Assembly (NCBI GenBank): GCA_021613535.1
Contig: CP075497.1
Location: 12,958,001 to 13,022,000 of the forward strand
DNA: 64,000 nucleotides
Reading direction: 5' to 3'
DNA from: Adineta vaga
Taxonomy: Eukaryota; Animalia; Rotifera
In this document: positions 1 through 64,000 of the stretch, piece after piece
Position numbering within the stretch: position 1 is the stretch's first letter
Layout: each line of letters starts with the position of its first letter
Made by a program: the position numbers and the translations under genes
The notes under the pieces: generated by a model
The model's database searches: none
Seen by the model: the letters and a program-made list of their open reading frames with translations, nothing else
Told to the model about the DNA's origin: nothing

Positions 1-712
1 AGCTTTTAATCTCATTCGTAAGATATTTTATAAAAGTATACGAATACTTGTAAAAAAGGCTCTTCTTTGTGATATTTTTCTTTTGTGTTCGCTGCTTTGA
101 CGTATAGTTATTGCACCATATCAATTCATTTTCAATTTAATATACTATTCTATTTAAATTATATACGGAGGTCCGAAAGTGGTGGTTTAACATTCTGTGA
201 GTCAATCTAACTATTGAAACTTAATATCACCATCTTTCCTCATGACCTTCTTTTTTCCACTCGTTCTAATCATGATCTATTCAATGATAAGCCAACAGAT
301 GATTTTATAGCTGATTTTTCGAGTAATCAAATAGAAATCTTTAGTTTTATTTGTATCGTCAATCAATAATTATGATTTTTAATAATTTATCAAACTAAAT
401 CATTAATAGAATTTCGAATTTTCTTTATCTCATGCGTAATTATGATTATACTCTCTATTATTAACATCAAAATACACATTTCACAATATGTGGAAAAAAC
501 CATTAGAGATTTCTACATGTTTATGTAATTCATTCTTATACGACGTAAACAGATATATTTTTTTCTTCTTTCCTTCATATGTGTCTGGCTTGTTTATGAC
601 GCATTTAGTCAGATTGTATTATCCTTGTATGGAGTTTTTTCCTTTGTCACACTTTCTCTTCCATTTAAATACACATGTTCGTATTACATTTAGAGTGTAT
701 TAAGATATTCTG

Positions 713-2831
713 ATGGCAAGCAATAAATGTATTGTACATTCTCGTAAGAATGTATCGAAATTTCATACTGCTGTTAATCAGCTTCGTTGTGGAAACATGT
801 TTTCTAATGATGTTTATGAAGAATTACCAAAACGATGCTGTTCATGTAATGGAAAGAAAGGTAAATACAGATTTAATTAATAAGAATTTGATGATTTATA
901 TCACGATTTATAGGATTAAAGAGAATTGATCTTGAAATTCTACGTGAAATATGTAAAGATATTATGTTGTCATTATCTTCTACACTCAAATTTCGTTTCT
1001 CATCAAATATAAACAAGTTTGTTAAATTATATTCAAGTTAAGAATTAAATATTTATCATCTGAATGTATTTAGATATTTGTTGATGGAGACAGATGAGGA
1101 AAGTGATGCAACAGATGATGAAGGATCATAAGATTCAATTCCGAGTATACAAATATTCGCGTCACGACGATTCCACGCGAGATTTATCAGCAACACTTTC
1201 TCGTACCTTCGCCCATCCTTCTCCACACTGCGCAGAAGTACCGCGTTACTTCCTACTTCTAGAAATGACAAGGAGAATGATATAGATGATAAACATACAT
1301 CATCCAATCAAGAAAATACAGAGAATGAGTTCTTGAAAGGTATATTCACATCTCACTAATTTAAATCATTTACTTGATTTCAATTTATTTGTTTTATAGT
1401 TTTAGAAACGTTCAAAGTAACAACAGTAACAGATGGATGTATTGTACATAATTCAAAATATCCATCAAAATTTAATTATGCTGTTAATTTAATTCGACGT
1501 GGAAAGAAGTTTAAAAATGATATTTATCATCAATTACCCAAACGATGTTGTTCATGTGATGGAAAAACAGGTAAATATTCTATTGATAAATAGATTTCTT
1601 ATGTTTATTGTCATTTTAGGTTTGAATGTGATCGATCTCAATGTCTTGATTAGTAAATGTGATGAAATTGCAGCAGATAAATCATTACAACCAATATTAC
1701 ATGATTCTTTCCATGTTTTTACTCTTCCCTTTAAAACAGCAACATGTCTTCAAGAACGTAACACAAGAATTTCTCGTTTTATAGGAAGAAAAGGTCAAAA
1801 TTTAAATGCTCTACAAGATAAATACAATGTTTATGTTCACATTATCGATAAATCTTCTAACAAAACACTTCGTAAAAGAATAAGTGACAAAGTCGAAAAA
1901 AATATTGAAATACAAAAGATAATTGATTCAAATGAACTTTACGTGTTAATTAGAAGAAAAAACAAATCAGTGATAGATCCGATTCCAATTAATGAAATAA
2001 AACAAGAAATAAATGAGAAATGGGAAGAAGCAAATGAAATTCGATTTATTCAAAGAGAATTTACTTTTGATCAAAATCAATTTCAATTTGTGTCACTTTC
2101 ATTTCAATCGGAAATTTCCTTGGAACAACGTCGTGAAACAATAGGTCGTTTTATTGGAAGAAAAGGCGAGAATTTACACAATTTAGAAGGTCAATGGAAT
2201 ATTAGGCTACATGTTATCAATAATGAATCTTTTAATCAAAAATATTTCCGAAAACTCATTGGAGAACAAGATGAAAACAATCGAGAGAATTTCTATGTAT
2301 TTATTACGAAAAAAAAATCAATCGATAACAAATGAAATTTCTATTGATGAAGTCAAACAACGAATTATTAAACAATGGGAAGAAGCAAATATCGAACCAA
2401 TTGATTTAGATGGTCAATTTCATTTCGTATCTCTTTCATTCAAATCAACCGTTTCTCCTTATGAACATCGCACAGAAATTGGTCGTTTTATTGGAAAAAA
2501 TGGTCAACATTTACGTGATTTGCAAAACAAATATAATGTTTGCATACGAATAGTAGATCGATTTTCTCGAAAGAACGTTCAAAAGAAATTTGCTAAAATA
2601 CAAGATGAAGATAAATCGAATAAACTTTACTTATTAATTACAAATAAAAACAAATCAACAACGAATGAAATTCCTATTGGTAAAATCGAACAGGAAATAA
2701 CTAATCAATGGCAAAATGGAAAGGTATCTAATAATAAACAATCCTCGAAGTTAAACTCTGTACCAATGTCATCGATCGAGCTCAATTCCGATGATAGATG
2801 GCATCAAAAACAAAAACGTCGTCGGAAATAA
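713..2831 (+). pseudogene. Multi-exon RNA-binding protein gene: two copies of a novel Cys/His N-terminal domain plus three KH domains; disrupted
   Basis: ATG at 713; introns 861-913 and 1571-1619. Three KH GxxG motifs (RFIGRKGQNL, RFIGRKGENL, RFIGKNGQHL). In-frame TAA at 1129-1131 and a frameshift at the poly-A run near 2310-2318 between ORFs 1499-2335 and 2211-2831. Confidence 0.7.
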
Positions 2832-3002
2832 ATCTGTACGAATACGAAAAAACTTTTACACCTTTTTTTTGCTATTGTATAAAATTTTCTTCTTATATTT
2901 ATTCAAAAAGTTATAGTACACTCTAACGTTGGTATATAAAAATCTTGAGAACATGAACTGAATTTTCAAAAATATATTTGAAGTAAAATATGAAAGACTA
3001 AT

Positions 3003-4350
3003 CTAATGTTTTGTATTTTCAATAAGTTTATCTTCAATATCAAAGAAAACTAATTTTGTTCGATGAATACATATATCAGTTAGAAAATTGATTTGATCTA
3101 TATCTAACATTATATGATGTCTATCAGTTTCAGATGGAATAGTGATTATGAAAATGCACATTGTAATAATTAAAGTCAATTTTTTAAGGATTCGTTCAAG
3201 TATGATCAATAAGAAAGGAATATTTGTATGTTCATTAACGTTATAAATTATTAATTTCTGTTTGAGATCATTTAAAATAACCTTTTATGAAAATCTCCAC
3301 AAAATAGACCATTGAAAATGTTCTGTTTCATAATTCATCTAAAGAAGAGTTTTCGGTTTTTTTCTTATGTTTTTCCGAGTAATCAGATTGTTGATATGAT
3401 GAAAATTTCTCAATTCTATTTTGTAAATAAGAAATTATTTTCAGCTAATTTTAAAGCATTTTTATTATAACATTCATATTCTGCATAAACATCACCAACA
3501 TATTTAACACAAAAACGACGCATTATCGAAAAAAGAACTTCTTGTTCGTTAGACATTGCAGAAAAGTTTGAAATGTCAAGAAACATTTTAGAATGAAACT
3601 CATATCAATTTTAGGATTTAAGTGTAGTCGAACCAAACATACTAAGTAATATACATTTGGTTGTCGAGATCGACAGATATTTCTTTATTGTTTCACTTCA
3701 ATATGACTCATATATTGACCTCGATATAAACAACTTGAACAAATGGCATTATCTTTTTAAGTTTTAAATTAACTGAATAATTTTGAAAATGTTTATCTAA
3801 TTCTTTAGATACATGTTGAATAAATGATACCATCGAATATCATATAATGATGCTTTTAAAAATGATTTTTTATTCTTAAATCTCCATTGATTGATAAAAT
3901 AAATGTAAATACATTCAATTTTAATCATATTTATAATTTTATCTTGATGAATTTTTTTCTAACGAATCCGATATGATCAAAAATATTTTCATTGTTGTAT
4001 ATTCATTTGAAGATTATTAAGTAAATGTTGAGAATCATGATTGATTATCAATTAATATGAGACAATAATTATCGAAAATATTTTCTCCTTTCAAATTTTC
4101 ATTAATTTCACGTATTTCATTTTCAATAACATCAAAACTTTCTTTCATTCGAATGAATATCGTTAAAATGAAAACATTTTTATATTTGTCTATCATTGTT
4201 TTTCTTATATCTAATTTATTTATATTCAAATTAACAATTGTTTCTTTTAATATAATATAGTCTGAAATCTTCTCATCATCATCAACTTTAAATTTCTATT
4301 TTATTGAATCAAACATAGAGATAATAATCAAATTCTTAACATAGACATTC
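3003..4350 (-). pseudogene. Degraded coding fragments of unknown family
   Basis: Short Ile/Leu/Asn-rich ORFs (3003-3209, 4035-4229) with coding-like sequence between them broken by stops and frameshifts. Confidence 0.25.
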
Positions 4351-4707
4351 AATGAACATAACGATGTTAACGAAGCAGAATCGCCAGTATTATTTTCACG
4401 TTAATTATTTTCAATAGTTGAAATTAATTTGTATATTATAGATAAAAAAGAATCATATAATTACTGATGAGCATCTACTTTTCTTAAGAGACAAATAAGT
4501 TTCATTTTTTCAAATGAATTACAGATCGTGCTATTTCAAGATTTGCTGAGTAAGAAGAAAAAAAAAAGGATGTCTAATAGATTGTCCTTAATGAGTTTAT
4601 TTCAATTACACCTCTCTAATTTCCAGAACATTCAGGAAAAAAGAAACTCAAGAAATAATTTTCTCCGTATCTTCTATAAAATTTCATTTTAGTATCATAA
4701 TTTTGAA

Positions 4708-5692
4708 ATGATGACAAATAAAATTGGATTTATACTTAATTTTATAACAATTACAATCAATATAATCACATGTTTTATTTCATTATTTATTTTAATCGCT
4801 ATTTTATATCATTTTTATCATGATCGATTGAAAAAAGATGATAAAATGACGATTATTCTTTCTGCTAATATTTACACATTGATTTTCTTCTATACATTCA
4901 TATTAATCTCATTTAATATTCAAGCAATACTGGGTGAATTATATTCACAAAATTTTAATTCATGGTGGTGTATATTCTTAGGATATTTTGCTGCAGTTTT
5001 TCTTAGTACAATTTATTGGAGTTTTGTAAATCAAGTAAATATGAAAATGATTGATTAAATATATATTTATATTTTGGAATTTTTAGGCCTTTTTTCGTCT
5101 TTGTTGTATTGTATATTCAACAATTCGATGGTTTCAATATTATTGGTTATATATTATTATTCCACCTATTCAATTTATTATCTTATCTATCGTATTTAGT
5201 CCACTTTTGATATGGCATGATATTGGATATATACCTACGGAATATTATTGTAATGTACCTAATAGAAATATTCGTGGAATTGTTTGGTTGTTATCAATAG
5301 GTTATGGAAGTCCTTTGCTATTTTTAGTCATCATTTATATACGTATTGGAAGATATCTTTATCGACATATGAATACTCAAATATTAATAGTTCGTCAACG
5401 TCAACAACGTGATCTTATTGTTATTCGACGTATATTTATAACTGTTATATTTTTAGTTATTCTTCAAATACCACGTACAATTCTTTTTATAATGTTATTT
5501 ATGACAGGAGATGAATATACATATTTTGCTCGTGTTGAATGGTTTTTTATTAGTTGTTCAATGGTTGGATTGAGTTTATCAATGGTTATTTTTACACCAC
5601 AATTAAAAATGATTATTTTAAAAGTATTTCATTTGAAGCGTATTTTACCAACAAACGCTCCAACTACTGTGGCACGTCCAGCTCATTTATGA
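4708..5692 (+). CDS. Divergent rhodopsin-like 7TM GPCR, 2 exons
   Basis: Intron 5035-5086 joins NQ|AFFRLCCIVY at the DRY-equivalent position. ECL1 WC, ECL2 YYC, TM7 FTPQLK; seven hydrophobic segments. Confidence 0.8.
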
Positions 5693-5828
5693 TATAAATT
5701 ATACTAATCTTTGTATTACATAGTTTATGTAATTCTTTGTTTTTTCTGTATTAATGAATTAAATTTATCAATATTTCAAAAAATATTTAATCTGTGATTT
5801 AAAATCATAAAGTTTATATATTTTTTTG

Positions 5829-5872
5829 AAGTGTGAGAGTGGGTGAAGGAACTAACGACACCCACGCCCTTG
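5829..5872. repeat. Telomere-like inverted-repeat hairpin element
   Basis: GAGAGTGGGTG-spacer-CACCCACGCCC. Confidence 0.6.
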
Positions 5873-5968
5873 CGATTATTTTTTCTCAATTGCGCGCAGT
5901 TGCGTCGCAAGTTTTCGCAATTTCATCGCAATCGAAAATATGGGTAATATTATTGAATTTCTTAGTCT

Positions 5969-6150
5969 AAGAATTGCATCATCTACAAATTTCTACAACA
6001 TAAATAAGTTTATGGTAAGAAATGAAAGACACGAGCCACGATCGATAACTGACACAACTTTGAAGTTATGAGACAGAAGCATATCTTTCGGTTCTTCGAA
6101 ACCACAGTATCGATCAATTCGATATTCGTTTGTTTGTTTTTTTAATTATA
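5969..6150. repeat. Dispersed ~180 bp element, copy 1 (candidate structured ncRNA or non-autonomous element)
   Basis: Homologous to 23383-23570; 36 nt identical core at 6063-6098; closing stem GATCGAT...ATCGATC at 6040-6115. Confidence 0.75.
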
Positions 6151-6551
6151 AAATTAATAGAAAAAGAAAAGGTGAACAAATCCATTGATGTGTAGTTATT
6201 ATTGCACGAAAAAGTGCCTATCCTATAGTTATTCAACTTTCATATAAAGCAACGAACATTAATGATCCATTTTATTATTTGAGCTTTATTCGATTGAAAC
6301 AAAAACATAAAAGTAAAAAATGCTTGATTATAGAATGAAATTATAGTTGTAGAAAAAAAGAAAATGTGATATTGTAAAAGTCTAGTTTTGTAATACTAAT
6401 TTATATGTGCGTCGATTGTTTTCTAAAAAGAAAAAGAGAAATCATTGATCTGATATCCATTAGAAATTTGAAAAATGATTTTAAAAACGAGTAAATATCT
6501 TTACTCTTTCACATATAATTAACTTGGCAACAAAAGCAAAACAAACTTACT

Positions 6552-6890
6552 TTAATTCTTACAAACATAATAACTAATAGGAGCAACACGACCACCTGTA
6601 CTATAACCATGCTCATAAGAACAACTTTTACAATTGTCTTTATTACCACAACTTGTACAACGACCACGGAGACAAAGTTTACTACAACACTTTTTACGCA
6701 GAAAACCACACTTTGCATCAATAACATTACATTTACCACGCCTTTCAAATCTTTCCTGAAGTATTGATATGAAATCATTATCATCACGTCGTTCAATACT
6801 ATTGGCTTCATCAGAATCATCATCACCCACAGACATTCCATAACAAGTAATTACCAAAACTAAAATTATGATGGTTATTTTATTGATCAT
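6552..6890 (-). CDS. Secreted prepropeptide with inhibitor-cystine-knot (knottin) domain and a second 4-Cys segment
   Basis: Signal peptide MINKITIIILVLVITCYG, acidic pro-region, RR sites, then C-x6-C-x6-CC-x3-C-x4-C. True ATG at 6890; the ORF track starts at GTG 6908. Confidence 0.8.
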   Translation of the reverse strand: MINKITIIILVLVITCYGMSVGDDDSDEANSIERRDDNDFISILQERFERRGKCNVIDAKCGFLRKKCCSKLCLRGRCTSCGNKDNCKSCSYEHGYSTGGRVAPISYYVCKN

Positions 6891-7729
6891 TTTGCTGCTG
6901 CTATACACAATAATTAAGAAGAAAAAGAAAATGGTTTATATATCGTGCAGATACCGTTGATTAAATATGCGATTCAACCAAGAATAAACAACGTCAATAA
7001 GGTAACATATTGTTACTTCATTATCTCAAGGATAAACGTGCACCTCAATGTATCTAAACAGGTATACAATTTCTATGCTGCATACTCATATATTTATTTT
7101 ATATTCCAATCATCATATTACATATGTACATCATTTTTTTCCTATGTACGATGAGCGATCAAATTTTTCTTTCTGTTATTTAGTCGATGTATAGTTGAGG
7201 ACAAAAGTAGGTAAGTACGTTTTTATTTATTACATCACCCAATCATCGATGTTTTTCGTTCTCATCGTTCTTTTTTTTTATTTCTGTTGACCTTTGAAAT
7301 TTCGATCTATAATAAATGGACATTTGATAGTTTATGGGAAAAGAATATTATATCAAATGATAGTCGTTCGTTGTGATTGTATAAAAGATCAGTTATCTAT
7401 ATAATAAATATTGTGAGTATTTTTTAACTCAATGGATTAGATGAAGAAAACTAATCAAGTTGGAAAATTTCAAAGTTATATTCGAATCGCAGCATATGAG
7501 TCAATAATTTTGTTTTTATTTTGAGTGTTTTATTATTCAAAGGACATTAATACGAGTAAAGATTGAATATGGTTACTATATTTACATTCATCTACTTATA
7601 AAAAATAAGAGTAACATGTGAAGAATTCTGTACTCATTGCTCGCCAAGAATTCAAGTGTTTATACAAATCATTCTATAAAATACTCAATATAAGAAGCGA
7701 GAACTTTCAGTTATAAAAACAAATAAGAG

Positions 7730-8110
7730 ATGATTTCGAAAATATCGCTTGTTCCATTGTTCATCAATGCTGCTATTGATGATCAATGTCTTGCATGCAT
7801 TTGTCAAGTTGAATCAGGCTGCAGACCTCTCAAATGTTGCTGGAATGTTTATTCAAATTCATGTGGTTATTATCAATTGAAACAAGACTATTGGCAAGAT
7901 TGTGGTTCACTCGAAGCATGTGCTGTTGATAAGAATTGTTCTGATAAATGTGTACGAATGTATATGCAACGATACGCAAGCCGATGTACAAGAGGTCGTA
8001 CACCAACTTGTCAAGATTATGCACGAATTCACAATGGAGGACCAAACGGATGTAAATCAGCAGTCACCATTGGTTATGGTAAGCGTGTTATGTCATGCTA
8101 TTCTAGATAA
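7730..8110 (+). CDS. Invertebrate-type (i-type) lysozyme / destabilase family
   Basis: CLACICQVESGC, SCGYYQLKQDYWQDCG, CV..YMQRY and DYARIHNGGPNGC signature motifs. Confidence 0.92.
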   Translation: MISKISLVPLFINAAIDDQCLACICQVESGCRPLKCCWNVYSNSCGYYQLKQDYWQDCGSLEACAVDKNCSDKCVRMYMQRYASRCTRGRTPTCQDYARIHNGGPNGCKSAVTIGYGKRVMSCYSR

Positions 8111-9347
8111 AAGAATACAATGATTTTTTTACTTTCATTTTTTGAAATAAAAGTTGAATGAGAAGATTCTCATGACTCATATTTTCGTATTTCGTTGTGT
8201 CAGAATTCATACTCGCACTAAATCAATTTGAAGGTGGGTGTTATTTTCTCATTCATTGAAATTCAGCGAAGCTTTTGAAACTCATTTTAAACTACATATC
8301 GTCATGGAATATTTTCTATTATCAATTGATTTATCAAAAGTTCATCATATTGAAATGAAATGTCATCAATTACTTCAGTGGAGAAGAATGAAAGTTGATT
8401 TTCAAAATCCTTATCTTTGTTCATTCTTGACTTTACGGAATGCCAAACTATTTTGATATTCCACGGTAGATAATTATTCAATTCTTCGTAATCAATGATC
8501 TCAAGAGTAATAGAAATAATTCTTCAACGATGTCAAAACTTAGATATTCTGATTGAAGGATTGGAAAAAGGAAATTGTTCAGTGATGGTAGTAACAACAA
8601 CAACAACAATTTTACAAACCAATTATATCAATGAACAAACATAGAGACCACTTAAAGAATCTAAGGTTCGGATTAAATCACGAGAACTGGGAAAATTATG
8701 GAGAAAGGAATGACTGATAACATGATGCAACTTTAGAGTAATAACACAATAAGAAAACGACAAGTCTAATCAAACTTTCGGGATCTCTTACTTGATATTT
8801 CTTTGAATTTTTCGTGTTTTTTATAATGTCAATAAAATAAAATACACAAATAAACAAATGATAATAAAAAGGACTTAAACGATATTAAGATCTTCTGCAA
8901 TTCATTCAAAAATTCTTTTATACCCGATAAGTCATATGATATCAAACTTAATGACCCTAACTATTCCAGGACCTCAACTTATCGCGAATAAATGAATGTA
9001 CTTTTATATATATATATAAACATAGTGGTTTATTTTAAACATCATCAATTAGGACGATTTCATGTACGAGCATTCGATTTTATTTATAACCTTTCAATGT
9101 GAAAACTTTGAATTTATAATTATGAAAACTCTAATTTAATACTTAATCTCGCTTCTATTTTCTAAAAATGGTACTTGAGGTAATAACGTCCTCTTTCTAA
9201 GTACCGACTATTCTTTGATGTAAAAAAAAACTCCGAAGAAACAAGAAATTTTGTCATGATTGCTGTTACAGACAGATTGTTAATTAGAAATCAGTTTTCA
9301 ACGGTATTTTTTCTTCTTTTTTTTTAATATTTAAAAACTATTGAAAA

Positions 9348-10335
9348 ATGGAAGTTGGAATTGTTGGTTTTATCTTAACAATAATCTCAATTATTCATGG
9401 TTTATTTGCAAGTATTATTTCTCTAATAGTATTTCTAATTCTTCTTTATCATCAATATTCTAATCGAATAAAACAAGAAGAACGAATTAATTTATTTTTA
9501 TTTACAATTATTTATTTCTATTTATTTGTTTATATTTTTACATTATTTTCATTTAATATTCAAACAATCTTAGGTGATTTATATGGAATACAGTTTGATT
9601 CATTTTGGTGTACATTTCGAGGTTATCTTATTTCTGTGATGTGTTCAAATGTTTATCAAGCATTTGGTATTCAGGTAGTTTGAAATTGAGACAAATTTTA
9701 AATGTAAAATAACTTTTTTTTCTTAGGCATTTTTTCGTCTTTGTCGTATTATTTATCCACAACGTCGATTGCTTCGAAATTTTTGGTTTTATTTTATTTT
9801 AATCTTTGTTCAATTTATCAAAACTTTTATAATTATATGTCCAATTTTAGTTTGGCAAGATATTGATTATTTACCTAAAGAAAATTATTGTTATGTTACA
9901 TTTTCTAAACCTCGTGGAATAATTTATGTTATATTTACAACATATGGAATTCCACTTTCAATTTTATTTTCACATTATGTTCGTATAACAATATTTATTC
10001 GTCATTTACCAAATAATCAAACAATTGTTATCAGACATCAACAAAAACGAGATTTACTCGCTATTCGAAGAATTTTTCTTCATGTTTTTTTACTTCTTAC
10101 ACTTGTTATACCAGGAATGATTTTAACATTGATTAAATTTATTAGTGGTAATGAATATTATTTAACTTATCGTATTTTATGGTTAGGAAGTGAAGTATCT
10201 GTTGCAATATTAACGATTGAAATGATATTAATAACACCACAATTGAAAAATATTTTTATAAATCGATGGAGACAAAATCGTGTAACAACATTTAATCAGA
10301 CAATTCAACGAGGACATGTTACAACTATTCAATAA
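9348..10335 (+). CDS. Divergent 7TM GPCR, paralog of 4708-5692, 2 exons
   Basis: Intron 9675-9726 at the same Q|AFFRL position. Shared motifs Q.ILG.LY, WC.F.GY, W.DI.Y.P.E.YC, Q.RDL..IRRIF, TPQLK. Confidence 0.8.
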
Positions 10336-11077
10336 TTCAAACTTTAAAACATTCTGTTTATGAATCTTAAAGAAATATTGAGAATAGTTTTGTTTAATCA
10401 ATAAATTTACGCTGTTTCTTCTTCTTCTATACTATAAGAACTCAATTGAACATGAGATGCTTCGCTTTTCATCAAGAGAATTTCTTGCCATTCGAATCAA
10501 AAGTCATTTTTTGTAGAAAACTTACAGTCGCACAGTAGGATAAGCAGCGGTGACGCGTCCTTCCTGTTTTACGTCTGTTAAAGTTCGCGGAGGAAATAAA
10601 AAACAGCGAGGATTACGTCGGCGCTACCAATGACAAACTAATATCAATTCGATTCGATTATTATCACATCCATATATCTGTGAATTTAAAAAAATATAAA
10701 ACCAATAAAAATCTTGATAAGAATCAACCACAAAATATATTTCTTTCTCTCGAGGATAAAAATAGAATAAAGTTTATTAAAGAATAAACGATTATATATA
10801 AAAAGAGAACATTTAAGAACAATTTTATTTTTATATTGATATCTAAGACTATTGTTAATGAAACATATATATTATACGAAGAAAAAATATTTTATATGTT
10901 AATCCATAGTTACTAAGTAAGAAGGATTTATTCTTACTTTTTCTTTATTGCTCACTTTGACATTATTATATTTATCTGTATAGATATTTAAGATAAGGAA
11001 GGTAAAATTTGAGAATAAAAACATAAATTAAAATCGAATGACACCGAAATAAAATATATATTTAGTTTCAATTTTAG

Positions 11078-13569
11078 ATGAATCGTATAGGATCAACTAT
11101 GAAAGATGTTATTATTGATTCAACATCTGTTTATGAACAACGAATAAATTCATCAATGAGTAAACAACAAAACATATCATCTAATGAAAAGATAACATTA
11201 AAACGACATCTTAATCTATTTTCTGGTATTACTTTCATTATTGGTATGATCATTGGTAAGAATAAATATCTGCTTTGTTTTTTTTTTTCGTTTATTAAAC
11301 TTATATTATATTTAGGTTCTGGTATATTCATTTCTCCAAAAGGTGTTTTAAGAGAAACACAATCAGTCGGTTTATGTCTAATTATATGGATTATATGCGG
11401 ATTTGTGGCTTTACTTAGCAAGATTTCTATTTAGAAAAAAGAAAATTTATTATTCGATTTATTTATTCTAGGTGCATTATGTTATGCTGAAATTGGAACA
11501 ATAATACCGTTGAGTGGTTCTGAATTAGTTTATATGAAAGAAGGTAATTATAGTAGAATAGTATCAATGACATCTGTTCTTCATTGAAAGAATTGTCAAT
11601 ATATCGTCATTGATACTCGAATATAACTTCTAAGATAAGCATTCAGAAATTCTAATACCTTATTTATAAGTGTTTTTTATTGTTTTCATTATCAAGATTA
11701 TCTGATATTTAAGTTTTATCATTGATTGATTGAACTATAATATAGGAATTGGATCTGTTCATGCTCGAACTGGTGATATACTTGCATTTGTTTTTAGTTG
11801 GGCAAATACATTTATTCTTCTACCATCAAGCACTGCCATTCTTACTCTAACATTTTCAACATATTTTTTATCAGGAATTATGGATAGTAAATCAAATTAA
11901 AAAGAAAAACCATATCAATTATGACTTTTCTTGTTTTACTAATAATTAATTTAGGTTGTGGTCCACCTATAGAATTAGTCAAAATGATGGCGATTTTTGC
12001 TATTGGTTTGTTAAATGAATCGATTTTATTTTCATCTAATTTTTAATACATATATGTATTAATTTAGTGATTCTTGCTAATGTAAATGCATTCAGTGTTA
12101 CAGCAGCTAATCGATTAAATATTATGTTTACTATATGTAAAATGGTGACAATCTTAGTTATTGTTATAGCTGGTCTCGTACGAATTGGACAAGGTTTATT
12201 TAGATTATTGATTGAAATGAGATGAAACAAAATTTTGTTTCTCTTTAATTAGGATATACAGAGAATTTAAAAGATCCTTTTCATGGTAAATGAAATTTCT
12301 TTTGTTTTTCGAAGAGATTTATCCTGTTTTTTTTTCTAAATTGAATAGGTACAACAAATAAACCGTTAAGAATTGCAATTGCATTCTATTCAGGACTTTG
12401 GGCTTATAGTGGATGGGGAAGTTTAACAACAGTGACAGAAGAACTCAAAAATCCTAAAAGGTATCTGTATTTTAGAGATATTATGTTCAATTAATTCATT
12501 ATTTAACATATCATATAGGAATTTATGGTTATCTATTGTTGTAGCTGTTCCAATAGTCATTATTTTATATGTTCTTACCAATATATCGTATTTTACCGTA
12601 ATGACAAAATCTGTATTACTCAGTTCAAATGCTGTTGCTATGGTATATATATATATATTTCATCCGCTAAATGTCTAATATCTATATAAAAGAATCCTAG
12701 TCATGAGAGATTACTCCCGGAATATTAAACTTAAAGTTTCAAATGAACTATCCTATTTGAAATGTCTTCTCCGCACTACCCACACATCTCTTTCAATATT
12801 GTCTATGAAAAGTTCATTAATAAATATATTTTCAGACATGGGGAGACGCTGTATTAGGATCTGTTGTTCGTGTATTACCAATTTTAATATCTTTGAGTGC
12901 ATTGGGTAGTGCTAATGGATTAACTTATACATCTGCTCGTTATTGTATGGTTAGTGCACGTTATGGATATTTACCTAAAATATTTTCATATATTCAAAAG
13001 CAACGATTAACACCATTATCTGGAATTATATTTCAGGTTTAGTTTTTATTGAATAAATTTTATTTGATTTTGTTTTATTTATTTAGACAATTCTTTCTAT
13101 AATCTATTGTATTCCAAGTGATATTGAAGGTTTAATCAATTATTTTAGTTTTGTTTCTTGGCTTTTCTGTGGATTAACATTTGTTGCAACACTTTGTTGT
13201 AAATTTACAAAACGTGATATTCATCGATATATTAAAGTATATTTTATTTCTTATATAATATAAAAGATACAAATATTATTTAGGTTCCTATACCTTTAGT
13301 TATTCTTATGATATTAATATCTATTTATCTTGTATTAGCACCTATTATATCATATCCAAATATTGGATTTCTTATTGCATCGATTATTTTACTTATTAGT
13401 TTGATAGTTTATTATGTATTTGTCTTTCGTAACATTAAACCAAAATTTATGAGTAAGATTAAATCTATTTGTTTTATTTTTAGTTTCTTTTTTTCTTTTA
13501 GATAATCTGAATATATTTATTGAAACATTTCTTAATTTAACAAAATCAGAAATCAATATTGAAACATAA
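11078..13569 (+). CDS. SLC7 / L-type amino acid transporter light chain (b0,+AT / y+LAT-like), multi-exon
   Basis: IIG|[54 protein letters not shown] motifs across many GT-AG exons; stop TAA at 13567-13569. Confidence 0.9.
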
Positions 13570-13789
13570 ATCAATTAATAAATATTTCTTCTCACTTGAT
13601 TTTGTAATTCATTATAACTCCTGAATCGAATATTTGATTGATCATGAACGTTTCAGTTTTCAAAATGTTTACTATTTGAATAGAGGAAAATTTGTTGTTT
13701 CTTTTTTTTAATTTGAAAATTATTATATAAAATGAAAGATGCAATTGTATTTTATTTGGAAACTTGAAAATGTTTAATAGATCTTTTGA

Positions 13790-14047
13790 TTAACCACTCC
13801 ATTCTTGATAAGTCATGGCGCCACCTGGAAGAGTATAAGTTTGTTCTTTGTATGATGTTTGCTGACCATTTCCAGAACCATTAACACCTGTGTTTGTACT
13901 TGCAGATGGAGCAAGACCAAATGGATCAGTCATCCATTGTTCACTACCAAAATTTGCAGCTAGAAAATGAACAATGACACTCATATCTTTCTAGAAATTA
14001 TACATACGAGGATTTGGAGCATGATTTTGTTGATTGTTCGACGACAT
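13790..14047 (-). CDS. Small (~70 aa) hydrophilic protein, 2 exons
   Basis: MSSNNQQNHAPNP spliced (gtatgt...ttctag) in frame to ANFGSEQWMTDPFG...YQEWSG; TATA-like sequence upstream. Confidence 0.55.
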
Positions 14048-14908
14048 TTGTTTGTTATGAATCAAATAATAAATTATGTTAATACCTGAATTGTACTTGT
14101 GTGTAAATATCAAAGTATTTATATACTTTTTTCTCTCTATTGATTCGTATCGAAAGTTGATGTTAAGATATTTTTTTTCTTTTTCGAAATGCGTCAGATG
14201 AAAAAGCCGTGGTTAAAAACATGTTTTTTTACGCACATATATACATTTATAATAGTTTCTTTCTTTCTCTATCCTTGATAAAAATATAAGTACTCATTAT
14301 TCGTTTATACTTGCGTCAACGATTACTCATGCATAAGAGTAAATAGAAAAACAAACGAGTGATGAGTTGAAAGATACATATAAATTCATTTATTTGTAAA
14401 GAAATAATCGAGAGTTAGTGGAAACAAAACTGTAGTGTAACTGTAACATCGATGTGATCATTTCTAAACGATAAAATTCAGGTTTTGATTGTCGCACCAC
14501 ATTGAATCGCTTCTTACACTATTCATATGGGTTTATCTAACACGTCTTGAATGTTTACTACACGCTCAACCTCAAGACATAGATATTTTCTTTTAAATAT
14601 GAATTTAGAGTTTTATTCTTGAGTAAATATATTCTCAAAATTACAACAGAACTTTAAAACTTCATTTTAAAAAGTGAAGAAGTTCAAAATGTGTATCTAA
14701 TATTATTAAATAAAAGATACTCTCTTTTTATTTTATTCTATTAAGGAAGAGGATGTGAATCTTATTAGTGTAGGTAGATGTGTTATTTAACCGAATATCC
14801 ACATCCACGAGTATTATTTATTGTAAACATTATATTACAAAACAATAAATAAACAGTTATATTGTTTTTTTCTTCTTAAAAGATGTACAGTTGATGATGA
14901 TGAACATG

Positions 14909-15142
14909 TTAATAGTATCCACCACCATATCCATATGGACTGCCAAAACCTCCACCAAAACCATTACCAAAGCCTCCACCATATGGATTACCGAAGCCAC
15001 CACCACCGAAATGATTGCCAAGTTCATAGCCAGCGAAAGCACCTAATCCTGCATCAATAAGTGGACTACCAAAGCCGGTATGACGTCCAAGTTCATAGCC
15101 AACAAGACCACCTAATCCTGCATCAAGAAAAGGATGAGACAT
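14909..15142 (-). CDS. Small Gly/Tyr/Phe-rich protein
   Basis: Two P.[LI]DAGLG...GYELG.H repeats and a GGGFG-rich tail; TATAAA upstream. Confidence 0.75.
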   Translation of the reverse strand: MSHPFLDAGLGGLVGYELGRHTGFGSPLIDAGLGAFAGYELGNHFGGGGFGNPYGGGFGNGFGGGFGSPYGYGGGYY

Positions 15143-16031
15143 TGTATTGATATTTGTTTAATAATCGTTGAATCAAATAAAAATATTATTAACAAGGAGC
15201 TTTACTCGTTGTATTTATATCCCTATTGTATAATATAAGATGGGCGTATAATTAAACTATTCATGCGTAGATGTTTAAGAAAAAGGACATTATACAACGC
15301 CCATTAATTCATTCTCTTCTTGAATCATTATGTAAGTATTTATTTGTTTTATCGATGACGTCATGAATATATACGTAAAAGAAATACTACCTATACCTTA
15401 TAAGTCATATTAAACGTTCCTATAGTTCACCATCGGGGTATTTTACTTTTAATATTGGTATTTTTACTATTTAGAGACTTATTTGAGATGAAACTTCATC
15501 AAAATTCTCTTTTTTGACTGAATGTTTGATAGCTTTTTCTTCTATTCCTTCAATATAATATTCGCTTTAAAACAAGTTGAAAAATGAAATGACATAGTCA
15601 ACTAATAATAACTTGTAAACAATTGTGCGCAAGGCACTGTAAACTTGAAAGCTGATTTCAAATTTTAACACTATTGATCCAGATTTCTCCTAATAATATC
15701 AGTAGTGAAAAATGTTCCAATTTATTTTCTTTCGTTCTATCAAGACTGACCGGTTATCGAAATAAACATTCATTTATACAAGATACATACCGATCTAAGA
15801 ACACTCACACCCTCAATTCCACTTCTGTTATGTGCTCTTAAAATAGACAGAATTTAACTGATGCAATCTCGAACAAACTGCCCTTTACTTTTATAGAGTA
15901 AATTATTAAGAATAATATAATCTTGCATTAGAAAAAAATCATGACACTTAAGAAATAAATTTTGCAATGAATATTTATTTTGACTCATGAATTCATATAT
16001 AATGTGACTGATTCTTCTCAAACGAATAATT

Positions 16032-17930
16032 ATGGCTGATGAAATATATTCAATTGCTAGTCTTTATATCGATGAACGATATTTAAATGAACTTTGTCAA
16101 TATGTAGAACAAAGTTCAATCATTGAATTGAAAAATCTATTGGATAAATTGATTGATTCATTCGAATATTTGACGAGTCTGATTTGGCAGAATGAAAATC
16201 AATTGAATTTATTGATGTTAGCATGTTTTCATGGAAATCAAAATGTTGTCGAATTTCTTTTAAATTATGGTTATGGAAAAGAACAAATTGAACAACGAGG
16301 CAATATGATTTTTAATAATGGACAACAAATTCAAGGTGCTAATGCTCTTTATTGTGCATGTTTTCAAAGTCATTTTCATATTGCACAATTATTAATTGAA
16401 TTTGATCAAAAAATGGTTAATGAAGATACAAATGATTATCCATCATATCCATTATTATTACAAGCAACGATGAAAAATCGTTTGGATATTGTTCATTTTC
16501 TTCTTGAGAATCAATATTCTGATGTTAATGAAACTCGATCATTTGGTAGAAATCAACGTACAGCTTTGATGTGTGCAGCCTCTTTCAATCATCCTATCAT
16601 TGCTGAATACTTGATTAATCATGGCGCTAATGTGCATCGTATCAGTTCGAGAACGGGTGTACAAAATACAGCATTGAAATGTGCAATAGTAAATCAATCA
16701 TTGGAAGTATTCTCTTTGCTTTGGAAAGCAAATGCTATTTCAAAATTAGAAAATCGATTTGTTCTTACATTGATTATAAACCATTATTCGTATAATATTA
16801 TGAATTTCCTTTTAGAACAATCATTTTTTACACCTGATGAACTTGAATTTAGTGTCATTTCTGAACTTTCCAATTTTTCACAATTTGAATCAAGAGAAAA
16901 GTTTTTACCATTCTTAGAAATCTCTTTAAAACAACGACAATTAATGGGACTATCAAAATTATTGCCACCACCAAGATCAATGTATGATTATCATCAAGAA
17001 TGTCAAACAGTCGATGAATTTAAATCAATTATAAATGATCGCGAACGAATTCATCTGGAACTTTTATTGATTAAGGAACGTCTTTATTCAACTAAACAAC
17101 GTCAAACTTTAAAAAATGCATTAAAACAGTATATTCAACGATTAATCTCAACAGGAAAACTAGAACAAACATTCGATGCTTGTTTACATTTTGTTGAAAT
17201 CGATCAAGGTGAATCGACTATATATTTATTAGTTTGGATTTTATGTCGAATGATTTCTATTCAACAACGAATATCGGTCAATCATTTTTTACAAGCTGCT
17301 TCTTTTGCACTTCAACCATGTTATAATCAATCTCGTGAAACAGATGTGAATAATGCATTATTCTTAGTAATTATTGCGAGTAAAATTCTTGAACAACAAA
17401 ATATCAATATCGATGAACGAAAATCAATTTATCAATGGATTAATAATCTTTGTCGATTGAGACCAACGATTACAACTGGTGATACATTATTACATTTATG
17501 TGTCGATAGTACAACATCGAATAATCTTACTTTTCGTTCATCTGATACAACACCTCACATTCAATTTCCTAATCGATCTGCTTTAAAATTACTTCTAATC
17601 TATGGAAGTTCGTGGTTAGATATTAATGCACGAAATGAATTAGGTAATACACCTCTTCATAGTGCTTGTCAAAACATAATCGATCCAACGATTATCGAAA
17701 TTCTTATCAATGTTGGATGTCATATCGATTGTATTAATAAACAAAATAAAACTCCATTGGATTATTTAACGAATCCAAATATTATTCGAATTCTTCAGCC
17801 AATTTCTAAACCATCAGAATTAAAATGTTTATGTGCTCGTTTGATCGTTGAAACATATTCAAATATTGATTCTTTGCAATTGATCAATTCTTCTCTACAT
17901 AAATTTATTGCTTTACATCGTGATCGTTAA
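16032..17930 (+). CDS. Ankyrin-repeat protein, FEM-1-like (putative cullin E3 substrate adaptor), intronless
   Basis: N-terminal ankyrins (GANALYCAC, TALMCAA), PP...Y....EC.T..E segment, C-terminal ankyrins (GDTLLHL, GNTPLH) and BC/VHL-box-like ELKCLCARLI. Confidence 0.85.
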   Translation: MADEIYSIASLYIDERYLNELCQYVEQSSIIELKNLLDKLIDSFEYLTSLIWQNENQLNLLMLACFHGNQNVVEFLLNYGYGKEQIEQRGNMIFNNGQQIQGANALYCACFQSHFHIAQLLIEFDQKMVNEDTNDYPSYPLLLQATMKNRLDIVHFLLENQYSDVNETRSFGRNQRTALMCAASFNHPIIAEYLINHGANVHRISSRTGVQNTALKCAIVNQSLEVFSLLWKANAISKLENRFVLTLIINHYSYNIMNFLLEQSFFTPDELEFSVISELSNFSQFESREKFLPFLEISLKQRQLMGLSKLLPPPRSMYDYHQECQTVDEFKSIINDRERIHLELLLIKERLYSTKQRQTLKNALKQYIQRLISTGKLEQTFDACLHFVEIDQGESTIYLLVWILCRMISIQQRISVNHFLQAASFALQPCYNQSRETDVNNALFLVIIASKILEQQNINIDERKSIYQWINNLCRLRPTITTGDTLLHLCVDSTTSNNLTFRSSDTTPHIQFPNRSALKLLLIYGSSWLDINARNELGNTPLHSACQNIIDPTIIEILINVGCHIDCINKQNKTPLDYLTNPNIIRILQPISKPSELKCLCARLIVETYSNIDSLQLINSSLHKFIALHRDR

Positions 17931-18669
17931 TACTTGTCTTAATCAATTTAATGTTTAGCGTTTTGTTATGCAAAGAATTGATCTTATGTTCAATATCAAA
18001 CAGATGGAATTTGTCTTGGAATGAAAAACTGAAGTTGGGTTTAAATAAGAAACTTATTTAACAATTTTCATTTATTGACATTTGATATTTCATTCTGAAT
18101 ATTCATTAATAAACGAAAGATGTTTGAGAAGTTCTCAAACTTTTACAGATGACACGAATAGATACAATGTTACTCTTTTATATTCGATCAAAACTGTAGA
18201 ATAAAGTACGTCCTTTGAGTATTATGCAAAATAAGAGAGCTGATTATTCATTTTTTTTCTCTTTGTACAGAAGGTAAATATAACACACCTTTGTTCTATA
18301 TGATGAGATAAAGGATAAAAAATTAAACAAGAGACGGTAGTAGTTTGTTAAGGTAAAAGTATTAATCGATATTGTATTACGTCTTCTATTCTTTTCGTAT
18401 ATAAATTATCGTCAACCTCCAGAACAAACGTGAGAAGCAAAAAAATCGTTTCATATAGTGATTACTTGTACGTTTGTCAATCTATCTATGTGGTTTTTTT
18501 CTCAAATAGAGAAAAGAAAGTAATTCTCTGCATCAATAATCACGGCAATAACGATCGAAGAGATAAAAATGTGTACTCATTATTTTATGTTTGTTTTTTA
18601 TTCATAGTTACGATATTTTTAGATTTTCAATTCTTCATTTGATTATTTCGATTTCATTTAATCCACAAG

Positions 18670-19112
18670 ATGGCTTCAGGTAAAATATTAATTATAAATA
18701 CAAATCATTTATTTTTTCTTTGATTTCGTAAACTTATTATTCATTCTTTCATTATGATTTAGCTATGGATATAATCAAAAATTATGAAGCAGTAGGTTCG
18801 AATCAAAATTCATGTGATGGTCATAAATGTAATAATTGTGGTAAATGTCGTGATTGGTATTATATTGGTAATGATGCAAGTTTAAAATGGTTACAAAATT
18901 GGAAGAATTGGTCAAAACGTGATTGGGAACGTTATCGTGATAATAATTTTAATGAAGGTTTTAAAAAAAAGATGAATGCAATATGTTCATATCATTTTTG
19001 TATTATGGATGGTGATATTGCTCTTGCTCTTCATCTTCATAATATGGGTGCTGATGCTTATGGACATTGTCATCATGATTTATGTTTATGTCTTGAGAAT
19101 ATTCGTGTTTAA
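18670..19112 (+). CDS. Small Cys-rich protein (SCxGxxCxxCGKCxDWY family), 2 exons
   Basis: Micro-exon ATGGCTTCAG plus phase-1 intron 18680-18762; paralog at 42580-43055. Confidence 0.7.
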
Positions 19113-19542
19113 CTGAAATTTTTCAAATAAATAATTCAGCAATATATAAAAAAAACGAAAATTATAAGAGGTTTTTTTATATTAAATAAAATTAATCACG
19201 GAAAATTTAAAGAATTTCTTTATGATTAAACAGAAATAATCTTTTTAATGTCGCGAAAATCAAAACAGATTATATTTTATTTTTGAGAATATGAATGAAG
19301 ATACGCCATCTATATAAAGTTTCGTTTATCTATTTAATATCATAACGATTGGTTATATTGATTGCATATATTATTAGATAGAAGTTGAAAAAAAAAAGAA
19401 GAAGACAAATGTCAGTTATTAGTTTAAAACGATTGATTTCGCGTTTGTAAAGGGAAATTGGTTTAATCATTACTCACCTTGGCGTCACGACTAAATTTGT
19501 AAATCTATATTTGATCATCCTTTGTTATCAACTGGAAAATCG

Positions 19543-20481
19543 ATGTCTAGTGGTAAGAAAACAAATCTTTATTATACTATAGTTAGTTTTATATCAAAGT
19601 TGACTTAGAGTCACTCGAATCTTATTCGTATTCAATATAATCTTGATGCAAACAAAAATTTTTATGTCATATTTTTCTATTCTATATTAGAATTAATTCA
19701 TCGTAATGGTGATTATGTTTTGTATTATTATAAACGAAATTCTAATAATGAAACAACAAATGATGATGAATTAATTAATGAAATTATTTGTGTAGTTTGT
19801 ATTAGTTTTCAACGTATTCATCTTTATAAAGCACTTCGTTTAAATGAACTTGAATTTGAAACATTAATAAAAGCTCTTATATATCAATCGATTAATAATG
19901 ACGCATTATTTTTATATTACATTCGTTATGAACCAATTGATAAAAATCAAATAGAATTATCATCTGAAGATCCAAAGTTTAAATATATTAATAAGATTAT
20001 TGCTGTTAATTTACGAAGAGATCGATTTGATCTTGATAATAATGTTTATCCAATAGGAAATGGAACATTAGAAATAATTTTAAGATTAATCAAAGAAGCA
20101 CATAATATATATATGAAATATTTAGAAGAAACTATCATAGACAAAATTGAACTTGAAGATTTATTAAAAACTAAATATCAAATTTTATATTTATCTATTG
20201 GTTGTGTATTAATTGAATTTCATAATCAAGGTTTATATACATGGTTTCGTCCATTAGTTATGAAACATATTCAATCTCGTTTTAATTTCAAACGTTCTTA
20301 TGGAATAAGTTTATCAGCAGCATCAACACATGTACTGGAAAAAGATGGTTACATATGTATTGGAAAGATTAATATTAAAACATGCGAATGGTTAGATCAA
20401 ACAACATCGGATCTATTGAAAAGTATTGATGATGATCTAGATGAAATATCTATTATGGAACAAATACATATTAGATCTTGA
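19543..20481 (+). CDS. GNAT-fold N-acetyltransferase-like protein, 2 exons
   Basis: Micro-exon ATGTCTAGTG, acceptor at 19690, in frame. Motif A-like LSIGCVLIEFHNQGL and motif B-like SAASTHVLEKDGY. Confidence 0.6.
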
Positions 20482-20961
20482 TAAAGTACATTGAATTATT
20501 TTTATAGTTTTATTTGAAAACAAAATCTTTTTTGTTATAGTAGTCTGATGATGAGTAAATATACGTTCTTTTATTTAATCAGGATACTATATATATACAA
20601 TTGTATATTTATAAGTTAGAAAAAGAAAAACAAAAGCGTGAGAGTACAAAGTATGGGTCGACCAGAAATAGCATCGTTTGAACTATGACAGTCACACCTA
20701 TTGATTAATGATGAAAGAAATATCTTTATTGTTTTTGTTACGATGTGTAAAATATCTAAAGTCTTGTGAAACGAAAATGGTTTTTTCCGTGATGACATCC
20801 AACTACTTTCTCGGAAAGTGGGTATTTTATGATTCTTTGAAAGCATAGAAGGAATTTTATTATCTTTATGATTGATTGTTATATTCAGACAGAAAAGAGA
20901 AGAAACTTTATTTCATATTGAATAAAGTCAAATTTATCCACAATTGAATCAATAATTCGAA

Positions 20962-21657
20962 ATGACTGATTGCAAATCTGTATGAACAAGTTTCTTAATA
21001 TATTTATTAAGTTTTAGTGTCATAATTTTCATTCCATGTATCGTTTTTGGTTCCATCTATACTAAAGATTATGTTGATGTGCAAAAAACACAAAGTGATT
21101 CATACGAATACAATATGTATGGTACTTAATTATACATATCTTGAACATATTTGTCATCGATGTAGTGATGTTGAATGTAAGAATTATGACTGTGTTGATG
21201 AATATTTTCATTTGTCGTATTCTATCTACAATGGTACTACAATCACAAGTATTTATAAAACAATTGATCGAAAAGGATTTCATCGACCAGTGCAGGTAAA
21301 ATAGATTCGATTTTTTTAAATGTATTTTCTATTTTTATTTATTTATTGAAGATTGGTTGTGATTATTCTTGTTATTATCTTTCAAATTATGTTACAAGTG
21401 TTATATTGGATCTAATAAGTACAAAAAAGTATTTGATTTTATTATGTATTTGTTTTGGAATTATTGTTGTTACTTGTGTATTACCATTAGCCTTTGTAAT
21501 TTGTGCTTATATTATTAGCTCCGGCAAGTTCGATAGACCTTGTTCGTATGTAACAAATAAGTGTGTTTCATTCAAGAATATATGTATAAGAAAACGAAAT
21601 AAAACATTTCCTCAATCTAAAATTCAAACAATATCAATTGTCGAATCAACTTTATGA
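20962..21657 (+). pseudogene. 2-TM protein with Cys-rich loop (BK-channel beta subunit-like topology), probably disrupted
   Basis: TM - T.C.V.N...C..C...C...C - Q|IGCDYSCYY - TM. Early in-frame TGA and an apparent frameshift near 21045. Confidence 0.4.
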
Positions 21658-21951
21658 TTTAAAAGACATTATTAAAAGTTCTTTTTTCAAAGTAATAATA
21701 TATCGAATAAAGTTAATGTTATATATTATTAAAATATCAATATGAAAATTTGTTTGATATTCACAATTGAATTGTAATATTTGGTTTTTTTCTTCTAACG
21801 ATATACTTTCGTTTCTAATTAGTCGATTTTTGTCGATATTTAATGAATATATAAAATTCATAGATTTTTGTTTGTAATAATAATCAAGAGATCATAGATT
21901 GACATAAATCAATAATAGAATGGGTAAAATATTGAATCATTATGCCTTATT

Positions 21952-23170
21952 TTATGATAAACAGAAATAACCGTTTTTTCTCAATGTGATAATGTGTGAA
22001 GAAAATAAAAGCGTTAGCCGTTGTTGGATAATACTATCTATACTATAGGTACGAGGCTGTCGTTTACTGAAAAAAACGTTTCCGGAGAAGAATTTATCCA
22101 ACAGAATTTGTTTTTTCAGTGAATTGTTCTCTTTATCCACCCACATTCTCAAGATTAAACTTTTCTACTTACAAAGAATTTGTTGTGTTGGTATTCGATT
22201 TTTAATTCGTAAGATCAATTGAATAACAACAGGTATAATTAATCTTAATATTAATGTTAAACTAATTCATTTTTGTAAAACATAAATCAAATTTCGTCGA
22301 GATATTTTCAAATAAGTACATAATGATGGTAAACATTCGAAATATAAACACATTCAAGTGTTGAAAAAAGAAGTGTAGTCACTGGTAAACAGCTAGTTGA
22401 CATACCTGGTATAATCCATAGAAAATCGTATTGCATATTATATGAAGAAACATTTCAACACTATTTGAAAAACCGGATTCTATTTTCTCACAACCACGAG
22501 AATCACAATAGCATCTCAATCCATTCTTTTGTTTGAACATATACGTTTCGTGTGTCATTATAGATTTACCCACTTTTACGTAATAGTTACCTGTTTGTAT
22601 TCCAGATATTAAAATAGTATTGATCAATATTTTATCTATTATTTGAACTTTAGATTTAAAACTATTTGGTGCAGTAATTTTAAATTGTACAATAACTGAA
22701 TTAATATAAGATCGGAAATCATTTTCTGAAAATACTTCTGAACTCATTATAAGTTATTTTGATAAAACAATGAAATACTCTGATTAATATTTGTTTTTGA
22801 TAAACGACAAAAAGTATAGCAATGTGATTGAAATTGAGCACTACTCATACGTCGAAAATCTTTAATCCATCGATCAGAAATAAAATCACTTAAACAAACT
22901 TGATGAAAACTTACTTCAAAGTGAAATAAATTTACCATATGGAATAGAAATACGAGAATATGAACATTTTGCATTGATAGGAAGATATTTAAATTGTTCT
23001 TTTGTTGATTGTTCGAGTAATGATAAAATAAGACCAATAATAATAAGTAAAATATAAATTCATGTACCAATTATATTCCAATGATGTTGTTGATCAGTTT
23101 CTTGTTCATTGGAATTATCTGATGGTGAGAATAAATTTAATTTGAGAAGATATTCTTTCAAAGAAGACAT
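21952..23170 (-). pseudogene. Decayed member of the repeated 2-TM Cys-rich module family
   Basis: NLF...IGT*IY (TGA at 23060-23062), FHQVCLSDF, CYC, TM2 LTLILRLIIP, then the start of a second repeat; frameshifts and deletions. Confidence 0.75.
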
Positions 23171-23382
23171 TTATCAATGAATAATAAAAGAATTAGTTAT
23201 GAATATCTATTTTGAAGGTGTGGGTGAAGGTATCATATATTTACACACCGATAAAATCGAATAAATCACATTGAAGTTGAAATAATCGTAACGATTTTTA
23301 GTATTCATCATAGAAGTCTTCATTTTTTTGTAATTTCATCAATATTACTTAATTTCATAGTCGAAAGAAAAGAAGAAAAAAA

Positions 23383-23570
23383 AAGAATTGCACCACTTGA
23401 AATTTAGTACAGCATAAATATAAGCTTTTGATAAGATTGGAAAGAGACAAGCCGTGATCGATGGTTAACACAACTCTAAAGTTATGAGACAGAAGCATAT
23501 CTTTCGGTTCTTCGGAGCTACCACCATCGATCAATTCGACACTCTTTTCTTTTTGTTTTTATTGTTATAT
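23383..23570. repeat. Dispersed ~180 bp element, copy 2
   Basis: Core 23479-23514 identical to 6063-6098; 10 bp closing stem GATCGATGGT/ACCATCGATC at 23456-23532. Confidence 0.75.
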
Positions 23571-23838
23571 AGAATCAACCTAAAATATCCATTTTGACGT
23601 TTAATTATTCATTTGTTTTCTCCTTCGTCTCATTCTAACGGATAAGAATGACTTTGTCGATGTTTTATTTCGTGAATCAACAACTTCATCGTTTACTAAT
23701 GCTAAATAATACAATCAATATTTTTATACCTAAATGATTGTTTGATTAACAAAATATCTTCCAACAGCTAAAATCGTTTGATCTTTTGAAATGAAGTTCG
23801 AAATAACCAACATCTTCTTCTTCATGCTCGGTAGAATC

Positions 23839-23887
23839 TGAGGGTGTGGGTGTCTCTGTTATATTCAGATCCTCACCAACACCCTCA
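23839..23887. repeat. Telomere-like inverted-repeat hairpin element (best copy)
   Basis: TGAGGGTGTGGGTG-21 nt-CACCAACACCCTCA, 13 of 14 positions complementary. Confidence 0.75.
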
Positions 23888-24631
23888 AGATGGTTTCTGA
23901 TGATACTGTTCTGCGAAGAATTACTAGATGCTATGATTGCTCCTTCTTCGCTCATTGACACCGATGACCTTATCCAAAAAAAAAGAACTTAGAACAATTA
24001 TTTTTTAGTACCTATTTAAAGAAATTTAAAATGCTACTACGATATTTAGATTATGTTTTTCTTTTTGAAGATCACACATTCGGAATAATCACTCGATAAT
24101 ATAACATGAAAGAGTGTATTGAACTTTGAACATTAGCGTAGAATAATATTAAAATTAATTAAAAAATCTCCTCGTTAAGGTCATATAACCAACTAAGAAT
24201 AGCAGTATATTCAACATTCTATCTGTCGATATAATTAATATAATTTGTACAAATTCTGTTTGAGATTGTTCGAATAAAAGATGTTTCAATTCATAATCAA
24301 CAATATTTCCAATCCAGTTGAGACTTTTTAGATTTGTTTTATCAATCAAGAGAAATACAAAAATTTAGTATCACAAAGAAAAAATGACTTAAAATATGAT
24401 GTAGAGCAACATAATGTTTACGTCATACTCCAATTAAATGACATCCCGGAAACTTTTCATGGTCAATTAAACAACGCAACCCTACGTTTTTGTTTTATCT
24501 CTATTGAAATAGTGATGTTTCTTTTTTTTTGCATTTTATTTTTTGATGAAGTTCGCATTAAATAGAGATGATAATTTTTCTTAATAATTGTCATTCCAAA
24601 TCTTTTCTATGTTATAATATTTTAGACATTG

Positions 24632-27600
24632 ATGAATCCAAAAATGATATTTCATTGGATTTATGATCAAGGAAAGAATTACAATCTTTTCATGTTGGAA
24701 GAAAATGATTATCATGATGACGAAAATGAAGTACGTGATCCAGTAATTGATCTTAAACAACAAAAATATGCAACTTGGTTATACGTTCTTCTCCTTTTTA
24801 GTAAGTAATACAATAGTTTATCTTCTTTGTTCAATGCTCAAGTTTACCGTTGCTTTTTTAGTATCACTCTACATTTTATTCTATCTCACTTTGATGACAT
24901 CACATTCTCAAACTATTACAGTTTCTCCTATAACTTTAAATCGTTTCAAACAATTGTATTTTGATTATGCAGAAACTCTTTCTTGTCCATGTTCAACAAT
25001 CAGCGTACCACATAAGGAGTTTATATCAAATAATATCACATTTCATCCAATTTGTTCAAGTATTTTTGTTAGTAAAGAATGGATACAAGCATTATATCTA
25101 ATCAATGCAAGTGATTATGGACGTGGAGATTTTCGTGTAACAGCAAAATCTCAAGTAAGTGAATATTTTAATGTCAATAATTTTGATTTATTTTACTTTC
25201 GTATAGTTTCAACTTTTAGCTGATCTTTGTTCAATGTCTAAGGATACAGTTTCTCAAACTGAAGAAGATTTTGATAATGATGAATTCATTACTATTAATC
25301 TACTTCATCAAGAACAAGTTCAATCAGAAGTGAATGTCTCTATGAATACAATTAAAAGTAGTATATCAACACAAATGATTTCATTTCTTAATTATATCAG
25401 AGTCTATGTTCGCACAAATTTTATCGCTTCAGCTCTTAATACTAATCTAATGTTTTCAACTTACGTTCCTTACGTTCAATATCAGGTAGGTCATCATAAT
25501 CATCATCATCATCATAGTTTACACTGAATTTGAGATAAATTATAGATAACTCAATATATTATTTATCAATTACAAGCACAGTATACTCCAGATATGAGTA
25601 TTTATTCCACATCAGTAGATACGATGATGTGTGGTAGTCGAAATCCTATTACTCCTACAGGCTTCTTTCCCGAACGAAATACAACAAAAGTTTTTGAACT
25701 CGCTGGATGGGCCGATCCTGAACCAAATTCAACACTTGTCAAGGGATTTTTTACAGCATGTACATCTCTCGAAGCTCTTCTACCAAGTACACTCGACTGT
25801 TTATACAATATTAAATGTATTCATCTACTCATTAACTATTTCCCATCACTTAATCAAGTTTGTATAACTCATTATTTACTCATCATTTTCATATTCTTTT
25901 TTTCTCTCAATTCTTTAGCTCAATTTCAATTGGACTAATTCAACTTTGCCTTCAAAACAATCAAATATTACAGTTTACGATCATTTTCTTGATCTTTTCA
26001 TTGAAAATTGGTCAACAGAAGTGAATTATTCAAAATATTTCAATGAATGTGCTTCATTATCATGTTCATATATAATAACAGATCAAAGAGATTTTTCCTA
26101 TGCATTTACAATGTTCATTAGTTTATATGGTGGTCTCATTATTATACTTCGTTTGATTGCACCACTGTTAATCAAATTCTTATGGAAATTAAAACATTGT
26201 TTAATACATAGAAACGTTCACATTGGTATATGTATTAAAATTGAAAAAAGATGAGTTTATTTTAGATTTGATTTTCTATAGGTTTTCAAAATATACATCC
26301 AAAGAAATTTGTGAAATCATTGAAACGACTGAATTTATTTAAGAATATTGAAAAATTATCAGAAGAAGACATCAAACATCAACGAATGATCACTCGTGTC
26401 TATTTATTTTTATTAGCAGGTATGATTATATTGTTGTAGAATGTGAATGACGAATTATGTATATCGAAATTCATACTGCAACTTTGAAGATTTCTCAATA
26501 TTTTATTCGTTTATTATAGGTTCATTCTTAATTCTTCTTCTTTTCACTTCTCTGGAAACTGAAGTAGTTACAATAACTGAATCAAATCCATCATTAACTA
26601 CTTACAATTATTTACAAAAGTCATATTCAAACACACTTCGTTGTCCTTGTTCTATTACAACAATACCTCATGAAGAACTCCTAACATTATCACCAACTTT
26701 GCATCAAATATGTTCAAGTGATTTTATAACAGATCAATGGCTTATAATATTACAACAAGCGATTGATTATAATGCTGAAGATTGGCGAAATCGAGCGTAT
26801 TCACAATTTCAACTGTTATCAAATCTTTGTAAATTGGCTAAAAATACAATTGACAATGCTGTTCAACGTTTTCTTTTTCAATCTTTATTTGTTTCAAGTA
26901 TTCTATCACAATCTGAATTTAATACACAAATCAATACTACACTTGATCAATTTTTTCAATCTACAATTCGTTCTTTTGGTTCTCTTATTAATATAACAAG
27001 TCTTCTTACACAAGTTGATCAATTCTATATGGGAGCAAGAAAAACAGAATGGGATACTATACAAGATAATTTTTTAATACCAAATATTCCAACAAATAAT
27101 CAATCACTTCAAGTATATTTCTTTTCTCTCATATATAAATATAATGATGATCTAACTTTTTAGATAATTTTTAATTCATTTGGAACTCGTTATGTGAATT
27201 TATCATCAGTCAATTGTATTTGTGCTACCAATTCAGCTTGTCAAACTCCAGTTGCTATCTATGAAATGGATAATATTTGGAATACTCGCATATATGCATA
27301 CATCATTTACATTGTGCCAGGTGCCATTGGAAGTTGTTCAACATTTAGTTCTCTTATGTTTTCACAACTATTGTGTTTTTATTCAAATATTGATTGTTTT
27401 CCAATTCTAATGAACTATGTAAAAGCTAGTTATTATCAAAATGTTGAAAATCCAGTTTGGTTCGATCCACGTCCTCTTGTTTATAATGCAAAATTAAGTC
27501 GTTTTCCTCCAAATACATCAGTTTCAAGAATAGTCGAACAAATTATGATTGAACAATGGAATCCATCCTATTCATATGAACGTTTTTATGATTTATGTGC

Positions 27601-30600
27601 ACCAAACTATTGTACATATTCTGAAAAGATGCGTGCACGATCAATTATTGAAGTTATTATAACATTTATATCAATGATTGGTGGTTTAGCTTTTGCTCTA
27701 ATTTTAATCACACCACTATTCATTACATTTATTAGTAGTTTCTTACAAATATGTATTAAGAGACGACAACAACAATTAGGTACGTTATTACTTATCTTAT
27801 GTAGAATAAATTAATAACTTATCATTTCTTTTCCTTTTTGTTGCATTTACAGTTCATCAAGGCAACGTCAATCAGTGGAAGACAACTGCTCAAAATTTCA
27901 TCTCAATGGGTTATATCACTTTAATCAACGTAAATATATTTTCAACACGTGATTTTGGAAGTAATATCAATCGAAATACTGCTAAACATCTTGGTACATG
28001 GGCAACACGTCTTCATATTATTCTATTTATTACTGGTCTTATTGTTCTTACTTTTTACACCATATTTGTACCTCAAACTAACACAAAAACATTCAATAAA
28101 CCATCATACAATTTATATAATTCACTCAAACAAGAATATGGAGATCAATTGAAATGTTCATGTTCAGTAATTGCATCAAAATATAATCAATTCACTCAAA
28201 TTGAACCAATATTTCATCAAATTTGTACAAGTTCATTTATATCAGATCAATGGCGAACTGATGTTACAAGTCGTCTCGATGGTAATCTTTCAAGTTATGG
28301 TCAAAGAGATTATCGTCGTTTTCTTTCGGCTCATTTACAATATCTTCAAGGATTATGTCAAATTTCTATTCAATCTATTGACAATTCAATTGAACAATTT
28401 CTTACTTCATTATTTGTCACAACTGAATTGTTGTCAAATGATGATTTTCAAACACGTCTCAATTTCTTAATTCAACAGAAGAAATCAGCTGCATCAATTG
28501 CATTTACTCATCCTTTCTTTTTAATGCGAAGTATCAATCATGAAAATGCTTATATATCAACATATGGAACAAATTATGAATATATTTCTTCTTGGTTTTG
28601 GACTACAACTTATTTTCCTTATGTTCCTAACAAAGCAGTTATCTATGACAATAATTGTTCATGTGGAATGTATTCAAATTGTATTACTCAAGCTAATTTC
28701 ATTGAACAAAATGCTTCTATAATGGTTGAAGTAAAAGGTTTGAAAATGGGTTGTACACCAAGTGAATCTTTGCGTTTATCGACTCTCGAATGTTTTTATG
28801 ATCAATCATGTATTAATTTGATCAAATTATATTCGAATTCAATCAATTCATATAACTTCTCCATTCCGCTTTCAATAACAATGAGTCGATATTCAATGAA
28901 TACTATTGTAGCTGAACTTATGAATGAACTATTTGTTGAACAATGGGTATCATCAATTAATTATTCATCATATTATGAACAATGCTTACCATTGTCATGC
29001 ACTTATACTTACAATGAACAATTCAATATACTTTATTTAGTAACAGTGTTAATTGGTCTTCAAGGTGGTTTGACAATTGTTCTTCGATGGATTTGTCCAA
29101 AATTAGTTCGAATCATAGCAAAATTACATGAAACTCGAAAGAAACGAACGAATAATGTTCAACCTAATTCATTTGTTCAATCGAAAAATGCTCAAATCAG
29201 TAGCATTAGAATTAATAACTCTGATTATAATATGGCAACAGTACCGAATGTTACATCCGAGTACGATTTGATTTTCTTTTATGAGTAATATGTGATTATT
29301 GTTGTTTTAGACGAGTAACAGAATTATTAGGTCAACGACGTTTGAAAATTGTTTTCATATGTTTAGTATTGTTAATGATTGTAACAGGCCTTATTGTGTT
29401 TTCAATTTATACGATTCAACAAAGAAAGAATAATGCTATTTCAACAAGTATAAGATATTTTTCTTGTCAATATTTTCAAATACTAAATTCAATCTTTTGT
29501 TTTTAGCATTTACATCAACTATGACAGTCAATGTTACAACAACTACAATAATTATGAGTACAACAACAGCAATTACTACAACAACAGCACACGGTAAATA
29601 TATGAAATTCGTAGAGAATGTTTTCTTAAGATAGATAATAAATACAATTTTCATTTATTTAGTATCCATTTGTCAGTTGAAATTTCAATTAACAATCAAT
29701 TATAGAACTGGTTCTACTGCTGGTCTCAAGTCACCTGTCACTGCTGATTTCAATGGTGATCATTTAATAGACATTGCATTCTTTAATTATTATACAAGTA
29801 GTATTCATGTTCTGATTGGTGATGGAAAAGGAAATTATACTACAGAAGTGAAAACATTAATAGGAACATTTATTACTTGGTATTTTAGTATGGTTGTTGC
29901 TGATTTTAATAATGACAAATTACTTGATATTGCATTAACTAGTGAGAATAGAGCGTTTATCTACATGGTATTTGGAAATGGGAATGGAACATTCAGATCA
30001 TTAACAACATTCTATATGGGAAATACTACAAATCTTAGAGGAATTGTTGCTTATGACTTTAATGGTGATAATAATACAGATATTGCTGTTTCTTCTCCTG
30101 GTTTTAATATTATCATTGTATTATTGGGTGATGGAAATGGAGCGTTTCCTAACAAAACAACATATTATGCTGGACGAAATGCTAATCCATCATCAGTTGA
30201 TCTGGGAGATTTTAATAATGATGGTTTTATGGACATTTATTACAATAATATTGTGATCAGAGGTATCGGTGTTTTATTGGGTAGGGGTGATGGAACCTTT
30301 CAAGATCAAAAACTATCGTTCGCTGGTGGTTATTATCAACCATCTTATATTGCTACAGGTGATTTTAATGGAGATCAACGAGCAGATGTTGCAGTTTCTT
30401 ATAGTGGTGGGAACAGAATCGGAGTGCTTCTAGGCTATGGTAATGGAACTATGGGCCCAGTACAAAAATTTACCACTGGAAATAAAACATATTATACGAG
30501 AATTACTGCAAGTGATTTTAATAATGATGGAATTACAGATATTGTTGTCAATCCTACTTCAAGATCTGTTGTATATGTTTTAGTGAGCTATGGTAATGGA

Positions 30601-30765
30601 AAGTTTGATACACAGATGATATTTTCTACTGGATTAAGTGGAAGTTACAGTTGGGTGGTTCCTGCTGACTTTAATAACGATGGTTGCCAAGATATACTTG
30701 CTACAGATGATCAGAGTGGTGCCGTATTTGTTCTACTAAACACTTGTCAGTGTCAAACAAATTGA
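24632..30765 (+). CDS. ~1813 aa membrane protein: three 2-TM Cys-rich modules + 7th TM + Thr stalk + FG-GAP/VCBS beta-propeller
   Basis: 12 exons splice in frame with GT-AG: 24632-24800, 24862-25154, 25207-25485, 25546-25857, 25919-26225, 26282-26419, 26520-27112, 27164-27779, 27853-29260, 29311-29447, 29507-29593, 29663-30765. Seven DFN.D...D repeats at the C-terminus. Confidence 0.85.
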
Positions 30766-31118
30766 GTCACTGCAAGGAATACATAATATATATTGAAAAC
30801 AGGTTTCAACTAGACAAACAAATCATGTGATTATTCTAATAGATTTTAATCATTCTTGATGTTTTTACGTATGTTGTAGTAAATCTTCACGCTTTTTTGT
30901 GTAATGCTTCATTTGATATTGTATTAATATTTTTTATATCACTTTCTCTGCTTTATGAATCTTCAAATAAAATATTAAATTAAAGTCAATATCGTTTAGA
31001 GTTCATGAACAAAGATTTAATCTTTATTTCATTTAAGCATTTAACTTATGTGAGGTCGGAAATAAGGAAGATATGTCAAGTAAACAAATCCGACCAATTT
31101 GCAATACTTTTATTCCTC

Positions 31119-31240
31119 GGGTGGGTGATTGTGGGTGTGGGTGTTTGTGAATCTTCTTTACTCTGCACTCATTCATCCACCTTGGGAAAGGTGAATGTGA
31201 ATGTTTTTTTTTCCTCTTACCGTCACACTTACCCACAACC
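31119..31240. repeat. Telomere-like inverted-repeat hairpins (two adjacent)
   Basis: GGTGGGTGATTGTGGGTGTGGGTG...CACTCATTCATCCACC and GGTGAATGTG...CACACTTACCCAC. Confidence 0.6.
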
Positions 31241-31675
31241 ATATCAGACCCTTTAGACAATTTTTTCTGTTCGAGGAAAATCGATACCTGTGATAACTTG
31301 AGCCAAGTAAATTAATTTCACAAACATGATGTATCGGTTCTTAAATCGGCAAGCGTCGTCTCTGTGTCAATATCGATGCACGCCTAGTTGGATTTTCCGC
31401 GAAATTTCATAAATCATGAAATAACTGTGCTCAAGGATATTTTCGTGATGAGTGACGTGATAAACAAATATCTCGTTTTACTTTATAACAGTTATCTTTT
31501 CAAAGAATCCTGACTTTTTTGTTGCGAAGTAAATGGAGTTGTCATTGTGAGTTATCATTGTATACACAACTTTATATGCCTATGAATGTTGATATTATTT
31601 GATAAGAACACAAAATTTATCACAACAATATAAAAGAAAAGTATTAAATAAAAGACATATCAGTTCTTTGTTAAG

Positions 31676-32604
31676 ATGCATCCACAACAGTATCCACAGC
31701 AGCCTTATGCATCCGAGCCTTACGATCATAGATCGTATCCACAGAAGCCGTACCCACAGCAACCTTACGCACAAGCGTCCTACCCTCAACATGGTACGCC
31801 TTATCAATTACAATTAGTAGCAACACGACCAAGAGCGGTGAACGACATTCTTCCTGGTTTTGTTCCTGGTCTATTGGGCGGTTTGCAATTGGTGCTCTGG
31901 CTGGCTATAGTGGGTCTCGAAGCAGGAGGTTTATACTACGATCCATTGCGCGGTACCGCCTATGCAGGTTTCTGGTGCTCTATTATATTCTTTGACACTT
32001 GGATATCAATGTTCTGCTACCGTGAGTATTTCTTAGTTAATTCGAAATACATATCTCATTTCTGTTTCATGTATTAGTATGTTGCGGTAAGTCAAATGGA
32101 TGTGCAATCTATCTCCTTGTTCAAAATATAATTAATATGATTTGTTCTGTTATACTGATGGCGTTTACTGCTTATTTCGTCCAGAATCCTTGTTCATGTT
32201 ACTTTAGTACTCTCTGTGTAACAATCGATTGGATCAGCGTGACCACCGATATTCTCGGTTTTGGTGGATGCGCATCGAAGCTACCATTACTCAAGGGTCT
32301 TCTTGCCTGTGCTATAATAATGTTTCTCTCTAGTATCGCTTACATCATTGCCTATATTGGTATCAGTATTTGGCTATGTGCGAAAAGGAAGTCAAGCGTT
32401 GCAAACACAGAAGTAAAGTTTCAAGGACATTCACAGGTGGTTCAAATAGGACAACCACAACCATATGTTCCAATTCATGGCCAACAATATGGAGATCAAA
32501 TGAAAGATTATCATGATAGATCGAATCCTGATAATCGTTTCTCATCACCGACACCTCATATTGGGCAATATCCAGTTGACCAGGCGAACGATGGACGCTT
32601 TTAA
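31676..32604 (+). CDS. Tetraspan membrane protein (MS4A/CD20-like) with PQQPY-repeat N-terminus, 2 exons
   Basis: Intron 32022-32077 in frame. LGGLQ in TM1, YAGFWCSIIF in TM2, four TMs, Cys-rich loop. Confidence 0.75.
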
Positions 32605-32747
32605 CGTACAAATTTTTGAACTGAAACATATATTTGAATTACGAAAAGTGGTTTTTTTATAATTCGTATCATACTATATCGATGAATAAAAACATAAAAA
32701 GAAATGCTTTACCTTTAAAGTGTGTGTATGTATGTATGTTTAGAAAC

Positions 32748-32795
32748 TGGGTGTGGGTGTGGTTTTGCATATATAGAAGAGAGATCCACATCCGC
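32748..32795. repeat. Telomere-like inverted-repeat hairpin element
   Basis: TGTGGGTGTGG...CCACATCCGCA pairs fully if G-T is allowed; lies between convergent genes. Confidence 0.65.
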
Positions 32796-32871
32796 AATAA
32801 TTTTTCCGAGCAAAGTTATGATAAGCAAAATAAAGAGTGACAATATCAAAAACTTACGAAAGTATGAATGC

Positions 32872-35800
32872 TTACGAATCGGTCAATGGTACCACATGTC
32901 GTCGACGAAATGATCGAAGTATTCTAATGAACATAGATACCACTATTTTCAAAATACTTGTAAGGCCTCCAAAGGCTCCAACAACAATTTTAAATACTAC
33001 GAGCCAATCATTCTTACCGATATATGTGTAAGTGCATGTCATAGGATAACATTCTTGATAATAGTTTTCGTGAGATGTGATTTTTATCCATTGATCGACC
33101 ATAAGTTGAGATATAATATGTATGAGAGTAGTGTCTGGTTTGTATTGAATCTATCTATTTCGATCGAGTGCAACAGTATTTAGAGGAGTAGATAAATTCA
33201 TAATACGACGAAGATCATCAATGCATGATTGATTATAGAAGCAAACAAGATTTGATTGAAGAAGAGCTTCGACAATAAAGCAACCTTTTAGAATGCCTGG
33301 TACAGTAAATAATTTTTCCGTGATGTGGTGAGTATTATATTTTTCTTTATCGTAAATACTGGATTCTTCTACGCACAAAGGTGTTTTTTTACAAGAACAA
33401 CTTGATTGTGATGAGTCATCGGTAATATTTCGAAATTGAAATTTTAAAAACATATTATGTTCATTTGTAGAATCCAAGGACGGTAATAAATTAGTCCTAC
33501 GACTTGAAAATAGAATATTGCTTTGAATGATATCACGCATTATTTGCATTGAACGTAAGACACTATTTGTCATCGAAGTGATAAAAGATTCTATCAAATT
33601 TTGAGATTGTTTTTTGAACAAGTCTAGTGTCAATACATGACTTGTAACGAAAGGTCTACTATTGAAACGAACTAATTCATCATTAATTATTGTATGTGAT
33701 AAATTACAAAAGAATCCTAAGGCTCGAAACCAACTGACTCCTCTTACGCGAAAATCTTCACTATTGATACTTGTCGTTTCTGGTACGCTTTGTACCATGA
33801 ACCAAAACCAATCATATGTAACATACACACTTTGACATATTTCATGAAAACGATCCACTTTCAATTCAATGAATTTATCGTAACGATTAGAAATATTTGT
33901 GCATGGACATGAAAGTGTTTGATGAAATTGAAAATCTAATTGTAAGTATTTCTCATATGAAGGTTTTTCTATATGAATTATTTTTAAAATGGATATTTGT
34001 GATGTGTATATAAAGAATCCACATAATGATATAAGAAGAAGAATAATGTAGACTCGTGTTGCGATAATATTAGTTCGAATTCGATATATATTATCCTCGT
34101 TTGATTGTGCTGTTGAATAAAATATAGTAAATTTTCGTGACCATTCTTTTGCATTATTCCATAATTGATGAATTTTTTCCATATGCGATAGATCTGATGA
34201 AAAGAAGAAAAATCAAATCAACATAGTTTAGGTCAAAAGTATCATGTAAATATATAAGTGCTCTCATATCAAGTGGACATAAGTGAAAACGCTGTTGCAT
34301 TTTAGGATTTTAGTGAAAAATCAAACTATTACCTTCATTGATTCTTTGCTCTTGAATCTGGAATCGTCTTCGCAGTCTTGTAATGATTAGAGGAATTAAA
34401 AACTTGAGGATTATTGTTAATCCACCAACTAGTCCTATGAAACCAGTGATAATATCAAAGATACTATATTGATCCTCATAGAAAAAGTTACACAATGAAG
34501 GTTTACATTGATTATAAAAACTTTCATGTGATGATGTATATGTCCAATTCTCGATCATCATTTGATTAAAAATATTACTAATGGAAGAAGTAACATTAAA
34601 TTGACTATCCAAATTTGAATTGAGTGATGTGACATTAAATAACATCGTCGATTTAAGACGACGATGAACATCATCAATGCAACTTTGATTATAATAACAT
34701 TGTAGTGTCGATTGAAGTGTAGCCTCACTCATATAGCATCCCACGCGAAGTCCAGGAATATGATATTGTAATGATCCTAGATATTCTTGTGACGAAATAG
34801 AACATGCAGTTGTGAACTGACATGAACAACGTCGTCCGCCATATAGATGAATCAGTGTACGTAACCTCAAAGTTGCATTGACACTACTTACATCAAAACT
34901 CGACTCGGAAAGTGTAGCACTAAATAATGCATTACTGTAAATCATCTGATTTATCATAAATAAAGTTCGAATAAAATTCCTCGTGGTTGAAATAATGAAA
35001 AGATTAATCAATGATCGAGTTTGTTCGTTGAAAAAGTCTATATGAAGAACTTTATTGGCAATAAATTGTGTAGCACTAAATCTAGCACGATCAGTAATCA
35101 CACTTGAGTTAGCTGAACGACACCAAGTTGCAATGAACCGAAAAAGTGATTCTCCTGTTAGTTGAGGAACACTTAGAGAAGTTTTGATGAGATATAAAAA
35201 GTAAGTATCTGTTACAAAATCACTTTCACACACTTGATGAAAACGTATTGAAACATTCATAAATCGATCATATCGAATACCAACATTCTCACATAAACAT
35301 ATTAACGATTGTGGATAATTTTTGTAAAGTTCTGTATATTCAATGTATGTAGGTGATTGAATATCGACTACTTTTAAAATGGATGCTTGTGAAGTATAAA
35401 TAACATATATAATAAATGAAATAACAAGAGCAACAATATACACACGAGTCGAAATGATTTCTGTTCGTTCTTGAAATTCATCGACTGGTTGATCAGAACT
35501 TAGCAAATTTAGTGTACGAAATAATTCTTTGATTTTTCTCCATAAATTATGAATACGATTTCTGAGTAACATATCTAATATATCAAATAAAAATAAATTA
35601 GATTACATCATATTTTCCTTCGAATCAATATCTAATAGAAATTTAGCTTATAGAGATAATAAAGAACTCACGTGGTCGATTGATTTGTTGTTCAGGAGTC
35701 TTTGGTCGACGAATTGAACGAATGAAATCAATAATTCGATATACAATGATTTCTAAAATAATCGAAAGTCCCTTGATAATACCAATAATAATTATAATTA

Positions 35801-36959
35801 TTGCAAGCCAACTATTTTTGTCAGCATACGTATAAGTACATATAATGGGATGACATTGATTATAATAGTTTATGTATAATGTTCGATTTGTTAATTGTTC
35901 AATCATAAGCTGTGAAACAATATGAATAAGAGTTGTATTCGGTGCATATTGACTAGATACATCTGTAGTAAGTGCTTTAGCATTCATGATCAAAGACGAA
36001 TTGATAGCATAATGAAGATAATCAATACAGGCTTGATTATAAAAACAAGCCAGATTTGATTGAAGAAGAGCTTCAACAATAAAGCAACCTCCCAGAATAC
36101 CTGGTATATTAAATAAACCCTCATCATCGAGGTAGGTTTTTTGGGTGCAAAGAGTCGTTGTAGAACATGAACATTTAATTGACTCAGAAAAATAATTTTT
36201 CCAATTAATATTCACTTTATATTCTGTTTGATTGTGTGAGTTAACTAGTTTGTGTACTGTAAATGCATACATAGTCGACAAACCTGTTGCAAGTCCATTA
36301 GCATATGTAACATTATGAATTGTTTGAAGTGATTGAACAAATGATGTAGTTATACTATGTAAAAACGATCGAATTGCTTCATTACTCTCTTGTAAAATGA
36401 TATCATTTGATAGAAGTTTACCAGTAATTAATTGATTAGCATAGAAATCAGTTAGACCATCCATGAATATCTTTTTTGTTAAATTACAAAACATAGCAAG
36501 AGCTTGAAAAGAATGAGAACCTGTAGGTAAAGAATAGAATACGGGTTTCTTTATACGAGTTGCTGAATCAATATAATCTTGCCAAGCTAATGTTACAAAT
36601 ATACTATCACATATTGAATGAAATGAAACATTAATATAAATAAATTGATTAAAATAAACAGAAAGAGTCGTACATGGACAAGATAATGTTTTTGAATAAA
36701 TTTTATATAAATTTAAATATTGATCATATGTTGGATGTTCAATATCGATAGACTTGTTGATTTCTACTTGGGATAAATAAATCGTATAGATAATAATAGA
36801 TGTAATGAGCAAAATAATATATACACGAGTTGAAAGAATTTGTGTATAAATATCATATGGATTTGTTAATGGATTTCGTACAGAATGAAATAAATTAAAA
36901 TTTATTACCAATTTTTTGCATTGATTATACAATGCAAGAAGACGCTGTTTAAACGGCAT
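32872..36959 (-). CDS. ~1280 aa protein of three tandem 2-TM Cys-rich modules, one exon per module; in-frame TAG in module 3
   Basis: Exons 36959-35672, 35574-34333, 34193-32872 joined by phase-1 introns. TAG at 33151-33153 with homologous sequence continuing in frame (R*IQYKPDTTLIHIISQLM). Confidence 0.8.
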
Positions 36960-37247
36960 TTGAATCTTATATCAAAATTTCACTGATTTTATATATAAAT
37001 AATTAATAGAGAGAACTTATAACTAAAAATCTTGCAGATAGAAGAAGGAAAATTTGTTCTCTTTACTATTTGAGATAAGGACGAAACATGTAGAAAGTCA
37101 GATGTAAAAATAGTTTAGCATCTGTAAAAATTTTGTTGTGCTTTTATTCATTTCCGAACAAATCATTTTTGTTTTATGAGGAACCAACAATAATTCTGAT
37201 ACATGTATTTTGCATTCAACATAGAAGAGAGAAAGAGAAAAGGTAAT

Positions 37248-38403
37248 ATGTTGAAAATTTAGCTATAATATTCATTCTTTTTTATCAAGCCATTTTCTCT
37301 TATATATATAATCTATCAGGGTGATTATTACTTTTCTGTTGTATTCAGAAATTATCATATTAGTGGACATGTTTTGCATAGTATATATCTAACAGTTTTT
37401 ATCTAGATAACTATATGACTTTATTCAACCATTAGACTCGTATAACATAAATGACGGGTATACCACTGTACTAAACATATTCATCTTAATGTGGATTATG
37501 CACAATCAAACTAATATTTCCCTTAGTTCACGTTGTGATTTTGGATTCTTGATTTGAACCTTTTGTTTGATAATGTTCTAGATTAGTTCTACAGCATTAA
37601 AGTCAGGACTATAACCTGGCCATTGATATAACTCAATATGATGTTGATTACATCATCGGTTAAATCGAGCACTTCTCTACTATTTAACCCCATCACAAAC
37701 ATATAAAAATCGATTTAATTTTCGTCATTTTTCCAATATAATGCTTCGTTAACTATATTGCAATATGAATCACTGTTTAACCAATTCTCAAATCGATGAA
37801 AGCCATAATATGACAATAATTAATAAAATAAACAAAAAAATAAATATATTTGTCATTCGCATCACAGATTTCTCTGATTCTCAATGTGAAATATATAAAG
37901 ATGAGATAAGAATTACAGTTACATTATTGAAAGTACATGTAAATAAGAATTATCTCTCGAGATACAATCATGCTGTTGAAACAATGTAATCATTTCGAAC
38001 AAAATAGTCAAAATCTCAAAAGAAATATTCGTGGTGATGATTTTATCAATTATGAATTTGCACCCTGGTCGAACCAATGGCAATTTGCTTTACATCAGAA
38101 ATTATACCTGTACGTGAAAGTGCTCTAACTCTAGCAAATGAATATTACAAAATATCGGTTCATGGAAATATACAAAATCAATTTCTTCTCGGATTAATAC
38201 AAAATAATTCAGCACTCATTGCTCAACTACAATCAGAATATAATAATTCGGTAGAAATTGAATTGATGTTCTACATACCTACATATTATAATTATACAAA
38301 ATATATCGCTAAAACTTTAGGATACTTTTCTATTTTAATGCTATTTGTAATAGCTATTTTCTGTGTTGTTACAAAAATAAATGATTCTTCAGATTATTCA
38401 TAG
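37248..38403 (+). pseudogene. Degraded membrane-protein gene
   Basis: Coding-like fragments with stops, ending in ORF 38077-38403 with a C-terminal TM. Confidence 0.3.
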
Positions 38404-39378
38404 AATTTGTTGTCCAATAACTGTCAATCCATGTTAGATGCTTTATCGATTGAAAGTATTCAAGAGTAGGTAATGATAGGACACATTCATTTTCATACAA
38501 TTATTATTATATTTGTTCTTGTTAATTATCTGTTTGTTAAAAGTTGAAATTTTGTTTGATTTTCTAATCCTCTACAAAACTTTTCATTGTAAAACAAAGA
38601 ATTCGTCTACTGAACATATGATTTAAGTTTAATCACGTTCTTAATACTGGTGAATAAGTATCGCATTGATTGATAAAAAGAAATACTTGCTGGTTATGTA
38701 GCAGCGGAAGTTAATGAATTTTTTGAAACGAAAGGATTTAATGGTCTTAATTGAGAAGAATGAATAGTTTTGTGATGAAGAAAGAAAAAGATCTATAAAT
38801 ATAATTCATAGAAATTTAGTTCAAACAAATATTTCATTTGAACTATTTCTTTTATTATCTTCTGTAATTAATTAAGTATTGACGTCAATTTTACTTGTTA
38901 TTCATCCATAAAGAGTAGTTAGGTTTTGATAATTGTTTTTTTTTGCGTATGTTTAAGGTTTCATTGTAATTATTCAGTAATAAAGACTTATCAAGATCAT
39001 GTTTTTAACGTAGCGAAGAAAGTTTAAGAAATATTTTGAAATGAAAGAACTTAGATGAGAAAAAACCTAAACGTTAGAATTATTCTTACGTTACATATCA
39101 ATGAACCCATATGTGTACTCTATCGTTCTAAGTGTATATGTGTTCTTTTCTTCTTTTTATTCTATCACCATATTCCTCTTTTTCTCGTTTTTCAAGAAAC
39201 AGATTTCAATTACTCAACATATTTCGTTTCACAACATTTTTCACAGATAAAAGAATTAATCAAACTATTCTAATTATAATTGTAGTCTGCTGAACATCTC
39301 ACACTTCACTTATCTAATAAATAGAATGTCGGTATTTATATTCATTACATGTGCGTCAGTTGATTATTTTTTTACAAA

Positions 39379-40296
39379 ATGAATTCTACACTTTTGACAG
39401 TCATGTCATTAACATTGATATACAATGATTCACCATCAATATATACTGAATTATGGTTTATTCCTCTTGATATTCTAGCAATTATAAGTATGATTTTCGT
39501 TATTATTCTTTCGATTGTTTATTTATTTATTATTATCTCGGATAAAACATGTCATACGATTTCAATGATGTTAATTAGCAATACGTGTTTCATTGCATTT
39601 CTAGCTGCTTGTAGTATACTTAGTATGTCGATATTTACACTTCAAAATGATTTAAAACAAATTGAATATCAAGATTCATTTTGTATTTTTCGAGGTTATA
39701 CTTCTTATGTTGTATGTACATTATTTAATTTTTCATTTGTTCTACAAGCTTTATATAGATATGTTACTGTTGTTTATCCAACTTATTTACTTTGGCAATC
39801 AGTAAAATTTCAAATTTTTCTTATTATTTTTATATGGATATTTAGTATTGTATTTCCTTTTCCTTTTACATTTACAAATGAAATAACGTATAATGTTGAC
39901 AATCAAATTTGTCAATTACCTTTTGAATTTTCTTGGCCTATTCTTTATATTGTACATTGTGCTTATTTAATACCTGTTTTGATAATAATGTTTACTTATT
40001 TTAAGTTAGTTCAATATGTTCGTCGTATGAGTAAACGTATTACACCTGTAAATACTTTACTTCGTGCACAAAGAGAATTAAAAATGGTTCAACGTACAGT
40101 TATTATTATAACAATTTTAGTTATACTTTGTTTTCCTTATGCATTATTTATTGGAATATCATTCTTTACTCCACCACCAAAATATCATTTTCGAATTGCT
40201 TATATATTTGCTGATCTATCAATAGTATCAGTAATGTTAGTTTTATGTCAATTTACAGATGTACTTAAAGAATTTTTTATGAAAAGAATAAAATGA
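39379..40296 (+). CDS. Divergent 7TM GPCR, intronless
   Basis: Seven TMs; FCIFRGY, QALYRY (DRY equivalent), QICQ in ECL2, CFPY in TM6. Confidence 0.85.
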   Translation: MNSTLLTVMSLTLIYNDSPSIYTELWFIPLDILAIISMIFVIILSIVYLFIIISDKTCHTISMMLISNTCFIAFLAACSILSMSIFTLQNDLKQIEYQDSFCIFRGYTSYVVCTLFNFSFVLQALYRYVTVVYPTYLLWQSVKFQIFLIIFIWIFSIVFPFPFTFTNEITYNVDNQICQLPFEFSWPILYIVHCAYLIPVLIIMFTYFKLVQYVRRMSKRITPVNTLLRAQRELKMVQRTVIIITILVILCFPYALFIGISFFTPPPKYHFRIAYIFADLSIVSVMLVLCQFTDVLKEFFMKRIK

Positions 40297-40387
40297 AACG
40301 TCAAATACTTTCAACATGAATATTATGGGAAAAAGGAAGAAAAGAAGTCCATTAAACCTATTTTCATATTCTGTATTTTTTAAATCT

Positions 40388-40447
40388 TGAAAGTGCGGGT
40401 GTGGGTATAGAAAAAATATCCTTAGTAATATCTACACTCCTACCTCT
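40388..40447. repeat. Telomere-like inverted-repeat hairpin element
   Basis: GGGTGTGGGTAT...ATATCTACACTC, 12 pairs including three G-T. Confidence 0.6.
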
Positions 40448-40648
40448 CTTACTTTACTAAATGCCTTGCGACGAAGTAGCTTCGTATGAATCTTTGCAAA
40501 CTTTGATGTAGTAAGTTATCTTCATTATTATTCTTTTTTGTATTACGATGTGCTGTAGGTTCGTTTTTGAAAACTTATAACTTTCAGTAAATAATCAATA
40601 AAATACTGTTTTCAAGGTAAGCATCGTAATTCGATTTTGCATCGAAAT

Positions 40649-40800
40649 ATGACCTCATCTACATCACACCGCCTCGCAAAGAATGTCAAAAGACAGTAGC
40701 TAGATGCACTGGTTGCGGTACACAATACTGTACAAATCATTTTCAGAAACATCGACAGCAACTAATTGCATGAATGGAAAATTTATTGCAAATGAGTCAA
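40649..40800 (+). pseudogene. B-box-like zinc finger fragment
   Basis: KECQKTVARCTGCGTQYCTNHFQKHRQQLIA* followed by decayed sequence. Confidence 0.5.
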
Positions 40801-41494
40801 ATGCTGGAGAAACCATTGAAAATCGACATTGTGGAAGACGATAAAATGCGTACGTCGATTCGTATGATTAAAGTAATCAATCGATCTATAGTTACAATTG
40901 CAAGCAGAACTCGCTCTCTCTCTCTTTCAATTACCGATGGCTAACAGTATAATCTATTATCAAGTAATAAACCTTGATATGAAAACATAAGGCTATATTT
41001 ACCACCCTTCTTCTTTTATTTACAATTGGTCTACTAATATAACCTCTAGAATTAGAATATGATCACTTCAAGTCAAGTTATTTATCGGAAAATTTGTTGC
41101 ACGTATTTCAATCGGATTTTTTTGAAATACTTTGATTAAAATAGATTATAAATCTGATATTAATAGCTACTTCGAATGATTTCGAAAATGTTGATCATAG
41201 TCCTGATGTACCGAAGGAAATGGCAAACTATATGAAATTGTCCAACTTCGTAATTATATTTTAGTCGTTTTTTACTTATCCTTCAATTCTATTGTTTTAT
41301 CTTGTGGATCCAATGGAACACTAACTATACGTTCAAAATAAGAGAGAAAATTTCACCATTTGTACAAGAAAATTGCTAAAACATCAAGTTATTTCAATAG
41401 AACGGAACAGATGTTAACTATAAATATATTCATTGAAAAGTCTACTTTAAACTGAAAACGTTCTATCGTATATAGTTGTTTCTCGATACATCTA

Positions 41495-41533
41495 GGTGGG
41501 AATTCATGCTTAACACCCACACCCACACCCTCA
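41495..41533. repeat. Telomere-like element (strong C-rich arm)
   Basis: GGTGGG...ACACCCACACCCACACCCTCA. Confidence 0.6.
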
Positions 41534-41909
41534 TCCAACATCTATTACTCAAATTAATTTTTATTAATGATCGAATTGTGATGATATTCTTTAGGACATC
41601 AAAACAATTGATGTAAATCAAGATGGAAGAGATGAATAATGTCCGACTTATTTTGGGTTTACCTTGTATTGATTAGATTTAATTATGATTGTTGTTGTTT
41701 TTCAGAGAAACAGATATTTATTTAAGTTTAGATCATCATGATATTGATGATATAGTACGATCGATTGACTCACATGGATAAATACTTAAGATGTGTTGTC
41801 TCTATATACTGTTAGGTGGTGGTCTCTACACTGCGTTTCTTTTCTTCATATATGTATTCTTGTTATTTCTTCTCTTCGGTATTTTCCGTTTTCGTTTCTT
41901 CACTAACCT

Positions 41910-41934
41910 ATATATATATATATATATATATATA
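41910..41934. repeat. (TA)n microsatellite
   Basis: About 12 TA units. Confidence 0.8.
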
Positions 41935-42579
41935 TGATATGTGTTTATGGATTTGTCCTTTCCTAGATATAACATATGTTTGGTCATTTCCTTTCTTTCT
42001 TCATGTGTGTCATCTTATCATACGTATCATAACCAAGGAAAAAAAAGATCTATAATAAATAAATGAAGAAGTTCGATACGAATATGATTTTTATCTAACA
42101 ATATATAAGGTATATTCCTTTTAATAACAAGGAATTTTTCACAAATACTTTCTCTGTTTTATTCCTTTTCTGTCCTGGTTTTTTCCTATATACACCCATA
42201 TATATATATATATATGCTGCGTTCTTTCTACACACTTGTATATCCATCTCTCTTTCGATTCATCTTTGTTTCTTTAAATCAATCTGTACAATCTTTTTTT
42301 CTTTCATACGCGTGACTTCTATGGTAGTTATGTGAATCTGTGTTTTCTCTTTAAATGTTTTCATAATAATTCTTGAGTAGTATTACTGTAGTCGAGCTTT
42401 TGAAAACGAGTCAGAAAATCTCGTAGATTTGTATTACTTGTTTTCATATTCGCTGCGTTTCGCATATTTTGTTCGAAATTAGTGTGACACAATACTTTGA
42501 CCACAGTACCAAATGTTAAACTTACATTCTATTTTAGATTCATTGACTAGTACCAGTGAAACAACGATCTTTTGAAATT

Positions 42580-43055
42580 ATGGCGGAAAATACTACATCA
42601 ACAGGTAAATATTATGTTGCCTGAGATTATATCCTGAGTTAATCACAGACATTTGTGTTCTTTCAAAATAGATAATGATCTTAAAAGATCGTATCTTTCA
42701 CTTAGAAGTTCCATCACCAGCTACAAAGAAAATTGAATCTTGTGGTGGCAATGCTTGTATCACGTGTGGTAAATGCTATGATTGGTATCGTAGCGGTCGA
42801 AATTGGAATAAACGTGATGATGCGACGTGTCGTGGTAATATTCGTACTGATACTAATGGTCATCCTGATGGTGGTGGTTCTACTCGTACGTATGTTACTG
42901 ATCATGGATATGCTATTGATTGGAAAACTATTGGTACCACTTCTACTCGTGATGATCATGGTGGCCGTTATGGTCGCGGTGTTTTCACTGTTACTCGTGG
43001 TACTGCTGATATTTCTACTGGTCATCCAAAATTGTGTGACTGTAATACCGAATAA
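42580..43055 (+). CDS. Small Cys-rich protein, paralog of 18670-19112, 2 exons
   Basis: MAENTTST plus phase-1 intron 42605-42705; SCGGNACITCGKCYDWY...ATC...LCDC. Confidence 0.7.
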
Positions 43056-44219
43056 GGTATAGGATCGATTCGAATCAAATATAAATATTTGTTTAATTTT
43101 TGTTTCAGATTGTACAATACAATACAAAGAAAATCGGGCAAATGACTGATAGACATTATTCAGATATTAAACTAGTGAGAGTAACAATTGCGCTATATTT
43201 GTAGTTTTCTGTTACATTTTTTTCTCTTCTCCCTGTTTACTTCTTTTTCTATTGATTTAAAAACAAGAAAAACCGTTTTCGTTCTCCATTATAACACCAT
43301 CGTCTTAAATATTCAATATGTAGAATCGATAGAGCTCGTTAAGCTCTATTCGGAACCAGAGTGGTCACAGTTGGAATACATATCTTACATTGTCTAACAT
43401 GCTATTGCATACAATCGTTTTTATATATTTCATTTTACTGAATATACATTCCATAGTTGTTTATGACACAGAAATTGTTAATATCTCAACAATCATAAAT
43501 ATAATCGTAGGGAATGATTATTTAAAAGGTCAAATTTCGACGTATAAATTCCCTCTTATCATTAAAATCTTCACGTTGTCCTATTCATCGCATAATTATA
43601 CAATCTTTAAATTTGAGCTTTATCGTGAATAGATTCAATCCTTGTTATATATAGGTCGGTATGTGTAAATAATTTTCTTGATTTAGTTGAGCAATTTATT
43701 ACTTTCACGCTTAAGAGAAAAATATGTTGATAAAAACTTAATATAAGAAAATATAATTAATCGGACTTGTTTCATTCCGTTACAAACAGTAATATTGAAT
43801 TAACATTGGCCTATACACATAGCTTTTAGCGAGATAATTTATGAAAATATTTAGTTCACTATGCTGTTAGATTTTTTGCATTATAATATATTAATGTTTT
43901 TATCTCTGTTGATATAAAATATATCTGGATAGGCAAACAGATTTTGTTAAAAAAAAACTAAGAAGCTTTTATTTCATTTCTGCGCATTTATTTTTATAAA
44001 GAAAGTTGAATCTTTAATTCGAAATTGATTAAAAGGTAATGTCACAGCAGAGGATATTTAATTACATTACTTCATAATCTTCTTCGTACGCACCTTATGA
44101 CAATTTGTCTTTTTCAGAAAAGGTCATAATAATGTTCAGTTTTTTTCTTCTTTTAAGAATATTTTTTCTCAGAGTATTCTACAAAATAATCGACTTATTA
44201 TTTTATATTCTTTAGTATA

Positions 44220-45353
44220 ATGTCATCCTCAAACATCAGTATCACAGAAGCTATGATTATTAGACAAAATACTGTTGTATTTATACAAGTTTGGAGCTTT
44301 ATGATGATTATTTTGGGTACCATTGGTCACATAATAAACATTTCTGTATTTACACGTCCTGCACTTCGTTCAAATTCATGTTCATGGTACTTTTTAGCAG
44401 CTTCGATTAGTGGCTTTTGTGTTGTTATCATTAGTACGCCTTTGCGTTTGTTATCGCTTGGATATGGTATAAATATTTTTTCATTTTCATCCGCAGCATG
44501 TAAAATTCTTACATTTATAGTAATGTGGGCTAGGTATTAAGATAGATTTATTTATAATATATCAATTATCTTTTTCTATACATTTTCATAGAGCACAATA
44601 CGCATGGTTTATTGCTTTGGCTTGTGTTGATAGGTGAGTAATGATATATTTCTGAGGATAAATATGAAGAAATATAAGATTAATAATCATTATTTTAATT
44701 TATGTAGATTTCTATGCAGTTCATCTTCTGTCAAATTACGTGCTCTTAGTTCTCCTCATGTTGCTTCTCGTATTATTCCTCTTGCAATTTTAATAGTTGG
44801 TCTCGCTTTTTCTCATTTACTTGTCTATTTTGGAATTACTCTTCCTCGATATGCATGTGCTGCCATCAACAACATTTATCAAGCATTTTTTGGTATATGG
44901 AATTTGTTCGCATATAGTGTAGGTCCACCAATTGTAATGCTTTATTTTGGTCTTCGTACTATTCAACATATTCGACAATCACTTCGGCGCACTGGAGCAA
45001 ATCTAATTCCAAGTCAAAGTCAACGACCACGTCAGAAAACAACAGATCGTCAACTAATTCAAATGATGCTTGTTCAATGTATTGTATTCATTATAACAGC
45101 AAGTCTCCCATCAACACAATACATTTATTCATCAGTTCGATCAAATCTAATCATCGATGATCTTCAATCAGCTAAAGATAGTGCATTTTCCTCTATTTCT
45201 GGATTCGTTTCGCTTTCGGTTCCCTGTCTAGGTTTTTATCTTTTCACTCTATCGAGCAAATTATTTCGTTGTGAAGTTATTAAGTTATTCCTTCCGAAAC
45301 AGAACAATAGGCAATTTGTTACTAACGTTGTTAGTTTATCTCATAGAAACTAA
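44220..45353 (+). CDS. Rhodopsin-like 7TM GPCR, 3 exons
   Basis: LGTIGH..NI.VF, CSWYFLA, ACVDR|FL, DRQLIQM, FYLFTLSSKLFR; introns near 44534-44592 and 44634-44708. Confidence 0.85.
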
Positions 45354-45848
45354 TTGTTAATTTTTCTTTCTAAAATACTGCTTTAATTTCAATCTTTTCT
45401 CCTGTATCTGTATCGTTTGTACATCGTTGTCAAGTGTTGTGTAACACCAATTGTGATGAAAACTATCAAAATCAATAAAAATATCACCGTACTACGTAGA
45501 TTCATCAGAATATATTCAGATTTGAATCGTATAGATTCGATTTTAAGAATAGAATGTTACACTTCATTTGATCTCATAATCAAACTATAAAAGTAATTAC
45601 TTTGATCAAATTCGTGATTATGTTTGGAATAAACAAAATATCATGAATATATTTTAATGAAAAAAAAATGACAGGATTATCTGATTATGTCCGATTATGA
45701 TTTCTTAAAAATAAACATAATTTGATGTTTAGCTCCTGCTCTTTTTTCAGTTAATTCCTTTCTATCTTAATTTCAAAACAAGAAAAATAATTTTTATTCT
45801 CACTAAAACCAAATGTCTTAAATATATGTAGTCAATATGTGGGATCGA

Positions 45849-45891
45849 AGAGGTTGGATGTGAGATGTGGCTGAATAATAATACTCACACC
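45849..45891. repeat. Telomere-like hairpin element sharing its spacer with 50403-50448
   Basis: TGTGAGATGTGGCTGAATAATAATAC is identical in both copies. Confidence 0.65.
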
Positions 45892-46397
45892 ATTTTATTA
45901 GATTTTTGTATATAATAGAATGAAGCAGAATGGACTTTGGAATTCGTGATGCATTTGTGTAATTCTGTATTTGAAAATTGAAAAAAGAAACATTTTCTTT
46001 ATGTATATTAGACAAATTCCAAACATGTAGGAGTATTATTATATATTTGTTTGACAGGTACATTCGAACGAAACAAAATAAATTCATTATGAATATAATT
46101 TTGAATGAAACGGGAGAAGATATTGTATGAGAAAGGCTTTACAAAGACTTCAGTTCTTTTATTTTAATGATAATATGCAAACTGTAGTTGATTGGAATAA
46201 TAGAATTTTCTATATAATACATTATTTCTTTAAGAAGCCAATAAATAACTGATTAAGACGAAGAATCTCTGACTATTTCGGCTCGATGTATAACGATAAA
46301 AGTACATTAATAATAAATTTATATTATATAATTATGTGCATTGATTATTTATTTGTAGACTAAGAAAAAAGTAAAGTTGTATGAAAATTCAGTGAAT

Positions 46398-49300
46398 ATG
46401 AACCGAGGTAACAGAGAATTCCCAAGTTCGTCCCAGCTTACAGGTACACATGATGTTTCAAGTCATGGATCATCCATAATACGTGTTGTGAAATCTTCTC
46501 GTCTTAATAATCAAAATTTAAAAAACAATACAAGATCAACAAATGGAGACAAAGCTAACAAAGTCATTCATATAAGAATTCGATCTCCTAGAAAACTTCC
46601 ATCTGTCGATGCTATGGATGATTTACTTACGGTTTTAGATAATGGGATTTTAACTCTTTTTTTCTATCTGTGTTTTTTTTCTTTTCATAGTTCTCACTCA
46701 GTCGAACTGCTCTCATCCACAAAGTGGAAAAAATCAATCTTCTACGGTTCAAAAGTCGAACAAATCGCAAGCTGTTAATAATACTGAAACTATTCAATAT
46801 CATCAACCTGGATCAGCAGTAAGTATTAAAAAAGACATCTGAACAAAGAGGAACATGCTGTTAGTAATGATATGATTCTCTTTTCATATACTTTTTCTCT
46901 CGAATTAACATCGTTTCTGATCATCCAGTTGCACATGTATTCCGCTAGAAAACTCTCAAAAGCGATACTCCAATACTTCAAAAGAAATCTGGAAGTACGA
47001 TCGAAGTATAATGAAGTAAGGCTGAAATATCATCGGAGTATTAGAGTGTCGCTTTTCCCCTCATGTATCCGAGTGATGTGTTTCTCAAGTATTCGGAGAA
47101 GTCATACTACTTTCTATGTTTTTCATTGCAATAAAATGATTTAAATAATGAACACATAGATTATATTCTTATGAGATACAAATCATATCATTAAAAAAGA
47201 TAAATATTGCGCCTGACAGTCTTTATGCGAACAAGAATTTTTTTCTCATCATAGGTTTATCAAAATTCTTGGAATACTGCTGATTTTCACTTAAATTCAA
47301 AATCTACCATCGTATCCTCAGCAAGTATAGATGGAAAAATAAACAAAAATTCAAAAAAGAATCTCTCAAAAGTATTTTCAAGAAAACCACAAACTTTTCG
47401 ATCAATCCGAGTGCATGAAAACCAGGTATTTTATCATTAAAGCTCCATCTAAAATGTAACATGTTTTCTTAAGAATGTCGACAAGAGTTCGGCATTGGAG
47501 TTTGAAAATTTCGACAATACATCGGTAGGAAATTCTTATATTTATTTTATACCTTCTAATATTTTAAAATAAAGTCGATACAAAAGACTCGATCGAGGAA
47601 AAGAAATTCGAGAGACAAATCTTACGGATTTTTAAATGAAATAAAAACCATCGGTACAAAGAAAAAGTGAGTGAACTCTGACTTCAAGTGTATATCATTT
47701 AGAAACTTCTTTATGTTACTATTTAAGACGGTTTTCTTGCAAGTTCTCCAAGTTACTTGTATTTACAATTGCACTCTTTGCTCTTCTTATTGCTGCAGTT
47801 ATTGCTGGAATTACTACTGGTATTGTTATGACTTTGAAAAATACAACAACAACAACAACAAGTAAGACTTTACTGCAGCATTAATCGATCATTCTATCTA
47901 TTGAATCCTGTTGGAGTTCCACGTGGGAGTATATGAATGTAGAGATCTTACCCAGTTGACTTTAATCTAGTTTTTTAAATGCTTGTACAAGTCTGTCTTC
48001 GATCCATTTTTTGCTCGCTTACAACAGCCGCCACGTTGTGAGACTTCGATCTGAAAGTGTTGAAGTAAGAAAGAGAAACTGAGTCTATTCTCACTGCACA
48101 CATGGTGACAAACGCTTCTGTTATTCACATATCGGGCCAGGAGTAGCGATAAAACTAAAATCTACTACTAAAGTTACATCGTTTAAAATGAAAGAGAAAA
48201 CTTCGCATGAAAATACTACAGTTGAAGTTCATTTATGCATTCTTACTTTAGCCATCATATGCAGTTTACGTTCTCTTTTCTGGTATATAATTAGCAACGA
48301 TACTTCAAAACTGTTTATCACTATCTGAGAAAACTTTTCTTCGGATAAATTATCTTTAATTAGTACTCACCCAATTAGAATTCCTAACTTATCTGTATGT
48401 GCTATTAGTAGAGAGTGCCATGCAGTCTATATGTGTTTCTATTAGATAGTTTCATTGGGTCCTCACGTACTACTATGATTGAATACTCTTGATTCAGTCT
48501 CTTGAAATATTAGTAGCCGTTGTCGTGGGTAAGGGTGGCGTTGTAGATAAGGAACACTTTCACCTTCACCCACCCTCATTCACACCTCATAAAAATTATT
48601 GAAGCGACGCATGCTATCCGTTCTCAATAGCTGCATAACAATATAGGGTAAAAGATCAATACTTAGAAGTAATTCCTACAGGATAGCGCTAGAGAAGCTA
48701 TGTGTGTCTCTATAAAATGGCTATTGAGACTATCGCAGACTCTAGTTAATAGTAAAGCAGATGCTAGTATGAAATGAGCTTCAAATCTAGAGTTTACGTA
48801 GTTTGAAGCTCACTGTTTTCTGATCTCTCTATCACATATTCTAACCATTCATTTAACCTTCCACCAAAAGCAAATATATATGTGTTTGATGAGTTTTGGG
48901 ATGGTAAAATGACTGACATACATTTTCGAAAAATTACAGAAAGCAAGTATTATATAAGTTGAAGAGTAATCGTATTCGGTATTTCCAATAAATTTGAGTT
49001 TTTTTTCTGGATAAAAATTTTAGCTACAACGGCAACAACGTCAGTCACGACAACTTCACAAACAACAGAAACGACGACAACAACCACAACGTCAGTCACG
49101 ACAACTTCACAAACAACAGAAACGACGACAACAACAACAACGTCAGTCACGACAACAACGGTAACAACAACCACATCTACACGACCAGTAATATGTCCAT
49201 CAGCTGTCTGGCATCCAAATGGAACTACAGTTGCCGGATCATCTAATGGCAGTGCCGGTTCAACCGCATCATTATTACGCGGAGTATATGATATTCGAGT

Positions 49301-50204
49301 TGATTCAGCACTTAATGTGTATGTAGCAGATTACTGGAATTATCGTTTCATGAAATGGTCTCCAAGCAGTACATATGGAACAGTAATTGGTCCGAAGCTT
49401 GGTGCCAGTTCGTCTCCAGATACACAACATCTGAATTCACCTACAACTCTATGTTTCGACTCGACTGAATCCAATTTGTATCTATCGGATTCACTCGACT
49501 GCCGTATTCTAAAATTGAATATAGCATCAGGAAATATTACAGTTGTTATTGGTTCAGGTTGTGGTAATGCTTTGAATCAAATCAACTGGTGTGATGGATT
49601 ATATGTCGATCGTCAGTATTTCTAATATCTCTTTATTTTATTTATTTTATTATATATAGGATTTGATAATATTTATGTTGCTGACTGGACGAATGATCGT
49701 GTACTTAAATTTCCTCCTAGCTCAAATTTATCTACAAATGGTGTTATCGTAGCTGGAACCGGCGTGCCAGGTTCAGCCCTCAATCAACTAGATACACCTT
49801 GGAATATTTATGTTGATGAATCTGATAATGATACATTGTATGTTACAGATAGTGCCAATCATCGTGTGATGAAATGGCTTTCAAATGCTACAAATGGAAC
49901 AGTTGTTGCAGGAGGAAACGGTTCTGGATCGTTGTACACACAATTGACAAATCCACACGGTGTTTTTGTTGACTCATTTGGAACAGTCTATGTTGCTGAT
50001 TATGGTAATCATAGAATAATGAAATGGTTGAAAGGTGCAAATAACGGAACGCTAGTCGCGGGTATTTCGGGAAATGCAGGAAACACAACAATGCAATTCA
50101 ATGGCCCTTCTGGAATCCAATTTGATAAGAATGGAGATATGTATGTTTCTGAATATGAAAATAATCGTGTACAACGATTTACGATTAATAATACTTCTTG
50201 TTAA
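46398..50204 (+). CDS. Type II membrane protein with Thr-rich stalk and NHL-repeat beta-propeller
   Basis: TM LLVFTIALFALLIAAVIAGITTGIV (about 47755-47830), intron 47862-49023, Thr stalk, NHL repeats (VYVADYGNHRIMKW, VVAGGNG). The 5' exons are uncertain. Confidence 0.8.
48525..48577. repeat. Telomere-like hairpin element inside the NHL gene intron
   Basis: GTGGGTAAGGGTG...CACCTTCACCCAC, 12 of 13 paired (one G-T). Confidence 0.6.
49035..49158 (+). repeat. 51-bp coding tandem repeat (about 2.4 copies) in the Thr stalk
   Basis: TCAGTCACG recurs at 49041, 49092 and 49143. Confidence 0.85.
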
Positions 50205-50402
50205 AACATACATTTCAAACAATTTCTTTAAAAATATCCTTTTTTTTATCTGACTTCAGTTTTATTTCTACATTTCTTATCATATTATACAAAAAGCTAT
50301 ACGTGTGAAATTTTCAATAATTACTCAATAAATCAAATACATACATTCAAATATATAATTGATTCTTTTTTAACTAAACTTCTGAACAAAAGTCGCATCA
50401 TG

Positions 50403-50448
50403 TTGAGGGTGTGAGATGTGGCTGAATAATAATACCCACAAACACCCT
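50403..50448. repeat. Telomere-like hairpin element between convergent genes
   Basis: TTGAGGGTGTGAGATGTGG...CCACAAACACCCT. Confidence 0.65.
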
Positions 50449-50671
50449 ATTTATCTATATATGGTACATTTTCGAGTAAAAATAACGCAATAAATCAAAC
50501 TATTACACAGTTGACATCGATTAATAGAATTTTGAATCAAGTTTGAATGTGATTTATACAGATGAAATCTTGAAAGTTTGAATTAAGAAGAAATATTCTC
50601 ACACACACACCCTTCATTTTTATAGAATTTGTAAATAATAGAAAAGTTTATGGTATAGTCACGGATAATGG

Positions 50672-51175
50672 TTATGATATAACACATGATGATGATTTTG
50701 AATTGGATGTTTGTCTTTGATTTTGATTATTAAGTCGTTGTGCTATATTTCGCATGGGATTTATATAATAAGTTTGCATCCAACTCATTTTATATGTCAT
50801 GATTTTATTCACTTGACACGATCGACCAGCAATAACAATCGATTGTACAGCTACCAAGTGATTACGAACTTGACTGATTTCATAAAATTTGTTTGTTGAA
50901 TTACCACATAATGCATCAGAATGAAAGAACACTTTGTTGTTGAATACATCAGGACTGAGAGTATAACAAAGAACAACTAATAGGCGAATATCTTCATTAG
51001 ATAATTGTGCCCAATTGTTATAGTTTCGATAACGATTAATATCATTGTCCCTATAATTCACAGCATTACAAGCACAATCGAGATAATACATAAGTCGAGC
51101 TGTATCATTTTGAGGTATATTAACAGAATGTCCGACGTCTTTGATTCCATATTGATTATGTTGAAGATAGGCCAT
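50672..51175 (-). CDS. Uncharacterised 167 aa protein with C-terminal CaaX motif, intronless
   Basis: Clean ORF with TATA-like sequence upstream; ends SSSCVIS. Confidence 0.75.
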   Translation of the reverse strand: MAYLQHNQYGIKDVGHSVNIPQNDTARLMYYLDCACNAVNYRDNDINRYRNYNNWAQLSNEDIRLLVVLCYTLSPDVFNNKVFFHSDALCGNSTNKFYEISQVRNHLVAVQSIVIAGRSCQVNKIMTYKMSWMQTYYINPMRNIAQRLNNQNQRQTSNSKSSSCVIS

Positions 51176-53362
51176 GATATGTTTGTTAATGTAAATGACT
51201 GTGAATCCGCTAGGTATTGCAGAGAAACCATTTCTATTTATACGTCTATGTGAAATTTTACTTCCTAGGTAGACGTATTTTATGATTCATAAAAGGCGTC
51301 AACATACAACAAAATATTCTTTGAAAAATTCCAACTTACTACTTCCTTTTGTTTACTTTCATACACTTTATACTTCCAAGAAAATTAAGCCATTAAAAAT
51401 ACGTGAGGGTGCCACTTTCTTGAGATAAAAAACAGTTAAATTCAAATGAATAATAAAATGTGGAATTTAGATTTCAATTTCTTAAATCAGGATCAGGATA
51501 TGGAACTTGATGATTCATAAAATTTGTTGCATTAAAATTCACTGATGGGATAGAAATTCCAAAATTTGTTTTGATTGAACTTTGTCGAATTGGATCAATC
51601 ACTTTTATTTTTGGTGGTAGTCATGGCAATCGAGCAGCAGGCAATGTTGAATTAAACATTTTTGTGGTATCAATTAATGTTTTCTACCTCATATCTTCAA
51701 ATAAACTCCATGATCCTGATAATTCTATATCACTTGCACCCGTTACATACCACAATTAAGTATTTCAAATCCAAATCGATACTAACCATTTAAATATATT
51801 TGACATATTTCACTCATTCGTCGATGTCAAGTAACGTTTATTTTTTGCTTCTAATGAACAATGTTAACATCCACAAGATAAATCAGCTCCTCCTTCATAC
51901 GCGTAAACAGTTGATTTATACCAAGCAGTATAAATGCCATGAACATCAAGAGGTTCTTGTTGACTGCAACCTCATTTCTGATAAGAATCTTTTCATACTT
52001 GAATTAAGTATATCCAATAAGTACCTGATCAGTTGTTAAATTTGACCAACTTCGATATTTTCCCAATATAATGAAGAAATGTTGATGCAGTGCACCATAT
52101 TGATCATTTAAATAATCTAAATCAGTCATAATAACATGTGGTCTATCAGTTTGACCAGCTAAAATTGGTCGAATTTGTTTCCATAAACCGACATTTTCAT
52201 AACCAAATATACTTTTATATAAATCGATAAACTATCAATTGTTGAAATAGTTTTCATCCATATCAAGATTATTTGTATTTGTAGCTATGACTACACTAAA
52301 ATCATTCATAGGCCATCCATGTGATAGGATTCAATGTTGAAATTAATATAAACCACATCATTGATTATCAATATTGAAGAAAATATCTTATGTGATATAG
52401 ATCATTTGATTTCTTTTTTAATCGAGTAATTTTAACTAAATCCCTTTTTATTGACATATTAGTTTTGTTTGTTTTTTATTTTAAACGATTGAAAGAAGAA
52501 ATGATTTCAATATTATAATCACAAGTATCAAGTGTGAATATCTTTCGCAAAGAAGATTGTTCAAAGGAACTTTTAAGCTAATCTATTTGAAGAGACGCGA
52601 TGAAAAGTTGAATTTATGATGCAGCACTCGTCAGCATAAACTATTAACCCTCAATTTATTTCGTTTTCCTGATATACAAACTTCAGAGAGGAAATTCCTA
52701 TTACAGTATTGCTAATTGATTGCAATCAGCTTTTCACATTCTTAATTTGTCATAGACAATTAATATCAATTAAAAGTGAGAAAGAAAACGATGTATATTC
52801 GATGAAATCAACGCTCTTCCTCGAATTGTGACAGACAACTCTCTTTGCTGGAACTCCTCTCTCGTAACGATCAATGACTGAAGAAGCTCCTGCAAAAGTG
52901 ATTGCTGTTGATGGTGCTACATCATCACCTGTAACAGCAATCACTTCCGTTATTTACAAACGTTCACAAAAAGTTCTACTGAAAAAAATTCAACAACTAT
53001 TTTTCCAATTTCTAGTTAATTTCTTTTTAAAAATTAGTTCAATGCTTTTATTTTTCTTTCTTTTAGTCGATCTATTCAATTTAGTTAAACCATAAGAATA
53101 ATCAAGTACATTGAATGGCACGCCTAACTGAAAATGCAATAGAAGACGTCCCATATTAAAATAAAATATTTTCCCAATAATAAGTGATACAATATAAGAA
53201 GAAAACAAAATATAATAATTGTCTGGCCAATAAGGCGAGAATACGTGAGAATGAAATTATGAATGTCATATTCGTTCCTATCGTATACCATATGATATAC
53301 GAAATGTTCTTGGTATAGAATCAAAATGTTTATGAATAGGTCACCTTTCCTGTTGCTAAGTT

Positions 53363-55803
53363 TTAATTGTGTAAAAGTACAAATATGTTTTCTTTCCAGG
53401 TATCCAGAGCAATGATATCAACTTTGTTGTCACCATTTAGATCAACAACTACCAATATATCTTGCTCTCCACCAACGTAATACACGGTGTGCAGCAGATA
53501 TGTATCGTTACCGGAGTTAAAAAATACTTCGATAACGGTTTCGTCGTCATTACCAACTATTATATCGAGTAGATTATCGCCATTTACATCAGCTACAGCT
53601 AATGATGTCGGAAAAAAAACAGTCGAGTAGATGGCGTGATGAAGGAAAGTCCCGTTGCCTAAGTTCAATAAAATTTCTATAGGGTAACCCTCATCATAAC
53701 CGTCATCGCTCGCCAGAACAATATCAGGTGCTTTGTCGCCGTTGAGATCTATTACTACTAATGATTCTGTGTAATTAACGGAGTAATTAGTAGGAGAAAG
53801 AAAAGTACCATTGCCTAAGTTCAATAAAATGTCAACGTTGCCGTGATCCTTGTTAACATTACTATCGGTTGCAATAATAATATCAGGTGCACCATCGTTA
53901 TTAAGATCTTTTATTTCTATTAACGTTGGATCGCTAACAGGATAGGAAATAGGAGAGAGAAATGTGCCATTACCCAGATTCAATAAAATGCCAATTCTGT
54001 TGTCATACTCGAATGCAATAATAATATCAGGTGCAGTATCGTTATTAAGATCCATTAGTACCAACGATGTTGGTTTATTATTAAGAGAATAATTAGTTGA
54101 GGAAATAAAAGTACCGTTGCCTATGTTCAATAAAATGTTGACGTGTTTATCATAGTCGCTTGCAATAACAATATCAGGTGCTTTGTCATCATTGAGATCC
54201 TTTACTGCTAATAACGTTGAACTGATTTCGAGATGATAATTAGTAGGAGAAAGAAAAGTACCATTGCCTAAGTTCAAGAAAATGTCAACGTTGCCGTGAC
54301 CCTTGTTAACATTACTATCGGTTGCAATAATAATATCAGGTGCACCATCGTTATTAAGATCCATTACTACCAACGATCTTGGTTCCTTCTGAAGATGATA
54401 AGCAGCGAAAGAAGGAAAGGTACCATCTTTTTTATTGAGAAAAACGTAGATTCGATACGGAGATTCGCCCGCGACAACAATATCAGGTCTTTTGTCTCCA
54501 TTCAGATCAATTACTGTCAAAAAATATAATTGACTTTCAGTTTTATAAACAACTGAATGAAGAAATATGAGACTGCGTAGCTGAAGACATTGAACTTCTT
54601 TCGTCTCTAAAATAAAATAAATATTATTATTTATGACAGAACATCTATTATTACTTCAGTATTTTACATATCAGTGTTAATTCTACTTTGAAAAAGAGAA
54701 GAATAAAATAAATATAGGAAAAATCATTTTTACTCGAAATATTACAATTTGAAATAGATTATTCTATAGGACATGAGAAACGTTTACAATGTCATGTAAC
54801 TTACTTGGTAAAAGATTCAATAAAAGTGACGCTAAAATCGTTCGTTTATTTCTAATAAATTTCACATAAGATAATGTTCGATTACCAACATCATTGTCAT
54901 TGAATGTTAATGTAATATTCGTATTTGAACCAGAAAAGATCACATTTTTATCTAACATCCACATACAAGTAGCATCCAATGGACATTTAATCGATACAGT
55001 ATATACGTTCGAAATTGAACCAACAGTAAATACAGTTGATCCACTGATTATTCCTTTTGTAAAATCTGAAGAAACAAAATATTTAATAGTTAATTCATTT
55101 TAAAATATTTACTATTTCTTACCAATCGATTTTCCTATCGATGAAGGTGAAAAATGAAAGAAAAGATTATGTAAATCAAAATTTGAATTTGATTGTAAAT
55201 TCAATAGACATTTTGCATAAGAAAATTCGAATCCATTGTATAAGATATTTATAAGATGTCCAAGATCATGAGGATATGAATTATATTGTATTGGATTACC
55301 AAAATTATCAACTATGATATTATCATATTGATCAAAGAAACTAATTTGTATATTATTAATTAATTTAAAAGATGTTGATTCTCCAATTAATATTCTATCA
55401 TTACAATAAGACATTATATCCGGACTAAATCGAACTTCATATAGATTTCCTTCTAATCGATTATCAACTATAGTATGTGATATATCTGCGTATGATACAG
55501 CATCAGGAGGATATGTATTTTCCCATAAACTTCTCGGATTATCTAAATATATAATAGAGAAAAGAAAAAAAGAAGAATGAGAATCATTATTAGTTTATTA
55601 CTGATGAAATTATCATCACCATTTGATAATGGAGAAAAATCAAGAAGATTTGTTTCCAATTCATCACCATAAACAGTAACAATCTGATAAATGATAAATA
55701 TGATAAATAAATATTTCATTGGCATAATTCTTACTGAATAAATTGATAGAAAAATCAACAAACTAAGAAATACCAAAGCCATATGGCTAAAACAAGACGA
55801 CAT
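53363..55803 (-). CDS. Secreted or membrane protein: unknown N-terminal domain + FG-GAP/VCBS beta-propeller, 4 exons
   Basis: Exons 55803-55602, 55542-55123, 55065-54805, 54606-53363 splice in frame (phase 1). Eight D[LV]N.D..[PLV]DI repeats; hydrophobic N-terminus. Confidence 0.8.
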
Positions 55804-56488
55804 TGTTGATAATAAATGATCGGAATTTGTTTGAATTCGAATATAAAGAATAACAGACGTGATGTTGAGATTGATTCGATATATTCTGGTTTAAAATAAT
55901 AGTCTTTCTTATAGATAATTTAATTTAATACATCGATAGCAATATGTAGAGAGAGAGAGAGAGAAACTAGTAACACGTATTGTTCTTATTAGAAAAAAAA
56001 ACAATGTAACGTTTGTTTTCTGTTTAATAACATTTTGAATTTGTTTTGAGATAAGAATAAAAATCTGTTTTTGTTCTTTTCTCTTTTTTCATATGTATAG
56101 AAATAGAAGAATATTATATTCATTTTCTAAAACATCAGAGAATTATTCAATGTTATTTTATTTCATTTACCAATATTTCGATAACATTGTACTGTTAATA
56201 TTATAAACTTATATCTTCACAAAAATGAAAACAAAAGAAAAATCTAATAAACAATATGCTTATCAGTATTCTATTCTAGTTAGACAAATGTTTTTTAAGA
56301 TAAAACTTCCCATCATGCTGATAGTGTGATATATGAAAGCGAATAATTATATTTCGAAACTTATAACAGGACTAGAAAAATATCATTTTCATTATTTTCG
56401 GAGAAAAAAACTCTTCGCAATAGCATTTACTAAACGTTTCGAGTGTCGACTATAGAGCACAAGACATCTTTACGAGCGTGCTCGAAAA

Positions 56489-58465
56489 ATGGTATCATCT
56501 ATTGTTTTACCAATATATTCTCTTGTGTGGATTGATGCTGCTGTTCATTTGGATGAGATTTGTTACGTTCAGCAACAATTGCGTTCTACTTGTAATCATG
56601 TGAAATTATTTGAAAATGATGATGAATGTAAAATGTACATTCAACAATCGAAAGATAATGAAATTCTATTGATTATTGGTGAACAATCTGGATCTATTCT
56701 TATTCCTCTTATTCATTCATTGAGACCAATCAATTCGATATATATCTATGGCACAAATTTAAATAAACGTTTAGAATGGGCACGAAAATTTATCAAAGTT
56801 CCAACAGTTATTAGAAATGTAGATGAACTAATCGAAAAATTTCAAAAAGATCAAGAAAAACGAGTAAGATTTGCTCATGAACCTTTACCAGTGAGTATAT
56901 TTAATTTGAATCATAATGAAGAACGTTCATCAACAAATATCAACGGTGGTTTTCTTCATTTTCAATTATTTATCGATGGTCTACTTCATTGTCAATATAA
57001 TCAGTCAGATAGAAATGCATTTTTCGATCTATGTGAAAAAGAATATGTAAACAATGACACACAATTGTCTACACTTCAACAATTCAAAGACTCTTATGTT
57101 CCAGAAAAAGCTCTCTATTGGTATACACGAGATATATTTATCTATCGAATACTTAATAAAGCTTTACGAGTCCAAAACACACATATTTTATTTCAATTTC
57201 GATTTTTTATTCAAGATATGTATATACAACTGAAAAAATTACAACATCAACAAGATCAAATACCAATTCGTGTTTATCGAGGTCAACTATTGTCAAAACA
57301 AGAATTGGATGTTTTAAAAACATCTAAAGGACAATTAATATCAATGAATTCATTTCTATCGACAACTCTCGATCGACAAATGTCTCTTTTCTTTGTTTCA
57401 TCTAAAGATGATGATCTTTGTCGTGTTTTATTCGAAATCAACATTGATCCTCAAGTATCTTCTATATCAAAGCCATTTGCTAACATTAGTTCACAAAGTC
57501 ATTTTGCAGATGAACAAGAAATTCTCTTTATGATTGCGTCAACATTTCAAATGATTGATATTAGTCAAGAAAATGAACTTACTATCATTAAAATGAATTT
57601 ATATAATGAAAATTATGGTCGCAATGTGAAACTTCTTTTTGAACATATGCAAAAAGAAATTGGAATAGATAATGAATGTTTATCACTTGGTCATATATTG
57701 CGAAGGGCAGGAATGTATGATAAAGCTGAAGAATTTTATAATCGAAAATTAAATGAATTAGGAAATGATCATCCATTGATCGCTGATCTGTATGGTTCAA
57801 TAGGTTTAGTAAGAAAAGCAAAAGGAGATATAGAAATTAGTTCTCAATGGTTCAATAAAGCTTTTGAAATGTACACATGTATGGGAGATAATCGTGGAAT
57901 TGCAACTTGTTTACAGGATTTAGGTGATATTGAACGAATGAAAGGAAAATTTCATGAAGCAACTAAAAATCAGCATCAAGCATTGCATATATTTAAAACA
58001 TTGTTAGGAAATCAAAATGAGTCAGTTGCTAATTGTTTGAATAATTTAGGTGTTAATCATTTTCAACAAGAGCAGTTTACTCAAGCGATTGAATGTTATA
58101 TGAATGCATTGAATATTCGAAAAACAATTTTACCACACATCCATCCTGATATTGCACGATCATTAAATAATATTGGTAATGTTTATTTTTCAAGCAATAA
58201 ATATGATCAAGCTCTTCACTATTTCAGACAAGCATTAGATATCTTTGAAATATCGTTACCATCTGAACATCCATCTATTGCACAAACTTATTACAATATG
58301 GGTTTAACATATTTAAAAAATAGCGATTATCAACGATCGTTAATCTTTGTCAATCGAGCAGTTTCTATTTATCAAAATACACTTCCATCAGATCATATAG
58401 AAATTAAGCGTTGTATCAGTACTATAGATTATATCAAACAAAAATATTCTCAAATAGAAAAATAA
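56489..58465 (+). CDS. ADP-ribosyltransferase (ARTC-type R-S-E) + TPR protein, intronless
   Basis: ALYWYT, ILNKALR, VYRGQ, FLSTT, DEQEILF, then kinesin-light-chain-type TPRs (HPDIARSLNNIG). Confidence 0.9.
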   Translation: MVSSIVLPIYSLVWIDAAVHLDEICYVQQQLRSTCNHVKLFENDDECKMYIQQSKDNEILLIIGEQSGSILIPLIHSLRPINSIYIYGTNLNKRLEWARKFIKVPTVIRNVDELIEKFQKDQEKRVRFAHEPLPVSIFNLNHNEERSSTNINGGFLHFQLFIDGLLHCQYNQSDRNAFFDLCEKEYVNNDTQLSTLQQFKDSYVPEKALYWYTRDIFIYRILNKALRVQNTHILFQFRFFIQDMYIQLKKLQHQQDQIPIRVYRGQLLSKQELDVLKTSKGQLISMNSFLSTTLDRQMSLFFVSSKDDDLCRVLFEINIDPQVSSISKPFANISSQSHFADEQEILFMIASTFQMIDISQENELTIIKMNLYNENYGRNVKLLFEHMQKEIGIDNECLSLGHILRRAGMYDKAEEFYNRKLNELGNDHPLIADLYGSIGLVRKAKGDIEISSQWFNKAFEMYTCMGDNRGIATCLQDLGDIERMKGKFHEATKNQHQALHIFKTLLGNQNESVANCLNNLGVNHFQQEQFTQAIECYMNALNIRKTILPHIHPDIARSLNNIGNVYFSSNKYDQALHYFRQALDIFEISLPSEHPSIAQTYYNMGLTYLKNSDYQRSLIFVNRAVSIYQNTLPSDHIEIKRCISTIDYIKQKYSQIEK

Positions 58466-58592
58466 TAAATAAAAGATTATATTTATTGACGTGCATCTGT
58501 TACCTGGACAAAATTTAGAATGAAATAAACTACAAGTCTAGAGCTATCAGCTATTATAGTTATGTCGATAAGAATGTTTTTGCACTGTTTAT

Positions 58593-58718
58593 TTAACCGG
58601 TTCTCATATATCCATTTGGAACATCGGCAAGAAAATTTTGTACGGTCATAAAATCAGGCCAACCTTGTTGTCCTCCTTGCTGTTGTCCACCTGATGTTGG
58701 TGAAGGCGGCACATCCAT
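58593..58718 (-). CDS. 41 aa small ORF
   Basis: MDVPPSPTSGGQQQGGQQGWPDFMTVQNFLADVPNGYMRTG*; GC-elevated relative to flanks; splice-acceptor-like site upstream. Confidence 0.4.
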   Translation of the reverse strand: MDVPPSPTSGGQQQGGQQGWPDFMTVQNFLADVPNGYMRTG

Positions 58719-59350
58719 TGTCAAAATTTTTCTTTCTTTTTGTTATTATTTATTCTAAAAGAAACGAGAATTGTGACTCTACTGTTTTAAATATATCAGG
58801 TCGCTCGTTCTTGGCAAATATCGGAACGAGAGATCTTCTAGTCTATTTTATCTTTCTTAAGTGTGATATTTTCTAAAATAGACTGTTAATAAACGATTTT
58901 GTTTACCTATACTCTTCCATTTCTTAATAAAGTCTTATCGTCCTATAATAAAAAAAGAAAATCTTGTTAAGGAAGAGTCATCTCAAAATAATATAGACAC
59001 ATTCCTTGTATGTCGATATCACCCATAACAGAACTATCATGACTATGGTAACTATATTCTGTTTAATTACACTGAAAAAAAAGAATGATTTTCGTCTTTT
59101 TCTCCATCATATATAACATGTTTTACTTGACGTTTATTACCAGATAAATACATGAAATACGAGTTTATTTCCATGTAATAGAGATTATACGCTCAAATAA
59201 ATACTTCAATATGTCTACTTTTATGATATCATAAATCTTATGCAAAGTATGATATATCTGGATAAACAAGTAGCCATGACAATTTTTATATTTACTAGTA
59301 AAAATTCATCTAATGGTATCATCCGAATTTGTTGCCAATTAACGATAATC

Positions 59351-59395
59351 TTGGGGGTGTCGATGAATAAGAGATACCTTGACCCACACGCTCAA
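59351..59395. repeat. Telomere-like hairpin element
   Basis: TTGGGGGTGT...CCCACACGCTCAA. Confidence 0.5.
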
Positions 59396-59906
59396 TTAAA
59401 AAAGCAAAATATAAATTGAAAATCTTGAATGTTTAAACGGATCAGATGAAATTGGATTTGAATCAAGAGATCTATCTTTTAAATGTTAATGTGTTCATCA
59501 AATTCGTGGATATCAAAGAATTTTAAAGTCAACTCCGACATAAATATATAGCGCGGGTTATTTTCCAATAAATTATATTACTCATTTTCATCTTCTCTTC
59601 AAGTTAGTGTTTCGTCTACATGCTCATAATCAATAATGAAATAATTTCAATCGTATGAAAGAATGAGTGAGTGAGTTTTCGTTTTGCATGAGTACACTAA
59701 TGAGGAAAAAACTTACGCGATGACGAATCGTACTTCCTTTACTTGTTTTACTCACATTGAAAAATTAGTAATTTGGTTTCTTCGATGTTTTTCATTAACT
59801 ACTTTTGTCGAAGAAAATAAATCAAATATTTCTTATATAAATGATAGGAAACTTCGTTTCTTTCGTATAGTCAAATTGGTATAATTTATTTTTGTTTTAG
59901 AAAATC

Positions 59907-62900
59907 ATGGAAATATCATCATGCAATGAAGAAGAAATATATGAAAATGAAGATAATGGAATTGTTATTTGTTTGCATCCAGATGATAAAATAGTAGATT
60001 TCAAGGAACAATTGTATCAATTTAATCGTTCGATTATTTATCATACTAACGTGAATTCCTGTGTTAATTTCATTGAATCAATTAAAAAACGCAAAATCCT
60101 TCTAATTATATCGCATTTATTCATGTCCGAAATTCTCTCTCATATTGATATTTTTCATCAAGTTGGTTTTATCTTTATATTTTGTTCGAATATTGATGAA
60201 TATAAATATATTTTTCATGAACAATTAAATATCATCGGTATCTATACTAAATTCAATCTTTTATGTTCATCTATTACTGAACAATTGAATTTAATCGATA
60301 AAGAACATGATCGATGGATTATTTATGATCAAGAAAATGCTTTGTGTACAGATTTATCTCAACAAACCAATAATTTCCTTTGGCTTCAATTGTTTCATCA
60401 AACCATTTGTCATTTTCCATTTCATATACCCACGACAAAACAAAAGATTAAATCATTACGTCTTGCTTGTCGAGAAAACTCCGACGAAATAAAATTCACA
60501 TATCAATTTGTACGAAAGTATCGACCAGTTGATGCTCTTCAATGGTATTTCAATTCTTCATTTCTTCAAAAAGTTATTAATAAAGCAATACAAACAAAAG
60601 ATATTCGTCATCTTTGTCAGTTGGAATATTTTCTTCGCGATCTTATTCAAAGTTTACGTTATGAACATAAGAAAATTGTTCAATCTGGTATAGAAAATTT
60701 CATTTTTCATCACACAATGAAACTGACTCACAGAGAATTTAATCAACTATACGAAAATCAAGGAAAACTTGTCGCTTTTAAAGGATTTCTTCTAGTAAAC
60801 TCGTCAATACATGTCGTTAAAGAAACTGATTTAATTGATGTTCTCTTTGAAATTGAATGTAACGTTAAAGAAGTTAATGACAATGTTACTTTTGTGAGTA
60901 TCACTCAGTTAAATCAAGGATCATGTCAAAATGCTGTTTTATTCGATTTAAATACTACATTTAAATTAGAATATATTCAACAAACGGAACAGATATGGTT
61001 AATTAAATTGACTGTAGTCAATGACGGACCGATTCTAATAGAAAAATATCTTGATGATACATATCGACAAAACAAACACTTAAATATTCCAATTGTATTT
61101 GGTAAATTTATATCTAATATGAATCAATGGGATCAAGCCTATGTATATTTACAACATTTATTCAATTATTCATCTGGTGAAGATTTATTATGGATCGAAT
61201 ATTTAATAGGAGAGACTTTTCATTATAAAGGAGAATTGCATGAAGCACGAATTTATTATGATCGTGCTTATGATCGAATGAATTCTTCTAGTACTAAAGA
61301 TTCATCTGTTATTCTTTCTGATATTGGTAATCTTTTATATTTACAGGGAAAATATGAAGATGCTTATGATTATCATCAACGAGCATTGAGAATTCGACAG
61401 AAATTTTAACCTTCTGATCATCCATATATTGCTACTAGTTTAGAAAATCTTGGTCTTATTCATTTTATATGGTTAAAAACTGGAAAAGCGCGTGTTTTTC
61501 TTGAACAAGCATTAATCATTCGAGAAAAATATTCAAATTATTTCCATATAGATATGGCTCGAACTTTGAATAACATTGGAATGTTTTTAATTCATGGAGA
61601 AAGATATGATGATATACTTGAGTATCAGATACGAGCAATGACTATCTATCAAAAGTATTATCAAACAAATCATGTGTACATTGCAGATACTCTCTGTATT
61701 ATTGGTTATGTTCTCTATCGACAAGAGAAACTTGATGAAGCTCTAAATATTTATCAACGAGCGTTGGTAATATCAAAAAAATTACGTCCATATAATCGTA
61801 TGGAATTTGTGAAGATATTGACCAAAATTGCTCATATAAGGCGTGAACAAAGAATGTATGACGAATCTTTGGAGTTATATCAACAAGCATTAACAATAAT
61901 ACTTAAATATTATCCGTCTTGTCATTTAAATACTAGTTATATTCTCAATTCTATTGGTAGCACATATTTGAACGGAAAGAATAATTGTAGTGAGGCACTT
62001 CGTTTTTATCACGAAGCTCTTACGATTCTAGAGAAATCTTATTAATCCTGTGATGCTTATGTAGCTATCACTCATAACTATATTGGAAACGTTCTACGAA
62101 TTCAAAACAAAATCGGTCAAACTAATATTTCGTACAATCAAGCTCTGACAATACTTGAAAACTACTATTTATCTGACCGCATTGAAGTAACTGCAACTTT
62201 ACTCAAAACTGGCTATATTTTATCGAACCAAGACAAGTTTGACGAGATAATTGCGTTCTATCAACGAGTTTCAAGAATACGGAAAAGAAAGCATTCATCG
62301 AAATATATCGATTTAGTGGCCATTTTTAATAACAATGCATCTGATCAAAGAAGATCTGATGAAGCTCTTGCTCTTTGCCTACAAATTTTAACATTATCAC
62401 ACAGTGATCATTTATCAGATTATATCAACATTGCACATAGTTTCATTCACATAGAAAACTTAGCAAAAGATAAGGAAAACGTTGATAAAGTCATTGAACT
62501 CTATCAACAAGCACTTATGATTCAAAAGAAATATTTCTCTTGTAATCATTCTTGTATTCTTGTTACACTTAATTCTATTGGTAATAGTTATCTCTATCAA
62601 CACAAATATAACCAAGCCTTTACGTATTATCAACAAGAATTAGAAATACGAAGAAAAATACATCAATTTAACAAAAGAAGAATGATCGATAATTTAAATA
62701 AAATTGGAGACGTTCTGAGGAAACAAGAAAAGTATGATGAAGCGTTAGATTATCTTGAGCAAGCATTTGAAATCGGAGAAAAGCATAATTGTTCTGATCT
62801 TATCGAGATTCGATTTACTCTTTTATATATTGGAAACGTTCTATATGATCGACAAAAATATACTGAAGCAACATATTATGAGCGAGCGATGGGTGTGGGT

Positions 62901-63896
62901 GAAAAATACTATCCATTTGATCATATTGATATGGCTACTATTTACTACAATGTTGGTAAGGTTCTTTATAGACGAGGCCTATATAACGCAGCTTTAAGGT
63001 ATCATCAGCAAGCTTTGGCAATTCAGGAAGAATACGGTGATTCATCCGCTCGTATTCAGGTAGCTGATACTTTGCTTTATATAGGTCACATACAATATAC
63101 TACAAGCAGGTCGGGTTGCGAGCTTCGTTCTTATGAAGAATCACTAAAAATCTGAGAGACATGGGATTCATACAATTATGCGGCTATTGCTACTACTCTT
63201 AATACCATTTCTGATGTTTTCTATGAAATAAGGGTTTATGCTGATGCACTTAAGTATCAAGAACGAGTATTAGCGATTCGAGAAAAACATTACACAATTT
63301 CCCACATCACCATTATTGCGAGTCTCATGAGTATTGGTCGGATCAAATTTAAACAACTGGATTGGAATAGAACAATTGATTATTATTCACGAGCAGAAGT
63401 TTTACTGCGAGAATTTCATCCTACTAAGTATGATCAAATCGATACATGTCTGTATTTGATTTCAAAGAGTTGTTATCAAAAAGGATCTGTTGATTACCAA
63501 TGTAAACATCTCGAAAAATGTTTATTAATTAGGGAAGCAAATCTTGCTCCGGAACATTCATCTATTGTTCGTATTCTTTCGAAACTTAGTGAAGCACAAG
63601 CAGATCGAAATCAGCATAGGTTAGCTCTGACATATGAAATGCAATGTTATTTAATACGTGAAAAAGTTTTACCACCAGACGATTCGGATATTGCTTTCAG
63701 TTTATCGTGCATCGGTGAAAGTTATGAGCATCTCAATGAACTAAAACTGGCACTTGAATATTATAAACGAGCATTAATTATTTATCAACAGCAAGAATAT
63801 ATACATATATTCAAAGATTCTATAGAAGAGATGCAAACAAAAATCAAAGAAATTTCAACAAAAATAATTAATAAACCTACGGGACACTTTGTGTAA
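59907..63896 (+). pseudogene. ART-like + long TPR array gene with three in-frame stops and degenerate catalytic motifs
   Basis: All four ORFs share one frame. Stops: TAA 61407-61409, TAA 62043-62045, TGA 63153-63155; the gaps between ORFs are stop-free TPR sequence. Confidence 0.8.
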
Positions 63897-64000
63897 TCAT
63901 TAGAACGATATGAGAATATGAGTGCAGCTTGTTTTTACAGTATGATAATACATAAATATAGGAAAGAAATCGAATGCAAAATAAAGTACATTTGATTACC

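Follow-up and report, generated by a model that had tools for sequence, protein, structure and literature searches.

The 64,000-nucleotide stretch of the Adineta vaga genome analyzed here (the window) holds two genes whose predicted products belong to an unnamed, very large family of polytopic surface glycoproteins of bdelloid rotifers. Each gene has three tandem modules of ca. 420 amino acids, and it is very probable that the three are carried on a single chain. In our full best explanation, to which we give a probability of about 0.5, the three units would close into one pseudo-threefold body, i.e., a covalent heterotrimer, working together with a membrane-anchored beta-propeller; the closed pseudo-trimer taken by itself is an even bet. 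If the modules do close in this way, the protein would be a fused single-chain trimer of two-transmembrane (2-TM) subunits with large ectodomains, diversified by position, and we know of no earlier natural case. It would be a threefold counterpart to the four-domain sodium and calcium channels, and even as a receptor lacking a pore it would represent a new domain family.

With 4204 representative proteins (clustered at 50% identity), the family counts among the largest in bdelloid rotifers. All its named members come from these animals, and their database labels are “uncharacterized” or “unnamed protein product.” Paralogues have diverged to 25 to 35% identity on a fixed Cys scaffold. The preliminary description of this DNA had proposed a new family, and at the sequence level the proposal holds: no Pfam family was common to the 31 members scanned (E ≤ 0.1), and the family profile found 0 matches at E ≤ 10 among 177,635 distinct PDB sequences. 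Of five module open reading frames (ORFs) of the window scanned against Pfam (E ≤ 1), four had no match and the fifth had two unrelated sub-threshold ones.

Two three-module genes in the window

The six modules were located by searching the stop-free segments of all six frames with a profile made from alignment A1 (Table 1). Their resemblance to relatives is far beyond chance, with a best E value of 6e-124 in a single-module search that used minus-strand module 2 as the query. Each module starts with a cytosolic segment bearing a Trp-containing stretch and the motifs N-L-F and T-R-x-Y, continues through TM1 and a loop of ca. 310 residues, and reaches a TM2 that has the motif [G/S]-x-x-G-G-L, closes on the inner side with a basic residue and leads into a short cytosolic linker. 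The most conserved columns before TM1 (share ≥ 0.8) are N18, F20, T39 and R40; those of TM2 are [G/S]382, G385, G386, L387, L391 and R/K392, and the G-G pair is kept at each of the three positions in 32 to 40 of 42 three-module proteins. The loop has many N-glycosylation sites and 12 conserved Cys (88 to 100% per column in 126 related modules), presumably paired in six disulfides. Glycosylation sequons are enriched in the loop (2.04 per 100 residues versus 1.30 in shuffled sequences) and depleted in the cytosolic parts (0.33 versus 0.91). There are only two hydrophobic stretches per module, and both inner TM ends have basic residues. The topology shown at the sequence level is one of six TM segments, with both chain ends inside the cell and three ectodomains outside.

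Table 1. Location of the module-bearing genes and their parts in the window
Feature	Position	Strand	Basis
Plus-strand gene	24632..30765	+	Exon-by-exon frame check, no in-frame stops
Module 1, 5 exons	24632..26225	+	Profile matches, exon peptides
Intron 1-2, 56 nt, phase 1, GTATAT...CTATAG	26226..26281	+	
Module 2, 3 exons	26282..27779	+	Profile matches; second-module neighbours in 9-10 of top 10
Intron 2-3, 73 nt, phase 1, GTACGT...TTTACAG	27780..27852	+	
Module 3, 1 exon	27853..29260	+	Profile match, 434 bits
Exon of seventh hydrophobic segment, after a 50-nt phase-2 intron	29311..29447	+	Exon frame check
Exon of Thr-rich stalk	29507..29593	+	Exon frame check
Exon of FG-GAP beta-propeller, 7 repeat matches	29663..30765	+	Pfam
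Minus-strand gene, 3 exons, one module each	32872..36959	-	
Module 1, TM2 with K-G-L	35672..36959	-	Profile match, 444 bits
Intron 1-2, 97 nt, phase 1, GTGAGT...TATATTAG	35575..35671	-	
Module 2	34333..35574	-	Profile match, 458 bits
Intron 2-3, 139 nt, phase 1, GTAATA...TTCATCAG	34194..34332	-	
Module 3	32872..34193	-	Profile match, two stop-free pieces
Partial, frame-broken seventh module	22198..22932	-	tblastn pieces in three frames, profile matches

All six window modules fit the family profile, its 12 Cys columns and the N-L-F, T-R-x-Y and G-G-L motifs, with the exceptions of one first module that lacks the mid-loop Cys cluster and one TM2 that reads K-G-L. The four with an aligned N-terminal piece have N-L-F (two), N-I-F (one) and N-L-L (one), and a fifth has T-I-F; T-R-x-Y/H, C-x-C, H-x-x-C-x-S-x-F and the C-terminal C-P-x-x-C-x-Y were also found. 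Most of what the preliminary description had read from the letters was recovered: six modules at the coordinates given, G-G-L in five TM2 segments and K-G-L in one, the phase-1 introns between modules (four canonical GT-AG introns that keep the frame), and a 2-TM topology per module with both ends inside and a glycosylated, disulfide-rich loop, which agrees with the hydrophobic stretches, the sequon pattern and the Cys columns. Its quoted motifs are present too, except in plus-strand module 1, where the stretch of the C-x-C...C cluster does not align to the profile and the exon peptide has a single Cys. In the FG-GAP subfamily, 8 of 13 first modules are like it in this respect.

The plus-strand gene was modelled with 12 exons, separated by 11 GT-AG introns of 50 to 100 nt, and a coding length of 5442 nt (1813 codons plus stop); behind its three modules come a seventh TM segment, a Thr-rich stalk and an FG-GAP propeller. 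The span 29261-30765 lies outside any module. A model from Adineta ricciae, P0132 (1749 amino acids), gives collinear tblastn matches from its residue 1 at 24632 to the end of its FG-GAP part at 30753, and the modules of this and similar proteins map 1-1, 2-2 and 3-3 at about 50% identity (50% for module 3 against that of P0132). Module 1 begins at an ATG, and NYNLF (read from the exon peptide) and TWLY precede its TM1; for each of its pieces, 9 to 10 of the top 10 labelled modules are first modules. No ATG was found upstream of the NLF motif of module 2, and in module 3 the conserved N-terminal Trp-containing stretch precedes the first ATG of the ORF.

The minus-strand gene has a coding length of 3852 nt (1283 codons plus stop). 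Its top matches are also collinear with positions 1-2-3 of relatives but weaker, at 31 to 35% identity. The two pieces of its module 3 are collinear with profile positions 3-322 and 326-407, and the module has one in-frame stop, on which the preliminary description was silent and because of which the gene may be dead. The partial seventh module covers only profile positions of about 100-408, without the N-terminal part and TM1, and is probably a relic.

Module number and position across the family

We analyzed the best 150 of the 4204 representatives, ranked by score summed over modules, together with 79 related loci. The largest count among these 150 was 2.93 module equivalents, and no array at the loci had more than three modules. 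The preliminary description had claimed that the number per polypeptide is fixed at three, and had considered that it might instead vary freely (2, 4, 5); four or more were found in no protein or locus, so that three stands as the maximum, but two-module gene models do exist (21 of the best 150). Eleven of these two-module proteins resemble adjacent pairs (1-2 or 2-3) of the three-module design and the others are ambiguous, apart from P0100, which matches modules 1 and 3 of P0044 at 87 to 89%. Sources were looked up for ten, and three of these (P0100, P0107 and P0150) are NCBI models that bear no flag and lie on long contigs.

Three full modules are present in 42 of the best 150 representatives. 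Their N-terminal overhang is ≤20 residues in 38 of them, and 27 end ≤23 residues past the last module. A Met near the module start is found for module 1 in 36/42, for module 2 in 11/42 and for module 3 in 10/42. At the loci, a tight three-module array occurs in 23 of 52 locus groups, and in 10 of the 52 the three modules lie in one stop-free segment; this uninterrupted frame shows the single chain for relatives of the window genes. Where ≥700 nt are free on each side of an array, the array has three modules in 16 groups and one module in four, and three of the latter four turn into three-module arrays once gaps of up to 2.5 kb are allowed, two of them (L029 and L049) being collinear with modules 1-2-3 of known three-module proteins. 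One contained locus (L008) has a lone module, flanked by 889 and 824 nt of free sequence.

The nearest module in another protein occupies the same position in 107 of 126 cases, and by this measure the modules are orthologous by position. Judged from identities within a protein (the median of the highest value is 0.30 in the 42 proteins), the triplication is old in most members. In 5/42 proteins, the modules are 46 to 67% identical to each other, and the count is still three. As a rule for annotation, three modules should be taken as one gene, which would correct many split or truncated gene models. Three could persist by descent alone, since the family grows by whole-gene duplication.

A probable beta-propeller partner

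The C-terminal part of the plus-strand model matches Pfam FG-GAP_3 in seven stretches (E = 1.8e-52, 176.2 bits versus a cut-off of 26.9), and the same exon matches FG-GAP with E = 6.5e-28. P0132 shares the seventh TM segment and the Thr-rich linker. An FG-GAP domain is present in 24 of the best 150 representatives, at the C terminus in 23 of these, and Pfam confirmed the propeller in four of five long models tested. Some relatives have an NHL propeller instead. The partner is fused in some relatives and encoded by a neighbouring gene in others, as at L031 and L054, where stand-alone type II FG-GAP genes lie 140 to 160 nt upstream of three-module genes. With its seven repeats, TM anchor and Thr-rich stalk, the plus-strand propeller resembles the type II FG-GAP or integrin alpha-type design; the type II FG-GAP proteins have this design free-standing beside relatives, whereas in the plus-strand gene a six-TM core of three modules is, or may be, attached to the propeller. 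The fusion is uncertain because there is an ATG in the tail of the module-3 exon and because one cluster can contain both a model that has the propeller and a model that lacks it (P0050/P0201 and P0058/P0226).

From gene fusion and gene neighbourhood, we infer that a type II membrane beta-propeller, of the FG-GAP kind here and of the NHL kind in some relatives, works together with the three-module body; the propeller would be joined through the seventh TM segment or encoded in the adjacent gene. The most likely role would be at the cell surface, as a diversified sensor or receptor of cues from outside. The recurrent link to a surface propeller offers a concrete handle on how bdelloids may sense their surroundings.

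Possible assembly and alternative readings

Since the number three never grows and the modules have position-specific orthologues, it is most likely that the three units form one closed pseudo-threefold body. In our best reading, the assembly would be arranged around TM2, whose helices would pack through a weak small-residue face; we base this on that face, on the copy number being fixed and on the orthology by position. The face is weak in that 88 of 2000 permutations reach it, and TM2 conservation has no helical periodicity (1991 of 2000 permutations reach the observed value). We saw no typical selectivity residue, acidic or other, conserved in either TM segment. A central ion pore is possible as the least supported step of the mechanism, and that the protein is an ion channel, as the preliminary description had proposed, seems unlikely. 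More speculative still is a natural single-chain heterotrimer: three 2-TM subunits, diverged from each other and sharing a new disulfide-rich ectodomain fold, would make one six-TM protein with a central gated pore, a tethered or neighbouring propeller (FG-GAP or NHL) as ligand sensor and thousands of diverged copies in bdelloids. Such proteins would constitute a new class of ligand-gated surface channels or receptors for environment sensing.

By analogy, the nearest known example of the proposed principle is the mitochondrial carrier family (SLC25), in which three tandem 2-TM repeats in one chain form a pseudo-threefold six-helix body. The likeness, three tandem homologous 2-TM repeats per chain, is of design only: carrier repeats have about 100 residues and no large outer domain, sit in another membrane and presumably have another fold, and the rotifer family has no Pfam match. 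Four-domain Nav/Cav channels and the two-pore K2P and TPC channels are fused oligomer subunits whose positions then diverged. The positional divergence of the rotifer modules (107/126) follows the same pattern, but the units of these channels are of 6-TM or 2-TM P-loop type with a symmetry of four or two, and there is no homology.

A possible, if rather improbable, alternative to the closed body is that each chain carries three hairpin-anchored ectodomains with no closed symmetry, acting separately in recognition or adhesion, with the number three kept only by descent. The unit topology would then loosely recall that of CD36 and the class B scavenger receptors, which are not channels and combine two TM segments and short cytosolic ends with a disulfide-bonded, glycosylated outer domain of ~400 residues; CD36 proteins have one unit per chain, however, and no Pfam match ties the rotifer family to them. 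TM segments without a pore-like polar pattern, divergent paralogues on a fixed Cys scaffold, as in receptor families, and the association with ligand-binding propellers all suit separate ectodomains, and given the old triplication in most members, inheritance alone could explain three. However, open-ended repeat arrays usually gain and lose units, and none of the 150 best proteins and 79 loci exceeds three modules, not even the five proteins with similar modules; the same TM2 G-G-L and cytosolic motifs also recur at all three positions.

It is very unlikely that each module, in the minus-strand gene at least, is a tandem gene of its own with an ATG and a stop, possibly co-transcribed with the other two. 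The minus-strand module ORFs do have an ATG 1 to 5 codons from the proposed acceptor and reach a stop 12 to 14 codons beyond the proposed donor, and ORF-caller lists contain many single-module proteins (40 matches of 250 to 675 amino acids). Yet both minus-strand junctions are canonical phase-1 GT-AG introns, placed 28 to 31 residues past G-G-L as in the plus-strand gene and in L006, no start codon stands at the start of plus-strand modules 2 and 3, and in ten locus groups a single open frame spans the three modules. One of the single-module proteins, P0016, has 99.8% identity with the ORF that comes first in the three-module locus L006, and the 33 that are full length group with first, second or third modules (15, 10 and 8) instead of forming a clade of their own.

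Equally improbable is a very distant member of the DEG/ENaC/ASIC or P2X superfamilies with three subunits fused into one chain. DEG/ENaC/ASIC channels are trimers, and so are P2X receptors, with 2-TM units. With the former, the rotifer proteins share the 2-TM unit whose termini both lie inside, the number of three units, a TM2 rich in Gly, and a large N-glycosylated loop rich in Cys; the likeness to P2X is in unit topology, trimer logic and the disulfide-rich loop. A beta-like Thr/Ile alternation directly after TM1 would also suit such a kinship. However, neither Pfam, which includes models of these channels (window E ≤ 1; 31 members E ≤ 0.1), nor the PDB profile search (E ≤ 10) gave any sequence similarity, the three rotifer units share one chain, on which each position has diverged, and the family has its own motifs (N-L-F, T-R-x-Y, 12 Cys and G-G-L). 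A pre-TM1 His-Gly and a Gly-Ala-Ser in TM2 are motifs of DEG/ENaC/ASIC. As the preliminary description had noted, both are absent here, with no His-Gly pair among the conserved pre-TM1 columns (share ≥ 0.8; the residue-by-residue view comprised columns 20-47 only) and no G-A-S-like motif in TM2. The kinship with these channels that it had suggested comes down to a shared topology and the number three.

It is hardly credible that a telomere-associated mobile element carries these genes as cargo or structural genes and that they are not ordinary host genes: the family is very large, the depositor's name of P0046 (Philodina roseola, ARX11414.1) is “telomere-associated protein,” and giant telomeric retroelements of bdelloids are described with TM-domain ORFs and with host genes trapped between copies (PMC6431247, PMC5408684), but the TM-bearing ORF given in PMC5408684 has 220 to 230 residues, not 420, neither the 10 largest remaining ORFs of the window (ankyrin, TPR, ART, FG-GAP, 7TM receptor and KH protein) nor the 10 largest neighbour ORFs of related loci showed a reverse-transcriptase or transposase domain, and the paralogues are deeply diverged with conserved intron positions.

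Modules and gene structure

The whole window is AT-rich eukaryotic DNA (GC 0.25 to 0.37). The stop-free segments of all six reading frames of the window were searched with a module profile derived from 31 single-module sequences (alignment A1). It matched six complete modules, three on each strand, at exactly the places proposed in the preliminary description. Each has only two hydrophobic stretches. TM1 is preceded by the motifs N-L-F and T-R-x-Y, the Cys columns number twelve, and TM2 carries G/S-x-x-G-G-L followed by a basic residue and Pro. The motif list drawn up from the sequence was correct overall, including the one TM2 that reads K-G-L in the profile alignment; the exception is the mid-loop C-x-C...C cluster, which module 1 of the plus-strand gene lacks. 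The modules as first observed are real, and they hold across the whole family. There is also a partial seventh module, without the N-terminal part and TM1, located head to head with the plus-strand gene and ca. 1.7 kb upstream of it, which is probably a decayed copy.

Features of the window discussed in the text
Feature	Position	Strand	Remarks
KH-domain ORF	1499-2335	+	
Ankyrin-repeat ORF	16032-17930	+	
Partial seventh module	22198-22932	-	profile positions ~100-408, pieces in three different frames
Plus-strand gene	24632-30765	+	three modules
TM1 intron, module 1	24801-24861	+	phase 1
TM1 intron, module 2	26420-26519	+	phase 1
Two small ORFs	31676-32604	+	between the two genes
Minus-strand gene	32872-36959	-	three modules
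Rhodopsin-type 7TM receptor ORF	39379-40296	+	
Second FG-GAP ORF	53363-54520	-	FG-GAP_3, E=2.6e-57
NAD:arginine ADP-ribosyltransferase + TPR ORF	56489-58465	+	
Further TPR ORFs	59907-61409 and 62316-63155		

The frames of both genes were checked exon by exon, and the searches were made with single ORFs, single exons or the alignment A1 of single-module ORFs. The plus-strand gene has 12 exons joined by 11 GT-AG introns of 50 to 100 nt, and its coding sequence of 5442 nt (1813 codons plus stop) runs without an in-frame stop. The two introns between modules (56 and 73 nt) are both phase 1. Neither module 2 nor module 3 has a start codon where it begins, and in module 3 the first ATG of the ORF is found downstream of a conserved N-terminal Trp-containing stretch. 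The Adineta ricciae model P0132 (1749 aa) is collinear with this gene, its residue 1 falling at 24632 and the end of its FG-GAP domain at 30753. The minus-strand gene consists of three exons, one module apiece (3852 nt), separated by phase-1 introns of 97 nt (GTGAGT...AG) and 139 nt (GTAATA...AG). It has a single in-frame stop, within the third module, so this copy may be a pseudogene, an allele or the product of a sequence error. If the modules were separate genes rather than parts of one chain, the only feature speaking for it would be the Met found right after the acceptor at the opening of each minus-strand module. A single chain with six TM segments and three ectodomains, fixed in module number and with positional orthology, can be considered established as far as the predicted proteins go.

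Inside TM1 of plus-strand modules 1 and 2, a phase-1 intron is located at the same spot, five residues plus a split codon past the T-x-x-Y motif, and this shared location suggests that the intron predates the triplication. It is absent from plus-strand module 3 and from all minus-strand modules.

Number of modules and their history

An exhaustive profile search recovered 4204 representative proteins of the module family at E<=1e-3; with cut-offs of 1e-10 and 1e-30 the number falls to 3482 and 1920, respectively. Protein-level counts were taken from the best 150 of these 4204 matches; since the score is additive over modules, proteins with more modules would top the ranking. In addition, metagenome contigs were pattern-scanned, giving 79 related loci that form 52 groups at >=90% identity. 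The claim of exactly three modules on one chain is well supported by both sets: the largest content among the best 150 of 4204 proteins was 2.93 module equivalents, and no array in any of the 79 loci had more than three modules. Within the same best 150, 68 proteins had 2.6 to 3.05 module equivalents and 42 contained three full modules, typically in 1200 to 1330 aa, with a further C-terminal 425 to 503 aa in 12 of the 42. Tight three-module arrays were found in 23 of the 52 locus groups. When at least 700 nt were free on each side, arrays had three modules in 16 groups and one in 4, and when gaps of up to 2.5 kb were admitted, three modules in 17 groups and one in a single group (L008), which is the remaining one-module exception. 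The modules of the widely spaced loci L029 and L049 correspond to positions 1, 2 and 3 of P0089 and P0053, both three-module proteins. All three modules lie inside one stop-free segment in 10 locus groups, so that in these relatives one polypeptide can be read directly from the DNA.

Where stops lie between modules, the junction consists of a short phase-1 GT-AG intron (57 nt in locus L006), and such introns lead ORF callers to output one-, two- or three-module "proteins" from three-module genes. The database protein P0016 (471 aa) shares 99.8% identity with the first ORF of L006, which is a three-module locus; on this identity and on the nearest-module comparisons, single-module genes can be largely rejected as a class. 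Two full modules with little else were present in 21 of the best 150 of 4204 proteins, and 11 of these resemble, by nearest neighbour, adjacent pairs of the three-module design. One two-module protein, P0100, matches modules 1 and 3 of its three-module paralogue P0044 at 87 to 89% (both from Adineta ricciae), the middle module having been either skipped in the gene model or genuinely deleted. For both, the longest contig listed has 258,723 nt. Three of the 10 two-module models with sources looked up (P0100, P0107 and P0150) are unflagged NCBI models on long contigs.

When each module of the 42 three-module proteins was compared with those of other proteins, its closest counterpart stood at the corresponding position 107 times out of 126. 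The overall nearest module belonged to another protein in 110 of 126, which makes the triplication older than most of the family's spread. Judged by these comparisons, each module position forms a lineage by itself. Modules within one protein are 46 to 67% identical in 5 of the 42. Those of L006 are mutually 51 to 67% identical, and its junctions (~2985-3045 and ~4275-4335), introns included, are letter-for-letter alike over the ca. 150 nt displayed at each. The similarity among modules in L006 and similar cases points to concerted evolution (conversion) or renewed duplication within one gene. Despite such events the module count stays at three, and the same motifs are kept at all three positions.

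Propeller partner, topology and likely mechanism

In the plus-strand gene, module 3 is followed, after a 50-nt phase-2 intron, by a TM exon, a Thr-rich exon and an FG-GAP domain of seven repeats. Among the best 150 of 4204 matches, a C-terminal FG-GAP addition was found in 23 representatives and an N-terminal one in one more, and Pfam confirmed FG-GAP in four of five long models tested. The same combination of TM, Thr-rich stretch and FG-GAP also occurs as a separate gene that has its own Met and ends 140 to 160 nt upstream of a three-module gene (loci L054 and L031), and a free-standing FG-GAP gene is head to head with a three-module gene in L011/L012 and L032. Four Adineta steineri proteins of ca. 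800 to 824 aa (P0223, P0235, P0239 and P0242) combine a third-module-like unit, a TM, a Thr-rich stretch and NHL repeats; since their first residue is a Met from inside the module, the models probably cover just the last part of a gene that has three modules and an NHL propeller. Models of the same cluster occur both with and without the propeller, and an ATG is present in the tail of the plus-strand module-3 exon, so that for the plus-strand gene both fusion and close neighbourhood have to be considered, the odds being slightly better than even for fusion. The recurrent association, by fusion or neighbourhood, argues that the three-module part and the propeller would work together. The second FG-GAP ORF of the window has no module nearby in the profile scan and presumably belongs to the free-standing genes of the propeller family.

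N-glycosylation sequons are enriched in the loop (2.04 per 100 aa vs 1.30 after shuffling, 126 modules) and depleted in the cytosolic parts (0.33 vs 0.91), and both TM segments have basic residues next to their inner ends. This fits a predicted topology with both module ends inside and the loop outside, in which a chain would cross the membrane six times and expose three ectodomains. The propeller would be placed outside by a seventh TM segment, consistent with its many sequons.

Four of the five window module ORFs scanned had no Pfam match at E<=1; the fifth gave a Transposase-associated domain (E=0.022) and CodY (E=0.1), both far below the curated cut-offs and therefore disregarded. No Pfam family was common to the 31 members scanned, in which six one-off weak matches were equally far below the cut-offs. 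The family profile had no match at E<=10 in 177,635 distinct PDB sequences. Two matches of a single-sequence PDB search, a marginal one to 8q6o_R ("downstream neighbor of son homolog," E=2.8e-4, 23.5 bits) and a second at E=0.26, were not reproduced by the profile, and both were taken as chance. Given the lack of Pfam and PDB profile matches, the proposed membership in DEG/ENaC/ASIC or P2X fails at the sequence level, and the label "DEG/ENaC/P2X-like" is a conjecture. What these channels share with the family is the design, namely 2-TM units, a Cys-rich glycosylated loop and the number three. No description of the module family was found in literature searches.

We propose that the three modules would close into a pseudo-threefold body, with the TM2 helices packed through a small-residue face, although this face is statistically weak (reached by 88 of 2000 permutations in the helical-face analysis). 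As the module number never grows across thousands of diverged copies, a closed structure is favored over an open array, and a pseudo-trimer is a reasonable inference. The nearest known example is that of mitochondrial carriers, in which three tandem 2-TM repeats close into one body, and for subunit fusion with position-wise divergence it is the four-domain cation channels, where subunits were fused and the positions then diverged. A pore is possible in the three-module chain, but the TM segments do not demand one, and ion channel function is conjectural. A role in sensing or recognition at the cell surface is suggested by the diversity and glycosylation of the ectodomains, by the size of the family and by the propeller partner.

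Distribution and neighboring genes

All the matches with an organism name are bdelloid (for example, the 15 named ones among 49 matches of one search), and most matches are nameless. Those with a name belong to Adineta vaga, A. ricciae, A. steineri, Rotaria sp. Silwood1, Rotaria sp. Silwood2, R. socialis, Philodina roseola and Didymodactylos carnosus; a check in the taxonomy covered two orders, Adinetida and Philodinida.

The genes next to the related loci are ordinary or typically bdelloid, coding for TPR/ART, fn3, reversibly glycosylated polypeptide, D-Ala-D-Ala ligase with SET, and ribonucleotide reductase. The three-module member P0046 (Philodina roseola, ARX11414.1) was named "telomere-associated protein" by its depositor, which raised the possibility of mobile-element cargo; no supporting domain was found among the 10 largest other ORFs of the window or the 10 largest neighbor ORFs of related loci, and none of the latter is a reverse transcriptase. 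Two of the ORFs next to relatives code for a D-Ala-D-Ala ligase-SET fusion and a plant-type reversibly glycosylated polypeptide (L026 14546-16261; L028 6404-8215); bdelloid genomes contain genes of such non-animal kind. The pair of ADP-ribosyltransferase and TPR found in the window recurs near a three-module gene in L067 (ORF 16815-19019). The rhodopsin-type 7TM receptor, ankyrin-repeat and KH-domain ORFs give the window the appearance of a region in which expanded host gene families are clustered. The two small ORFs between both three-module genes (133 and 155 aa) have several hydrophobic stretches, a Pro/Gln/Tyr-rich start and no Pfam match, and they may form a small multi-pass membrane protein with one intron.
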